A stretch of 63,363 bases of DNA, filler included, from Craspedostauros australis (Eukaryota), in assembly GCA_030167865.1 (NCBI GenBank). It is 7 parts of 7 records of this genome, joined end to end, with 100 filler letters (N's around TTAATTAATTAA, not from the genome) between each part and the next. Parts side by side here need not be neighbours in the genome. Positions count along the whole stretch, not along the records: positions 1 to 9,244 come from JALAGF010005604.1; 6 more parts are not named here. One strand, written 5' to 3'. The notes beneath the pieces are model-generated. The model made no database searches, was not told the DNA's origin, and was given only the letters and a program-made list of their open reading frames with translations. How positions within the stretch are numbered: the stretch's first letter is position 1; each line of letters starts with the position of its first letter. The position numbers and the translations under genes were made by a program. This document shows, in pieces, positions 1 through 63,363 of the stretch.

Positions 1-455
1 CTTCAACCATACTTGTATTCCTTGTGTGTCGGTACAGAGTGTTGACGATGGTTGCTGCATCCGTTGACGATGCTGCGGTAGGCGTTAGTGGAGTAGCTTG
101 GTAGATTTCTCTGCTGGTGTGTTCATGAGATGGTGGTGTCTCATGGTCGTCGACGATGCTGTCGGCACTGAACTATGCAGTGTCATTCTGCTCAGCAAAC
201 ACTGAGCATATCTTCGATAGCCACAATGGAGTCGTTGTTAATGATATGGTTGACCTGCGGCCCTGGTTGACTTGCTGTGCTGGATGCAATTGCGTTGTTG
301 TTCAGTTTCTGCGGTGGATGGTGTTGTTGGGACGAATCTGTTGGTCCACCCAACGCCTCCCACCAAACCATGCGTTGAATTTGTTGCGTTTGAAGGCTTT
401 GCGAGAACCATCTACTGTCTGTCCGTGCACCCTCATACACACGTCATGATGGTGA

Positions 456-755
456 GACGAAGTGATTGGACAAGGAATACTGATGATGACGTTTGATAAA
501 TGTCAATGATAAAATACGAGAGCCATCGGTAAATTTCAAATTTGAATTTCAAACGTTCACATTTATCAGTAGTCGAAATTGCGTAGATCGTTGCCATGAG
601 ACACGAGTAACGTTAGTGGGGGTTACGCGAGCCAATATTTAAAATGTCCTCTCTCGCTTTGGATTGATGATGACTAAAGGGGTTCCACCATTGCTTCTTC
701 TCCAGCTTACTCACTGCCATCCAGAAGACTACATGTACTTCAATACTTCCTAAAT
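456..755 (-). repeat. Dispersed repeat, probably a TE/LTR relic; partner copy at ~62893-63190
   Basis: The reverse complement aligns by eye with 62893-63190, e.g. TGTAGTCTTCTGGATGGCAGTGAGTAAGCTGGAG...ATGGTGGAACCC vs TGTAGTCTTCTGGGTGGTAGTGAGGAAGCTGGGG...ATGGTGGAACCC. Confidence 0.7.
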
Positions 756-1867
756 GATTTCTTTCAAAGACTTGGGACGATTTCTTCGACAAGGGTTGAA
801 TTGAACGACTGAGATCGAACACATGTGAACAAGGACATTCGCCACAGTACAACACGGCGTTGCACGAGACTGAGGATGTCAACCCCATTCTCCATCATTG
901 CCTCACTCTTTCAGAAGCTTTAAGGCTCGACTATCCCCTCTCCATTCGAAGTACCGCCTTCACTATCATAATCCTGTGCGCAATGAATCGAGAATGAGCA
1001 GGGGAAGAGCAGTTGGGACAGCTTCACACGTTGACACCGCGAGTTGATCATGTTGCGAGCACCCACAAATTTTGTCGTCTGCCCGTCTGTGCGGCAATTG
1101 GCATCAATTTTTGCCTCCGACCCACCAAAAACAGATTCTCGAACTCGTGAACAAACCAAAATGTCATGAGATAGTCCCAAACTCGAGAAAAACAACACGA
1201 CAGATCGCGGCCTCCATTAGAGGTAGCCTGCCCAACTTCATCACCTCATAACTATAAATATAAGGCCTCTCTGAAGCTACAATCTCGTATTATTAATCTA
1301 AGTATGTTAAAGTGTATGTGCGCCAAGTTTCATCTGAATCGAAGGACCAAAATCAAAGAATCCTGGAGGGACCGCACCGCTATTGACTCACACGGGTCAT
1401 ATCCATCATCACCGTCCTTCTCTTTCACCTTTCGCCTTACTCCCATTAATCCATTGCAGACCGCAGTTGGATGAAGTGATGCTTGTGGTTGTCATAGATC
1501 TCCTTTTTGGTGTTCTTTGTGAAGCCGTCTGCGATGTTGTCTTCCGATCGCACGAATTTGGTTACGGCTTCTCCGTTCTTGACGAGTTCACGTATGAAGT
1601 GATGTTGGATGTCGATGTGCCTTGTTCTTGCGGATGTCGATGGGTTTGAGGCGATGAAGATCGCTCCGACGTTGTCGACCATAACGTCCGNNNNNNNNNN
1701 NNNNNNNNNNNNNNNNNNNNNNNNNNNNNNNNNNNNNNNNTGCGCCAAGTTTCATCTGAATCGAAGGACCAAAATCAAAGAATCCTGGAGGGACCGCACC
1801 GCTATTGACTCACACGGGTCATATCCATCATCACCGTCCTTCTCTTTCACCTTTCGCCTTACTCCCA

Positions 1868-3502
1868 TTAATCCATTGCAGACCGCAGTTGGATGAAGTG
1901 ATGCTTGTGGTTGTCATAGATCTCCTTTTTGGTGTTCTTTGTGAAGCCGTCTGCGATGTTGTCTTCCGATCGCACGAATTTGGTTACGGCTTCTCCNNNN
2001 NNNNNNNNNNNNNNNNNNNNNNNNNNNNNNNNNNNNNNNNNNNNNNNNNNNNNNNNNNNNNNNNNNNNNNNNNNNNNNNNNNNNNNNNNNNNNNNNNNNN
2101 NNNNNNNNNNNNNNNNNTTGTGCATCTTTAATCCGATGTCGCTCATCAGTTGCGTCACGAAGCGGATTTCTTTCCCTGCTTCTGACAGTGCGACGTACTC
2201 TGCTTCTGTTGAGCTGAGTGTTACGCTGTGTTGTGCTTTTGATCTCCATATGATCGGCACTCCCTGTAGTAGGACGATGTGCCCTCCTACGCTGATGCGA
2301 TTGTCCTTGTCACCCGCGAACTCGCTGTCGGTGAATATTGCAATCTTCCATGCATCGTTAGTCAGTGGACTCGGTTTCATCTTCAGTCCATATTCTCTNN
2401 NNNNNNNNNNNNNNNNNNNNNNNNNNNNNNNNNNNNNNNNNNNNNNNNNNNNNNNNNNNNNNNNNNNNNNNNNNNNNNNNNNNNNNNNNNNNNNNNNNNN
2501 NNNNNNNNNNNNNNNNNNNNNNNNNNNNNNNNNNNNNNNNNNNNNNNNNNNNNNNNNNNNNNNNNNNNNGTCCACCTTGGGTGCATCGCTGTTCCTTTGG
2601 ATGCCCTGCCCTGGTGTTCCTGGTGTTCCGTATCGTTGTAGTTTCAGCACATCGCTCCCAAACGTGTCGATGATGTTCTTGAGGATGTGTGGTTGGTTCA
2701 CCCAACAGTTCGTCTTGTCGTGGTTGAATATGATCTTGCAGCTCAGGTAGTCTTCGAGATCTTCCTCCACTTTGACCCCGAACCGTTCCGCGCGGATATC
2801 TTTCACGAGCTTCTCCAGTTCCTGCTTTTCTCCGATGCAGAGACAATCGTCCACATAGGTGCCGATTAAAAGCAGTTGCCCTTCCTGATTCCNNNNNNNN
2901 AGGCATGGGTCTACCTCACTCTGTCTGAACCCCAATTTGAATAGGATGTCGACGAGCTTCTTATTCCATTGTCTGGCACTCTGCACGAGTCCGTAGATGG
3001 TTTTCTTGAGCAGCAGGCATTCATCTGTTTCGTGTTTCATGCCTTTCGGGCATTGCATATAGATCTCTTCGTCGAGGTCTCCATGCAAGAATGCTGTCTC
3101 AAAGTTGATGATGATGCTGTCTAGCTTCAGTATCATTTTCATAGTGAGCATGATACGGTAGGTTGCATCATGTATCACCGGTGCGTGGTGCGCTGAGAAG
3201 TCGACTCCTGCGATNNNNNNNNNNNNNNNNNNNNNNNNNNNNNNNNNNNNNNNNNNNNNNNNNNNNNNNNNNNNNNNNNNNNNNNNNNNNNNNCACCGCC
3301 GATTCCTCGGCATCCGGTCCTTCTTGATCTTTTCCCATACTTTCCTTCTGGCCATATCGTAGAATTCCTTGTTGATGGCTTCGCGCCATTTCTTTCTCTT
3401 ACTGGGGTCCGCGTGGTCCCAGCAGTCCTCGAATGTGGTTGGATCCAGCAGCATAGCGATGCTCGCTAGTTCCATCCCATCCTCATTCTGTTCGTTGTTC
3501 AA
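1868..3502 (-). CDS. Copia A pol: reverse transcriptase + RNase H (fragment of the polyprotein)
   Basis: RVT_2-type motifs FETAFLHGDLDEEIYM, LLKKTIYGLVQSARQW, YVDD; RNase H motif SSTEAEYVALSE. Confidence 0.93.
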   Translation of the reverse strand: MNNEQNEDGMELASIAMLLDPTTFEDCWDHADPSKRKKWREAINKEFYDMARRKVWEKIKKDRMPRNRRXXXXXXXXXXXXXXXXXXXXXXXXXXXIAGVDFSAHHAPVIHDATYRIMLTMKMILKLDSIIINFETAFLHGDLDEEIYMQCPKGMKHETDECLLLKKTIYGLVQSARQWNKKLVDILFKLGFRQSEVDPCXXXXNQEGQLLLIGTYVDDCLCIGEKQELEKLVKDIRAERFGVKVEEDLEDYLSCKIIFNHDKTNCWVNQPHILKNIIDTFGSDVLKLQRYGTPGTPGQGIQRNSDAPKVDXXXXXXXXXXXXXXXXXXXXXXXXXXXXXXXXXXXXXXXXXXXXXXXXXXXXXXXXXREYGLKMKPSPLTNDAWKIAIFTDSEFAGDKDNRISVGGHIVLLQGVPIIWRSKAQHSVTLSSTEAEYVALSEAGKEIRFVTQLMSDIGLKMHXXXXXXXXXXXXXXXXXXXXXXXXXXXXXXXXXXXXXXXXXGEAVTKFVRSEDNIADGFTKNTKKEIYDNHKHHFIQLRSAMD

Positions 3503-4215
3503 TGCTTGGTCCGCAGTGATGATATCGTCGNNNNNNNNNNNNNNNNNNNNNNNNNNNNNNNNNNNNNNNNNNNNNNNNNNNNNNNNNNNNNNNNNNNNNN
3601 NNNNNNNNNNNNNNNNNNNNNNNNNNNNNNNNNNNNNNNNNNNNNNNNNNNNNNNNNNNNNNNNNNNNNNNACCCTTCGTCTGTATTTGGTTCTGACTCA
3701 TCGCTCGATTCGAGGTCTCGCTCCTCCTCTGGGATGGGTTCTTTGTTGTACCCTGTGAGAGCACTCACCATCCTCGGTACGCGTTGCACAGGTTCTGCGA
3801 TAGGGGTCTGCTCCGGCTCACGTTTGGCCTCTTCATTAGCTCTCCCCTCATCGTCCCTTCCGAATTCGTCGCCGTCATTATCGTTCGACTCATTTTTCCC
3901 TTGGGTGGGGAGCAAGTCANNNNNNNNNNNNNNNNNNNNNNNNNNNNNNNNNNNNNNNNNNNNNNNNNNNNNNNNNNNNNNNNNNNNNGGCTCTGCTGCT
4001 GCGATCTGCGTCGTCGGTCTCCATTCCTTTGATGGTCTCCGATCGTCGCTCCCAAGCTGCTCTCGTGTGTCGGGTCTTCATACCCGATGTAGAGTCGTCA
4101 TCTTCCAGATCTATTAGTATTGATCTGTTGGCATTCTCGATACCTCTGAATTGCCCATATGACTGATTCATCCATGTCACGTCTCTCGTGATTAGGATCT
4201 TAGTTGTTGCGAGGT

Positions 4216-6657
4216 TCAGCATTCGATANNNNNNNNNNNNNNNNNNNNNNNNNNNNNNNNNNNNNNNNNNNNNNNNNNNNNNNNNNNNNNNNNNNNNNNN
4301 NNNNNNNNNNNNNNNNNNNNNNNNNNNNNNNNNNNNNNNNNNNNNNNNNNNNNNNNNNNNNNNNGTTGGGATCCGGTTGTTGAACAGCACGCATGCTGGT
4401 TCTCTCGTTTTCGTCCCGATGATATTCTCCAGTTGGGTAGCAGTTCTGGTCGCCTCGGCCCATAATTTTCCTCGGACATTTTTCGGCAGGTGCGTGTGAT
4501 TGAGCATGGCTCGGACTTTCCCGTACAACGTGGCNNNNNNNNNNNNNNNNNNNNNNNNNNNNNNNNNNNNNNNNNNNNNNNNNNGCGTAACCCATCCACG
4601 TAAGTTGGGATCCGGTTGTTGAACAGCACGCATGCTGGTTCTCTCGTTTTCGTCCCGATGATATTCTCTAGTTGGGTAGCGGTTCTGGCCGCCTCGGCCC
4701 ACAATTTTCCTTGGGCATTTTTCGGCAGGTGCGTCTGGTTGAGCATGGCTCGGACTTTCCCGTACAACGTGGAGAATTTTCTTTCCACGCGACCGTTCTG
4801 TTGCGGNGTNGATGCCGCAGTGTACTCGAACGTTGGACCGAACCCTGCGACGAGCAGTTGCTTCTCCGCNGAATAATTTTCTCCTGCGTTGTCACATCTG
4901 ATAATTTTCACTCGTGTTTGCTGATTGGCGTGGAGCCACTTAAGCAACAGAATCATTTTTGTTCCAACCTCACTCTTCTCCTTCAAGAAATAGCTCCAGC
5001 AGTAGTCACTGTAATCATCGAGGACTAGGAGCCAATATTTTCCTTGTCCGTAGCTGTGTGACTGGACACTTGATGTGTCAATGAACAGTCGATCACCAAC
5101 CCCCTTCGCTCGTGATTGGAGTTTCTTCGTCATGGCCTTCTGCCTTTGTTTGCCAATGGCACAGTCCACACATNNNNNNNNTTTGCCTGTGACGTTCCAA
5201 CCGTATCGTCCCGCTGTGCGAGAGATCGTGTAAGTGTCAACATGGCCTAACATTTTATGGATTTGGTTGATGTCCACCGCGGTCTGGGTGGACACGCCAA
5301 CATTGGCTTGGTCGTGGGAGTGTGGGGCGGTGGTCATGTTAACACCGCTCACGAACCCACTGTGGGTAGCCATAAGCCGGTCAAACGTGATACGTTGTCC
5401 GCGCTTCTCCAGGCTCATCACAACACCGCGGTTGCTGATGTTGAAGCCGCTCTCAAGCGCTTTGTTGATGCTGAGGAGGTTCACCCACAAATTGGGCACG
5501 AACTTCACGTGCTTGAGGAGGATGGTTGCGGTGGTACCGTTNNNNNNNNNNNNNNNNNNNNGCTTGTCGCCCACCTTTGTTGCCTTGATGTAGCGACCGC
5601 TGCCGATCTTGATGGAGTGGTCGGCCACGCGCACGTTGGTCATCCCCTCGTCGTTGTTGGTCAGGTGGCACGAGGCACCTGAGTCACCCAACCAAGTGTT
5701 TGCCTCATGGCGGTCTGGGGCGAGCGTGATGCGGCGTTCTTCGACGCNNNNNNNNNNNNNNNNNNNNNNNNNNNNNNNNNNNNNNNNNNNNNNNNNNATC
5801 ACCATTGCCATGTCTGGTTGCGGGTTTCTCTCGCTGTAGATGGGGAGTTCAGGGAACGCGTTTGGGCTGCGAACTCCGTAGAGGCCTGGGTGGTACTTCC
5901 ACATGACTTGGAGTGCTCCACGCGAGGCCAGGCTCCCGATGAGTCCATGGTGGATGGCTGGCAGCTGCTCCTTCTCCAGCCTTTCGTTGATGAACGGCAT
6001 GTTCTTCATGACGTTGAACGGAGTCATCATCCCAATTTCGCGTAGGAGGAAGTAGAGGGTGCGAGCATCCGCGCAAGTGCGTCTGTCTCTCGAGTTGTAC
6101 TCCTCCACTGTGTCGAGGCACAGCAAGGCAAGCTCGGANCGCACNCTGTCAGCCGGCATGGCGTTGCTCAATGAGTATCGCACTGCGAGTGCGAGGGACT
6201 CCTCCTTTGCGAGCATTGCGCGGCGTTCATCGCGTTCTTCGTGGGCCGTTGGTTTCACCACGTCCGTTCCTTCCGGTAGATCAATGAGGAATGGCTGGGC
6301 TGGACAATCGACGCAGTACGAGTAGATGTACCCTTGCTTGAAGCACAATGGGCACGATGCCCATCCTTGGTACATTGCGCGCCCTGCTGCTTCGATCGTC
6401 TTCTCGATGGGAGACTTGTTGGTGGAGAGCGAGAAGACAGGCTCTCTGCAGATGTCTTCCGCTCCGATCACCATTGCCACTTCGTTGGTGGTTTCCTCTT
6501 CGGTGCTGACGAGGTCTTCATCGTAGATGACCTCGTCGAAGAACCCGTCGTCGTCGGTGGACTCGTCTTCGGACGGGAAGAGTTCGCGGTTGATGCGCTC
6601 GGCTGCGACCGCTGGTGGTCCGTAGTGACCATACACCCCTGGGTGGTGGGCCGCCCG
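4216..6657 (-). CDS. Copia A pol: extra Zn-ribbon domain + aspartic protease + integrase (fragment)
   Basis: CPLC-x9-CVDC domain, then DSGA protease, HHCC and DDE integrase core. The first codons of the ORF track (6658-6708) are LTR-derived. Confidence 0.9.
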   Translation of the reverse strand, partial: RAAHHPGVYGHYGPPAVAAERINRELFPSEDESTDDDGFFDEVIYDEDLVSTEEETTNEVAMVIGAEDICREPVFSLSTNKSPIEKTIEAAGRAMYQGWASCPLCFKQGYIYSYCVDCPAQPFLIDLPEGTDVVKPTAHEERDERRAMLAKEESLALAVRYSLSNAMPADXVXSELALLCLDTVEEYNSRDRRTCADARTLYFLLREIGMMTPFNVMKNMPFINERLEKEQLPAIHHGLIGSLASRGALQVMWKYHPGLYGVRSPNAFPELPIYSERNPQPDMAMVXXXXXXXXXXXXXXXXXXVEERRITLAPDRHEANTWLGDSGASCHLTNNDEGMTNVRVADHSIKIGSGRYIKATKVGDKXXXXXXXNGTTATILLKHVKFVPNLWVNLLSINKALESGFNISNRGVVMSLEKRGQRITFDRLMATHSGFVSGVNMTTAPHSHDQANVGVSTQTAVDINQIHKMLGHVDTYTISRTAGRYGWNVTGKXXXCVDCAIGKQRQKAMTKKLQSRAKGVGDRLFIDTSSVQSHSYGQGKYWLLVLDDYSDYCWSYFLKEKSEVGTKMILLLKWLHANQQTRVKIIRCDNAGENYXAEKQLLVAGFGPTFEYTAAXXPQQNGRVERKFSTLYGKVRAMLNQTHLPKNAQGKLWAEAARTATQLENIIGTKTREPACVLFNNRIPTYVDGLRXXXXXXXXXXXXXXXXXPRCTGKSEPCSITRTCRKMSEENYGPRRPELLPNWRISSGRKRENQHACCSTTGSQXXXXXXXXXXXXXXXXXXXXXXXXXXXXXXXXXXXXXXXXXXXXXXIEC

Positions 6658-7684
6658 TGTCGAGATGTACATGTGAGTATATGTCGAGATGTACAAGTAT
6701 ATGTGCATCGTTCACCCGCTATTCTGTCATACGCACTTGGACGGTATAACTACATTCGTGTCGATAGTATGCTGTCATTCGTCAGAATTACAGGGGAAAC
6801 GGAACACACGAAAAGGGGCAAGATTTCTGGAGGAAATTTGCAAATGACGATTTCTGAGAGAATTNNNNNNNNNNNNNNNNNNNNNNNNNNNNNNNNNNNN
6901 NNNNNNNNNNNNNNNNNNNNNNNNNNNNNNNNNNNNNNNNNNNNNNNNNNNNNNNNNNNNNNNNNNNNNNNNNNNTGACATCTGGAGAGCAGAAGGACGC
7001 CTACTGACGTCAACAGGATGTCATCATGTCACCACGTCGACATCTGTCTCCAAGTCAGAGCAGAAGGTGAAGATCCGATGACCGAAGGGCATCAGCNNNN
7101 NNNNNNNNNNNNNNNNNNNNNNNNNNNNNNNNNNNNNNNNNNNNNNTTCCCAACTAAACCTCAGATGACGATATCATCTGACAGACTCCTGCATCACCAA
7201 TGGAACATGACATCTGGAGAGCAGAAGGACACCTACTGACGTCGACAGGATGTCATCATGTCAACCACGTCGACATCTGTCTCCAAGTCAGAGCAGAAGG
7301 AGAAGATCCAATGACCGAAAGGCATCAACATCTTGGATACAGAAGGTGAACTTCAAATGGCGAGTACTCATGGAGTAGGAGCCAGTACTGAATGAACGGA
7401 GTGTCGAATATGGAGTACGTATCGAACACGGAGTATCGTGTGCGACGAGCACGCGATGTTGAGAGAGAGAGAATACAGAAGAGGAGCGAGAGAGCATCTC
7501 GCGTACCGACTCATAGTCGGAGACTGAATCTACGAAACAGATTGAAGCGCCGAGAGCATCGGGCAAGAGAACGGGCGTACACCGAGAGCATCGGAGTAGC
7601 CGAGTAATGAAATAGCAAACGAACGACTATCAACCAACACCATCTTCCACGATCGTAGGTTACCGTGCGCGGAACTTGCCAACA
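6658..7684 (+). mobile_element. LTR, copy 1 of a three-copy family
   Basis: Termini TGTCGAGATG...GAACTTGCCAACA. Homology with 9345-10062 and with the reverse complement of 58515-59363 ends at the same boundaries. Confidence 0.85.
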
Positions 7685-8692
7685 TACACTGTCCTGCACA
7701 CCAAGACAGAGAAGGGATGCGCGGCATTCATCGTGGAGGCGCATGAGCCGAACGGCCATGACGCTTACCAGGCGCTCATACGCAACTATGAGTCCGTCGA
7801 CCACAAAGCTGAGGCCATCGCGGAGGAAGAACAGAAGATCGCCAAGCTCCGTTATGACGGATCAGAGCCCTTCCCAGTCTTCGTCAATGATTTCTCCAAA
7901 TGCATCCGTGTCATGGAGCAGAACGGAAAGCAGATGACCGACCAGCAAAAGATCGCGAAGTTCTTTCGCAACATCACGGACGATCGCTTCACAAGCGAGA
8001 TGTCCAGATTCCGCAACACGGAACAATCCTTCAACACAATCCGCGAGGCGTTCATGCAACATGACGCGCTCCTCACGAAGTCGGAAGGACACTACTCTCC
8101 CAAGCGCAACCGTCGCTACCAGCAGAAGGACAACAAGGACGATCGCAAGAGGCCACGCGAATCTTCCAAGTGGGATCGCAAGGGCGCCGCATCGTTTCGG
8201 TTGCCGGACTCCGTCTTCCGTCGCATGCCGGTGAGCACTCAAGTGCTCCTCGTCGAAGCGTCTCGTCACTTCCGCACCACCAGGAAACCCATTGATGAGG
8301 AAACCCTCAAGCGCAACAAGCCAGCAGACTATGCGCGCAACCTCGAGTTGCCACTGACCCAGCGAGGGCCCAAGCGGCCTCGCACGGGCGATCACAAGAC
8401 CGGACGACCCGGCACCNNNNNNNNNNNNNNNNNNNNNNNNNNNNNNNNNNNNNNNNNNNNNNNNNNCCGTCGCATGCCGGTGAGCACTCAAGTGCTCCTC
8501 GTCGAAGCGTCTCGTCACTTCCGCACCACCGGGAAACCCATTGATGAGGAAACCCTCAAGCGCAACAAGCCAGCAGACTATGCGCGCAACCTCGAGTTGC
8601 CACTGACCCAGCGAGGGCCCAAGCGNNNNNNNNNNNNNNNNCACAAGACCGGACGACCCGGCACCCAAGGACCATGGAACGCCGGTTCTTGA
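7685..8692 (+). CDS. Copia C Gag (5'-truncated by the LTR), ending in an in-frame UGA
   Basis: Gag/UBN2-like segment NGHDAYQALIRNYES..IAKLRYDG..FVNDFSKC and a basic C-terminus; followed in frame by the protease. Confidence 0.75.
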   Translation, partial: YTVLHTKTEKGCAAFIVEAHEPNGHDAYQALIRNYESVDHKAEAIAEEEQKIAKLRYDGSEPFPVFVNDFSKCIRVMEQNGKQMTDQQKIAKFFRNITDDRFTSEMSRFRNTEQSFNTIREAFMQHDALLTKSEGHYSPKRNRRYQQKDNKDDRKRPRESSKWDRKGAASFRLPDSVFRRMPVSTQVLLVEASRHFRTTRKPIDEETLKRNKPADYARNLELPLTQRGPKRPRTGDHKTGRPGTXXXXXXXXXXXXXXXXXRRMPVSTQVLLVEASRHFRTTGKPIDEETLKRNKPADYARNLELPLTQRGPKXXXXXXHKTGRPGTQGPWNAGS

Positions 8693-8733
8693 CAATCAAA
8701 GACGGGCACAACTCGCCGTCAGTCGGAGATTGT
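8690..8733 (+). promoter_or_regulatory. Candidate stop-codon readthrough signal (UGA-CAAUCA, 8-nt spacer, stem or pseudoknot)
   Basis: TGA 8690-8692, CAATCA 8693-8698, stem GACGG 8701-8705 / CCGTC 8716-8720. Loop ACAACTC can pair with GAG(A)TTGT at 8726-8733. Confidence 0.6.
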
Positions 8734-9244
8734 CATCCACCTCAAATCCCGCGACTGTAGGGGGGCGAGCGTGACGACCGCAGCGGGAATGCCCGGACGT
8801 GCACGTCCGGTGGCACCACAAGAGTCTCGTCCATGTACAACCCACCCGACAGTGGAGCATTGCATCCGAAGGGCAAGAGTAACGACGAATAGCCAAGGCT
8901 TTATCATCCTAGACTCAGGGGCGGACGGAGACATCGTTCATGCGTCGGGCTGGGAGGTGACCCACACACACCAACAAGAGTTTCGTGCCCGAGGGGCGAC
9001 GATCAACTCACCAATCGAGACATTCCAGATGGTCGACGCNNNNNNNNNNNNNNNNNNNNNNNNNNNNNNNNNNNNNNNNNNNNNNNNNNNNTACGTGGCT
9101 CTCGACAAGCATCCACAGCAGACGGAATCACTGTTTAACACACATCATATGCGCGCGTCAGGACTGAACGTCTACGATCGCCTAATTGAACATCAGGGAC
9201 AGCAGCGGGTCTCATCGGACGACATCAGCATACCACTGGAGAAC
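8693..9244 (+). CDS. Copia C pol N-terminus: aspartic protease (runs off the contig end)
   Basis: The frame is open from the codon after the Gag UGA and contains the protease active-site motif IILDSGADGDIV. Confidence 0.8.
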
Positions 9245-9344
9245 NNNNNNNNNNNNNNNNNNNNNNNNNNNNNNNNNNNNNNNNNNNNTTAATTAATTAA
9301 NNNNNNNNNNNNNNNNNNNNNNNNNNNNNNNNNNNNNNNNNNNN
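9245..9344. other. Artificial contig spacer
   Basis: 44N + TTAATTAATTAA (stops in all six frames) + 44N. Confidence 0.97.
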
Positions 9345-10062
9345 AACTACATTCGTGTCAATAGTATGCTGTGATTTGTCAGAATTACAGTGGAAATGGA
9401 ACACACGAAAATGAGCAGAATGTCTGGAGGAAATTTGCAATCGACGATTTCTGAGAGAATTGGAAATATCGTCCGTCCATCCATCAATGGAGATGTATGG
9501 TACCAAGAGAATCTTGAGGTACTTCCCAACTTAACCTCAGATGACGATATCATCTGACAGACTACTGCATCACCAATGGAACGTGACATCTGGAGAGCAG
9601 AAGGACGCCTACTGACGTNNNNNNNNNNNNNNNNNNNNNNNNNNTCGACATCTGTCTCCAAGTCAGAGCAGGAGGCAAAGATCCGATGACCGAAGGGCAT
9701 CAAGATCATGGATATGGGAGATGAACTTCAAATGGTAAGTACTCATGGAGTAGGAACCAGTACTGAATGAATGGAGTGTCGAATGCGGAGTACGCATCGA
9801 ACACGGAGCATGGTGTAGCACAAAGCACATAATGCTGAGACAGAAAGAGAGAGAACAAATAGCAGCAAGAGAGCATCTCGCACACCGACTCATAGTTGGA
9901 GACTGAATCTACAAAACAGATTGAAGCACCGAGAGCATCAGGCAAGAGAACGAACAGACATCAAGAGGATTGGAGTGCCAACGTAATGAAATAGCAAACG
10001 AACGACTATCAACCAATACCATCTTCCACGATCGTAGGCTTCCGTGAGCGGAACTTGCCAAC
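9345..10062 (+). mobile_element. LTR, copy 2 (partial, starts at the contig edge)
   Basis: High similarity to 6748-7683; homology stops at GGAACTTGCCAAC. Confidence 0.85.
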
Positions 10063-12559
10063 GTGCATGCTCAGCTCTCTTCTGGATATGCTTTTCTGGA
10101 ATCTCTTGGTTGGGTAAACTGTGGATTCTCTGGTTGGGTCAAGTGGTGTGCTGGATGCTCCTCCTTCTCTCTCTCTTGTAAATCATCACTGCCAATTCAC
10201 TACTGCTTGCCAAATGACATCTGGCAAGGATCACTGCTGATGCATTGATAGCTGGAGGTGGCAGAATACTCTGATCAATGCTCAGCCGTGCGTGAAGTTG
10301 TTGGGTGTGATCAGAAGCTCTCCAGCTGCTGTCTGGAGCCGCCCACTCATTGTTGATCGTTNNNNNNNNNNNNNNNNNNNNNNNNNNNNNNNNNNNNNNN
10401 NNNNNNNNNNNNNNNNNNNNNNNNNNNNNNNNNNNNNNNNNNNNNNNNNNNNNNNNNNNNNNNNNNNNNNNNNNNNNNNNNNNNNNNNNNNNNNNNNNNN
10501 NNNNNNNNNNNNNNNNNNNNNNNNNNNNNNNNNNNNNNNNNNNNNNNNNNNNNNNNNNNNNNNNNNNNNNNNNNNNNNNNNNNNNNNNNNNNNNNNNNNN
10601 NNNNNNNNNNNNNNNNNNNNNNNNNNNNNNNNNNNNNNNNNNNNNNNNNNNNNNNNNNNNNNNNNNNNNNNNNNNNNNNNNNNNNNNNNNNNNNNNNNNN
10701 NNNNNNNNNNNNNNNNNNNNNNNNNNNNNNNNNNNNNNNNNNNNNNNNNNNNNNNNNNNNNNNNNNNNNNNNNNNNNNNNNNNNNNNNNNNNNNNNNNNN
10801 NNNNNNNNNNNNNNNNNNNNNNNNNNNNNNNNNNNNNNNNNNNNNNNNNNNNNNNNNNNNNNNNNNNNNNNNNNNNNNNNNNNNNNNNNNNNNNNNNNNN
10901 NNNNNNNNNNNNNNNNNNNNNNNNNNNNNNNNNNNNNNNNNNNNNNNNNNNNNNNNNNNNNNNNNNNNNNNNNNNNNNNNNNNNNNNNNNNNNNNNNNNN
11001 NNNNNNNNNNNNNNNNNNNNTGGTGCACTGCACATCTGTGACAGACAGGAGGTTCTGCAATGAATGACAACTCTGTTGCTTTGCTACAGTGAGGAAATGT
11101 GTGATGGATCCCATCAGGTTGTCCATACAGCTGGGACAGTCTTTGTTTGGTGTGATATGAGACAGGATGGAGCATCCCCCAGGTGTCGATACTATCTATC
11201 TCTAGAGGCACATTGGCATGGCNNNNNNNNNNNNNNNNNNNNNNNNNNNNNNNNNNNNNNNNNNNNNNNNNNNNNNNNNNNNNNNNNNNNNNNNNNNNNN
11301 NNNNNNNNNNNNNNNNNNNNNNNNNNNNNNNNNNNNNNNNNNNNNNNNNNNNNNNNNNNNNNNNNNNNNNNNNNNNCTTCTTCCACTCTCGATCCCACTT
11401 CCACATGAGCTACATACTTGCTCTGCAGATGAAGTTGACTTGGAAGGAAGGGAGGGAGGAGGTAGCGTCAATTGGCAGTGTTGTCAACAAGTTTCTGAAT
11501 GAGTTGAGTTGAGAGTTGAGCATGGATTGCCACACAAGAAACCAACGCTCCTCCTCGTTGCCAACAACACGAATAGACCACAGATCAAAGTACTCAAGTT
11601 TTGGCATTATCGTCCTTATTTTTTAACAGTGTGCATTGTTTTGACAGAAATAAACAAGAAGAGACAAGAATCATGCGATGATTCGCGTACAGGAGATACA
11701 AAAAGAGAGAGATTTGGACAATCGAATCAATCATTTTGGTTCAGATTGGGCAAAAATGCGAAAAACAATGTTGGTACCATGAGGAAACAAACAGTTTGAC
11801 GAAACAGTGTGGGAAAAAGGGAAGGAAGAAAGCGAATCGTGACGTCACATGGGCATTGCAAAGACCTAAATCCCCACGAAAGTGGCTGTCTCCATTGCGT
11901 CCAGACAAGTTTCAATAGCGGGGCTCCCCCTGGAATTCGGACAGCCCGGCGTGTCCCAGTACCCAACTTCTGGGGCCACTCGAACCCCTCTATTGTCAGT
12001 CGACAGCAACCGCCTGTCTCCATTTCTGACAACCGTCATGCTTTCCTGTCTTGTCCCTGCGGAGAGGGCAGCAATGTCAGTATCATGCGATACCAACGGG
12101 ATCTTGTTGGGGCATCACTTTTCTTCGAGTGCAACGGAGCATCCAGAACAGCAACGAGAAGAGTTGACCGGTAGTACTTGCGCTTCTACTTTTACTTTTA
12201 CCCTTCGTTTGCGCCATAGGTCGTACACCTGCTAGTATACTATGCACCAAGGACAAGAGTATACTGCCTCATGATGGCGTGGCACGAGTACCTGCGGGAC
12301 CAACTCTACAGCATGGCCTTTCATGGCAGGAACTGCGCAGGTAAGTCTGCACGTAATAGCACAACAGATCTATTCTTCTCGTACTCCACTACTTCTGCGC
12401 ATTGCCCTGCTCTACCTACCGCGCGTCGAACGTACACACGGCAATACGGACTCATTCGCGCGATCTCCGTGCAACGTGGCCATGGCGAACATCACATTCA
12501 CTATGATGCTCCCATGATCCACGATCGTGGGGTGTTCAAACAAGCCACGATTAGCGTGT

Positions 12560-15500
12560 TCAGCCTGTCTCGTCATCAGCGCCATCACCACCACAGTCGT
12601 CGTCACCACGATCCGTCAGCACTTCTGACACCAGATGAAACACGAGGCGGTGCGTGCCATCCGCATCCTTCCGCACCCGGCCTTCACCGGAGAATTGGAT
12701 CGTATCACCCTCCCGCAACACGCGCTCGTCCTTGTCGTCCAGCAGCAGCTTCGCGAGGCTGCCGTGCACCTGCGACTTGCGTTGCTGGGACATCTTTCGG
12801 TTGCGCTTGCTGCGCTGCGGGGACACCAGGTGCAACATCCCGTCCTTGCGTGCGCGTGGTGCCAGCGCTGGGAGGATGCCCTTGTACTCGCTGTTCGGGT
12901 TGCTGTGCGAGATGGGGAGTTCACCTGACGAGCGTGGTGTTCGTAGTGTTCGTGATGATGGTGAAATGGAATGCTGCTGCTGATTATGATGGCTGCGCCT
13001 CCCGTGATCCGATGAACCCAAGCTGCCGCCAACGCTGCCGCTGCTGTGAAGATTGGTGTGCCGCTGCCTCTGATTGCGAGTGGATACGGACGAGTTGTCG
13101 ATTGAAGAGGAGGCTCCGACGGATGCGGTGGTGATGGACGGTCCAGTATGTTCAGATTCGTCCAGGTTGCCGATCGCAGCCTTCGCATTCAGGATGGCCA
13201 AGCGCTCCAGCTTCTTGCAACGCCGCTTCCGTGTCGGAGGTGATATCAACGAGGTGATATCCGTGGACTTGCTGTGGTTGTATTGCTTCGGACCATGAAA
13301 GTCCGCGACGCTGGACGGCCTGCGGTTGCCAGGAGACAACGAATGATCCACGGAGGCGGTCGAAGTCGCTGTCGTATGGATCGAATGCTGCAGGCCCAGA
13401 TCGTTCAACGAAGACAAGTGCCTTTGATTGCTTTTTGACGCGTGCGACCCTGCGGTTTCGTAGGAACCCACGCTGGCACCTGCAGATGGCTGCAACGATC
13501 CCGTTCGCTCTCTTCGCTTGTGATGGCCCGATGACGAATGGCGGCTGCGCGATTTGGATGATCTGTGGCGACGACGATGCCGTCCACCACCGGTGCTGTG
13601 AGACCTTACCGACTTGATATCATCGTCGTCGGAGACTGGCGGCCGTTCCTTCGAGGGACGGCGACGTGTGTTGAGCGATTGGTTGCTCGAGCTCCTCTTG
13701 CGTGCATCTCGGTTGATGGAGAGAGAAGAGCTTGGACGGCCTGCGGAGTGGACTGAGCCAAGAAGTTCTGCGTCCACATCGACGTCGACGTCAACGTCAC
13801 CCTTGCCGTCCTCGTTCACAGAGCTATCGTTGCGCGGAAGGCTCGGATCTCGGACGCTGCTGGTATCGCCACTGTTCTCAACTTTGCTGTGCCGTCTGGA
13901 TCTGGAGGAGAGTCGTGTGGAGACGGGGCTCTTCGGCGGATGTAGCTTCGCCGTCAACATCGATGCTGCTGATGCCGCCGCCGTACTTGTAGGCGTCGCT
14001 ACTGATGAGTGGTCGTGCTCACTTGATCCATGCTCGTCCCGTTTAGGTTCCAGAGACATGGACCGCAGTTGCGTCACTGTTGGATACGGCTTCGATGACG
14101 TGCTGCGATTGTCGACGGAATGCGTGGAGCGAATGGAATGGCGGCTGATGCTGTTGCCCGGCGGGTCGATCTTACCCTTCGAACGCGACTTTCGATGCCG
14201 CGATCGCGTGCTGCGTCTGGATCGATGGCTGCCCTCGTCACCATCGTCGTCCTTCGAACGGCCTCTGTGGTCCTTGCTGCTGCTTCTCCGCTTGGACTTC
14301 TTCGATCGTTTGGACTTGACCGATTTGGACACGGATTTCAGATCTGATTCCAAGTCCGCCTTGGGCGTGGCCGTTGTTTCAAACTTCGGCTTGGCTGCAA
14401 TCGCGGATTTGGACACCACATGATCGGATTTAGAGAGTATGGATGTGGAAAGGATGGATGCGAGGTTGTTCCTGACGGACGACCTGGTGGTGGCGTTGGA
14501 ATGCACGGAGAGCCGCAAGGAATCGTTGTGTTGGCTGCGTGGCACGCTGCCGGTGCTGCGACGGCTGCGGCGACTACGGGCATCGTCGGTGGAACGTCTG
14601 CGCCTGCGGCGCGTGGAGGTGGAGTCAGGTGACTTGGATCTGCGCTTGTCATCTTCTGTCGAGGCGGCCGGGGTCTGGAGATGCGTCGTGTTGCTGCTTC
14701 CTGCGCTCATGTTGAAGGGCAGATCTGGGAAGTCCATCTCGGGGAAGGCAGGGTCGTGCTTGAGCTTGCGACGACGGCCGCTCGACGAGGCAGTGTTGGG
14801 TGTTGACATGGATGTCGGATGTGACAGAGGTGGTGGCGGGATTGACGGCACGGACGTCGACCCGTGAGACGAGAACGAGACCCGTTCGGTGGGTGCTGTC
14901 AACGGGTGTTTGGCGTTGGCGTTGACGCGGTTGCCAGCGACGCTGGAACTGCCGGATGCTTGTCTGGGTGGCTTTGACTGGCTTTCTCTGTCTGCGATCG
15001 GTTCTGACGTAGCAGACAAGCGCGATGAGGCTGATACTGATGCCGATTCGTATGCCGAGGTTGATGTGGAAGCGGATGTTGATGAGTTTGCTGGAACGAT
15101 CCCCAACCGTTTCAACCCAACAGGCGATCTCAAGAGGGCATAGTCCGACCGTGCATGTGGCTGCACGAAGGTTGAGAAGGAGGGTTCCGCTTTGAGGATA
15201 AATCCGTCCCTGGATGCTGTCGTTTTCCCCTTGGAGCCATCATCATCGTCCGACTCTATCGCGATCGCTGCTATCGCCGATGCGAACATGGTTGGCGGCA
15301 ATGACAGCGATCGCGATGGCCCCACGTCAGGATGCGGCTGTTTTGTTGTTTCTGCTTCTTTTTCTGCCGCTGCTGCCTGTGTGTCATCTGTGAAAGGTGA
15401 TGCGTGTCCAATGTTAGTTCTGGAGAGGACCAACGAGGTGCTTCTACCTTTGGCGAAGCGAGCATTTTGCCCGTTGTTCTCCTTCTTTTCTTCTTCACCT

Positions 15501-16888
15501 TCATCATCTGTCCATGAGCAATCTGAATCTGTTTCGCCATGGGGTGTATCCTCTTGTGAGCGTTCATGCTGCAGCTGTTGTTGTTGCTGTTGTTGCTGTT
15601 GTTGCTGCTGTTTTTGGTACCACTGCGTCGCCTGCTGCGCATCGCTCTGCACGCCATCTGCCTGAGGTTCTTGCGTGGTCACGGACGTCGTTGCATTGTG
15701 TGTGTTGGTTGAGCCTGGTGCCTCCACCGGTTCCATAGAAATGAGAGGAGGTGAAAGAACAGCAACGTTGGTCAATGCATGACCATTGGGTAGTTGCGAG
15801 TCTGAAGTCTCCGAAGGACTCATGCTCACGCCATTGCTCGCGGTGGATACATTCCGCTTGGCTTTGTGAGACGGCGAGAGCACCAACCGGTTCTTGATCT
15901 TCTTGCGACTGCTGACAGAGTTGGGAGAGAATGACACGAGAGACGGCATGGACATGGCATCAGATTTGTACGTGCAAACGGAAGCCGCATCCTGCTGAAG
16001 CTTCTCTCGCAACGATGCTGGGCGACGTCCGGCAGAACCAACGGGACTCTGATCAGGCGAGGATGATGTCGGTGATGGAAAGAGCGGCGAGAAGTTGGCA
16101 TCCCAGTTCAGATCGGCCTCGCTGTCTTCCTGTATGGTTTCAGTCATTGTATGCATTGCATTGATTGTGTCGGATGTATTGCCTGTATTGCCTGTATTGC
16201 CTGCATTGGCTGTATTGGTAGCGTCTGCTTTGGAACCTCTGTTGCGCTGTCTCGTTCGGCTGCTTGTTGTACCGGATCTGGACTTCGATCTGGCTTTGCT
16301 TGCAGATTTGGCATTGGATTGGTTGCTGGATTGGTTGCTGGATTGGTTGCTGGATTGATTGTCATCGGACTGGGGCCATGCCCAGCCATCGGGAGTGCTC
16401 CATTCATCATCCTTGCCAACCTTCTGCTGCTGTTGATGCTGTTGATGATGATGATTGTCGGCAAAGTCGCCAAACGCAGGGGCATCCTCATGAAGCGGTT
16501 TCCGAAAGAAATCTGCTGGTGCGTTGTCTGTTGTGGAGGGTGATGTCGACAACGACGTCGACGTGGATGCTCTGCCTCGTCTGCTGCGAGAGGATGAAGG
16601 GGCTCTGCCTGCATCTGGGTCCACCAACGGCATCGAAAAGGAAGATGCAGACGAAGCCGAGGATGATGCTGTGGTGGACGCAGATTCGGTTGGCGTCGCT
16701 CTGTGCGATTCGAGCGCCGCCGACAGACGCTGCTTGTTGCTCAACCTTCGCTGCGCTGCTCCCGTGCTGTTGTTGGTGGCATTGCCACTATCATTGCCAC
16801 TCTCGGTGTCTGCTGCTGTTGATGCAGAAGCTGATGCTGACGATCCTCTGGTCTTCTTCGACTTGCTCTTCGTGTTCTTTGGCTTCAT
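12560..16888 (-). CDS. Large low-complexity Ser/Arg/Gln-rich, probably disordered protein of unknown function
   Basis: Uninterrupted ~1440-codon ORF from the ATG at 16888; polyQ, NQSS repeats and RS-rich tracts; no domain recognised. Confidence 0.8.
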   Translation of the reverse strand: MKPKNTKSKSKKTRGSSASASASTAADTESGNDSGNATNNSTGAAQRRLSNKQRLSAALESHRATPTESASTTASSSASSASSFSMPLVDPDAGRAPSSSRSRRGRASTSTSLSTSPSTTDNAPADFFRKPLHEDAPAFGDFADNHHHQQHQQQQKVGKDDEWSTPDGWAWPQSDDNQSSNQSSNQSSNQSNAKSASKARSKSRSGTTSSRTRQRNRGSKADATNTANAGNTGNTGNTSDTINAMHTMTETIQEDSEADLNWDANFSPLFPSPTSSSPDQSPVGSAGRRPASLREKLQQDAASVCTYKSDAMSMPSLVSFSPNSVSSRKKIKNRLVLSPSHKAKRNVSTASNGVSMSPSETSDSQLPNGHALTNVAVLSPPLISMEPVEAPGSTNTHNATTSVTTQEPQADGVQSDAQQATQWYQKQQQQQQQQQQQQLQHERSQEDTPHGETDSDCSWTDDEGEEEKKENNGQNARFAKGRSTSLVLSRTNIGHASPFTDDTQAAAAEKEAETTKQPHPDVGPSRSLSLPPTMFASAIAAIAIESDDDDGSKGKTTASRDGFILKAEPSFSTFVQPHARSDYALLRSPVGLKRLGIVPANSSTSASTSTSAYESASVSASSRLSATSEPIADRESQSKPPRQASGSSSVAGNRVNANAKHPLTAPTERVSFSSHGSTSVPSIPPPPLSHPTSMSTPNTASSSGRRRKLKHDPAFPEMDFPDLPFNMSAGSSNTTHLQTPAASTEDDKRRSKSPDSTSTRRRRRRSTDDARSRRSRRSTGSVPRSQHNDSLRLSVHSNATTRSSVRNNLASILSTSILSKSDHVVSKSAIAAKPKFETTATPKADLESDLKSVSKSVKSKRSKKSKRRSSSKDHRGRSKDDDGDEGSHRSRRSTRSRHRKSRSKGKIDPPGNSISRHSIRSTHSVDNRSTSSKPYPTVTQLRSMSLEPKRDEHGSSEHDHSSVATPTSTAAASAASMLTAKLHPPKSPVSTRLSSRSRRHSKVENSGDTSSVRDPSLPRNDSSVNEDGKGDVDVDVDVDAELLGSVHSAGRPSSSLSINRDARKRSSSNQSLNTRRRPSKERPPVSDDDDIKSVRSHSTGGGRHRRRHRSSKSRSRHSSSGHHKRRERTGSLQPSAGASVGSYETAGSHASKSNQRHLSSLNDLGLQHSIHTTATSTASVDHSLSPGNRRPSSVADFHGPKQYNHSKSTDITSLISPPTRKRRCKKLERLAILNAKAAIGNLDESEHTGPSITTASVGASSSIDNSSVSTRNQRQRHTNLHSSGSVGGSLGSSDHGRRSHHNQQQHSISPSSRTLRTPRSSGELPISHSNPNSEYKGILPALAPRARKDGMLHLVSPQRSKRNRKMSQQRKSQVHGSLAKLLLDDKDERVLREGDTIQFSGEGRVRKDADGTHRLVFHLVSEVLTDRGDDDCGGDGADDETG

Positions 16889-18326
16889 GATGATTGACAA
16901 TGATGATTGACAATGATGTCCGCCTTGGCTCTGCTCGTATTGTTTGTGTACTCGCAGTGCTCTAGGACGATCTATTGTATGATATTATACAATATATCAT
17001 ACAATATAGGGCGTACTCTTGCAACTATTATGATATACAATGGAATACGAGTAGAGAGACGAGGCTTGGGACAAGCTTCGCGCCAAACCAAGCAGCGCTC
17101 CCTCTTCTTCAGCCAATGAGCAGTTGGAGCACTCCGCTCCTATCAGCACGAATAGTGGTGCTCGTGTAAGAGCGCACTCGCGGAGCCTTTGGACTGGTGG
17201 ATGGGGAGGTTGTGCCTATGGGCATCAAGTTGGTTCATCAGACTCCCTGCCAATACATGTATGTACGAGCTGCCCAGTCGCTTTCTCCTCTCTCCCAGCA
17301 CCAATAGTCCTGCCTTGGCTTCTCCTGTGCAGTTGCTCCGCGCATTCTGCCCATCATTCAGCCACGCAAAGCTGCTCCGTCCTCTTCTTGGTGGCCTCCC
17401 TCATTTTCGCCGCACCGAACACGCACACGCACAAAACATGGCGACGACACAAACTATCGCGCGCAGCTGTTCGCCCACACGACACAACGCGAAACCACGT
17501 GATCATTCCGGACGAACGTCGATCCTGGGACATATTCTCACTCCTCCAAAACGTGTCTCATGCGACATGACAAAGAGACAAGTTCGGAGCACCGCAATTA
17601 TCAACACTTGTTCATACGACATTTCCAACAAGCCGCACGAATGCCACACAATTCATCCCTCCGCCTTTCATCGACTACATGGACTTTGATGCAATCGATA
17701 CATGGGAATGGTTGAAGCGGGAATGGATGATACTACTCAATCTAATCTAGTTTTACATTTACAAACAGAATCGCAGGAGTATCGTCCGTTCGTCCGTTCG
17801 TTCGTCTGTTCATTCGCCAGGGAGACACAAGGAGATTTTGCGTGAACCGCCACAGTACCTCGAACGAACAACCAAACGACCATGTTCGTACTAGTACGTG
17901 CGTCTCCCAGAAGCGACACCGCGCAGAACCAACCCAAACCCGTGGAACACCACAACCGTGGGGCACAGTGTCCGTGACACAAGAGCAGCCTTGGGTTTGT
18001 GTGGCAGCGGCAGCGATTGCGCACCAAAACAAGTGCTCGCATCATCTGTGCCGCGCGGCTCAAACGGAGTGGCGCAGAGTGGAGTGAATGCAAGTGGAAC
18101 GCAACAGGACGGAATTCAGAGCACGAGCAGCCCGTATGGGACAGCCCTGCCTCCGAGCAATGCGGTGTTGCGTAAAGATGTGCTTGGTGCAAGTATTACG
18201 TGTAATTGTATAGAATAGAATAGTTTGGTGTGGTGGCGCCAAAATGGATCTTTTCTTCGTTGAGTGAAATGATTCCGTTCCTGGCGAGTTGGCGGTGAAG
18301 TGGGGAAGGCACCGCACTGAGTCCCT

Positions 18327-19646
18327 CTACAGGAAGGAAAAGAATGAAAGGGCAGTTCCGACCGCACCCACGATCAAGCTGACCGACAGCACCACTCTTC
18401 TGCTGTCGAATGAGCTGCTGTCGTCGTCGCTGGATTCGTCGCAAGCCACGATTGCCTTGAGGTTGGGACAGACCTCGGATTTGCCAAGCTCGACGTCGGC
18501 GTACACTTGGTCGAAGGCGGTTTCGAAGTCTTCCACGCTCGTCAGCGCCTGCGCTTTGGACTTCGCGAAGTTGGCACCCCAAATGGCGGCGCATTCGCGT
18601 TGTCCTGGGGTCCCGTGCACGCTCTCCGGACCGTCGAGGAAGTCACCCATGGTGGCTGCCCGCGTGGAGATCTCATCAATCTCGTCGGTCGGCAATGCCC
18701 CGCCGCGGTTGTGGGCCATGTAGTACGCAGCGAAGGCATCGGCCATGAGCTCCAGCCGGGAGCGCAGGCTGCTGCTGATGGTCCCGTCCGAGCGGATCTT
18801 GTACATGCCGTTTTCGATCTGCAGCACGTGGCCGTACTCGTGCGCCAGGACGAAGTCGGGATCATGATCCGACGCATGGCCGGTCGACTCCATGTAGGTG
18901 AGGATGCCGTCTCCGAAGGCGATGGTCGTTTTTATGGAGCTGCTGTCGATGTCATTGAAGTCCCTGGCGAAGTCGCTGTTGGCGACGAAGGCATTCATCG
19001 TCAGCAAGGGGTTGCTGTATCTTCCCGGGATCCTGTTGATGATCCTGTTGACCTCGTCGGCGTAGCCGTCGCAATCAAACCTGGGAGACGAACGAATCAG
19101 TTCGCAGAACCTCACGCGGACGCTGCGGATGGCGATGGCGGACCCGTGCGCGCCAAGGAGGATCGAAGGCTGCTCTTCCGTCGTGGAGGTAGTTGTTCCG
19201 AGGCCGTAGAAGCGCTCGATGTCGTCCATCCGCGACAGCAGCTCGTCCGTGTACTCGCCGTTCTCGCCGAAGTACTCGTCATCCTCGCTCTTGTCAATCA
19301 CGATCTTGTGGACGAACGCAATCTTGTCTGCCAAGGCATCCACGAAGAGGGCGGAGGCATCTTGGGCGCTCATTTGGTTCAGGAGCGACAGCGCGTACCT
19401 GCTGAGTTCGGACTCGCAGTCGTCTGATGCCAGAGACCGGGCATTGTGGGCCTCCCCGCCTTCCTCGTCCTGGAGCAGACGCAGCTGCAGCGCTCTTTCG
19501 AAGTCAGGGTGCCTGCTGCGATGCTTTTCTGCCGCGGAGACTCTGCTGAGGGGACCTCCTGTGGATGTGTTTGCGGCAAGCGAGCCCTGTGGTTCCAGAC
19601 CGATGGTGCTGGCAAGAAGAGCGATCGAAGAGAGGGTGAGCTTCAT
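18327..19646 (-). CDS. Secreted, probably GPI/TM-anchored neutral zinc metallopeptidase (YpfJ/Zn_peptidase-like)
   Basis: Signal peptide MKLTLSSIALLA, LAHEYGHVLQ (HEXXH), ELMADAFA, HGTPGQR, and a hydrophobic C-terminal tail. Confidence 0.85.
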   Translation of the reverse strand: MKLTLSSIALLASTIGLEPQGSLAANTSTGGPLSRVSAAEKHRSRHPDFERALQLRLLQDEEGGEAHNARSLASDDCESELSRYALSLLNQMSAQDASALFVDALADKIAFVHKIVIDKSEDDEYFGENGEYTDELLSRMDDIERFYGLGTTTSTTEEQPSILLGAHGSAIAIRSVRVRFCELIRSSPRFDCDGYADEVNRIINRIPGRYSNPLLTMNAFVANSDFARDFNDIDSSSIKTTIAFGDGILTYMESTGHASDHDPDFVLAHEYGHVLQIENGMYKIRSDGTISSSLRSRLELMADAFAAYYMAHNRGGALPTDEIDEISTRAATMGDFLDGPESVHGTPGQRECAAIWGANFAKSKAQALTSVEDFETAFDQVYADVELGKSEVCPNLKAIVACDESSDDDSSSFDSRRVVLSVSLIVGAVGTALSFFSFL

Positions 19647-22071
19647 TGTCAATGTTTATGTGGTGGTGATGGCTGCGATGGATTTGATGTTTGGCGTTTG
19701 CCTTTGGTTTGGTTTTGGATTTGTGGTCGTTTCCAAATTGTGAGTTCTTCACATCTTTGATCTGGGCCACGCACCTACCACGACACGCCACATCGCGCCA
19801 TAGCGAACGAACACAGAGACAACTGCACACAACTTGGTGGCGGAGACAAACAATTGGGTGTTCTCGTGGTTGCAGAACTGGGTTGCTCTCTGTCTGTACG
19901 ACTACTCCACCGCTGGACCTCCTCGTCCAGACACAGTCCTGCTCACCACAACAGTGTCGTTGTTGAAGCCGTGCGTCTGGGTACGCCAGAGGCGCATCAG
20001 CCAGCAAGGGGACTTCATGAATCGTGTTGTGGTTCGTGTTGGGATGCGCGTCTGGATGTGGTAATGAGAACAGCATGTGATGCGTGGCGCCAAGAATTCC
20101 AGTGACACAATTGGATCTCGATGTGACAGATGGCTGATTGTGACGATCTGATCCGAAGTGCGACCAAGAGAATTGATGAATCTTCGAAAGTGGCTTGTTG
20201 ATGTTTGAGCTTTGAAACGGTAATTACATGTTGGCGCGCACCTTTTGAAACAACGAGAAACCCACATTTCAGCCCCACCACGAAGAACAACAATCCACAT
20301 TGACGGGTCGCCGTGTTGGTATAATAGGTCGTACCAAGGCCACTCCATCCTCGTACTCTCAGCACTCAGTACACCACGGGCTCACAATCGAGACGGCCAC
20401 ACCGCATGCTCCGTTGCGAGACGGCACGATACGACTACAACACAATCCGCTGTAGAATGAGTTCGCCGTTGCGCTTCCCACTGCAAGCACCACTGCCAGA
20501 TGCCAACGTCATCAGGCCGGAGGACATGTTCGTCCTTCTGTGCTCTCCCTGCCCGGGCCATCGTTGGGGCTATCCAATGCGCCTCGATCACTCCCAAACT
20601 GAGACACCGCCAAACGAGGCAGGCATACTGGTGTCCACACCAGCCACCCGATTGATGAACAAGGCATCGACCTCGATTCCCAAGGAGATCTGGATACGGA
20701 TGCACGAGGAGTTGGCGCCCATCGTCGGCAAGTACAGCTGGTTTGTGCAAAACTGGCGGTGTGTCCCCGTCTTCGCGTACGAGCTATCTCCTCATTATCA
20801 CACTGCGGGTGCTGCCACCATGCGCCTACCGATGGTTGGGCCACTAGGATGACGACACGGAACCCGTCGAGCAGTACCCCGACTGCGTGCTGCCAAGACA
20901 GCATTCCTTGTACGATCTGGTGCTCGATTTCATCCCATACTGCCGTGCTCGATGGGATGTACTGGCACAATCGCCGCATCGACCAACACCTGGCAACCAC
21001 ATGTGAGGAGTTGCCGTCGTCAGATGCATTGCGTGGGTCTACCGTGTTCGCTCACACTGCGTACGCACCCGTTGCGTGAGGCGCGAACCAGGGATGTCCA
21101 ATGATCTGCTGAGCAGTCCCTTCTCGACGCGGCTTGCAGTGGTGCGATCGTTGACGGAGATTCACACGCACTTCCGACATGATTGGAGTATCGTGTCGGA
21201 AATCGTGGAAGACACTGAAGCGGCCAGCCCATCCAGTTTCAATGCCTGGAACGTGGCGGCGTGCGCGTCTTTGAGGGCATCAACTTCATGTCGCGCAATC
21301 CAACCATGTCTGCAGACGAACTGGCGGCGATGCACAACGTGGCACGACGGCCTGCGGATGCACCGCCGCTGGACAATGCTTGGCAATCCATGTGGCATGC
21401 CATCGGGGTGGATCGGTTGCTGGAACTGTTGACCGAGGCCATTGAGGATGGTGGTCGGTAGTGACCAAGCACGATGCATCGAGCTTGTGCAGCATGCCGC
21501 ACATGATCCGCTTCATAGACATTACATGGTCCACGACTGCAGGCGGTGGTGCGTTCCATTCGAGTCTAGTAATGCCAATGCTACGGCAGGTACAAGCACA
21601 TGTGCAGTAGAGCGCAGTGGAAGGAAGCGCTGCACCGCGTATCAATCACCATGTTCCAAAGTGTTGCTAAGTCTTCAATTCCCAAAAGTATAACTACATA
21701 CTCGCATGCTGGCGTCGCGTGGCACTCTCATTTCCTTTCTTCGTATGTTTGTGGTGCAGCGGTGGCCTTGTACCATGTCAGATTGGTGCATCGATTCTAT
21801 CGTCCGCTTCCGTGTTTACCATACTGTCAGTCTTTTGTTCAAGCCAGCTCTCTCGATAGCTTCAAATTCGACCCAAACCCGTTCCTTTCCCTCCTTCGAG
21901 CTATTGGCATGTACAAGTACGCATGGTGCATTTGTTTTCCCAGCCCTGCCAATAATATCGACTGATCGTGATCTTACTCTGCTGCTCCTTGCATTCTCTT
22001 TCGAGTCTGTCTTCTTGCTTGGTGGCTTGCGCATCTTCATGAATGCCCTCTAAAGTTTGCGGTTCCTGTTG

Positions 22072-23874
22072 TTAGCCATCCTGACGAATCTGACCAAAGA
22101 GTTCCAACCCGGAACCGTGCATGCAGGGTGCGATATCCCTGGGAACGGAACTGCGTGGGATGGAAGAAATCCGGAAGAAGCGGAAGAATCCTTCGTCGTC
22201 CGTGTCTTCCGTTGTTGGTGCAGCAGCAGCATTTGGGCCGTGTCGATGCTGCAGGTACACCTGTTTGCTGCTGGCGCCGATATCGCTGGCGCTGGTGTCG
22301 TCATCATCAGACACTTCGTTCTCGTCGCCATTGCTGTTGCTGTTGTGGTTGCTGGTGGGGGTCTTCATTTTTGCCGTTTCGCTCCGGCGAAAATTAGCCG
22401 GATCGATTGGAAATGTTTGCCTCGTTCGCTCCAATAGATCCTGTGCGAACAGCACCATGTCTTCCTCCTTGACGATCGTCGAATCCAGCAGCTCTGCCAA
22501 TCCAGACGACGAGCCCTCGATGGATTCCTTCACGATGTCCATGTTGATGGGAGAGGATCGGCGGGATTCGTGAAGCAGGGTCCATGCGATCCCATCCTTG
22601 CTTGCGAGGAAGTCCCACGACTCCATGCCACATGGGCAGTTGATGCCGCTGTGACGCAAGGAGTAATGCGATGGCCTCACCTTGATGCCCGCAGGCAGCT
22701 CCAGCGTGACGTAGAATTGGCTCATCCCCTGATCGGTGATGCGGCCGTCGTAAAGGCAGCAGCTGAAGACGTCTGCCGTGTACGGAACGCTGATTTCGTA
22801 CCCCTCGCTCTCCGGTTCTTGCGCGATTCGATCTTGCTCAATCTCAATCAAGCCATTGCCGTCGTTGTCGTGATTCTCATCACTGCTGCTGTCGGCATCG
22901 CGGTCGATGTTATCAGCATGGTGGTTTTGATGTTCGCCATTGTCATCATCATCATCATGATTGCCATCCTCTTCCACCTCGCTTTCATCGATATCATCAA
23001 TAATTACAGCGCCGTCATCTCCCTCTGCATCATGATCATGATCATTGACATCGTCGTCGTGAATGGCAAAGATGTGACCGATGGCATCATTCCTTCGATT
23101 CGACGAATTGGCGCGGGAACGCCGACGGTTGCGACGCCGTCTCTGTCTTCGTTGGGATGATACACGAGTAGAGGATGATGGTGGATGCATTCGCGTTCTC
23201 TTGCGTCTCGTCTTGGCCTTGAGCTGGCAGAACATCGGGCGGTATGCAACGAAGTTGGCGCGTGCTTTGTCCGTCCCAGAAATCAGGTCCTGCTCCGACC
23301 AATGTCGTGACTCGGATTGTCCCGGATCCGTGGATCGGTAGACGCGCACCAATCCGCGGTGGAAAGGGTTGTTGTAAGCTTCCTCCTTGCCAAAGTTGGT
23401 GCCGACATGATGCAAGATCCCTTTGCCGTCGGAGCGGAAGGGGAATTCGGTGGTGCTGCAAATGAGCCTTGTGGTGCGAAGCATGTACTGAAGGTGCGCG
23501 AGACAGTAAAAGTCGGCCTCCTTCTCCAAGCAATCCCAGAGCTCCGCTTTGCCAGGCGTGAAAGGCAGCAGCTCCCTCGGAAGCTCGGTTTGCTGATCTC
23601 GCAGGAACTGCAGGATGAAAGGGAAGTAGCGAGGATTGCGATCGATGAAGAAGGTCGGGATCGCGTTGGGCTTCTGGCATGTTTGGCATTCGGCTTCGTT
23701 GCTGCCGCTTGCACCGCAGAGACCGGTCTCGCCAAGCTGCCCTCCAGGGTGAAAGCCGGATGAGAAACGGGCATCAAAATACGATCCCTTGGCTGTCGTG
23801 AGCGTGCAGAGGCTGCAATAGAACGGCGTTCCGCCTACATTCAGACAAATGACTTCATCCCCTCGCATGGTCAT
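22072..23874 (-). CDS. KCTD-type BTB/POZ protein with a C-terminal discoidin/F5-8-like domain
   Basis: ICLNVGGTPF..FIDRNPRYFPFILQFLR..EADFY at the N-terminus; PSHYSLRH..WDFLASKDGIAWTLL..FRFFRI..GLELFG at the C-terminus. Confidence 0.85.
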   Translation of the reverse strand: MTMRGDEVICLNVGGTPFYCSLCTLTTAKGSYFDARFSSGFHPGGQLGETGLCGASGSNEAECQTCQKPNAIPTFFIDRNPRYFPFILQFLRDQQTELPRELLPFTPGKAELWDCLEKEADFYCLAHLQYMLRTTRLICSTTEFPFRSDGKGILHHVGTNFGKEEAYNNPFHRGLVRVYRSTDPGQSESRHWSEQDLISGTDKARANFVAYRPMFCQLKAKTRRKRTRMHPPSSSTRVSSQRRQRRRRNRRRSRANSSNRRNDAIGHIFAIHDDDVNDHDHDAEGDDGAVIIDDIDESEVEEDGNHDDDDDNGEHQNHHADNIDRDADSSSDENHDNDGNGLIEIEQDRIAQEPESEGYEISVPYTADVFSCCLYDGRITDQGMSQFYVTLELPAGIKVRPSHYSLRHSGINCPCGMESWDFLASKDGIAWTLLHESRRSSPINMDIVKESIEGSSSGLAELLDSTIVKEEDMVLFAQDLLERTRQTFPIDPANFRRSETAKMKTPTSNHNSNSNGDENEVSDDDDTSASDIGASSKQVYLQHRHGPNAAAAPTTEDTDDEGFFRFFRISSIPRSSVPRDIAPCMHGSGLELFGQIRQDG

Positions 23875-24125
23875 TCGACTTTTGGAGCTTGTGGATTTGT
23901 TAGATTGTTGGCTTGTTGGCTTGATCGGTGTGGGTGCAATGATGGGCGTGCTTTCCTAAACTGGTGGTTGATGTCTTTATCGATGTCTGTGCTTTCTGTT
24001 CTTTTGTGTGTGAGTGTATGTACGCGTATGTGTGCGAGTATGTCTGCGTGTGATGCTTGCATGCGATTGCGCTCTTGAGTTTTGCTTCTTGCTGTGTTTA
24101 TGGTTCAACAGGCCACGCAGCACTG

Positions 24126-24225
24126 NNNNNNNNNNNNNNNNNNNNNNNNNNNNNNNNNNNNNNNNNNNNTTAATTAATTAANNNNNNNNNNNNNNNNNNN
24201 NNNNNNNNNNNNNNNNNNNNNNNNN
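24126..24225. other. Artificial contig spacer
   Basis: 44N + TTAATTAATTAA + 44N. Confidence 0.97.
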
Positions 24226-24309
24226 GATCGTTTGCGTCTTCACGTTCGATATCTCTTTCTTCCATGGCGATGATGTCTTCGTCGTCGAAAGGAATCTGGT
24301 AGGTTGTAT
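24226..24309 (-). mobile_element. Copia D fragment, downstream half of the ORF split by the LINE
   Basis: Reads ..TTYQIPFDDEDIIAMEERDIEREDAND, continuing the ORF at 32837-33121. Confidence 0.8.
24290..24309 (+). repeat. Left 20-bp target-site duplication of the LINE
   Basis: AGGAATCTGGTAGGTTGTAT, identical to 32837-32856. Confidence 0.95.
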
Positions 24310-24393
24310 AGTTTCGGAATTCCGACAAACCAAACCAAAGAAAAATAAAAACTAATTAATACCCACACACAACACAAACAACAGCAAAGCAAA

Positions 24394-27006
24394 ATGACTT
24401 CGAACAAGCAAGCCAACACGAGCAACCACGATGAGCGAAACCATGAAGATGGTCCAACTTTGACGCTGCCCACCAAGGAACCCGACAAACCGGAGNNNNN
24501 NNNNNNNNNNNNNNNNNNNNNNNNNNNNNNNNNNNNNNNNNNNNNNNNNNNNNNNNNNNNNNNNNNNNNNNNNNNNNNNNNNNNNNACCCAGATGATGTC
24601 TCAATCACCTTCAAACCAAGATCGAGCACCTTCAAGACAGCAGCGAACAAGACCGGCATTGACATCACGCCATTTGCGAAAGCAACGGGAGATGGCTCTA
24701 TCGACAGAGCAGCAAAGATGGCATGGAGAGCCCGAGCGGTGTGGTACAACAGAGATGAGGCCACGGCAGACAGAGAAAACCCAACCACCAAGCAGTGGGA
24801 ACACTTCTTCCGCGACCTAGCAGACGGCAGGGTGACATCATTCGGCCCAATCACACTCCCAAACAAAGACCCCACCCGACTCCGGCTCCTACAGTTCGTC
24901 CTCAATGTAGCATCTACCAACCCACTGGAGGTATTCAAAGCACACCTCAACGACGACGGGACGGTGAAGAGCGCAAGAGCAGTCAAAGTGTGGAAAGCCG
25001 CCAACAGAGTCTTGGGATCCAACTATGATCTCGGCGCAGCGCCCAGCAGTGCATCCGATGCTAACGAAGACGCAATGGATGGACTCACCCTGCTATCCAG
25101 ACAGATCGACCCGGCCAATACAGCAAACCGCCCCAACACAAGCTCAGTGGCAGCCATGCCCATCAACACAGGAACAGAGTCACTCAGCACCGACAGCGAT
25201 TCGTACACCAGCAGGCAACCCACCAAACGCACCAGATTCAAGTCGCCACGACACACCACGGATATGGCACAAATCAGCCAGAACAGCTACAACAGCACGC
25301 AATCTACCAGATCAGGTAACAGCAGCGACACATCGACTGACTCAGGCGTCACCAAACAACACCACGGCCCACGACGCTCGCCACGCAACAAAGCCAAAGC
25401 AGACGACAACTCCGTAAGTTCTGACGACGAGTCCAACACCTCACAGGCGAAGATAGCCCCTCCCAGGCACGAATACATCACCAGGTTCACCATCAAGCTT
25501 AACGTGGACAGAACGGAGGAGGATACCACTGAAGCAGTGAGAGACAGGATCAAGCGATGGTTCCGACAAATTCGTCGCATCGACTCATCGGCCACGATCC
25601 TACCATGGAGAGAAAGCAGCAACAACGGACCACACATCGCCCACTCAGGTCAAATACCAGAACGAATGGAAGATCTCCGGACGTTCTTCCCTGGACTCAG
25701 AGCACCATCGGGCGCCACCGGCATCACCTACGCGAAGGTACGAATCACGACGCGCGAGGATCCTTTCGACATCACGGCAGACCGAAACTCCGAACTCAAT
25801 GCCTACTACTACAACGAGCATGAAGGTCTATACCTGGCCCAATTGCAAGAGGCAGAAGAAGTGAAAGAGATTGGGTTCTTACTCTACACCGGAGGATTCA
25901 CAGACGTCAACGGGACTGTCGAAGTCATCAACAGGAGCCTCAGGAGAATCCACAGCGAAATCAGGGTGGGCGGAAAGATCAAAAACATCATTCAGGTCAG
26001 CGAGGAAACCAAAGAGAAATACAAAGACGGGAAACGCCATTGGACGGTCCAACCATGGAGAGCTGTTAAGCTGGAAGTGGAAAGGTCACAAGCATACGCG
26101 GCCGTTGCAGCAGTAGCTACTCTCTTCAACACAGAGTCAGAACGGCCCGGCGAAATGAAATTCAGATTCTTGCCCGACAAGAAATACGAGCAGATGTCAC
26201 GCAAAAAGACGGCATTCCGAGAAGATCTGCTTGCAAAACACCAAGCCATCCTCTCCGTGATCGAGTACTCAGATTCAGATGGAGTCATGCACCTGGACAA
26301 AAAGGTCAAAGGCAAGGACGGGCAGTCCATCACACTACGGAAACTTATCCTCCGCGAAACCAACGCAGAAGGAAAGAGCATCTTCCACAGTGTGGACAGA
26401 GCCCGGGGCACAGATGACCAGATCGTGGCACATTCCTTCCCAGAGTACCTAGCAGACGCAAAACACTTCATGAGCCTACTACCAGCAGTGGCAAGACACA
26501 AAGTGGGAGACAAAGCGGAGAAATGGTTCAGCCCAGAGGTCTGGTTGGCAAGCCTGAGCATCGTGTATGACCCAGACACCAATGACTACACCTCCCCAGA
26601 TGTTCACTATCTTGGCGCGATTGCCGACGAATCTTTTCCAGCCAGCGTGGTCATCACCAACATACCCGACATGATGCCAGTCAACCACAGGCCGGCGGCA
26701 CTCGACAACCGCAGCTTGTTCAATCCGAACTCAACAATTGGGACAGCCAACAGGTCGATGGACTCAGCGTACACGGCGGCCCCCAGATCAACCGCTGACA
26801 ATTCGGCCGCAACCAACACACAACAAGGACAGCACGACCAAGCAACCATCAACCCAAGCAGCATTCTCCGCACAGGAACCGCCACCAGGTACAACCAACC
26901 CCAATCCAAGGAAGAACAACTGCTCGCACAAGTACAAGCTCTCCGACGACAACTGGGCAAACCCGACGGCGAACCTCCGCAGCCCAATGGAGACCCGCGA
27001 CCATGA
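24394..27006 (+). CDS. LINE ORF1 (~870 aa, includes a gap)
   Basis: Long ORF inside the TSD-bounded element; its stop overlaps the ORF2 start (ATGA). Confidence 0.88.
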   Translation: MTSNKQANTSNHDERNHEDGPTLTLPTKEPDKPEXXXXXXXXXXXXXXXXXXXXXXXXXXXXXXXPDDVSITFKPRSSTFKTAANKTGIDITPFAKATGDGSIDRAAKMAWRARAVWYNRDEATADRENPTTKQWEHFFRDLADGRVTSFGPITLPNKDPTRLRLLQFVLNVASTNPLEVFKAHLNDDGTVKSARAVKVWKAANRVLGSNYDLGAAPSSASDANEDAMDGLTLLSRQIDPANTANRPNTSSVAAMPINTGTESLSTDSDSYTSRQPTKRTRFKSPRHTTDMAQISQNSYNSTQSTRSGNSSDTSTDSGVTKQHHGPRRSPRNKAKADDNSVSSDDESNTSQAKIAPPRHEYITRFTIKLNVDRTEEDTTEAVRDRIKRWFRQIRRIDSSATILPWRESSNNGPHIAHSGQIPERMEDLRTFFPGLRAPSGATGITYAKVRITTREDPFDITADRNSELNAYYYNEHEGLYLAQLQEAEEVKEIGFLLYTGGFTDVNGTVEVINRSLRRIHSEIRVGGKIKNIIQVSEETKEKYKDGKRHWTVQPWRAVKLEVERSQAYAAVAAVATLFNTESERPGEMKFRFLPDKKYEQMSRKKTAFREDLLAKHQAILSVIEYSDSDGVMHLDKKVKGKDGQSITLRKLILRETNAEGKSIFHSVDRARGTDDQIVAHSFPEYLADAKHFMSLLPAVARHKVGDKAEKWFSPEVWLASLSIVYDPDTNDYTSPDVHYLGAIADESFPASVVITNIPDMMPVNHRPAALDNRSLFNPNSTIGTANRSMDSAYTAAPRSTADNSAATNTQQGQHDQATINPSSILRTGTATRYNQPQSKEEQLLAQVQALRRQLGKPDGEPPQPNGDPRP

Positions 27007-30000
27007 TAGTCAGCCACAACCGGGCACAGTCCAGCTCGAACAACAACGGACCCGACAACCAAGAGGAATTGAGGCCGGACGGATCAATTTCTCAACAACA
27101 ACATATAGGGCAAACCACCCAGCCCAAACCAAAAGGCCACATCAGGATAGCGACCCTCAACATCGGAAGCTTACCACCGGACCCTACGGAACCCAAGAAC
27201 GACGACCTATGGCAGTTCACGCGCCAACACCACATCGACATACTCCTCATCACGGAGGTCGGACTCAACTGGAACCAAGTTCCCACGGATACCACACTTG
27301 CACACCGAGCGGAGCGGCACCTGCGCATGGTGAAAACCAGCACATCGCACTACCAGACCACCGCCCGCAACCCTCGCCAGTGGGGCGGCACAGCAGTACT
27401 CATCCACGGCAACGCCGCCGGCAGAGTGCTGTCACGCAGCAACGACCCCAACCAAAGCGGGCGATGGGCAAGCATGCTGCTGCAAGGCAAGCAGGGCATC
27501 AAAGTCCGAGTGGTGTCCATCTACGTTCCCACGAAGTCAACACAAACCACCGGGACAGTCTACAATCAACAAGCAATCAAGGCAGCTCAACGAGGATCCA
27601 ACCTGGAGCCGATAGACCTGCTCATTGACGACCTGCAGACCCAGATATCGCTCTGGAAGCAAGCAGGAGAAACGATCATCGTAGGGGGTGATGTGAACAT
27701 GGACATCAGAAGGTCCAAAATATCGACAATGCTTCAGTCCGAAGGCATGCATGAACACCATTCCAAACAGATCAACCACCCATACGCCACAATGATCAGG
27801 AACACCAGAGGAATCCCANNNNNNNNNNNNNNNNNNNNNNNNNNNNNNNNNNNNNNNNNNNNNNNNNNCCATTCCAAACAGATCAACCACCCATACGCCA
27901 CAATGATCAGGAACACCAGAGGAATCCCAATCGACGGCATATGGACCACGAGCGACATACGCCCATCTCAGCTTGGCCTCACGGCCTACAGCGGCTGGGA
28001 CCACAGAGCGGTGTGGATGGACATCGTCGCGGCCAACCTACTCGGACCCTCCAAACAACCCACCACGCCATTCAGAGGACGGAGGCTGCAACTCAACCAA
28101 CCAGCGACAGTGCGCAGGTATACAGAAGAGTACACCGAACAGGCCAACAACAAACGGCTACGAGCACGCGCAGAAGCACTCAACTCAGACATCGGAGAAG
28201 GTCCCATCACAACAACGCAAATCCGCGAACTCGAAGCCATCGACAAAGACCGAACCCAGGCCATCCTACACGCAGAACGCCACTGCCGCCGAGTACGCGC
28301 AGGTGCAGTCCCATTCTCGCCAGCACTGTCGAAAATACACTGGGAGCACAGGTTTTGGACCCTCAGCATAAAGCGTAGGAAAGGGCACAACATCAAAGGT
28401 CGCACCGTCGACAAAGCCAGGAAAAAGGCAAAGCTCTCAGCACTCACCCGGCATATGACCCTGACAGAGATGGGTAGACGCAGAAACGATGCATGGCGCC
28501 GTTACCGACAAGCGAAGCAAGACGCCGCTAACCACCGGAGGACGTTCCTCGCAGACGACGAAGCTGAAGTCTCCCGAACAGGCAGGGATACTGTGAAATA
28601 CAGAGCCCAAATCCAGCAAAGAGAAGACACGCGAGCGGCCTACAGGCGCATCGGCTGGGCACTAAAGGCGAACGGAGAAGACTCCCAAGTGTCCATAGTT
28701 ATCGATGACGGACCAGGAGGGCAAGGGAATCTCCTCACATCCGGAGAAGATGTGGCCAGAGCATGCTGTAACAACAACATCGACAAATACAGCCAGGCCT
28801 GGCTAGCTGAGGTCTGCCAACGACCATTGAAGCGCAGCCTTGGCCGATTCGGCACCAGCGCGGCGGCCACAGCCATCCTACACGGCATCGTCCCATCGCA
28901 GATCAATGCCAACACCAATGAAGTGCTCCAAGCTCTGCACCAACCTCCACAGGCAAGCCCATGGCCCCGGCTGAACACGACCATCACCCATGAAAGCCAC
29001 TCCGAAGGATGGTCACGCATCAAAGAGAGCACGTCTTCCGGGCCGTCTGGAATCCACTTCGGGTGTTGGAAGGCCAACGCGAAGGTGCCAGAGCTTGCTC
29101 TCATCGACGCCATACTGCGTGAGATTCCTTACCGCACGGGCTACAGCCTCCAGCGATGGCAACAGTGCACCGACATACAGCTCAGGAAGAAACCGGGCAA
29201 TCTCGCAGTCACCAAAACAAGGACGATTGGCCTCATGGAAGGCGACTTCAACATGAACAATCGCCTTCTCGGCAAACAGGCCAGATCACACGCGGAGAGC
29301 AACGGGACCATCGCCGCTGAACAATATGGGAGCCGGAAGGCCCACACGGCCCAAGAAGTCCTACTCAACACCACCCTCATCGACGATGTAGGCCGAGTCA
29401 CCGGCCTCCACTACGCAGTCTGCTCCAACGATGCGAAGGGATGCTACGATCGAATCGCCCACCCCATATTCGGCTTGGCCCTACGACGACAGGGAGTGCC
29501 GGCAGCGCCCATCGAGAGCACCCTGCGCACTTTACAGGCAATGACTCACCGCATACGCACCGCTGCAGGCACGTCGACTGCTTCGTACTCAGGCAAGCAG
29601 CGAGGCCAATTCCTCCAAGGTTTAGTCCAGGGGTTGGGATCCGCGCCAACAGGCTGGTTGCTGATCAGTTCAGCCATCATCGACAGCATGCGCCGCCGCG
29701 GGCACGGACTCAGCCTCCCGGATCCCATCACCAATGCTGGCCACGTCATCACAGGGACAGCCTACGTCGACGACACCAACGTGATGCAGAGCCTGCAAGC
29801 AGACACCCCCAATGCGCAGGCCACAGCCTTCCAAGCGTCAGTCGATCATTGGGACAATCTACTCACTGCCACGGGCGGAGCTCTAGAACCGACAAAGAGC
29901 TTCTGGCAGCTGATCCGATTCAAGTGGCACAGAACACAATGGAACTACGACCTATCTACTCCCACCACCGGAGTCCACATGAACTCCCCAGACGGCCAGC

Positions 30001-32771
30001 GCATCCAGTTGGCACTGACTGGTCCTCGAACCGCAGCCAAATACCTAGGGATGATGTCTCGAAGAGACGGTAAGCAAACAGAGCACGCCAGCTACCTCCT
30101 CAACAAATCGAGGGAGTGGGCGGAACGCATCAGAACGTCCCGGATCAGTAAACAGGACACGGAAATCGCCCTCAAGTCCGTGCTGTGGCCGTCGTTGACC
30201 TACTCCGCTCCTGCCACCACCATGTCTCCAGCCCAGTGGCGCACAGTGATGAGCACCGCCCTGACCGCGGCTCTTCCGTCCATGGGTATCGCCCGGACAA
30301 TCGCCAGGGAGTATGTCTTCGGCCACGTTGACACCATGGGCATGGGGGTGCACAACCTGCACACGGTGCAAGTCATCTCCCATCTCTCCATGGTGATGCA
30401 ACACTTCGAGCAAGACACGGAAACAGGCCGGCTGCTACGCTCCTCGCTTCGACACCTCGAACTGTGGACCGGACTGCCAGGGCAGCTGCAACAGCATGAA
30501 CGTAAATGGAAGACCTGGACGGCCACAACGTGGTGGCAAAACACCTTCCACACCGCCTCACAGCTCGGCATCGTCATGACAGACCAAAGCAGTGCTGCCC
30601 GCCGACCGCGCCGCGGTGACGAGACCATCATGCACCTAGCCATTCAAGCAGGAGTCCCTACGACAACGCTGGGCCTGGCTAACATCGCCCGCATACACCT
30701 CAGAGCGCTTTGGTTGTCGGACATCACCTCTGCCTGTGGCACGCACATCCTGCCCGACATCCTGCGACGATCCAGGCTGCCGCCAGGCACAACCACGTGG
30801 CCCAAGACGGGGACCGTAACCCGGACAGCGTGGGAAGCTTGGGAACATGTGCTGGCAACGCTGGTGGCTGCAGACAGACCAGGTTGGCATGTGCAGGCGA
30901 CCCTCGGCCTGTGGTACCACGCACCCTCACGCCGCGCTGCTCAACTCCCAGACGGAACGATCAGGCTACCAGGTCAGGCAAGGGCCCAAGACGCCAACGG
31001 CCCTCGTCCAACGCGTGTGGTCGACCGATCTGCCCGGCGATCCGGAGCAGCCACCACAGCATCGGGGGGCATTCAAGCCCGCGCCAACCCGACCTCCATT
31101 CGTGCTTGGTTACACCACAAAGGCCCCGCAGCCATCGCCATGCTACCAACACTGCAGATCCAAGGCGACGTCCGCCAAATCGTTCAGTCGATCACGACCG
31201 GCACATGCGCAGCCTGCAGCGATGCGTCCGCGAAACACAGCAAAGGCGCAGCCGCAGCAGTTATTCAAAGTGCGGTCGGAGACGACACACACCAGATCGT
31301 CGCCACATCCGCAGTTCCCAAGGGGTCGCACCCGACAGACTCCAACCGGGCCGAACTTGCTGGCGTGCTCATGTCCATATGGGTGGTGACTTCCATTGCA
31401 GAGTGGGCAGGTGTGTCTGGCGGCGCCACCATCGCGTGCGACAACGACAGGGCACTCAGGTCTGTGACCGCTTCCCAGTGGCCCGACCCCAGGCGGCCCG
31501 ATCACGATCTCAGAGCAGAAATCGTCCGACTGCTGCGCAAAACAGCGGTGCAATTCCAGCAACAGGAAGTGAAAGGCCATGCAGATGACTCCGGCCAGCC
31601 TCTCACGGAATGGGAAACCATGAACGTCGCCGCCGACGCCCACGCAGGCCGACAATGGGAGATCTCGAGCCAGGCCGGATGGAGCAATGATATTCCCCCA
31701 GTACCCACTGGAGGATGGACCTTGCTCGCAGGCGCCACGCCCATCACCGACCTCGACTACTGGACGGTGCACAATGCCCTTGATGGCACCAGCATCCAAC
31801 TCAAGTGGTGTCGGCGCTGGGGACATGCACACCCCTCTGAGGTGGACTGGATGCCCATACGGACCAACTCCCGACGTTGGCAAGGCGGCAGACGTCGCAC
31901 ACTGCTCAAGCTTATGGCTGGCGCAGGCGCTAGCGGCAAGAATATGCAGCGACGACAGCAGGAGGCCTCTGCCACATGCCCCAGGTGCGGCCAGCCGGAA
32001 GACAATTCACACGTTCTCATGTGCCCCAGTGCATCCAGTCAGGCCATTTGGTCCAGGACGATGCTCAAGGTGCGGTCAATCGTGCGACCGCCAACCACGC
32101 CACTGTTCGTTGCTCAATTGCTATGTACGGCCATCACCCGCATCTCCACAGGAGGCATTCCCCCGTCAGGCATTCGCGACTCTCCCACCAAGAGTATCCA
32201 GCAACAGCAGGCGAAAGTGGGGTGGAATGCCATAATGTGGGGCGGGTGGGCCACGGCCTGGCGAGAGCATGCCCCTCCTGCAGATCAGCGCCGCCGCAGA
32301 CGACTGCCCCGACAACTCCGAGACTGGCAAGCCAGTGTGACAAGTCTGCTGTGGCACGCGATCCTGGAGCAGTGGAAAGACCGCAACGAGGTTAAGGCCT
32401 CGCAGCTCGCCGACGATATGGTGGAGCTGCTCGAACAGCAGGCCCTCCAAATCCAGTCAGTGGCGCCAGCACTCGTTCCGCCCCCGCTGCGACCCCTCTG
32501 GGACCAGCCACCTCCTATACAGCAAACCCGCGCCCTCGCGGAATGGGTACAGGCCATGCACAACGCACTCGGCCACCACAGCCCCCCTCTCCCGAAGGTG
32601 CTCTCCAACTGGATGCTCAATGTCCGGCGAAAGGCAACCTCCACCTCCGACTCCGCCCACGCTACGACACGACACGCCAATCTTCCACCGAGACCTGAAG
32701 TGTTCCTCTCGGCAACCACGGCTGCCACACGACTTCACTCCGTTCCCGCAATGTGCCATCACGTTGAATAG
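27003..32771 (+). CDS. LINE ORF2: APE endonuclease + RT + RNase H + C-terminal CCHC
   Basis: APE: IATLNIG, ITEV, GGDVN, IDGIW, DHRAV. RT: QYGSR, NDAKGCYDRI, QGLGSAP, YVDD, KYLG. RNase H: SDAS, NRAEL, CDN, VKGHAD, NVAAD. C-terminal CPRC..HVLMC. Confidence 0.96.
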   Translation: MIVSHNRAQSSSNNNGPDNQEELRPDGSISQQQHIGQTTQPKPKGHIRIATLNIGSLPPDPTEPKNDDLWQFTRQHHIDILLITEVGLNWNQVPTDTTLAHRAERHLRMVKTSTSHYQTTARNPRQWGGTAVLIHGNAAGRVLSRSNDPNQSGRWASMLLQGKQGIKVRVVSIYVPTKSTQTTGTVYNQQAIKAAQRGSNLEPIDLLIDDLQTQISLWKQAGETIIVGGDVNMDIRRSKISTMLQSEGMHEHHSKQINHPYATMIRNTRGIPXXXXXXXXXXXXXXXXXHSKQINHPYATMIRNTRGIPIDGIWTTSDIRPSQLGLTAYSGWDHRAVWMDIVAANLLGPSKQPTTPFRGRRLQLNQPATVRRYTEEYTEQANNKRLRARAEALNSDIGEGPITTTQIRELEAIDKDRTQAILHAERHCRRVRAGAVPFSPALSKIHWEHRFWTLSIKRRKGHNIKGRTVDKARKKAKLSALTRHMTLTEMGRRRNDAWRRYRQAKQDAANHRRTFLADDEAEVSRTGRDTVKYRAQIQQREDTRAAYRRIGWALKANGEDSQVSIVIDDGPGGQGNLLTSGEDVARACCNNNIDKYSQAWLAEVCQRPLKRSLGRFGTSAAATAILHGIVPSQINANTNEVLQALHQPPQASPWPRLNTTITHESHSEGWSRIKESTSSGPSGIHFGCWKANAKVPELALIDAILREIPYRTGYSLQRWQQCTDIQLRKKPGNLAVTKTRTIGLMEGDFNMNNRLLGKQARSHAESNGTIAAEQYGSRKAHTAQEVLLNTTLIDDVGRVTGLHYAVCSNDAKGCYDRIAHPIFGLALRRQGVPAAPIESTLRTLQAMTHRIRTAAGTSTASYSGKQRGQFLQGLVQGLGSAPTGWLLISSAIIDSMRRRGHGLSLPDPITNAGHVITGTAYVDDTNVMQSLQADTPNAQATAFQASVDHWDNLLTATGGALEPTKSFWQLIRFKWHRTQWNYDLSTPTTGVHMNSPDGQRIQLALTGPRTAAKYLGMMSRRDGKQTEHASYLLNKSREWAERIRTSRISKQDTEIALKSVLWPSLTYSAPATTMSPAQWRTVMSTALTAALPSMGIARTIAREYVFGHVDTMGMGVHNLHTVQVISHLSMVMQHFEQDTETGRLLRSSLRHLELWTGLPGQLQQHERKWKTWTATTWWQNTFHTASQLGIVMTDQSSAARRPRRGDETIMHLAIQAGVPTTTLGLANIARIHLRALWLSDITSACGTHILPDILRRSRLPPGTTTWPKTGTVTRTAWEAWEHVLATLVAADRPGWHVQATLGLWYHAPSRRAAQLPDGTIRLPGQARAQDANGPRPTRVVDRSARRSGAATTASGGIQARANPTSIRAWLHHKGPAAIAMLPTLQIQGDVRQIVQSITTGTCAACSDASAKHSKGAAAAVIQSAVGDDTHQIVATSAVPKGSHPTDSNRAELAGVLMSIWVVTSIAEWAGVSGGATIACDNDRALRSVTASQWPDPRRPDHDLRAEIVRLLRKTAVQFQQQEVKGHADDSGQPLTEWETMNVAADAHAGRQWEISSQAGWSNDIPPVPTGGWTLLAGATPITDLDYWTVHNALDGTSIQLKWCRRWGHAHPSEVDWMPIRTNSRRWQGGRRRTLLKLMAGAGASGKNMQRRQQEASATCPRCGQPEDNSHVLMCPSASSQAIWSRTMLKVRSIVRPPTTPLFVAQLLCTAITRISTGGIPPSGIRDSPTKSIQQQQAKVGWNAIMWGGWATAWREHAPPADQRRRRRLPRQLRDWQASVTSLLWHAILEQWKDRNEVKASQLADDMVELLEQQALQIQSVAPALVPPPLRPLWDQPPPIQQTRALAEWVQAMHNALGHHSPPLPKVLSNWMLNVRRKATSTSDSAHATTRHANLPPRPEVFLSATTAATRLHSVPAMCHHVE

Positions 32772-32836
32772 ACGAGGCGGAATAAAAGCGCCATCGGCGC
32801 ATGACGTAACCGTTATTATCCGTGTGTTATATATAT

Positions 32837-33143
32837 AGGAATCTGGTAGGTTGTATCGCCGAACATGTGGGTCCACTCGCTGGTGTTGTAGTCGGGAAGG
32901 TCGCTTGGGTTGGTTGCGATGGTTGCGAACCAATCATCAAAAACGACGTGAAATTGCGGGGTGATCGATCCTGTCCGTGGTGACAAGACCAGGGGGACTG
33001 TTGATGCGTGACGGGTGGAGAGGCCCATGTTGACGTACCGTTCTCCGCGTGGTTCCCACCGTGGGATCTTGCGGCCATCGCCAAGAGCTTTGTTCAACAC
33101 GTACACTGGGCTGCCCCACACATGAAGGTTGTGGAGTTGCTTC
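32837..33143 (-). mobile_element. Copia D fragment (integrase C-terminal region), upstream half of the LINE target; includes the right TSD at 32837-32856
   Basis: WGSPVYVL..IPRWEPR..HASTVPLVL..TGSITPQFHVVFDDWF, typical of a CoDi integrase C-terminus. Confidence 0.88.
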
Positions 33144-33243
33144 NNNNNNNNNNNNNNNNNNNNNNNNNNNNNNNNNNNNNNNNNNNNTTAATTAATTAAN
33201 NNNNNNNNNNNNNNNNNNNNNNNNNNNNNNNNNNNNNNNNNNN
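33144..33243. other. Artificial contig spacer
   Basis: 44N + TTAATTAATTAA + 44N. Confidence 0.97.
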
Positions 33244-33484
33244 TTGCGGTTTGTCTGGTAGATGCTATTGGGGGTTGCGGCAATCATGGGTATCTTTGCA
33301 CTTAATACCATTCCGGTTCCGGTCAGTTCTCATGGGATCTGCGGTAGAATAAGGTATCTTTGCAAAGTCGTACCCCCGATTCCTGACACCCTTCCATTGT
33401 CGCATCACCATACTCACTCACACTCACAAATCATCTCTCGTCACACTCCCTTGTCTCGCTCTCGCACTCATCTCTTCTGTCCCA

Positions 33485-35683
33485 TTAATCCATGGTCGAT
33501 CTCAATTGAATGATACTCCCTTTGTGTCTTTCGTAGATCTCCTTCTTTGTGTTCTTCGTGAAGCCGTCTGCGATGTTGTCCTCTGAGCGCACAAACTGAA
33601 TTCGTGCCTCTCCGTTGTCTATCAGCTCCCGGGTGAAATGATGTCGTATATCGATGTGTCTCTTTCGTGCTGATGTAGACGGATTGGAGGCAATGAAGAT
33701 GGCCCCCACATTGTCCACATACACATCCACTGGTTTGGTCATCGTCAAGCCAATGTCCTCCATCAGTTGTGTGAGGAAGCGAATCTCTTTTCCTGCTTCT
33801 GATAAGGCGACGTATTCCGCCTCTGTTGAGCTGAGAGTTACACTTCGTTGTGCCTTCGATCTCCATACAATGGGCACCCCTTGCAATAGGACGAGATGTC
33901 CCCCGACACTGATCCGGTTATCCTTGTCTCCCGCAAACTCGCTGTCTGCGTAGATCTCGATTTTCCATGCGTCGTTCTCCAGTGGGGTTGGTTGGATTCG
34001 TAGCCCGTATTCCCTCGTGTCCGATACGAACTTCATTACTCGCAGCATCTCCTTGTATGCAGCAGCTGATGGTCCGTCCAATACTTTGGTAAGCTCACGT
34101 ACCGCATTCGCGATGTCTGGTCGCGAGTGCTTCACCAAGTATAGCAGCATACCTACTCCGCTTCGGTATCTGCTGTGTCTGTCACTGTCCACTTTGGGTA
34201 GGTCGCTGTTTCTCTGGATACCCTGTCCTGGTGTTCCTGGAGTTCCGTATCGTTGTAGAGTCAGCACATCATCCTTGAATGTATCGATGATGTTCTTGAT
34301 GATGTGTGGCTGGTTCACCCAGCAATTCGACTGGTCGTTGTTGAAGATGATCTTGCAGCTGAGGTAGTCTTCGAGGTCGTTCTCCACCTTGATTCCGAAT
34401 CGTTCAGCCTTAATGTCGATCGTCAGTTGCTTCAACTCCTCCTTTTCTCCGATGCATAGGCAGTCGTCGACGTAGGTGCCTATTAGCAGCAGTTTCCCTT
34501 CCTGATTCCGTATCAGAAGGCATGGATCCACAGCGCTCTGTCGAAATCCCAGTTTGAGTAGAATGTCGACCAGCTTTTTGTTCCATTGTCTGGCGCTCTG
34601 CACTAGTCCGTAAATGGTTTTCTTGAGCAGCAAGCATTCGTCGGCCTCATGCCTCATCCCCTTGGGGCATTGCATGTAGATCTCTTCGTCAAGTTCTCCA
34701 TGCAGGAATGCTGTCTCGAAGTCGATGATTATACTGTCCATGTGCAACACCATCTTCATAGTGAGCATGATGCGGTAGGTTGCGTCATGAATCACTGGTG
34801 CGTGGTGTGCTGAGAAGTCTACTCCTGCGATCTGTGAGTAGCCGCAGGCGACGAGTCTGGCCCGGAAGACTCCGTTCCTCTTCTCCTTGAATACCCACTT
34901 GGTCTTCACGCATCGCCGATCTCTCGGCATTCGGTTCCTCTTGATCTTCTCCCATACTCCTCTTCTGATCATATCGTTGAACTCCTTATTGATGGCCTCT
35001 CTCCACTTCGTTCTCTTCTCGGGATCTGCATGGTCCCAGCATTCTTCGAAGGTGGTAGGGTCTAGCATCATAGCTACGCTTGCTTGCTCGGGTCTGACTC
35101 GATCATTCGTCACTTGGCTCGCAGCGATGAAGTCATCCAATCGCATCTTTCCGTGAGTGGTGTCTATCATCATCCCTGCGACGTCTCTGTTGAACATGGA
35201 CCCGTCTGTATGGAAGCTCGGCCCCTCTGTCGCCGCTGTTTCGGCTTCTGTCTCTTGGGCAGTCTCTTGCTTCTCATCGTCGGATTCGGAGGTCTCGCTG
35301 GATCCGTAGTCTCTATCCTCCTTAGGAACGGGCGAGTTGTTGTACCCTGCGAGATCTCTGACCANNNNNNNNNNNNNNNNNNNNNNNNNNNNNNNNNNNN
35401 NNNNNNNNNNNNNNNNNNNNNNNNNNNNNNNNNNNNNNNNNNNNNNNNNNNNNNNNNNNNNNNNNNNNNNNNNNNNNNNNNNNNNNNNNNNNNNNNNNNN
35501 NNNNGGTAGCAGGTCGTCCTGGTCTAGCGCGGCTTCCTCTGTATCGCCTTGTTCTTTGGTTCTGCTGCGCTGGTCATCGTCATCGGTCTCTATATCATTC
35601 ATACTATTCGATTGACGAAGCCAAGTCACTCCTCTCTCTGGAGACGAGTCTCTTGATGAGGAGTCGTCGTCTGAGTTCATCAC
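33485..35683 (-). CDS. Copia B RT + RNase H
   Basis: KWVFKEK..RARLVACGYSQ, YVDD, YADSEFAGD, SSTEAEY, NIADGFTK. Confidence 0.95.
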   Translation of the reverse strand: MMNSDDDSSSRDSSPERGVTWLRQSNSMNDIETDDDDQRSRTKEQGDTEEAALDQDDLLXXXXXXXXXXXXXXXXXXXXXXXXXXXXXXXXXXXXXXXXXXXXXXXXVRDLAGYNNSPVPKEDRDYGSSETSESDDEKQETAQETEAETAATEGPSFHTDGSMFNRDVAGMMIDTTHGKMRLDDFIAASQVTNDRVRPEQASVAMMLDPTTFEECWDHADPEKRTKWREAINKEFNDMIRRGVWEKIKRNRMPRDRRCVKTKWVFKEKRNGVFRARLVACGYSQIAGVDFSAHHAPVIHDATYRIMLTMKMVLHMDSIIIDFETAFLHGELDEEIYMQCPKGMRHEADECLLLKKTIYGLVQSARQWNKKLVDILLKLGFRQSAVDPCLLIRNQEGKLLLIGTYVDDCLCIGEKEELKQLTIDIKAERFGIKVENDLEDYLSCKIIFNNDQSNCWVNQPHIIKNIIDTFKDDVLTLQRYGTPGTPGQGIQRNSDLPKVDSDRHSRYRSGVGMLLYLVKHSRPDIANAVRELTKVLDGPSAAAYKEMLRVMKFVSDTREYGLRIQPTPLENDAWKIEIYADSEFAGDKDNRISVGGHLVLLQGVPIVWRSKAQRSVTLSSTEAEYVALSEAGKEIRFLTQLMEDIGLTMTKPVDVYVDNVGAIFIASNPSTSARKRHIDIRHHFTRELIDNGEARIQFVRSEDNIADGFTKNTKKEIYERHKGSIIQLRSTMD

Positions 35684-38600
35684 TCTGGATCTGTTGGCAT
35701 CCTTGATACCNNNNNNNNNNNNNNNNNNNNNNNNNNNNNNNNNNNNNNNNNNNNNNNNNNGGTCATATCGTTGAACTCCTTATTGATGGCCTCTCTCCAC
35801 TTCTTCCTCTTCTCGGGATCTGCATGGTCCCAGCATTCTTCGAAGGTGGTAGGGTCTAGCATCATAGCTACGCTTGCTTGCTCGGGTCTGANNNNNNNNN
35901 NNNNNNNNNNNNNNNNNNNNNNNNNNNNNNNNNNNNTCATCTTTCCGTGAGTGGTGTCTATCATCATCCCTGCGACGTCTCTGTTGAACATCGACCCGTC
36001 TGTATGGAAGCTCGGCCCCTCTGTCGCCGCTGTTTCGGCTTCCGTCTCTTGGGTAGTCTCTTGCTTCTCCTCGTCAGATTCTGAGGTCTCTCTGGATCCG
36101 TAGTCTCTGTCCTCCTTAGGAACGGGCGAATTGTTATACCCTGCGAGATCTCTGACCATTCTTGGTACGTACGCAACAGGTGTTGCGACTGGAGTCGAGG
36201 GCGGTTCTTTCTCTACCGTTCTTTCCTCACTCCTTCCATCCTCGTCCCTTCCGGATTCATCGCCGACGTCTTCGTCTGGTTCCTGATCCTCCTGGACGGG
36301 TAGCAGGTCGTCCTGCTCTAGCGCAGCATCTTCTGAATCTCCTTGTTCTCTGGCTCTGCTGCGCTTGTCATCGTCATCGGTCTCTATGTCACTCATACTG
36401 TCCGATTGACGAAGCCAAGTCACTTCTCTCTCTGGAGACGAGTCTCTTGATGAGGAGTCGTCGTCGTCTGCGTTCATCACTCTGGATCTGCTGGCATCCT
36501 TAATACCTTTGAACTCTCCATACGACTTATTCAACCATGTTACGTCTCGAGTCATCAGGATTCTCGAGGTAGCAAGGTTCATCATACGGTACACTCCTTT
36601 CGCGTGCGACTCTCCGTATCCCACGAACATGGCAGGTTTGGAGCGGTCGTCTAGCTTGGTCTTGATAGTCTGTCCACCGATGTGTACCATCCCCATCTCA
36701 CCGAACACACGCAGGTCATTCGCATACTTCGGGATTTTTCCGTTTAACAGTATACACGCTGGCTCCCTTGACTTCGTGCCAATGATGTTCTCCAGCTGCG
36801 TTGCCGTGTGAGCAGCCTCTGCCCACAGCTTCCCTCGCGTTGTTTTTGGTAGATGGGTTTGGTTNNNNNNNNNNNNNNNNNNNNNNNNNNNNNNNNNNNN
36901 NNNNNNNNNNNNNNNNNNNNNNNNNNNNNNNNNNNNNNNNNNNNNNNNNNNNNNNNNNNNNNNNNNNNNNNNNNNNNNNNNNNNNNNNNNNNNNGAACGA
37001 TTCTCTCCTGCGTTGTCACATCTGACATTTTGAACCGTTACTCGCTGATTCGCCTGGAGCCATTGGAACAACAAAAGCATCTTCGACCCCACATCGCTTT
37101 TCTCTGTGATGAAATAACTCCAGCAGTAGTCACTGTAATCGTCGATCACAAGAAGCCAGTATTTGCCCCTTCCCAGGCTGTGTGTCTGAACACTCGATGT
37201 ATCCATGAACAATCGATCCCCGACNNCTTTCGCTCGTTGTTGAGTCGCNTTCGACATNGGTCTCTGNCGCGATTTCCCAATCGCGCAGTCAACACACACG
37301 TTNAGTTTTCCTGTCANGTTCCAGCCGTACCTCCCTGCTGTTCGAGAGATGGTGTACGCGTCAACGTGGCCTAACATTTTATGAATTGTGTTGATGTCGA
37401 CTGGTGCGTCGGTTGACACACCAACATGAGCTTGGTCGTCCGCCTTGGCATTGCTCACCATGTTCACTCCGCAAACGAAGCCGCTCTGGGTCGCCATGAT
37501 GCGATCGAAGCTGATGCGCACGCTGCCCTTCTTCAGACTGATCACGATGCCGCGATTGCTAATGTCGAACCCGTTTTCGAGAGCTTTATTGATGCTCAGC
37601 AGGTTCACCCATAGCTTCGGCACGTACTTCACTGACTTGAGTACGACGATGGATGTCCTTCCATTCTTCTGCATGACGGTCATGCGCTTGTCGCCCACCT
37701 TGGTTGCCTTGAGGAAGCGTCCGTTTCCGATCTTCACCGATTGGTCGGAGACTTGGACGTTGGTCATTCCCTTGTCACAGTTGGTGAGATGGCACGATGC
37801 ACCTGAATCGCCCAGCCAGGTGTTGCTTTCGTAGTGATCTGGTGCGATGGCGGATCTCTTTGCATCGACGTCGTTCACGTTCCCGATCATCAGAGCTACC
37901 TCGTGGTGATCGTCGTGTTCCGTGTAGAGCGGTAACACTGAGAGCGCTGGGTTCGAGTCTCGAACCCCTTTGTTGCTGCTGTGATGCATCCACAGGATGG
38001 AGTGCGAGGCATGGAGGGTCATGCAGGAGATCAGATTGCTAGGGAAGGGTTGGCGATAGTGCGCTTCCAAGCTGTTGTTGATGTTGCAGGGGTTGCGACA
38101 AACGGCCATCGTAGTAATCATGCCGATGTCATGCAGCTTGAAGTACACGGAGCGTGGTTCAATCTGTGGAGTATGGTCCCCCGTGTGAGTATGCACAGCA
38201 TCGTAGCACAATAGGGCGAGTTCGTTTCGCACCTCGTTGGCTGGGAGTACGTTGCTCAACGACGCTCGAATGGCGTAACGGAGGGAACCGGTCCTTGCGA
38301 GCAGGGCGCGGCGCTCCGCGCGTTCCGCATCGTTGCTCGGCACATCCCCGCGTGGGTCGTTGTGGAGCTGGATGAAGAATGGGACTTGGGGGCATTCCAC
38401 GCACCATGCGTAGAGCGGTCCTCGCTTGAGGCACAAAGGGCACCAGGCCGTGTTGGTGGTGAGCCGTGCTGCGTTCTCGATCATCCGCTCCACGAGCGTG
38501 TGCTCAGGGGCGAAGTTGTACACCGGACGGTGTGGCTGCCTTCCTTGGTTGGCTTCCCCCATGTCATCGTCGACATCTTCGGTGTCGGTGGCCCCTTCGT

Positions 38601-39778
38601 TGGTGAGGCTTGCGTCGTAGTAGGAATCTTGTCCTTGGTTGGAGTTGCTCATCTTGTTGTTGACGTTGTATGGTCTCAAAGAAAGAATGGGAGATGTGTC
38701 AGTCTGTTCGACGATGGCTGCAAAGGCGACGTCCTCCATTACCTTGGAGTCAGCTTGGTAGTTGCTGTTGTTGTCGCGTGTTTTCACCTCGCCTGTGTTC
38801 ATAGACAAGTTGGTCACATTTTCCGATTCGTTCGTGTTTCCCGAGGTGGGCACACAAATTAATTCGTCTGTCATCACAAGAGCTACGTCGTTATTTCCCT
38901 CCATCCCATCAGTTGCCACATTAGCCGAGTCTGCCTCTTTCATGGCTGCCTTCAGCTTGAAACACTGTAGGATCTTGTGTCTCTTCTTACCGCAGTACTT
39001 ACACTCCCCATTGAACTTGGGCTTGCTGTTGTTGTCTCCTTCGCCACTCTTCTTGTTCTTGCCGTTGCCTTTCTTGGGGGCGGAGCGACAGTCTGCCTTC
39101 TTGTGGCCGTAGGCGCCACAGTTGCGGCAGTGACCTTTGAAGCCTCCTACTGCAGCGAATGCAGTCTCTTCCCTGTTGCTGGTGCTCTCACGTCTGTTGC
39201 CGCCGAGCTTGAGGTGTCGCCCGTCGTAGGTGGCGCTGACAGCCTCGCGGATGTCTTCGAGGGTCATGGTGTCCTCCATACCGTCGAACTTGAGCTCCAA
39301 GAGCTTGACGTCCGTCTCGTATTCCCTTCCGAGGGCGTTGAGTTCGAGCATGTGGTACTGTTGCATATCCATCTTGATGCCAGTACTACCGAGGCGATTA
39401 CGCAGCACTTCCATCTCAGTTAAGAACGTGTCTGGGTGCTCACCTTTCTTCAACCGCATCCCGTTGAGTTGAGCCAACAACTTTGCCTTGACAGGCGCAG
39501 TACGCTGCTCGTAGATGCGTTCAAGGGCCTTCCACGCCTTGCGTGGGTCTCCACTNTCAGTGGGTCCNCCCTTGGTTCCCACCACAGCCATGAAGGCGAC
39601 ATCGCCTTCCGTAGTTTCATGGTTGATCGCCATGGTCAGTTCTTCAAACGCGCACTTGGCCAGCCCATTCTTGTATACCTCCTTCTCCTCAGCGGTCATC
39701 GAGGCTATCTTCTTCGCGATAGACTCACCCTCTTCGATCTTCACATCGGAGATGAGGGCGCTGGGGCCGAAGGGAGCT
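35680..39778 (-). CDS. Copia B Gag, extra domain, protease and integrase (single frame)
   Basis: CRNCGAYGHKKADC and CKYCGKKRHKILQC knuckles; CPLC-x9-CVEC; WLGDSGASCH; HHCC; DDE. The split from the RT ORF falls at a gap-flanked duplication. Confidence 0.93.
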
Positions 39779-39878
39779 NNNNNNNNNNNNNNNNNNNNNN
39801 NNNNNNNNNNNNNNNNNNNNNNTTAATTAATTAANNNNNNNNNNNNNNNNNNNNNNNNNNNNNNNNNNNNNNNNNNNN
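39779..39878. other. Artificial contig spacer
   Basis: 44N + TTAATTAATTAA + 44N. Confidence 0.97.
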
Positions 39879-40617
39879 GACAGATCACATCACCGCTCAC
39901 CGAGCAGGAGAGCAACAGACACCAAACTTTAGGATTGTATATATATACTATATACGATGCTAAAATAGAAAGACGAGTACAGGAACACGCACACGAGCTA
40001 AGTCCGGAGAGTTTAACTTTGGTTGATGCTGTTTTTAGCCTTTTTTGTTCGGGACTTACGTAGAAAATGTACTACATTCTACAGAGCAGTTTCTGTGATC
40101 CAAACATCGCCAAACATCGCCAATTTGTTTGGCTACAGCCGGCTCTTCGAGGCACTAGACTCCGTAGATCAGCCTGTGGAGAAGGAACAATCTCAGTGAT
40201 GCTTCGCAAGAGATCCAATCAGGTGTCTGCGAAAGAATGTGTTCGCAGCACGTGCTAACTTAGTGCAACAAGTCGGAAGCAGATGTCCGCGAGTCCCATA
40301 CACTCTTCTTCGCGAACATCGTTGCCAATCAGCGCGCCAGAAACAATGTCCAACGGCAAATGAGCACGCAAGGGTGCGCAATGCGTTTTTCCGGTTTCGC
40401 TCACCACTCACAGAGCAGTTAACGGCCTTTTCCATCGTTGCCATCGCATTGTCCACTCCGGCCTCATCGTCGACAGTCACAACCACAACCACAGCTGAGC
40501 TGAGTGGAGCAGAGTGGAGACGCATCCATCCATCCATTCTCACAACCATAGAAGCAATCAACAGCAATCAACATCAACAATCATACCATCAACATCATCA
40601 ACATTGTCAATAACAAC

Positions 40618-41700
40618 ATGGTGCGACATCGACAGACCGCGAGACATTCACGGTCCGATCCCGAGCCCGTGTTCACACCAGAGCCACGCGCAGCTGCCCG
40701 ATCCAGCAGACGCAGACCCTGGCAATGGCCGGTGCTGGCCTTGTTGGCCCTCATCCTGCCGGCGCTGCGTCTGCAGCAGCTCGTTTCCGACTTCGTCGCG
40801 CCACCGGCCTTGCTGCAGGGTGGTTCGTCATTGGCGGAAGCCAAGATGAAGGCCAACGAACAGAAACTGAGACGACGTGAGGACCCCAAGAAGGTGGTCA
40901 CGTCCGCCGCATCGCCCGCGGTCACGACGCGCAAGTTCTCACCCGGAAAGGCCAAGCACAAGAAGGCGTCGCATCAGCATCACCACCACCACAAACATGC
41001 ATCCAACGACTCAGACGAGGACGACGAGAACGTCCTCACGGTCACCGTCCAAAAGGGCAGTTACAACGACTTCTGGCAAGTCCTCGACTGCAAACACGCC
41101 GACAAGGTCCACATCCCGACGCCCGAGACCTTCCTCCTCTTGCGCCAAAAGTACGAGGAAATGATAGCGCGCCACCCCAATGCCACGTCGTCGATCCGCA
41201 ACAGCCGCACGACATCCGATCTCACGGGTTCCGGTTTCGTCGTCGACGTCGCCATCGAGATCGCACCCAAGATGGGTCGCGGTGTCTTTGCGCGCCAATT
41301 CATCAAAAAGGGCACCAAGGTCGCCGACGATCGTTACACGGCCGTCTTCAGGACGGGCGATCAGTATCGTGATTTTCTGCTCAACATCCCACCGCAATTG
41401 GCCTGCGATGTCCTCGTCTGGGCCTACGCCACGAAGAATCCTTCCGTCGGCAACTGCGATTTGGATGAGAATTCGTTGCTCAACACGGCCGGGCGCAACG
41501 CCGCCGTCAATGTGCGGGAACGCAAGTTCCTGTCGATCGACAGTAAAGCGGACAGCGATGATAGCGATAGCGATGATGTGGCTCTGGAACTGTACGCGAC
41601 GAAAGATATTCAAAAGGGGGAGCAGCTCATCATGAATTACGGTGATTTCGATTGCTTGACGTGTTGGGACGATATCGGTTTCAAGAATCCGTGGGTGTAG
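40618..41700 (+). CDS. SET-domain protein with an N-terminal signal anchor (BacSET-like methyltransferase)
   Basis: Basic N-terminus and hydrophobic WPVLALLALILPAL; SET motifs MGRGVFARQFIKKGT and LYATKDIQKGEQLIMNYG. Confidence 0.85.
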   Translation: MVRHRQTARHSRSDPEPVFTPEPRAAARSSRRRPWQWPVLALLALILPALRLQQLVSDFVAPPALLQGGSSLAEAKMKANEQKLRRREDPKKVVTSAASPAVTTRKFSPGKAKHKKASHQHHHHHKHASNDSDEDDENVLTVTVQKGSYNDFWQVLDCKHADKVHIPTPETFLLLRQKYEEMIARHPNATSSIRNSRTTSDLTGSGFVVDVAIEIAPKMGRGVFARQFIKKGTKVADDRYTAVFRTGDQYRDFLLNIPPQLACDVLVWAYATKNPSVGNCDLDENSLLNTAGRNAAVNVRERKFLSIDSKADSDDSDSDDVALELYATKDIQKGEQLIMNYGDFDCLTCWDDIGFKNPWV

Positions 41701-42200
41701 TCAGAGGCACAGAGCATCGTGGTATTACATCATGGTATGGTATCGTGGTGGCGAAATATTCTTCAATTCATTCTTATCGAAGCATTACATCACACTACAT
41801 TCTACATACTCCAATGAATGCAGAGTAGAGTACTACTCTTTGCTGCTCCACTCTATGATTTGCACTCTGCTTGATGCATACGACCACTCGTTCCTTCCAA
41901 GATGTGGAGAATGCACAATTTGGAGATTGCGCCAACACGAATGCGCGAATTGATGCACCGGGACACCCGGCAAGTCCATTGAAACGTGCGTTGTTTGACT
42001 CGTTTGACCAGAGAGATGAATCGAGACTGTTTAATCGAATTAGTCTTGCCTACACAATCTGTGTCGTTGCATTCGCTGAAAATGACCNNNNNNNNNNNNN
42101 NNNNNNNNNNNNATATTTAACGAGATCGTCTATTAGTGTCCAATGACCGCCGTTGTGACTGTAGTTGTTTAAGTCACGAATCAATCTGATGCACAACTGA

Positions 42201-42382
42201 AAGTGCATTTAATGCACTCCAAATGCATTTAATGCACTCCAATTGCATTTAATGCACTTCAAATGCATTTAATGCACTTCAAGTGCATTTTTTGAACCCC
42301 AAATGCANNNNNNNNNNNNNNNNNNNNNNNNNNNNNNNNNNNNNNNNNNNNNNNNNNAATGCACTCCAAGTGCATTAAATGC
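42201..42382. repeat. 20-bp minisatellite with an internal palindrome
   Basis: Units of AA(G/A/T)TGCATTTAATGCACT(C/T)C; at least five before an N gap, continuing after it. Confidence 0.92.
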
Positions 42383-42873
42383 AAAAGGAAGCAGGTTCGA
42401 CGGGACTCGATGACACTTCAACCAAACGGAAGCAATGACTAGATTTGTCCGAGTAACACCGATTGATAAAGTGGTAATATCAATGAATCAAACGAAGACG
42501 TCGCTGCGACATTGCTTTGTCAACATCTCACAAACAACGAAGAAACACAACAAATGACAAAAAGCACTTTGGGGTCGTACTAGTCGTAAACTGAAGTATT
42601 TGATGCACTTGCCGGGTGTCCCCGCACAACACGATCGCTGAATTTGCGTTCTCATTGCAGTCGCAGTAGTCGAAATCGCCACGATGGCGCGAACAATTCT
42701 TGTCGCCCATCGTTGTTGTTGTGCTGAACGCAAAGCAAAACAAAAACGTGGACTTGCATCCACAATCTCCACATCATTCTTGGCGATGGCATTGGATTGT
42801 CATAAACTGCGACTCCACGCATACTACATTACGTATAGTACAATCGACACAGTACCACTACGCAACAACAACA

Positions 42874-45582
42874 ATGCCGCGCCCATGGCACCCCCTCGAG
42901 GCCAGGATGGCGAGATTGGCACACGACGAAGGCGATGCGGCCACCATCCACGAGAGCTTCATGATGCGTATTCGCCAGTTCAATCGGCAACGTGCCGACT
43001 GCGTGGCGCAGGCCTTGAACATCAGCATTGCCAGGGCTCAAGTGGAGATCTTTCAGACCACCAACACCTCCATCCCGTTGGATCGCACGCAGCGAGATCT
43101 CCAACACTTTCTTGCGCAGCGTCGCAGGGGTGGTGGGAGGGGTGGAAGGGGGGTTGATAGTGAGAGTGCTAGTGCTAGTGGGAGTGCTAGTGAGAGCGCC
43201 AGTGAGAGTGCTAGCGAGAGTGTCAGTGAGAGTGCTAGTGAGAGCGCCTGTGCTAGTGCTAGTGCTAGTGCTAGTGAGAGTGTCAGTGGGGGTGACAACC
43301 AGGGTGACGACGAAAGCAATAGTGTGATTGCCAATGACAGTGGCAGTTCCAGCGCAAGTTCCATCAACAGCGACAGTGAGAATGGCAGTGCCGATGAAAG
43401 CGGTAGCGAAAGCGAGGAAGTCTATGCGAGCGAAAGCGATAGTCGCCACAGCAGCATGCTCGAGGAAGACTTTGATGATGACGAAGCCTCCTTCCTCGTC
43501 GATGATGGCGCCGACAACGAAGATGGTTCGTACGACGATGCATGTCCGAACAATGACAGCAAGTCTGCTGCGCATCCTTCGGAGGAAAACATCGACGCAG
43601 ACATCGTGCAAACTCAGAATCAGCTCACGTGGATCGCGAAGGTCATCAAGGTGCGCACGAAGAGAGTCAAGCTGCTGAAGACGCAGACCAGGTTGCTTGC
43701 CTTGGAGAAGGAGAAATGTGAACTTGAGGCCCAGGTGGCGCAGCTCGAGCAGGAGACGCCATGCATCAAATTAGAAGCGCAGCAGCAATCACGGAAACGA
43801 TCGGCGCAGGAGGCATCACCGCAACCAACAGAGGCCGTGGAGGAGCAAGCATTGCAAGACCAAGCGCTGCAAGATACATCATCGCACGATCCACCACCGC
43901 AGAAGGATCAACCCACGGACGATTCATCAAATCATAGCCAACCGTTGGAAGCCCAGACTCAACCATCGCAAGATAAAGCGAAGCCACATCAAGCATTGCA
44001 ACGTCAACCACCACGATCTGCATCCATGCAAGATCAACTGCCGCAAGACCAACACGAGCGAGTGGAAGTTCAATCAGTGGAAGTTCAGTCAGCGCAACCT
44101 GCGTCTCATCAGGCCCAGCCAATGCACGAGCAAGCGACGCGCAAGCAACTGGAGCCAACAGCAGATCAACTACAGCACACGCTGACAAAGGAAGTCCAGT
44201 CAATCGAAGTCCAGCCAGCGGAAACTCCGCAACAGCAAACAATAACGCCACGAAAGCAACCGGCGCAAGCACAACCAGTGGGAGATCAGCCACAGCAAGT
44301 CGCGCCACATCAAGACCAACCAACGCAGCATCAACCACCGCAAGGGCAGCGCGAGCCAGTGGAAGTTCCGCAACCACAGAATCAGCCTTTGCGAACGACG
44401 CAAGTGGAAGATCCACCACAGCAAACCCAACTGCAGCAATCAAATTCACCGCAAGCCGAAGCACAACCCGCGAAGCCAGTAGTGCTGGCTGTGCAACAGC
44501 CACCAAAGCCAACGCAAGATCGAACTTTGCAACAGCAAGCCGAACCATCACAAGCTGAGCCGTCGCAAGCCACTCAAGTGCCAGCGAAACAAGTGCCAGC
44601 GAAACAAGTGCAAGGTAAGCTATTGCACATGAGATCAGCGCAAGCGAAACCACCACAAGTGCAGCCATTGCAAACTCAACAAGTGCTCTCTCGATCATTG
44701 CATTCTCGGTCATTGCATGCTCAGCCACTGAAAGCTCAGATCCCGCAGAAACAGCCGCCACAAGGCCAGCCCCAACTAGCGAATGGCCAGACCGCGCGCA
44801 AGGAATCACGACAACATGACATACAAACGGAACAGCATACCTCCTTGCAAGGGCAATCATCGCAAGACCAATCGATGCACATTCCGCAAGCGGAAACTCC
44901 GTCAGTGCAAGCTCAGCCAGCGCAAGCTCAGCCAGTGTCACTCGTGCATGGCCGGTCACTCCCTCGCGTGCAAGCTCGCAGACTGCCAATCGTGCAAGCT
45001 TGCACACTGCCAATTGTGCAAATTCCGCTACTCCCACGGGTGCAAGGTCGGATACCGCCACTCGTGCAAGCTCCTCCAGCGCAAGTGCGACGATCACAAC
45101 CTCCGCAACAGCGTGCCAAACCACCGCAACCGCATGCCAAGCAACTGTCACAGAAAGCAACTCAACAGAAAGCAACACAACAGAAAGTGTCGCAACAGCA
45201 AGCCCAAGCAAGGAAACGGCGCATCATACGACACCTCAACACTGTTCAACAAAAACATGGATCAAAGCAACGCCAAGCAATGCAACATGAAAAACAGCAA
45301 CAACCATCAAAGCAGCGTCAACTACTGCTGCAACAGACGCAGCGGGCTGCCCAGCACCATCAAGAACTGCAAGCGATGCGACAGCAACAACTGTGTTGGG
45401 AATACCGACTGTGGCAGCAACGTTACTGTGTTGGGGGAGAACAACAAACATGGCAACAGCAGCCGCCACGGCAAGAACAACAGCCACCACAACACGGCAA
45501 CGTTTCAACGCCACCAATGCCGTACCAGCAACATCAACAGCACTACAATGCATGGCGTTCGGATCATTCAACGCTTCCATGA
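42874..45582 (+). CDS. Low-complexity Gln/Pro-rich protein with an acidic Ser tract and a short coiled coil
   Basis: ~900-codon ORF from the ATG at 42874; AGTGCT/AGTGAG microsatellite at 43159-43290; no domain recognised. Confidence 0.75.
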   Translation: MPRPWHPLEARMARLAHDEGDAATIHESFMMRIRQFNRQRADCVAQALNISIARAQVEIFQTTNTSIPLDRTQRDLQHFLAQRRRGGGRGGRGVDSESASASGSASESASESASESVSESASESACASASASASESVSGGDNQGDDESNSVIANDSGSSSASSINSDSENGSADESGSESEEVYASESDSRHSSMLEEDFDDDEASFLVDDGADNEDGSYDDACPNNDSKSAAHPSEENIDADIVQTQNQLTWIAKVIKVRTKRVKLLKTQTRLLALEKEKCELEAQVAQLEQETPCIKLEAQQQSRKRSAQEASPQPTEAVEEQALQDQALQDTSSHDPPPQKDQPTDDSSNHSQPLEAQTQPSQDKAKPHQALQRQPPRSASMQDQLPQDQHERVEVQSVEVQSAQPASHQAQPMHEQATRKQLEPTADQLQHTLTKEVQSIEVQPAETPQQQTITPRKQPAQAQPVGDQPQQVAPHQDQPTQHQPPQGQREPVEVPQPQNQPLRTTQVEDPPQQTQLQQSNSPQAEAQPAKPVVLAVQQPPKPTQDRTLQQQAEPSQAEPSQATQVPAKQVPAKQVQGKLLHMRSAQAKPPQVQPLQTQQVLSRSLHSRSLHAQPLKAQIPQKQPPQGQPQLANGQTARKESRQHDIQTEQHTSLQGQSSQDQSMHIPQAETPSVQAQPAQAQPVSLVHGRSLPRVQARRLPIVQACTLPIVQIPLLPRVQGRIPPLVQAPPAQVRRSQPPQQRAKPPQPHAKQLSQKATQQKATQQKVSQQQAQARKRRIIRHLNTVQQKHGSKQRQAMQHEKQQQPSKQRQLLLQQTQRAAQHHQELQAMRQQQLCWEYRLWQQRYCVGGEQQTWQQQPPRQEQQPPQHGNVSTPPMPYQQHQQHYNAWRSDHSTLP

Positions 45583-45694
45583 GGGGATTCTTCTTGTCCC
45601 GACGACAGATCAGCCAGAACGTACTGCATCTGGTGAAAAGTGTCAAAGTGCACAAGTAACTTCTGTGGGCGTATTGGCCTGTTGTTGCGTGCCC

Positions 45695-45800
45695 TGGTCG
45701 GAGCTTTTGTTCTGTAATTGTGAGCTGCCCCAAGACAATCTCAGATCAGTATTTTCGATGAATACGATTAGTGAAGGTAAGAAGTACAGTGAAAGCTGTC
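45695..45800 (+). repeat. Non-coding segment similar to 51884-51990
   Basis: CAGTATTTTCGATGAATACGATTAGTGAAGGTAAGAAGTACAGTGAAAGCTG vs CAGTACTTTCGATTAATACGATTCGTGAAGGGGAAGAAGCACAGAAAAAGCTG. Confidence 0.7.
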
Positions 45801-46495
45801 GAGCACGACAGATGACGTAGCAGCCTTGATGAAATGCCTTGCTGAAACGACAACGTACATGGGTGCCGTGGAGATGGGACGCTTGCATCCCAATTCACCC
45901 TTCCACGTTTCATCATTGAAGAGATGCGCAGCTTCGCCTCCGCCCGGTCCACATCGTTCTGCTCGCATACTGGCTTGTCACATCGACACCAGATGGGTAT
46001 TACTCCGCACTCGTACCTTGGTGCGCACTGGTGTTCGTGCTCTCCCGATCCCAATCGACTCACACTGTTACTTCTCGATTCATGTGCATAACTTATCGGA
46101 TGGTGCCAACGTGCTTAAATTTAAGTCTGTCCGAATGGATGCACCACGATGCGGAATGATTGGCATCGTGGATGGCGGCCGTGTTGTGTGTCCATTGGAC
46201 ACGGAATGTAATCGCTGCCGCAAACATCGTTCGAACGAACCGCTATGACCTGGTGCGCCGCGCACATCTCCAACTGCGACAATTCCACGCAAATCCGCCT
46301 TGCACGCAAATACGTCGGACGCACATGGCAACGCCCCTGATTTCTCAACGGTACGGAATTGGCGTGGGCAACTGCACTGCAATACAACGTTCGTTGCATG
46401 TATGGTGTGAATTATACGCCTGCGCTTCACTCGTACCCAAACACAATAGTGCCCCACGCACCACAGTATCACGTATCGCGACAACAGCAGCGGAA

Positions 46496-49456
46496 ATGAT
46501 GATCAACGGCAAAGCGGCCTTCTCGGCCTTTCTTGTTCTCGCCAACACGATAACGGCCCATGCTGCGCTGCGTGGCAGTACAAATCTCGTGGATCCAACT
46601 AACGAACTCCACATGATAATGGAGAAGACCCGCATCCTCAAGGACGCCGGCGGTGCCACGAAAACCAGCAAGGATAACAAGAGCAACCGCACGCCACCTA
46701 CTGAAAATCCGGCTGGACCAGAAACAATCGTGCCGACCGCATTACCCACTGGGCCGCCGACCGCCTTGCGATCTGAGATGTCCTCAATGACGCCGACCTC
46801 ACAGCCCACTCTCCTCCCAACGTCCAAACCGGCAGCGCCCCCGTCGGGCTTCGATTCCTCCATCTCTGTCGTCTGCAAACCGGACGGTACCACCACCCTC
46901 ACACCAGAGGAAGCCAATGCCAAGACCATCATCTGCAACGCCGCCAAGCCATCCTGTCGCGAGGCCATCACCGCCGTCAAGGAATCTGCGGCGCTGCAGA
47001 ACTTCTTTGCATGTGCAGGGAACCTCGGCGAAGGAGCGGCGCGCAAGCTCTTCAACAAATACGCTGCCGATGACATGCTCGCTGAACAACTCACGTTGGT
47101 GGCTGATGTTGGTATGACTCTCGTCACCGAGAGACCGGATGCAATGAAGGCAGCATGCATGGTCATCGCCACGACGCAATCACCTTCCGTCGCCACCGCT
47201 TGCTGCCAAGGAGCGTCTGGATGCACCTCGACCACTGCTTCCGCCTCTCCTTCTCCTCCCTTCATGACCATCGCGATCACTGCATGCACCGGCGGTAGCG
47301 CCTGCAAGGACATGGGCCCCAACCCGCTCATTCTCGATTCCTCCTGCACTGGCGCGAGTGCATGCGAATCCATGAATGAGAACGAGATCAACCCGTCCAT
47401 CACGGGAGTCACCTTCGTTGGCGAGATGGCATGCACCACCCCTCAATCTTGCGAGGGAGTCGGACATAGATCTCATGGCGACGTGACCATCCAACAAGGC
47501 GCATGCATCGGATCAAACTCATGCAACGCAGCCGGACGCCGCGTCAAGCAGTCAGGGGCATCTTTCCGCTTCCGCAGTCACATCGACATTGGCTCGAATG
47601 CTTGCGTCGGCAGCAATTCCTGCAAGGATGCCCACTCGACTGTGGACCATGGTACTGCTGGCAAGTATGCAGGAAGCCTGAGCATCGGTGCTGGTGGATG
47701 CACCGCTAATGGCTCATGCGAAAAGATGGGCTTCAACGATAGGATGAGAACGGACATCATTGTCCCTCCTGGTGGATGTGGCAGCGTTGACAGCTGCAGG
47801 GGATGCACGACGAAGACGGAGTGCAGCGCTGACGAAGTCTACATCATCAGCGATGTTGATGGGGCCTGTCCAAAGGGAGGTAGCGATAGCAACCACAACC
47901 CAACAGGGGATAAAGTGGATAAGTTTTGTGTTGGTAAGGGCACCTTACCCACAGACTGCCCGACCTTGTTTCCGACTCCCTTCCCAACACCGCTTACGGC
48001 CGCCCCAACCAGCAACCCAACCATCTTGGCATCCGATACGCCAAGCTCATCGCCATCTGACGGGCCATCCCACCTTCCCTCGCAATCTCCGTCAGATCTT
48101 CCGTCCAGCCTTCCATCCGAGATACCGTCGGGCATCCCCAGCTCATCGCCTTCTCAGACACCGTCCGATACTCCGTCCCAACATCCCTCCGATATTCCGT
48201 CGCGTGCCCCGATTTTGTCCCCGTCAGAGAGACCGTCGCAAACTCCATCTACTCCACCATCTGGTGCACCGTCAGCTGTGCCGAGCTCATGGCCGTCGGA
48301 TATGCCATCCATGGTTCCTTCGGCAAGTTCTTTGCCGTCGGATATGCCGTCCGCCCTCCCATCAAGCCTACCGTCGGACCTGCCGAGCTCGACACCCACA
48401 GAGACACCTCAGCCAACTGGTCCTCCAGCAACCTTCAACGTGGGTTGCCTCGAAACACCTGGAAATGGCCTATCGACCTTCAATGATGTTGTTGGTGACG
48501 TCTCATGTGATGGTGCGACAGGCATATGCGCAGACTTCGTCTCCATGGTTGATGACCTTGGTGATGAGAAGGAGAGGATGATCAAGAGCGTCTTTGGATG
48601 CAACGACGAAGGGACTCCGCAGCCCGTGACGTTGGCGGTGGCCCAGGCACGGTTTGATAAGATGAAAAATGATGCAAGCGTCACTGCAGCGCTGTTGGCA
48701 GCAGTGGATGGAACGAAGAAACTCTTTACGGGTGCGCCTGATGTTGTGACAACCCAATGCGACACCGACTGCTGCACAGGGACGAACGGTTGCTCCACCG
48801 ACACGTCGTCTGGCGTGATGACCGTGAGTGACGGATCCTGTCTCGGAAATTCGGCTTGCAAGCTCCTCACCCCTGACAGCATCATCCTCGAAAGTTGCAC
48901 AGAGAACAACGCCTGCAATGGGTTGGGATCTGTTCAAACTCCGCCAGTGGATTTCACCATTGGCTTCAGGGTGATTGGACCAGGAGCATGCACGGCTGCC
49001 AATAGTTGCAGAGGTTCAGGAGGGTACATCTACGGCAATATCAGATTTGAAACGGGGGCCTGCAATGCTGACAGTGCATGCAGAAGCATTGCAATCCGAA
49101 TGCTGCAACTAGCTGCACCACAAGTCACCGCCAATGTATTCATCGGAGAGAATGCATGCCAGGGGAATACGGCATGTGAGAATGTCCATGCACAGGTGCT
49201 CGGCAAGACTTCTGGAAGTTTGACGATCGAAAAGGACGCATACAAGGGAGATAGTGCATGCAGCAAGATTGCGGAGAATGACTTCGCCGTAAATGACCTC
49301 ATCGTGAGAGAGGGGATCTGCGATGCGACTGGTATGAGTTGTGCCGACTGTTTGCCGGGAAGGATGTGCGGCAATGACTTCACGCTCACGTACGTCATCG
49401 ACAACGCGGGTGATGACTGTCCTGGACCAAACACATTCGCCTGCGAAGGCCTTTGA
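46496..49456 (+). CDS. Secreted Cys/Gly-repeat protein with Pro/Ser/Thr mucin-like linkers (cell-surface or EPS candidate)
   Basis: Signal peptide from the ATG at 46496, RIL motif, two homologous Cys-rich halves with (A/S)CxGxx(A/S)C repeats separated by PSxxPS repeats. Confidence 0.85.
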   Translation: MMINGKAAFSAFLVLANTITAHAALRGSTNLVDPTNELHMIMEKTRILKDAGGATKTSKDNKSNRTPPTENPAGPETIVPTALPTGPPTALRSEMSSMTPTSQPTLLPTSKPAAPPSGFDSSISVVCKPDGTTTLTPEEANAKTIICNAAKPSCREAITAVKESAALQNFFACAGNLGEGAARKLFNKYAADDMLAEQLTLVADVGMTLVTERPDAMKAACMVIATTQSPSVATACCQGASGCTSTTASASPSPPFMTIAITACTGGSACKDMGPNPLILDSSCTGASACESMNENEINPSITGVTFVGEMACTTPQSCEGVGHRSHGDVTIQQGACIGSNSCNAAGRRVKQSGASFRFRSHIDIGSNACVGSNSCKDAHSTVDHGTAGKYAGSLSIGAGGCTANGSCEKMGFNDRMRTDIIVPPGGCGSVDSCRGCTTKTECSADEVYIISDVDGACPKGGSDSNHNPTGDKVDKFCVGKGTLPTDCPTLFPTPFPTPLTAAPTSNPTILASDTPSSSPSDGPSHLPSQSPSDLPSSLPSEIPSGIPSSSPSQTPSDTPSQHPSDIPSRAPILSPSERPSQTPSTPPSGAPSAVPSSWPSDMPSMVPSASSLPSDMPSALPSSLPSDLPSSTPTETPQPTGPPATFNVGCLETPGNGLSTFNDVVGDVSCDGATGICADFVSMVDDLGDEKERMIKSVFGCNDEGTPQPVTLAVAQARFDKMKNDASVTAALLAAVDGTKKLFTGAPDVVTTQCDTDCCTGTNGCSTDTSSGVMTVSDGSCLGNSACKLLTPDSIILESCTENNACNGLGSVQTPPVDFTIGFRVIGPGACTAANSCRGSGGYIYGNIRFETGACNADSACRSIAIRMLQLAAPQVTANVFIGENACQGNTACENVHAQVLGKTSGSLTIEKDAYKGDSACSKIAENDFAVNDLIVREGICDATGMSCADCLPGRMCGNDFTLTYVIDNAGDDCPGPNTFACEGL

Positions 49457-49596
49457 CCATTGCATGCCATAGTAACACAAGAAACCAATATCCGTCTGCA
49501 ATATATTGATAGTGTAGAACTCTATTCTTGCTGTATCAGTGTGGTATGGCCAGGCTGACTCGCAAATGCAGATGGATTGAGTAAGTAATACGCTGT

Positions 49597-51396
49597 TCAA
49601 ACCTTACGTGCATGTCTTCTTCCAGACAAGACATACCAAATGAGACAAAGCACCGCGAATAGTCCTCCAAGAGCGAAATATAACCCGGAGATGTGCTCAT
49701 CGGATCGTACGGGTTCCGGCGGCAGCGCTCGATCCAGGTGCGATTCCATACGCATGCTTTTCTCTCCGTACGACACCTCGTACATCTCCGTCATCTTTGC
49801 AGGCACATCGTTGCTGCCATTTCGAACTTCAGTCTTTGATACGCCTTCGCTGCACTGCGCGTAAATTTCTCCCAGCAACATACTTTTTTCGACCAACTTG
49901 GAAAACTGCGGATGGGTGAACAGAGACGACGAGTTCTCCGCAGCCATCTTCATCGCCGCATCCTTCAACATCACGCACTCGCGGTCATCGGCAAACAGCA
50001 GCATGTCGACCATCGTCTCTTCTGTGAGGTGGGAACGAATCAGCTCCGCCTCGATGACGAGCTTGAGTCGCCAAAAGCCAAATTCATCGGCAACTAATAT
50101 CACCTGCTGCAAATCTTCAAGTCCAGCCGTGCCACCACCGCCGAAGTCATCATCTTTGAAAGAGACACCTCCCGCGTAGATGCACTTGAGAACGAATCGG
50201 ACATATTTGGGATGGAAGGTCGGAAGCCGAATGGTAATGCTGTCGTTGTCGGTGATGCCTGGAGATGACGATGGTGATGAGCCCGTTTCGATCCGAGGTT
50301 GGTCTCGACCTTGCTCTGCAAAGCTGATGAGCTGCTTGATGGCCGGCACGGTGGTCAAGAGGATTCCACTATTCGCCTTGATTTCTTGTTGCTCGTCACC
50401 CTCTCCGCACAAGAAGCTGACATCACCCATAGCTTCCTTGCGGAAGGAATCAAGTCGATCTTGGTCGACACGGACACTGTCATCAGCGTCGAGCTTTGTG
50501 ATGCTGCCTGGTTTTTGTTGGTGATGTGCTTCTGCAGCTTCGGAAATGGTGCTTTGTTTGTGTTGCTGCTGCGGATGGGAGTATAGGTGGAGGGAGTAGT
50601 TTGCAAAGAACTCGATGATGTTGGTATGGTTGTTCGTTTTGGCGACATCAAGAGCTGTTGCATTCCATACGTTTCGAACAGAAAAGTTGGCGGCGGATGA
50701 TTCAACCAGATATTGGACAACACGTAGATGGCCATTTTCACATGCGTCGTGCAGTGGAGTGCCGTTGTACTTGTCTCGAAGGTTGATATCGGCGTTGTGT
50801 GATTCCACCAGGTATTTGACAATATCCAAGTTGCCGTTGGCGCACGCATGATGGAGCGCAGTCTTCCCGTTGTTATCATTCACGTTGATGTTAGCGCCGC
50901 TTGTTTCCACCAGGTATTTGACAACATCTAAAACGCCGTAGTGGCACGCATAATGGAGTGCAGTGTTGCCATCGTTGTCTTTCACGTTGATGTTAGCGCC
51001 GCTTGTTTCCACCAGGTATTTGACAACATCCAAATTGCCGTTGCCACACGCATAAAGGAGTGCAGTGGCGCCATTGTCGTCTTTTACATTGATGCTCGCG
51101 CCACGTCTTTTCACCAGGTATTTGACAATATCCAAACTGCCATTGACGCATGCCAAATGGAGTGCAGTGTTGCCATCATTGTCTTTCATGTTGATGTTAG
51201 CGCCGCGTGTTTCCACCAGGTATCTGACAATATCCAAATTGCCATAGCCGCACGCCAAATGGAGTGCAGTAGCGCCATCATTGTGATCGACGCTGAGGAC
51301 ATCAATTCCCAGATTGCGCCAGATCCACTTTTTGAAAGCCCTCAGATCTCCACTAGAAAGAGCCTCGTGGAGTTCATCCACCGCGGCTTGATCCAT
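49597..51396 (-). CDS. Ankyrin-repeat + BTB protein with a C-terminal transmembrane helix
   Basis: About seven ankyrin repeats (GxTALHxACxxGxLDIVKYLVE, 102-bp period), BTB-like GDVSFLC..VILVADEFGFWRLKLVIE, tail GLYFALGGLFAVLCLIWYVL. Confidence 0.88.
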   Translation of the reverse strand: MDQAAVDELHEALSSGDLRAFKKWIWRNLGIDVLSVDHNDGATALHLACGYGNLDIVRYLVETRGANINMKDNDGNTALHLACVNGSLDIVKYLVKRRGASINVKDDNGATALLYACGNGNLDVVKYLVETSGANINVKDNDGNTALHYACHYGVLDVVKYLVETSGANINVNDNNGKTALHHACANGNLDIVKYLVESHNADINLRDKYNGTPLHDACENGHLRVVQYLVESSAANFSVRNVWNATALDVAKTNNHTNIIEFFANYSLHLYSHPQQQHKQSTISEAAEAHHQQKPGSITKLDADDSVRVDQDRLDSFRKEAMGDVSFLCGEGDEQQEIKANSGILLTTVPAIKQLISFAEQGRDQPRIETGSSPSSSPGITDNDSITIRLPTFHPKYVRFVLKCIYAGGVSFKDDDFGGGGTAGLEDLQQVILVADEFGFWRLKLVIEAELIRSHLTEETMVDMLLFADDRECVMLKDAAMKMAAENSSSLFTHPQFSKLVEKSMLLGEIYAQCSEGVSKTEVRNGSNDVPAKMTEMYEVSYGEKSMRMESHLDRALPPEPVRSDEHISGLYFALGGLFAVLCLIWYVLSGRRHARKV

Positions 51397-52166
51397 GGTG
51401 GCATAGATGAATGTGAAAAGTTTCCTGGTCCTTGGTGCTTCTCCGTGATGTGGACAAACGAATACGCCATACAGTATCTCCTCACGCTTCACCAAGGAAT
51501 ACAAGCATGGAAACCACGGATGTACATGTACATGTGCATGGACGGCGGTGGTGGGTCATGAACGGTTGCGACTGAGGATGTGTGAGCGTTGAGAAGAATG
51601 GAATGCGTCAACCCACACCTTCGTTCGACAAGCAAATTATCCAAATAGGACGAAAGCATGAGAAGGTCGCTATCACCAACGCAACAGCTCTCAAATCCCC
51701 CTTCCCGCTCTGCGTTTGTTACTCAAGATCACTTACCTACTCTCCACTCTATGCGATGTCTAGACTGGAGTTGGCGAGATTGATTTGATTGATTTGTGTC
51801 TGCATCGGTTGCAATGCTTCCGGTATTCGCTTTGTGGTTGGTTTCTGGTGCATCATGGTTGCGCCACGAAATCAGCGAAGCCATGGTCGGAAATGGTCGC
51901 AAGAAAACGCGAGTTGTTTGGAGACGATGTCCCACCAGTACTTTCGATTAATACGATTCGTGAAGGGGAAGAAGCACAGAAAAAGCTGCCAACGCCCACC
52001 AACGAAGAATCAAAGGCACACAGAGTGATCATCATCATTCCGAACATCCACCCCTGCTTGGCATTGGCAACGTGCGAGCAGACCATGCATCGCACGAGAG
52101 TGAAGCATCCACAGAAGCATCCGCAACTGCAATTGGACTATTAACAGAACTATTCCAATCGTCATC

Positions 52167-54448
52167 ATGACATTCCCATCATCATCAACAACACCATCAT
52201 CGCCGTCATCAACAACGAGAAGAACAGGTGCAGCGTCGAGCCGATATCGCACCATGGCCCCCAATCTGAGGAAGCAAATGATGCACCAATGGCAGCGACG
52301 GCGGTGGACGCACACGCTGATAATCGTCATGGTCCTGGAGGCCGCCTACCTGCGCGTCGCACCGGAATCCACATTCCTGCGCATGCTGACATCGATGTCA
52401 TTTGATTCATCATCATCCGACAGCTCCGAAACGGAGGGGCGCAGCGCAATCGGTTGGGACGCAATAAGCCACGACTTCATCGAACAGTGCTGACGGGCGT
52501 CACGTCCATTGATCCATCTGCACGCTCAGTCATGGAACATGATCATCGCGAACGAGCAGGATGTCCGAACGCGGGCGCAGACGCAGCGAGATCAGCAACG
52601 CGACCGACTCCTCGATAGATTCCGATACCTCGAAACGCTTCCGAATCAGACTGCAGTAGCAGCAGCAACCAGTGAAAGTACCAGTGAAAGTACCAGTGAA
52701 AGCAGCAGTCAAGTTGTCGAAGATACACCATCGGGACTGAATCCACTCATCTGGGATTGGGACAGCTGCATCGACGAGTACTTACTTCGAGACCATCATG
52801 CAACGATGTTCGCGATCCATCAATGTGGTGGAAGGTGAGATGTTCTCGACTGTGTGCTGGGGCACGATACAGCAGCTGGTCAGAGCACCTCGGTGCACGG
52901 TGCGGTTGGATTCGCAGTATGTTTGCGACGGCTCGCCTGATGCGAACGAAGCAACGCAGCGGGCACTGCCGACGCCCAAGTATTTGGCGCAGCAAGTCAT
53001 CCAGCATCACTTCACACTGGATACGCTCAACATCATGATCATTGGTGCGGGACCGGTGGGGCTGCATCTGGCCAACGTCCTCAACCACGTCAAGGAGAAT
53101 CAATCGATCCGCATCCTCATGTTCGAAAAACGGGTGGAGCGTCTGGGTCGCAATGAATCCTATTCCAGAGATTGGATCACCGAGATCGGCTTCAGCACTT
53201 GTACGCAGGGAGATCCGCGCGTCGTCAACTACCTCGACGAGGTCGTGATGCGGAAAGCGACCACGAATACGACCGTTCATGCTGAGAATCAGAGCACCAA
53301 CAATGCTGCTAGCAAGGATGCCGCCAAGAAGGAACGCCTTGTCAACTTGCCACCCATGGTCATCGAAACGCTCCTGCTGCTCTCCAACCGCGATCTCAGC
53401 GTCAAGTTCCTCTTTGACGATATTCGAACACGCTGGCATCTGCTTCAGGATGTGCCGAACCTCATCGTCTTTGATGCCTCCGGTCATCGCATGGACACGT
53501 TTCAGCGGACTGGCACGAAGGTGGACACCGACAACCGTTCCTTTCTGGGGCGCATCCTGTACACCACGGATTCGCAACGGTCCATCGACGTCACTGAATG
53601 GTCGCCAGACTTCACGTTCAACACCGCCACGACACCATACAAGTGGCAGTACATAGATAATACGGACTACCCGGTGCTGAAGGACCTCAACTTCTTGCCG
53701 CGGATTGTAACAGAAACAACAACGCAGAACACTGTGCTGTATCCGATCACACCAGACGGCGATGCATTCAAATTGTGCATGCTGAAGCTCAACGACGTCC
53801 GATTCGCCAAGCAGGCGACAGGGATCTACAGCACCTGGAAGACTTACATGAAGAGCGTCATGCAATCGAGCCACCCGCTCTGCACCGAAGAAGCATGCGG
53901 CGAGGCCGACGGCTTCGATTGTGACACATACTGCAAACTGGCCTGGGGATGGGAGGCCTCCAAGCACTACCGGCGCGACATTTACAACCGCATGAAGGTG
54001 GAATGGCCCTACTTCTCCACCATGTGCCATGTGCGCCGTGGTGTCATTGATACCAGATCAGTTTGACGTCTTCGATCAATTCTTTCAGCTCGGCATGGCA
54101 ACCGGCAGGCCCATCCAGAAATTGCCCATCGCGGCCTTTCAGCACAAGACGGTGTTCGAGGAGAACAATCTGATCCAAGCACTGCAGTACTTCCGCGCCC
54201 ATTCCGGTTTCTCCTATCCCATTGCAAGCACGTTCTCGTACGCACCGTACATCTACAACGATGTCGTCGTTCCGTTGACCGCAACGACCGATGCCAGGAT
54301 ACGCAACGCGCCGGTGCTGAGAATCGGTGATTCATTGTCGTCCAGCAACGCAAATCTTGGTAACGGGCTTAGTCAGCATCTGCAAATCATTGAGAAGTTT
54401 ACGGACAACTTGCAGTCGTTCCAGACACCACACCGGAGCATACAATAA
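52167..54448 (+). pseudogene. Disrupted type II membrane FAD-dependent oxidoreductase/monooxygenase-like gene
   Basis: N-terminal TM, IIGAGPVG..FEKR, FDASG, RIGDS. In-frame TGA at 52491 and frameshifts near 52817 and 54048. Confidence 0.72.
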
Positions 54449-54720
54449 GAAGGTGGACATGTGTCCCTATTAGCACTGCTTCAGATCAACTCTTCGAAGC
54501 CGGGGCAGATGTTGGTGCATCCAATGAAAAATGTGGAATGCACTGTGAAGTTATTGTATATCTTGGGACGTGCGTTATGTAACGCATTGCATGCTCTACG
54601 GGCAGATAATATCGCGTTGGAGGTATGTCTACAGACACTGTGTGTCGCATAGTCCAATTTCGCATGTTCGAGGCATCCTCATATGTAGTCGTATCTTCCG
54701 CAGTCCACCACACCACCGCT

Positions 54721-55540
54721 CTATTCCCAATTGGATGCTTCCAGTTGTCCATAGAAGGAGGTATGCTGGATGTGCAACACAGCAAGGAACACAGATGCGG
54801 GAGCATTGCGTATCCAGCCAGCATCACATGTCATTGCCATGATTCCCATGTTCCATTTCGTACAAACGCAGCAGCGACTCACCCGTGGGAAACAGCTTGC
54901 TGTTGGAGGTGCGGCCATCAAACTTGGTCTTTGTGAAGGAACGCCACAAGTGGAGATGTGCACGTGGAAGGCAACGTAGTGTGTCCATTGCAGGCGGTCT
55001 GGGAAGTCGGATGGCATGATCATGAAGCCTTGGAACAGCATGGAGACACCAAACCACCCTGCCACGAGCGTCATGTTGAGAAGGTACCAGAAGAGTTAGT
55101 TGAACTTGAGCATTGCCATGATAATGAACGAGGCGAGGAATGCCAGCAACCCAGTGCCTGAGATCGAATCAAAACCTTGCATCATTTGGTAGACAATGGG
55201 ATGGCAGTAGTCATTGAGCAGCTCCTTGTCGAAGATGCTGTGCACGATGACCACGAAGGGCAGCATGGCGACCCTCATGAAGATGAAGAAATCCACACAG
55301 TAGAACAGCACTGCTGCACGCAAAAGGATACTCTCATGGTCATCGCGTTCACCGAGCTCCCAAAACAGCGCACTGACCAGCAATACCAGCATTGAGTGCA
55401 TTGCATGACAACGCGTGCGAAGAGGATGCCTGGGTTGAGCCAGATGTGTTGGGCCAGACGTTGATGAAGTACCAGGACGTCAATTCCATGATTGCCGCTA
55501 ATCTGCGCAAACGGAGCAAGTCCTGCTGTTCCTCATGCAT
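54721..55540 (-). pseudogene. ABCG-type transporter membrane-domain relic
   Basis: LFWELG..RAAVLFY..LPF..FDKELLN..LFQGFMIMPSDFPDRLQWTHY, with stops and deletions. Confidence 0.75.
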
Positions 55541-55572
55541 GAGCTATTGTTGGCTGTAGGTGCGCTGTACGA

Positions 55573-55672
55573 NNNNNNNNNNNNNNNNNNNNNNNNNNNN
55601 NNNNNNNNNNNNNNNNTTAATTAATTAANNNNNNNNNNNNNNNNNNNNNNNNNNNNNNNNNNNNNNNNNNNN
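55573..55672. other. Artificial contig spacer
   Basis: 44N + TTAATTAATTAA + 44N. Confidence 0.97.
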
Positions 55673-57201
55673 CCTGGTCGGAAGGGAAGGGACAGCGCCG
55701 TCCCACACAGCTCGAGCCAAGCCGAAGCGACGCTCCGTGTCATTCGCCGACGCGAATTCCTACCACGTCCTCTCAGATGAAGACAATGAGGACGATGACG
55801 GCACCAACAACAACACGAGTGCGAAGAAGGACTTACCAGGTCTCGCGAGCGAGACGGCGACCACACCAGTGGACGAAGGGACTGCGTCCGAAGAAGAGGT
55901 TGACGCGATTCCCGTCGACGACGACACAGTGACCGACATTGAAGATGTCGCCCCACCGAGTGTCCCGCCAAGCATCCTCCGCACTCNGCCAACNTCACGC
56001 AAGCGTTCGCACGAAGCGAACGANGANNCGAAAGNTAGTCGCACCACGACTGCTGATCCCCCANGACGNCCAAGCAAGCGCGANACCNCTCGCAGCGAAC
56101 GACAACAGCGATACATCGAGCGAAGCAAGCATCAAGCAAAAACAAATGCGAAATCGCGTGCGTCGCTGCCATCCAACATGAAAGGAAAGAGCGAATTGCG
56201 CAACCTTGCGAACTACAACAAGCCAGGAAAGAAAGAGNNNNNNNNNNNNNNNNNNNNNNNNNNNNNNNNNNNNNNNNNNNNNNNNNNACGCGATTCCCGT
56301 CGACGACGACACAGTGACCGACATTGAAGATGTCGCCCCACCGAGTGTCCCGCCAAGCATCCTCCGCACTCTGCCAACGTCACGCAAGCGTTCGCACGAA
56401 GCGAACGATGACCCGAAAGTTAGTCGCACCACGACTGCTGATCCCCCAAGACGACCAAGCAAGCGCGACACCGCTCGCAGCGAACGACAACAGCGATACA
56501 TCGAGCGAAGCAAGCATCAAGCAAAAACAAATGCGAAATCGCGTGCGTCGCTGCCATCCAACATGAAAGGAAAGAGCGAATTGCGCAACCTTGCGAACTA
56601 CAACAAGCCAGGAAAGAAAGAGAAGCATGAAGGCAAGCAGTTCACTACCAACCTATCCATCTTCAATAGGGGAAGCAACACCGACGACGATAAGAGCAAC
56701 ACAGACCACGATCATGACAGCAGTGAGGAGACCAACGACGATGACGAAACCAATGGCGACACCACCGACGAGAATGAGGAGAACAACGAAGCTACAGACG
56801 ACGAAGACAGCGATTCTCCTCCATCAGACATCACCAACGCAGTCACAGATGCTCTATTCGGTAACAACGCAATCAGCACCGACGACTTTGAGATAGAGAT
56901 CTGCGCAACCACCGAAGATGAGACAGGAGAGACATCAACGCACATCGAGCCATCAACCTTCGACCAAGCATTCAACCATCCGAATGCAACACACCGGAAG
57001 GGCTACAGAGCTGCCATCGCAAAGGAGTTCGGTTCGATGGATGCTCGATCCGTCTACAGCAAGATCAAGCGCTCATCGATTCCAAGGGACCGCAGATGCT
57101 GCAAGTGCAAATGGGTATTTAAATTAAAGCGCAATGGAACCTATCGAGCGCGTCTGGTGGCGTGTGGCTACTCGCAGATCGCAGGAGTGGACTACCAAGA
57201 G
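55673..57201 (+). mobile_element. Copia E fragment (IN-RT linker and start of RT)
   Basis: EPSTFDQAF..AIAKEF..KWVFKLKRNGTYRARLVACGYSQIAGVDY. Confidence 0.92.
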
Positions 57202-57301
57202 NNNNNNNNNNNNNNNNNNNNNNNNNNNNNNNNNNNNNNNNNNNNTTAATTAATTAANNNNNNNNNNNNNNNNNNNNNNNNNNNNNNNNNNNNNNNNNNN
57301 N
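57202..57301. other. Artificial contig spacer
   Basis: 44N + TTAATTAATTAA + 44N. Confidence 0.97.
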
Positions 57302-57900
57302 GTATACTGGTGTTCTTCCAAGGCATAGAATGATGCCAGCATTGGATCTTCATGTGACTCAATTGTGTGCATGATCGCCATTGACGAATGCATACATTAG
57401 CAGTTGTAGGTAGATCAGCTTTGGCAATCTGTTGTTGATTTCCTCTGATGCTTCCGGTATTCCTCCTTCATCTGCGAGGCCATTTCTGGATTGGATGGTG
57501 TTGCATTGAAGTTGTCAAATATCATCGGGCAAGAGCCAATCTGTGTTTGCAATGTGGACTTGTGCTCCAGATATCCCCATACTTTGATGGCTCTCTCAAG
57601 GCGTCCTTTGCGAGATGATGCAGCGAAACGTGAAAGTGAAGAAGTTGCAAATGCAAAATCAAAACGTCCAAGTTGAACAACTCGGTTCATCATCCCGATG
57701 AGCTGCTGGAACTGGTGTTGTTAGTCAGGTGTTAGTAGTTTGGAGTCATCCGTTTCCAGATGATTCTTNNNNNNNNNNNNNNNNNNNNNNNNNNNNNNNN
57801 NNNNNNNNNNNNNNNNNNCCGATGAGCTGCTGGAACTGGTGTTGTTAGTCAGGTGTTAGTAGTTTGGAGTCATCCGTTTCCAGATGATTCTTGTTCTGCG
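57302..57900 (-). mobile_element. Degenerate copia RT C-terminal fragment
   Basis: FQQLIGMMNRVVQLGRFDFAFATSSLSRFAASSRKGRLERAIKVWGYL. Confidence 0.8.
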
Positions 57901-58514
57901 TGAGACCATGTTGGTTGTGTATTGATCCCTGTTGTCGTTCCAACTTGTCCAATGCATTTGCAATGTATTTGCTGCAGGCAGGCTTGCAGCAGATACTGTG
58001 ATAACGCCTGATCCACAGCCACTGTTGGACCTCAAGAAGCCAATCGGCCACATGAATGATGTCATTTTGCTTCCGCTGACGCTGCACGAGAGTGCCAGCA
58101 TGCACCCTGTGGCATTGGCTGCAGTGGGTCGCCGTCAGTGTGTCCACATGGCATGTCATGATGCTCAAAATATCAAACCATCCCAACAATACGGCGTTTG
58201 ACATCGACATGTTGTCATCTGGCAACCATCCACCTGCTGACATCACCTGGAACAGCATGAACAACCAAGAGCAGCTACATGTTTTCGACATCGCCCCTGG
58301 ACATTGTGCTCGTTGCATTCTGTAGTGGCAATCCAGACTGTGGCATTCATATCTCATGGATAGCAGCGAACATGAGGTGTGGACCCTGGGCAATGTGGCA
58401 TATTGGCAAGTTCTGCTCACGGATACTCTTGCGACTGTTGACGGTGGTGNNNNNNNNNNNNNNNNNNNNNNNNNNNNNNNNNNNNNNNNNNNNNNNNNNC
58501 TGGGCAATGTGGCA

Positions 58515-59363
58515 TATTGGCAAGTTCTGCTCACGGATACTCTTGCGACTGTTGACGGTGGTGGTGGTGGTGGTGGTGGTGGTTGATACTATTTTTCTTG
58601 CTATTTCTTTGCATTGTTCCGATGCCTCTTGGAGTCTCCCAATACTCTTGGTGTCTCTCAACTATCGTCCAACTATGAGTTGGCATGTGAGATGCTCTCT
58701 TGCTATTTCTTGTATTCTCTCGCTCTTTCTCTCTTGTGTGTTGGTACTGTGTGATAATCAGTGATAGATACATTCTCTGTATTTGATACATACTCCATCA
58801 TTTCATCGTCTACTGGTGCACTACTCTGTGAGTATTCGCCAATGTCTCATCTGAACTCCTCCTTGCATATCCACAATCTTGATGTCACTTGGTCATTGAA
58901 TCTTCGCCTTCTTGATCTGATGTGGAGACAGGTGTTAATGTGGTGACATGATGACATCCTGTTGATGTCAGCTGTCGTCTTCCATGATCCTTCAGATTCC
59001 ATATTCCATTGATGATGCAGTGGTATGGCGAGGATATCGTCATTTGAGGTTAAGTTGTGAAATACATCGATCCTTGCTCGATGTCATGCATTTCTGTCAG
59101 TTGATGAACAAACTGCATTCCTGATGCTCTCAGAAATGAGTGTTTACAAATATCCTTCCAAAATTCTGATTTTTTGTGTGTGCCGATTTTGTGATGTGAT
59201 TTCGATCAACCACAGATCATTCACAGATCAATCACAGATCACTCACAGATCGCTCACAGATCAATCACAGATCACTCATGACACAAATGTTTGCACTGCT
59301 TGTGCATAGATCATACAAGAACAATGGGTGAGCGATGCACATACACATATGTACATTCCAACA
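58515..59363 (-). mobile_element. LTR, copy 3 (diverged, probably solo)
   Basis: Minus strand reads TGTTGGAATGTACA...GAACTTGCCAATA and aligns end to end with 6658-7684; flanked by a GGCA direct repeat (58511-58514, 59364-59367). Confidence 0.8.
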
Positions 59364-59676
59364 GGCAAGGCAACAATCACAGGGCACACATTCACAGCTA
59401 CTCTGGCTGCTACGGATTTCTGGCTGTTCTTTGCTGTCACAACCATGGAGAACAAGACTATCTATGGCGCTGACATTTACAATGCATTTGCTGAGGCTTC
59501 TTGTGGTGCACAGAAGTACTACATGCATGTTGACAGCCCCTTTGCTGACTGGTGGCAGTCGTGGGGACGCGCACCCATTCCGTGCAGCTGCATGACTCTC
59601 ATCAGCAAGAATCCTCAAGGTCATTCCTGAGCACTATGGCAGTGGGCAGTGCACATCAATGCACAGCTGCAGCGCA

Positions 59677-60381
59677 TATCAACATCTAGATCGAAATTAG
59701 GTACCCATCTCCCATGACTGAAATGTGATTCACTATTTTTGATTCGACTCGATTTGAGAGTATAGTCGAGTGAGTCTTGATACACGATTGAGATTCAGTC
59801 ACTACAGTCATCGAACCTGACGTAGGCACTGACATCATCGTATGACGTCAGAGGATCGGTCATTGTGATCCTCGGAATCGAGATTATATCTTAGTCATGG
59901 TATGCTGACCTGTCTAGCAAAGCCAAGGGCATCATCGAGCACGTGGCAACAACATTTAGGATCCAGAACAACATCGTCAGAGGTGATGCATGCACCTCGT
60001 CGACGTAGACGGATCAATCCATATATGATCAAACAGATATCAAGATTAGGCAAGACCAGGAGAGAGGAAGAAAGACCCAAGGGCGAGAATAACACGGGAT
60101 ATCGTGTAAATCAACATGCCATCTTGGGCAATGTTTTAGGAAAGACTGCGAGAGAAACCACGAGGTAATCGAGCAGCACGTTAGCAACCGTGTAATAGGC
60201 ACCATCATTAGAAATAGGAGATCATCATCTCATAATCCAAACTCAATCATCAATTGAATACAACTATTAGCAACAACAACAATCACCAAACACACCGACT
60301 CCACCTGACGGCTTGATCACCCTGGCGGCGTAGTAAGTGCAGTGTTTGGTGCCCTGTCCTGTATTGAATTGCTGATTATCA
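59677..60381. mobile_element. 705-bp solo-LTR-like insertion
   Basis: TATCAACA...ATTATCA flanked by GCGCA/GTGCA; removing it restores ..AQLQRMGF.. in the host RT. Confidence 0.75.
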
Positions 60382-60594
60382 GTGCATGGGTTTCAGGCCC
60401 ACCACACATGCTCTATGCCTATACCGCGGTGCTTACAAAGAACACAACATGCTCTTTCCATGTCAGGTTGGTGACTTTGCCATTGCATGCAGCAATGTAG
60501 CGGCTTGCTCCACGATCTGCGATGAGCTTGGATTCGTTCCTGTCCATTCCCATGAAATGATTCAGCGTTCTCCAACACTTCATTGGTGCAGATC

Positions 60595-60800
60595 TATCAG
60601 CACAAATACGTATAGTGCAAATTACGTTACTCCTGTAGCCCCCACTATCTATAAATTTCACTTGTGTTCGGATCAGCAATCGCAACGCCTGTAGCTCAAC
60701 GGCAGAGCACCAGTAATTTTCACTGAGGTTCTGGGTTCGAATTCCGGCATGGTACTTTGCTTTTGCTCTCCCCTCGTGATTTTTCGATAGTGCTCTTTCA
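60595..60800 (+). mobile_element. 206-bp solo-LTR-like insertion carrying a tRNA-like sequence
   Basis: TATCAGCAC...GTGCTCTTTCA flanked by AGATC/AGATC; removing it restores ..HFIGADLIQT.. in the host RT. Confidence 0.8.
60685..60754 (+). ncRNA. tRNA-like (pseudo-tRNA / Pol III A-B box) module
   Basis: A box TAGCTCAACGG, D stem GCTC/GAGC, anticodon-like stem CAGT/ACTG with a 7-nt loop, B box GGTTCGAATTCC, T-runs downstream. The acceptor stem is poor. Confidence 0.75.
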
Positions 60801-62374
60801 AGATCTGATCCAAACCACCACAAATGTCTTCATCCACAATAGTACACATCTCAACAAGGTTTTCAAATGGAATGAGCAGAAGAAGATGAATGGTGGGCTC
60901 ACTCCAATGGATGATGGCAATGCGCACATACGCAAGCTGGACGATTCTGAAGCGTTGGATACATGTGGTCTCAAGCAGGCACAGGCAGACATTGAATGTT
61001 ATTGTGAGGCTATTGGCAAACTCATCTGTCCCATGATCACCTGTAGGCCAGCCATCGCTTTTCCCATCGTGAAACTCTTGCAATTCTTGGCGAGGCTGGC
61101 CATAGATCATTTTGCTGTCGCCAAGCAGGTTTCTCGATATCTCTTCCGCACTCCTGCTCAAGGCATCGTGCTGCATTGCACCAACGCTGTCCCTGCACTA
61201 CCGCCTATGCCTGTTCCAGCCAAGCAAATGCCAGCACATGATGATGTATTTGGCCATCCAGCAGAACAACCCAATGTCCTCTAAAGGTATGCTGACAGTG
61301 ATTGGGCCATGGACACTCAGCAACAACAGTCAGTGTTGTCCATTGTTTTCCATCTCGCTGCTGCTGCTGTTGCATGGAAACCAAGAGTGCAGATCATGGT
61401 CGCCATGTCCAGCACAGAGGATGAACTTCTCTGTGCTTCCGATGCTGGTCGCATGGCATTATGCAATTGTTGCGTCCTTGGCAAGCTTGGTGTACTTCAG
61501 CAGTGTGGTGCAGTGCTGTACGAGAACAACTGAATTGCGCTCATGATGGCCAACGCACGGCAGCCCTCGCGTTGCACACGCCACGGCGCCATTCTACATT
61601 TTGCTGTTCAACAGTGGGTGGAAAACGACCACATTGCGTTCGCAGAAACTTGTCTGCTTTGATCGCTGCCGACATGTCTACCAAGCAGACCTCTCCGCCC
61701 CTCTTCACGAGGCACTGGGACCACGTCTCCAGAGTGATGTCCCTGTGTGGCCAGCAACATGAAGCAAGCGGCAGCTGCAACTGATTAGAGTAGTTACATA
61801 CTTTCGGATCGTTTGGTCGTCCCAGTCCATCAATTGTAGCGGGTGTCACAGTCTGGATATTGTCCATCTGTGTGGACAGAGACTTCACGCTTTTACTCCA
61901 CCTCACACCAAAATCAAAATTCTTGTGTTCTCTGCTTTGTACAGGCTCTCACACCATGCACTCATCACAATGGATGCAGAATAGCTACTTTGTACCACAC
62001 ATGAGCTTGCTTTGGTTGGAGGAGCACCCATGCACATTTTACATATATTTTTTGTATGTGCAGTGATGCTTTGTTTGTGTACTTCATTGGCACTCCATCA
62101 GCCAGCAGTTGCATTCCAGCTTTCCATTGTCGCGAAGATTGGAGAGTGATGGGTTCCATCCAGGATTCTGAGGTTTTGACCTTCTGTAGAAGTAACTGTG
62201 TCATGGACATACATGGCAGGCGTTCCAGTTCAATGCATCNNNNNNNNNNNATGATGATGGAGAGTGATGCTGTGATCAACAACATGGTTGATGGTTGTGT
62301 TGGACATTTGTGGATAGTCCTGTCCACACTGTTCAACATCAGGTGTTGGATCCAAGCCATGTTGACACCATCGT

Positions 62375-62841
62375 CTCTCCGGCGTTCGCGACTCCCCCAC
62401 TAAATCCATACAGCTGCAGCAAAGCAAAGTAGGCTGGGTGGCCATGATTTAGGGCGGATGGGCAATGCAGTGGAGTGCGCAAGCACCTCACAATCGGAGG
62501 CGCGCCCTTGACTACTTCACAATTGGCAGGACAGTGTCACCAACCTCATGTGGCACACGACACTGATGCAATGGCAGGACCAGACCAAGATCAAGGCGTC
62601 CCAGACTTCCGATGACACAACGTCCGTGCTGCTCCAATATTTTCAGATGCTCCAAACATGCCTGCCAACCACCATCCCTGCAGTCCTGCACTCACTTTGG
62701 GAGCATCATCCGTACACTGAGCAGACCGCCCAGTTCATTCTGTGGGTCCAAGCCATGCACCAAGGCCTTGGAGGCAATGCATCACCAGCCACGGCAGTGC
62801 TTGTGAACTGGAAATGGAACTATAGGCGGATTGCACCCTGA
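62375..62841 (+). mobile_element. Degenerate 3' fragment of a LINE related to 24310-32836
   Basis: RDSPTKSIQ..KVGW..GGWA and WHTTLMQWQDQTKIKASQTSDD..WVQAMH match the ORF2 C-terminus (WHAILEQWKDRNEVKASQLADD..WVQAMH). Confidence 0.85.
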
Positions 62842-62892
62842 GACAATTCCCCTGACACCATCATTTCAAACCTCAGAAGTAGAGCATTGATG

Positions 62893-63190
62893 AAGCATTG
62901 AAGTGACTGTAGTCTTCTGGGTGGTAGTGAGGAAGCTGGGGGAGGGAAATGGTGGAACCCTCCTGCTCATCATCACTTTGAAGCAAGGGTGTTCAGTTTA
63001 CATATTGGCTTGCGTCACATCCTACAATAGAGTTCGTCCTCAAAAGAACTTGTCTACATAATGTCTACATGCGTGATATGTGTATGATGCAGGTTCACAT
63101 TCAAAATGAGATGATTGTTCACTTGATTTCGTCGTTGACACTATCAAACATCATCATTTGATTCTCNGTCCAATCATTTCGNCTCGCTCT
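62893..63190 (+). repeat. Dispersed repeat, partner of 456-755
   Basis: Aligns with the reverse complement of 456-755. Confidence 0.7.
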
Positions 63191-63363
63191 CCTNANGTTT
63201 CGTTGCGACGGTCATGAAGCACGCCTGCCAGATGCAACCAATTCGGCGCGTCTTTTGGTGAGACAGGAACGGGAACGGGAACGGAACCACAAGATCGTCA
63301 ATTCATTCTGGTGCTATGTACATGGCAGAGCATCCGTCTGTACGCGTAACCCCCAAACTGTCG

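Follow-up and report, generated by a model that had tools for sequence, protein, structure and literature searches.

A candidate leaky UGA terminator in CARYYA context between gag and protease of a copia-type retrotransposon fragment from Craspedostauros australis

The window analysed here, the whole stretch of 63,363 nucleotides of Craspedostauros australis DNA, contains part of a copia-type retrotransposon in which gag and protease share one reading frame, with a single TGA codon between them. The locus raises the question of whether this TGA is a leaky gag terminator or a stop private to this copy. An earlier note on the same DNA had read it as a composite readthrough signal, in which UGA is followed by the hexanucleotide CARYYA, an 8-nt spacer and a possible pseudoknot. 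A simpler form of that reading – that gag of this divergent Ty1/copia-type element ends in a leaky terminator at TGA 8690, driven mainly by its CARYYA context – is a credible candidate, with even chances of proving right or wrong. The UGA-CARYYA gag-pol junction comes from one fragmentary copy and is put forward as a hypothesis, not as a result.

The window was put together from draft contigs by artificial linkers and is not one continuous locus. The same 100-nt linker unit is found at six places, with unrelated flanks each time, and one of these follows the protease (Table 1). The focal contig therefore stops within the protease; the absence of integrase and reverse transcriptase reflects the limits of the assembly and does not show that they were deleted. 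The assembly is of low quality: N runs are numerous, isolated N calls occur, and overlapping pieces were left unmerged. Two N runs fall within the gag frame (8417–8466 and 8626–8641), and the latter, of 16 N, sits 49 nt upstream of the TGA. The two 249-nt copies of part of gag differ at 1 real base in ca. 183. At five 50-N gaps in the window, the focal one included, the sequence that leads up to the gap is repeated after it. A real tandem duplication of gag was rejected on this ground – the copies are an unmerged overlap across the 50-N gap, a pattern present at four other 50-N gaps. Because the overlap copies differ at one base and the 16-N run is nearby, base quality near the stop is not assured.

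Table 1. Features in and around the gag-protease junction, with positions counted along the window
Feature	Position	Strand	Details
LTR-like repeat, ca. 0.9 kb	6748–7688		Adjoins the 5' end of the gag fragment
Copia-type gag fragment	7689–8689	+	No ATG, N-terminal part missing; from translation and alignment to P0005
Apparent 249-nt tandem duplication in gag	8218–8416 and 8467–8665	+	Assembly artefact around a 50-N gap
In-frame TGA	8690–8692	+	Sole stop of the frame between 7616 and 9292
CAATCA, fits CARYYA type I readthrough context	8693–8698	+	Directly 3' of the TGA
Linker and N-terminal two-thirds of retropepsin-like protease	8693–9244	+	In the gag frame; DSG at 8912–8920; cut by the contig end
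Hairpin, stem GACGG 8701–8705 / CCGTC 8716–8720	8701–8720	+	5 Watson-Crick pairs, 10-nt loop, starts 8 nt past the stop
Possible second stem, H-type pseudoknot	8708–8733	+	ACAACTC 8708–8714 with GAGATTGT 8726–8733, 7 pairs, one bulged A
In-frame ATG	8789–8791	+	33 codons past the stop, 40 codons ahead of DSG; possible alternative pol start
Artificial contig linker	9245–9344		44 N, TTAATTAATTAA, 44 N; all-frame stop

Judged by homology, the fragment is probably from a divergent Ty1/copia-type lineage. This assignment is drawn from its relatives: they include polyproteins, of which P0007 alone shows the order protease, integrase and reverse transcriptase, with its protease match at 514–619 and an RVT_2 domain at 1350–1551, and PF14223 (Retrotran_gag_2) is carried by P0003 and by the gag-only protein P0005. 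The focal fragment itself has no reverse transcriptase or integrase, and Pfam gave no match on the focal gag or the focal protease. Part of the focal gag (7685–8128) aligns to residues 186–334 of P0005 (E = 2.6e-10), and the frame downstream of the TGA has protease homology to P0003 (HMMER, E = 3.8e-15). A low-confidence model of the protease of another relative, P0009 (pLDDT 64), had its best fold matches to the proteases of XMRV, HIV-1, FIV and MPMV, at only E = 0.2; the model is consistent with a retroviral protease fold and is not proof of one.

The repeat that precedes gag has a second copy at 9345–10067, at the start of the next contig (83–90% identity), and a weaker reversed copy at 58668–59061. 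The similarity stops at 7688 and 10067, and the flanks are unlike. No primer-binding site or ATG was found after the 6748–7688 repeat. Because the flanks differ and the primer-binding site is lacking, an LTR pair is not established for the element; the combination of LTR pair, primer-binding site and target-site duplication is not found here, and the second copy of the repeat is on another contig. An internally deleted element between two LTRs was also considered and rejected, as that second copy lies beyond an artificial contig linker.

At the junction, the sequence features named in the earlier note are in place. The gag/protease frame is open from 7616, and past the TGA it runs on, free of stops and of N, through LDSGAD (8909–8926) to 9244; the two other frames are closed within ca. 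25 codons of the TGA. Over ca. 1.3 kb of gag and protease there is, TGA 8690 apart, no further stop or frameshift. Frameshifting between gag and protease was rejected as a mechanism, the two sharing one frame. The TGA is followed directly by CAATCA, as in a type I readthrough site, and the stem claimed in the note begins after a spacer of 8 nt (CAAUCAAA, 8693–8700) in which the first base is C and 5/8 are purines. The pairing claimed between the loop and the segment downstream of the stem is likewise present, with one bulged A. The position of the TGA alone carries little weight, because the linker that holds the stop makes up ca. 40% of the fragment.

If the terminator is leaky, most ribosomes would end at the TGA and release Gag, and a small fraction would read the UGA with a near-cognate tRNA and go on in frame into the protease and the rest of Pol. 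The excess of Gag over Gag-Pol would then be set by UGA readthrough. Readthrough would be stimulated mainly by the 3' hexanucleotide CAA-UCA (CARYYA, type I), perhaps with help from the hairpin that starts 8 nt downstream; a possible pseudoknot is the least secure component of this model. The stop would presumably be carried by functional copies of the family, and readthrough would take place at TGA 8690 with a possible contribution from any structure. Whatever the origin of the codon, a UGA in CARYYA context should be leaky in a eukaryote, because CARYYA stimulates readthrough of UGA and UAA as well, working with all three stop codons (Skuzeski 1991, cited in PMC3542737).

The strongest rival is a private TGA, one peculiar to this copy, that arose either through a nonsense mutation in a dead, fragmentary element (CGA to TGA, say) or through a miscalled base in the draft assembly, with CARYYA and the hairpin there by coincidence. 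This is quite plausible, falling somewhat short of an even chance. The state of the DNA favours it, the element being a fragment between a repeat and a contig end in an assembly with the defects described above. Stops are created by 3.75% of single substitutions in the focal frame, and 6 CGA codons are left there, which makes a change from CGA to TGA feasible. The base composition of the frame argues the other way. CpG is not depleted (observed/expected 1.12, with TpG at 0.97), so the fragment bears no sign of methylation-driven decay by deamination, and ca. 1.3 kb without another stop or frameshift also counts against a private stop.

What stands most clearly against a private stop is where it falls. 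CARYYA occupies 279 of the 119404 hexamer positions in the whole window (0.23%) and directly follows 5 of its 2195 TGA triplets; among all long ORFs of the window, 72 of 21071 codon pairs (0.34%) are in-frame CARYYA. Of the 474 codon pairs of the focal frame just one is an in-frame CARYYA, and it stands directly behind the sole stop. The motif has a published definition, which makes it a fair, pre-specified test. The CARYYA context after the gag UGA is genuine and is unlikely to have arisen by chance (ca. 0.2%, about 1 in 400), and a private mutation would have had to land there by that chance.

RNA structure is weaker evidence than CARYYA. A hairpin as good as the observed one (-6.0 kcal/mol) or better, starting 6–9 nt downstream, was found at 3.2% of 4000 random window positions, so that a private stop would also have had to fall 8 nt ahead of a structure seen at only ca. 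3% of positions. The candidate pseudoknot would have a stem of 5 bp, a second stem of 7 bp with a bulge, and loops of 2, 1 and 5 nt; the duplex of the second stem has an energy of -5.7 kcal/mol. A combined hairpin and loop-duplex score, which is a heuristic and not pseudoknot-aware folding, reached -11.7 or better at 7.1% of the 4000 random window positions and, among 1121 positions inside this element, at 5.0%. The candidate pseudoknot is marginal by this measure, barely above chance. A rate of 0.04% was obtained under a definition fitted post hoc to the observed pseudoknot, and is not to be quoted alone. Folding of 48 nt with ViennaRNA gave z = -1.17, with 26 of 200 shuffles folding equally well or better and the hairpin contained in the minimum-energy fold; at 108 nt the z-score was -0.33 and the hairpin was absent from the minimum-energy fold. 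Neither z-score is significant. The 3' arm of the second stem lies within the codons of the conserved motif EIVIHLKS, and because of this it is already under protein-coding constraint. A search of Rfam with 8642–9039 found nothing relevant, its one match being at chance level (E = 5.6).

A structure within 3–7% of chance is in keeping with a private stop. The composite signal of the earlier note survives in part: CARYYA and a stem 8 nt downstream are there, and the pseudoknot is marginal, its score being attained at 5–7% of positions. It is unlikely that a copia lineage of a microbial eukaryote, derived from fused gag-pol, evolved a composite leaky terminator – UGA, CARYYA and a hairpin or pseudoknot 8 nt downstream, both contributing – that sets its Gag:Pol ratio.

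Within the window, blastn and tblastn found no second copy of the junction except the artefactual duplicate. Word-index protein searches gave no match of gag plus protease to longer proteins or of gag to proteins of similar length, and P0005 matched itself alone in such a search. HMMER against 1.84 billion representative proteins returned 15 matches at E = 0.001 or better, all 24–48% identical. A scan of metagenomes yielded two distant loci, L001, which is intact with gag and protease in one uninterrupted frame, and L002, which is decayed with many stops. No relative was found in a scan of viral contigs or, with a single-protein query, in contigs of prokaryote genomes, and the ESM Atlas gave unnamed clusters only.

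Several of these relatives are fused. P0003, P0006, P0007 and P0011 are gag-protease-integrase ORFs (P0007 also has the reverse transcriptase), and together with L001 they have the protease, the linker motifs and the gag core in common with the focal element; they differ from it in having no stop between gag and protease and are 24–33% identical to it. Such relatives favour a private stop. Only L001 among them is an unbiased observation, because a protein database cannot show in-frame stops. The gag-only P0005 ends in the same linker region. In an alignment of the linker, the TGA is ca. 9 codons ahead of a basic RR stretch and ca. 14 codons ahead of a hydrophobic-x-V/I-x-L-K-S motif, which is in frame in 7/7 relatives. 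The TGA thus interrupts what is continuous coding in the relatives. Behind it, the order of motifs common to the family – basic RR, hydrophobic-x-V/I-x-L-K-S, D-S/T/P-G – is kept, and by this comparison the downstream frame still looks like that of the family.

A second rival accepts the stop as real and conserved and has Pol made by other means, as proposed for Tca2: from an internal promoter, by reinitiation at ATG 8789, or from a processed RNA. This is very improbable. It has in its favour the in-frame ATG at 8789–8791, between the stop and DSG, and the precedent of Tca2, in which the gag-pol junction contains a promoter and did not direct readthrough (Forbes et al. 2007, PMC2194720). Processing fits poorly, in that a GT...AG pair around the stop would define an intron of only ca. 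15 nt; an intron removing the stop was rejected for want of a plausible GT...AG pair. The coincidence with CARYYA is also left unexplained.

Decoding of UGA as an amino acid, by a variant genetic code or as selenocysteine, is almost certainly wrong and was rejected: the open frame across the TGA and nothing else speaks for it. TGA ends 6 of the 10 other long ORFs examined, including an ankyrin/BTB ORF, and is taken on this ground to be a normal stop in the organism; read with the standard code, ORFs as long as 1990 codons contain no TGA, and Rfam found only the chance-level match given above.

The leaky-stop reading, then, is favoured by the sole stop falling on the sole in-frame CARYYA, the open ca. 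1.3 kb, the hairpin and the lack of CpG loss. Counting against it are the single fragmentary copy, the fused relatives, the doubtful sequence quality and the weak fold z-scores, as well as two points from other systems – natural CARYYA sites are mostly UAG (PMC3542737), and the Tca2 junction was inactive in a reporter (PMC2194720).

Two copia elements with a comparable stop were found in the literature. In Tca2 (pCal) of Candida albicans the arrangement is gag-UGA-pol, and a 3' pseudoknot is predicted beyond a spacer of 8 nt (PMC2194720). In VdLTRE5 of Verticillium dahliae, too, a UGA separates gag from pol (Amyotte et al. 2012, PMC3441728); in that paper, in-frame stops at this place are called very rare among copia elements, which again favours a private stop in the focal copy. 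Like both, the focal copia-type element has a single in-frame UGA between gag and pol. Unlike both, it has CARYYA at the junction – the motif is absent from VdLTRE5 and Tca2 (PMC3441728) – and it is known from one fragmentary copy only. The earlier note had cited Tca2 as a copia element with UGA readthrough, but Tca2 is not an established case, since in yeast its junction did not suffice to direct readthrough (Forbes et al. 2007, PMC2194720). Neither of these two cases of a gag/pol UGA has a recognised readthrough context. In the literature searched, no description of a copia gag-pol UGA with CARYYA was found, and nothing, judged by title and abstract, on readthrough in diatom retrotransposons. 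The CoDi elements are the copia groups of diatoms (Maumus et al. 2009, PMC2806351); the available text on them gives no mechanism for a gag/pol stop.

If the composite reading were true, the junction would be the first in any LTR retrotransposon at which gag and pol are linked by a type I readthrough signal. The Gag:Pol ratio of a copia family with UGA-CARYYA would be set by the short signal that serves plant RNA viruses, in a form that is clean and testable, and such a family would show that one nonsense change, where the context permits readthrough, can turn a fused gag-pol into a regulated gene.

The focal hexanucleotide, directly 3' of the stop, fits CARYYA as does the tobamovirus type I signal UAG-CAR-YYA. 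The natural type I cases are mostly in plant RNA viruses and have UAG; the focal stop differs in being a UGA in a retrotransposon, where readthrough is predicted. According to Firth and Brierley (2012, PMC3542737), all types of readthrough share structures that begin ca. 8 nt 3' of the stop, and their list includes a benyvirus type I site, UAG-CAA-UUA, that has a compact stem-loop. That site is a precedent for joining a type I motif to a 3' structure.

The likeness to the gag-pol junction of murine leukaemia virus (MuLV, type III) is in the use of one frame and in the 8-nt spacer before a possible compact pseudoknot. MuLV has UAG and a purine-rich spacer in which specific nucleotides are required, whereas the focal junction has UGA and a spacer that starts with C, so that the MuLV type, defined by UAG and then G or a purine-rich 8-nt spacer, is not what is found here. 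The stems of the MuLV pseudoknot are longer than those of the focal candidate (5 bp, and 7 bp with a bulge), the energies of which are marginal.

In SIRE1 of soybean, stop-codon suppression is placed between pol and an env-like ORF (PMC2194720, PMC2829016). SIRE1 and the focal element are both of copia lineage; the SIRE1 junction is pol-env and the focal junction is gag-protease.

Six identical 100-nt units, 44 N + TTAATTAATTAA + 44 N, occur in the window between unrelated flanks. They are artificial linkers with stops in all frames, and the window is therefore a chain of seven separate contigs; neighbourhood across a linker has no meaning. At all five 50-N gaps, the sequence immediately preceding the gap recurs at the flank, with an identity of 95–100% at four of them and 85–90% at the gap at 35711–35760. 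These repeats are contig overlaps that were left unmerged, and they mimic tandem duplications within ORFs.

Features of the window other than the focal gag-protease fragment
Feature	Position	Strand	Remarks
100-nt linker units	9245–9344, 24126–24225, 33144–33243, 39779–39878, 55573–55672, 57202–57301		44 N + TTAATTAATTAA + 44 N
50-N gaps	1691–1740, 4535–4584, 8417–8466, 35711–35760, 56238–56287		preceding sequence repeated at flank
First copia element	1868–6708	-	Pol_BBD, SH3_retrovirus, RVT_2
Second copia element	33485–39822	-	Pol_BBD, SH3_retrovirus, RVT_2, Retrotran_gag_2
Short P0007-like piece	57517–57765	-	47% identity to P0007 residues 1573–1655
Reversed copy of LTR-like repeat	58668–59061	-	70% identity
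LINE-like non-LTR retrotransposon	26799–32771	+	endonuclease/exonuclease/phosphatase domain, RVT_1
Long open frames, 885 to 1474 codons	12560–16984, 42670–45582, 46160–49456, 24349–27006	-, +, +, +	
Ankyrin-repeat ORF	49597–51555	-	weak BTB match
BTB_2-domain ORF	22072–23955	-	BTB_2

The two other copia elements are related to each other (50% protein identity) and belong to a lineage other than that of the focal element. Both encode gag and protease in a single ORF, with no stop between them. The N-terminal part of gag found in the second element seems to be absent from the first.

A short piece aligns near the C-terminal end of P0007, the fused polyprotein of a distant relative of the focal element, and this match places it in the focal element's clade. 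It lies downstream of the reversed copy of the LTR-like repeat that adjoins the focal gag, a placement that hints that the repeat is part of the focal element's family.

The LINE-like element, an open frame of 1990 codons, is apparently intact. Pfam, searched at a cut-off of E = 0.001 (relaxed to E = 0.01 for the frame of 1474 codons), gave no match for any of the four long open frames. The ankyrin-repeat and BTB_2-domain ORFs are probable host genes.

Follow-up and report, generated by a model that had tools for sequence, protein, structure and literature searches.

The NC-dUTPase of betaretroviruses lies upstream of the protease, and we know of no other domain gain at the junction of nucleocapsid (NC) and protease (PR). 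In Mason-Pfizer monkey virus, the dUTPase domain is attached to the nucleocapsid protein (PMC1802613, available portion). Among Ty1/copia elements, the plant sireviruses are described as having a Gag whose C-terminus is large and whose CCHC arrays occur in duplicate or triplicate, and the diatom CoDi-A elements as carrying a chromodomain on the integrase (IN), both according to the accessible part of PMC2774666; tandem CCHC motifs are reported for CoDi6.2-6.5 (PMC2806351, partial text). LTR retrotransposons are considered to acquire extra domains only rarely, and the available text of a survey covering 4,811 Copia-type consensus sequences from plants records no such gain (PMC9289625). Gains that are known (chromodomain, envelope-like genes, AlkB) change the integration of the element or its dealings with the host.

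The Craspedostauros australis DNA analysed here (the window, 63,363 nucleotides, filler included) is a concatenation of small scaffolds, so that each element in it may represent several copies collapsed into one during assembly; many 50-N gaps are present, flanked by overlapping sequence 92-98% identical. Element B, the sole element on the piece at 33244-39778, is a Ty1/copia (Pseudoviridae) LTR retrotransposon, as judged from its Gag-PR-IN-RT-RNase H order and an RVT_2-type reverse transcriptase (RT). Pfam domains of its polyprotein comprise Retrotran_gag_2, Pol_BBD, SH3_retrovirus and, weakly, gag_pre-integrs, the RVT_2 match (E 9.7e-40) lies in the adjacent ORF (33488-35779), and the element is collinear by tblastn with its relatives P0004 and P0005. 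No repeats are shared between its flanks; LTRs are absent from the sequence because the scaffold ends, at 33244 and 39778, fall inside the element. The tandem CCHC arrangement seen in element B is not defining for any CoDi group.

In its order of Gag, two CCHC knuckles, PR, IN and RT/RNase H, element B resembles canonical Ty1/copia (P0003-P0009, the seven closest database polyproteins; PR-IN 31-41% identical), from which it differs between the second knuckle and the protease. This interval, counted from the knuckle 2 Cys to the protease Asp, spans 398 residues in B as opposed to 64, 48, 64, 72 and 72 in the five of the seven relatives that have knuckles, in agreement with the earlier statement that canonical copia elements have a short linker at this point. 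Residues 318-332 of P0004 bridge nt 38926-37881 of B (tblastn). The insert measures ~335 aa and consists of an acidic low-complexity spacer followed by a segment of ~207 aa (Table 1), the latter being an in-frame insertion that canonical relatives lack; the five relatives with knuckles hold nothing resembling it.

Table 1. Features of the two copia elements, in positions of the window; residues are those of the element B polyprotein.
Feature	Position	Strand	Basis
Gag (Retrotran_gag_2), element B, residues 66-175	39220..39549	-	Pfam PF14223, E 2.8e-09
CCHC zinc knuckle 1, element B, residues 206-219	39088..39129	-	C-x2-C-x4-H-x4-C regex match
CCHC zinc knuckle 2, element B, residues 248-261	38962..39003	-	regex match
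Acidic low-complexity spacer, first part of insert, element B, residues 267-405	38530..38946	-	net charge -19, pI 4.1, 62% S/T/N/Q/G/P/D/E
Conserved segment, element B, residues 406-612: short helix, C4 motif, helical region, LPLYTE tail	37909..38529	-	tblastn to A, 2-sequence alignment
C4 motif CxxC-x9-CxxC, element B, residues 435-451	38392..38442	-	four Cys invariant A vs B
Best-conserved helical core, element B, residues 477-517 (ERRA[LM]LA ... SLSN ... ELALLC)	38194..38316	-	20-aa window identity 0.60-0.68; predicted helices
LP[LI]Y[ST]E motif, C-terminal end of segment, element B, residues 604-609 (LPLYTE)	37918..37935	-	in both copies
HEVALMIG motif, element B, 31 residues before protease Asp	37882..37905	-	[DE][VT]A[LFM] match
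Protease (Pol_BBD), element B, residues 643-726, DSGAS active site	37567..37818	-	Pfam PF22936, E 1.1e-14
Collinear segment, element A (5'-truncated copy)	5830..6441	-	tblastn, alignment; single N at 6139 and 6145
C4 motif, element A	6304..6354	-	alignment
LPIYSE motif, element A	5830..5847	-	alignment
50-N scaffold gap between segment and protease, element A	5748..5797	.	N run
Protease (Pol_BBD), element A	5443..5694	-	Pfam PF22936, E 9.6e-13

The segment is real and weakly conserved. It occupies, in both copies, the place just upstream of the protease that the sequence-only reading had assigned to it, and all of the motifs quoted there were found in both A and B. The two copies align by tblastn over 207-210 aa at 38.6-40.0% identity (E 2.4e-41 and 2.6e-41), the 2-sequence alignment has 224 columns per 220 residues with few small gaps, and conservation is centred on B residues ~434-545, identity in 20-aa windows being at most 0.68. 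As had been claimed, the segment is far more diverged than PR and IN, which are 73-74% identical between A and B. The further claims, that it follows both CCHC knuckles and stays in frame, hold for B, in which the stretch 37318-39555 is free of N and knuckles, segment and protease are thus contiguous; element A is truncated within the acidic spacer, without Gag or knuckles, and the gap between its segment and its protease renders frame continuity uninformative. These are the only two carriers found, both on small gap-ridden repeat scaffolds, and the idea that the segment defines a copia sub-lineage, resting on two copies 74% identical in PR/IN, gained no further carrier and is not upheld.

Tentatively, we read the whole as a lineage-specific insert in the NC knuckle-protease linker of a single-ORF Ty1/copia element, made up of a probably disordered spacer and a C4/helix segment that would be polyprotein-borne, probably excised, and active at the particle. 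The foremost rival, which we consider unlikely, is a tolerated expansion or slippage of a variable Gag-PR linker, without function, whose residual conservation reflects the avoidance of misfolding or the retention of local protease sites. Between the two copies, pN/pS is 0.68 over the segment (residues 434-610; 95% bootstrap interval 0.56-0.85) and 0.57 over its N half (0.40-0.79), with 0 and 1 per 1000 bootstraps, respectively, reaching 1, these and the following ratios being rough since dS is saturated (pS 0.59). The upper bound for the N half argues against a functionless linker, as do the four invariant Cys within 17 residues, a stretch of 41 residues 60-68% identical despite synonymous saturation, and the codon-position identities over the segment (0.54/0.65/0.45 for positions 1/2/3, A vs B), in which position 2 is more conserved than position 3. 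Linker expansion is favoured by pN/pS values around 1 in the part of the spacer alignable to A (B373-405; 1.29, interval 0.81-2.33), in the pre-zinc helix (0.88) and in residues 556-586 (0.95, indistinguishable from neutral), and by an interval for the C half (0.79, 0.61-1.03) that reaches 1. PR/IN give 0.21-0.22, and the ORF must stay open regardless because Pol lies downstream. The core of the segment is under purifying selection in two copies diverged to synonymous saturation, and constraint across the segment is weak and uneven; the earlier proposal of a selected protein is borne out in the N half and is marginal in the C half. A dN/dS near 1 together with no predicted fold had been named as an outcome that would tell against it, and the segment falls in between, with no fold and a dN/dS of about 0.4-0.6 on saturated dS. 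Two antisense ORFs on the plus strand, at 38215-38859 and 6280-6975, were rejected as the source of the constraint: stops in their frame fall opposite the sense codons TTA, CTA and TCA, they cover mostly unconserved spacer, and sense position 1 is more conserved than position 3 (0.54 vs 0.45).

Linker expansion is also consistent with the lack of a relative in any collection searched, with low language-model recognition and with the lack of a confident predicted fold. The segment matched no Pfam family, as anticipated in the sequence-only reading (0 families for 2/2 queries, E<=10), and its best match among PDB sequences was an unrelated dehydrogenase (E 1.7). Among 5.8 billion protein clusters, a word-indexed search at lengths of 744-2370 aa yielded 605 candidates, none at E<=0.001, and a 2-sequence profile scored against 7998 candidates of 386-2000 aa from the same collection gave none at E<=0.01. 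The single match of an exhaustive hmmsearch of 1,835,955,588 protein representatives, P0002 (E 7e-07), was judged spurious from its sequence, being an internally repetitive protein of 708 aa whose 5 matching stretches are all confined to profile positions 165-215. Pattern matches to the segment in metagenome (158), viral (99) and prokaryote genome (239) contigs gave no confirmed case, a degenerate motif pattern had 0 matches in the metagenome contigs, and a search of the ESM Atlas produced no usable match. Language-model recognition was low, the segment scoring 1282 where 2300 is reached by 91/100 known-family and 9/100 shuffled proteins. AlphaFold models from 2-sequence alignments were unusable, with pLDDT of 34.9 for 220 aa and 41.1 for the N-terminal 120, and the domain fold that had been proposed was thus not recovered at usable confidence. 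That the segment arose when some other polyprotein region was duplicated and then diverged was rejected on an hhalign comparison with 5 aligned canonical polyproteins (probability 0.7%). Such a segment is undescribed in the available portions of the diatom and LTR-element literature (PMC2806351 without its Additional file 1, PMC2774666, PMC3248453, 10.1101/2025.10.24.684338).

In a zinc ribbon, two conserved CxxC knuckles sit on beta hairpins and together coordinate one zinc. The CxxC-x9-CxxC motif would most likely bind one structural zinc. Short strands surround the four Cys in the AlphaFold secondary structure (models with pLDDT <50), and the segment matched no zinc-ribbon family (Pfam, E<=10). 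It may derive from a third CCHC knuckle (PF00098) that degenerated, losing its His and gaining a new Cys at +3, as it shares the spacing C-x2-C-x3-G-x5-C with knuckle 1 of element B; it differs from a CCHC knuckle in that position 9 is Pro in B and Tyr in A instead of the His ligand, the fourth Cys lies at +3, and Pfam gives no match. The single hhalign alignment of the segment landed on CCHC knuckle 1, at the same probability of 0.7%, which is no evidence of homology. Sirevirus Gag is similar, by description only, in its enlarged C-terminal region with extra zinc motifs, but the extra motif of B is of the C4 type, with a conserved helical region after it and an acidic spacer between it and NC. 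The net charge of the segment is about zero, unlike that of NC (+15), which argues against simple nucleic-acid binding. GC3 of the insert region (0.73) falls within the range of Gag, NC and PR (0.70-0.77), in keeping with sequence native to the element; its recent acquisition from the host was rejected on this equality with the rest of the element and on the lack of a relative in the collections searched.

Motifs of the form [DE][VT]A[LFM] occur at B residues 193, 286, 338 and 615, those at 286 and 338 being [DE]VA[LF] motifs within the spacer, and at residue 76 of A. They precede NC in 2 of the 7 relatives and PR in 3 (P0004, P0008 and P0009), and in P0007 they follow PR at residues 472 and 881, which we read by eye, not from a domain scan, as the PR/IN and IN/RT junctions. 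Motifs of the [DE]VA[LM] type would probably be protease cleavage sites, a reading made post hoc.

Under the preferred reading of a particle-acting insert, the acidic and fast-evolving spacer is probably disordered, and the N-terminal ~110 residues of the segment, those held by selection, would form a short helix, the C4 motif and three conserved helices. The segment would be translated within the Gag-Pol polyprotein and, as part of it, would be present at assembly in numbers equal to Gag and Pol, and the protease of the element itself would probably excise it at the bracketing [DE]VA[LM]-type motifs. The function that we infer is one at the particle, where the segment would probably act either as an additional zinc module, non-basic, that lengthens the NC end of Gag, or as a spacer timing protease release.

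A lower probability attaches to the view that the polyprotein releases a separate accessory protein, which would act by host-factor binding (for example with LP[LI]Y as a PY-type ligand), anti-silencing or chromatin targeting. Retroviral late-domain motifs of the PY type, (L/P)PxY, bind WW-domain ubiquitin ligases, and the LP[LI]Y of the segment presumably resembles them. Such a protein would be consistent with the bracketing of the segment by motifs that lie at or near domain junctions in relatives and with the conserved LP[LI]Y[ST]E at the segment end; a positional precedent exists in the betaretroviral NC-dUTPase fusion (PMC1802613), and domain gains do alter the biology of LTR elements (PMC9289625), both sources in their accessible parts. 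Against it, LP[LI]Y is a 4-residue motif in two sequences and hence weak evidence, and the segment showed no similarity to chromatin, RNA-silencing or WW-ligand families in Pfam or PDB sequences. The anti-silencing, chromatin-targeting and host-factor roles suggested earlier found no evidence bearing on them, and a role at the particle seems likelier than that of a free anti-silencing factor. The NC-dUTPase, too, is an extra domain joined to the nucleocapsid, but it is a known cell-captured enzyme, whereas the segment has no detectable relative or enzyme signature.

In HIV, the transframe region p6* provides the model of an N-terminal pro-region for the protease. That the segment is such a pro-region, delaying PR dimerisation until the polyprotein is assembled, appears quite improbable: it does lie directly upstream of the protease, and control of timing would be useful in a single-ORF element without a frameshift to limit Pol, but the hydrophobic motif that precedes PR in 3/7 relatives is kept after the segment, at B residue 615, so that the N-terminal context of the protease itself looks unchanged. 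An assembly artefact, in which a low-quality draft of small scaffolds and gaps with near-identical overlaps chimerically joined unrelated sequence into the polyprotein, is scarcely credible, given that the arrangement recurs on two separate scaffolds at 39-40% identity, that in B it lies on one N-free stretch, and that the segment does not differ in composition from the remainder of the element.

A zinc module of orphan sequence, kept by selection between Gag and protease, would add a new case of such gains from a protist copia lineage, and would offer a handle on particle assembly and protease activation in single-ORF copia elements; the case is at present a modest one, with two copies, weak constraint, and neither fold nor function assigned. 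It is doubtful that a protist Ty1/copia lineage gained, apparently without any detectable source, a new folded accessory protein (C4 plus helical), excised on both sides by the element's protease and recruiting a host factor or modulating particle maturation; if true, this would place a domain gain of Pseudoviridae between nucleocapsid and protease. CoDi-A parallels element B in that protist Ty1/copia elements acquired an additional domain, a rare event, and differs in that its gain is at the integrase C-terminus and of known fold.

Two Ty1/copia-type polyprotein genes are present in the window, both on the minus strand, and judging from its domain order and RVT_2 reverse transcriptase, element B is a member of Ty1/copia. 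Element B may be a CoDi element: its tandem CCHC knuckles, also reported for CoDi6.2-6.5 (PMC2806351), are compatible with this but do not define the CoDi group. Upstream of about nt 6700 the frame of element A is closed by stops, with other sequence beyond. Another repeat (6748-9244, +) adjoins this truncation point, about 0.9 kb (6748-7688) being found again on the next scaffold at 9345-10067 (86-96% identity). ORFs 7616-8689 and 8693-9289 have no Pfam match, and the latter has a protease-like ILDSGADG motif.

Features of elements A and B and of the joined assembly; residue numbers are those of the polyproteins, and pN/pS ratios (A versus B) are rough
Feature	Position	Strand	Size or pN/pS (95% bootstrap)	Remark
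Element B ORF (P0001)	35680-39744	-	1354 aa	
Retrotran_gag_2, B	residues 66-175	-		Pfam
CCHC knuckles, B	residues 206-219, 248-261	-		n=2
Pol_BBD protease barrel, B	residues 643-726	-		Pfam; integrase-associated domains downstream
Protease Asp, B	residue 646	-		
RVT_2, B	ORF 33488-35779	-		ORF next to polyprotein ORF
Element A ORF	4216-6708	-		protease and integrase, without Gag
Spacer end alignable to A	B residues 373-405		1.29 (0.81-2.33)	
Pre-zinc helix	B residues 405-434		0.88 (0.58-1.41)	
Segment	B residues 434-610		0.68 (0.56-0.85)	
Segment N half	B residues 434-520		0.57 (0.40-0.79)	
Segment C half	B residues 520-610		0.79 (0.61-1.03)	
Part of C half	B residues 556-586		0.95 (0.60-1.67)	
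PR			0.22 (0.14-0.30)	
IN			0.21 (0.16-0.28)	
[DE][VT]A[LFM], B	residues 48, 193, 286, 338			inside Gag; before NC; spacer (286, 338)
[DE][VT]A[LFM], B	residue 615			31 residues ahead of protease Asp
[DE][VT]A[LFM], A	residue 76			ahead of segment
Direct repeat at 34969/35763	34969-36556		794 bp	breaks B polyprotein frame
Direct repeat at 4365/4604	4365-4772		239 bp	breaks A polyprotein frame
Direct repeats	1319-1996, 8218-8625		spacing 422, 249 bp	abut 50-N gaps
Linkers	9245-9344, 24126-24225, 33144-33243, 39779-39878, 55573-55672, 57202-57301			

The nearest polyproteins in a collection of 5.8 billion clusters share just 31-41% PR-IN identity with element B, seven being retained at E<=1e-10 from 1057 candidates (P0003 to P0009). 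In the five that carry knuckles, the first Cys of knuckle 2 lies 64, 48, 64, 72 and 72 residues ahead of the protease Asp (P0003 and P0006 lack knuckles and are uninformative on this distance); in element B it lies 398 residues ahead. By tblastn, residues 318-332 of P0004 span nt 38926-37881 of element B, and therefore about 335 additional residues lie in between. In element B, 37318-39555 holds no N, so that the knuckles, the insert and the protease form one uninterrupted sequence. The first 139 insert residues (267-405) form an acidic, low-complexity spacer (net charge -19, pI 4.1), and the remaining ~207, the segment, have a net charge of about zero. GC3 of the segment (0.73) equals that of Gag, NC and PR (0.70-0.77), giving no sign of recent foreign origin.

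The segment observed in the sequence-only reading is real and was correctly located, all quoted motifs being found in place in both copies (B 37909-38529, A 5830-6441). The copies match each other by tblastn at E 2.4e-41 and 2.6e-41, with 38.6-40.0% identity over 207-210 aa and few small gaps (224 alignment columns per 220 residues); the adjacent PR and IN are 73-74% identical, bearing out the description of a collinear region far more diverged than its neighbours. The claim that it stays in frame holds for element B, but in element A a 50-N gap (5748-5797) separates segment from protease and prevents judging continuity. No third copy was detected in the window by tblastn. Where Gag meets the protease, this copia element carries an orphan insert that has a zinc motif and is partly constrained; functions suggested for it are tentative. 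Antisense ORFs (38215-38859 and 6280-6975, both +) lie over the spacer and segment start in both copies; stops of their frame correspond to sense codons TTA, CTA and TCA, and they were judged a by-product of GC-rich codon use.

A Pfam match, one of the checks proposed earlier, was not obtained for either copy (0 families at E<=10), and among PDB sequences no match was better than E 1.7. Two word-indexed protein searches and scans of metagenome, viral and prokaryote contigs with the segment were blank, and the Atlas gave no usable match, the recognition score falling within the shuffled-sequence range. When all 1.84 billion protein representatives were searched with the profile, the sole match was P0002, a repeat protein judged spurious. 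Protein and contig collections may be poor in protist transposon ORFs; as the nearest PR-IN relative is just 41% identical, the blank searches point to an unsampled close lineage and not to a unique segment. No description of the segment was found in the text portions of the diatom/copia and LTR-element literature consulted (PMC2806351 gives its structural table in image form).

A stop-free frame is by itself no evidence of selection, because Pol can be reached only through an open frame. Divergence at synonymous sites is saturated (pS 0.59 in the segment, 0.67-0.72 in PR/IN), so that pN/pS ratios are rough; Jukes-Cantor-corrected dN/dS is ~0.5 for the segment and 0.07-0.10 for PR/IN, and segment identity by codon position 1/2/3 is 0.54/0.65/0.45. 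In sum, these comparisons indicate constraint on a core of ~110 residues, made up of the zinc motif and the ERRA[LM]LA-SLSN-ELALLC helices; elsewhere constraint is weak or absent. The proposal that the region is selected is thereby upheld for the core, as in the N half, but not throughout, residues 556-586 standing at 0.95 and the C half interval reaching 1.03.

The segment would be translated within a single Gag-Pol polyprotein, so that a particle under assembly would receive as many copies of it as of Gag and Pol. It probably has a helical core and a single structural zinc site, and a flexible acidic tether would link it to the basic nucleocapsid before it. The AlphaFold secondary-structure assignment is one helix, short strands around both Cys pairs and then about seven helices. 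Action at the particle seems most likely, either by extending Gag at its nucleocapsid end with a further module or by serving as a spacer that affects the timing of protease self-release, and cuts on both sides may excise the segment. Plain nucleic-acid binding is disfavoured by its neutral charge. A serious rival is a tolerated expansion without function, favoured by the weak constraint and by the absence of a predicted fold, both AlphaFold runs, by necessity on two-sequence alignments, being unusable (pLDDT 34.9 and 41.1). A host-factor ligand that uses the conserved LP[LI]Y[ST]E terminus is possible without support, and the anti-silencing role suggested earlier is likewise possible, but nothing supports it.

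Among known systems, as far as the cited texts extend, the betaretroviral NC-dUTPase fusion (PMC1802613) is a positional analogue of the insert. Chromodomain gains in LTR elements, including CoDi-A, are on integrase (PMC2774666), and envelope-like and AlkB ORF gains (PMC9289625) are also at other sites; the plant-wide screen in the latter reports not one domain gain among Copia-type elements.

The zinc motif has the spacing C-x2-C-x3-G-x5-C, as in knuckle 1 of element B; relative to a CCHC knuckle, Pro/Tyr replaces His and the fourth Cys lies three residues further. Against five canonical polyproteins, hhalign returned a single alignment, on knuckle 1, at 0.7% probability, a hint and not evidence that the motif arose by knuckle duplication. 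Sirevirus Gags are described in PMC2774666, as far as consulted, with large C-termini and duplicated or triplicated CCHC arrays. Also, the insert is bracketed by the motif [DE][VT]A[LFM], found in relatives before NC (2/7) and before PR (3/7), carriers including P0004 and P0007-P0009. In P0007 it recurs after PR (residue 472) and after the IN region (881), which we read as junctions; its only other occurrences in relatives are in the reverse-transcriptase ETAFL motif (6/7). These sites may be candidate protease cleavage sites. A looser form, written after the matches were seen, occurs once in 8340 post-protease residues.

Seven small scaffolds are joined at six places by N44-TTAATTAATTAA-N44 linkers, in which each of the six frames is closed by stops. 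As the window has been artificially concatenated, neighbours across linkers lack physical linkage. Element B alone occupies piece 33244-39778, element A sits on piece 1-9244, and LTRs of the elements are absent from the sequence. Several 50-N gaps have overlapping flanks (92-98% identical), and the short-range direct repeats (spacing 794, 239, 422 and 249 bp; 92-100% identical) adjoin such gaps; these repeats resemble the ends of repeat-copy contigs that overlap but were left unmerged, and not true tandem duplications.

Fragments of another copia family occur at 55673-57201 (+), with an RVT_2 start at 56908-57201 (47-63% identity to P0004 and P0005), and at 60973-61635 (+), an RNase H-like piece; covering no Gag-PR region, they are uninformative on the insert. 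On a separate scaffold, a 1990-aa ORF (26799-32768, +) with Exo_endo_phos endonuclease and RVT_1 reverse transcriptase is, from these domains, a LINE-type non-LTR retrotransposon. A 1474-aa N-free open frame (12563-16984, -) has no Pfam match at E<=0.001. Apparent host genes encode a BTB_2 protein (22075-23955, -), a SET-domain protein (40552-41697, +), an ankyrin-repeat/BTB protein (49600-51555, -) and a Q/P/S-rich 970-aa ORF (42670-45579, +) with a 12-nt tandem array at 43119-43400.
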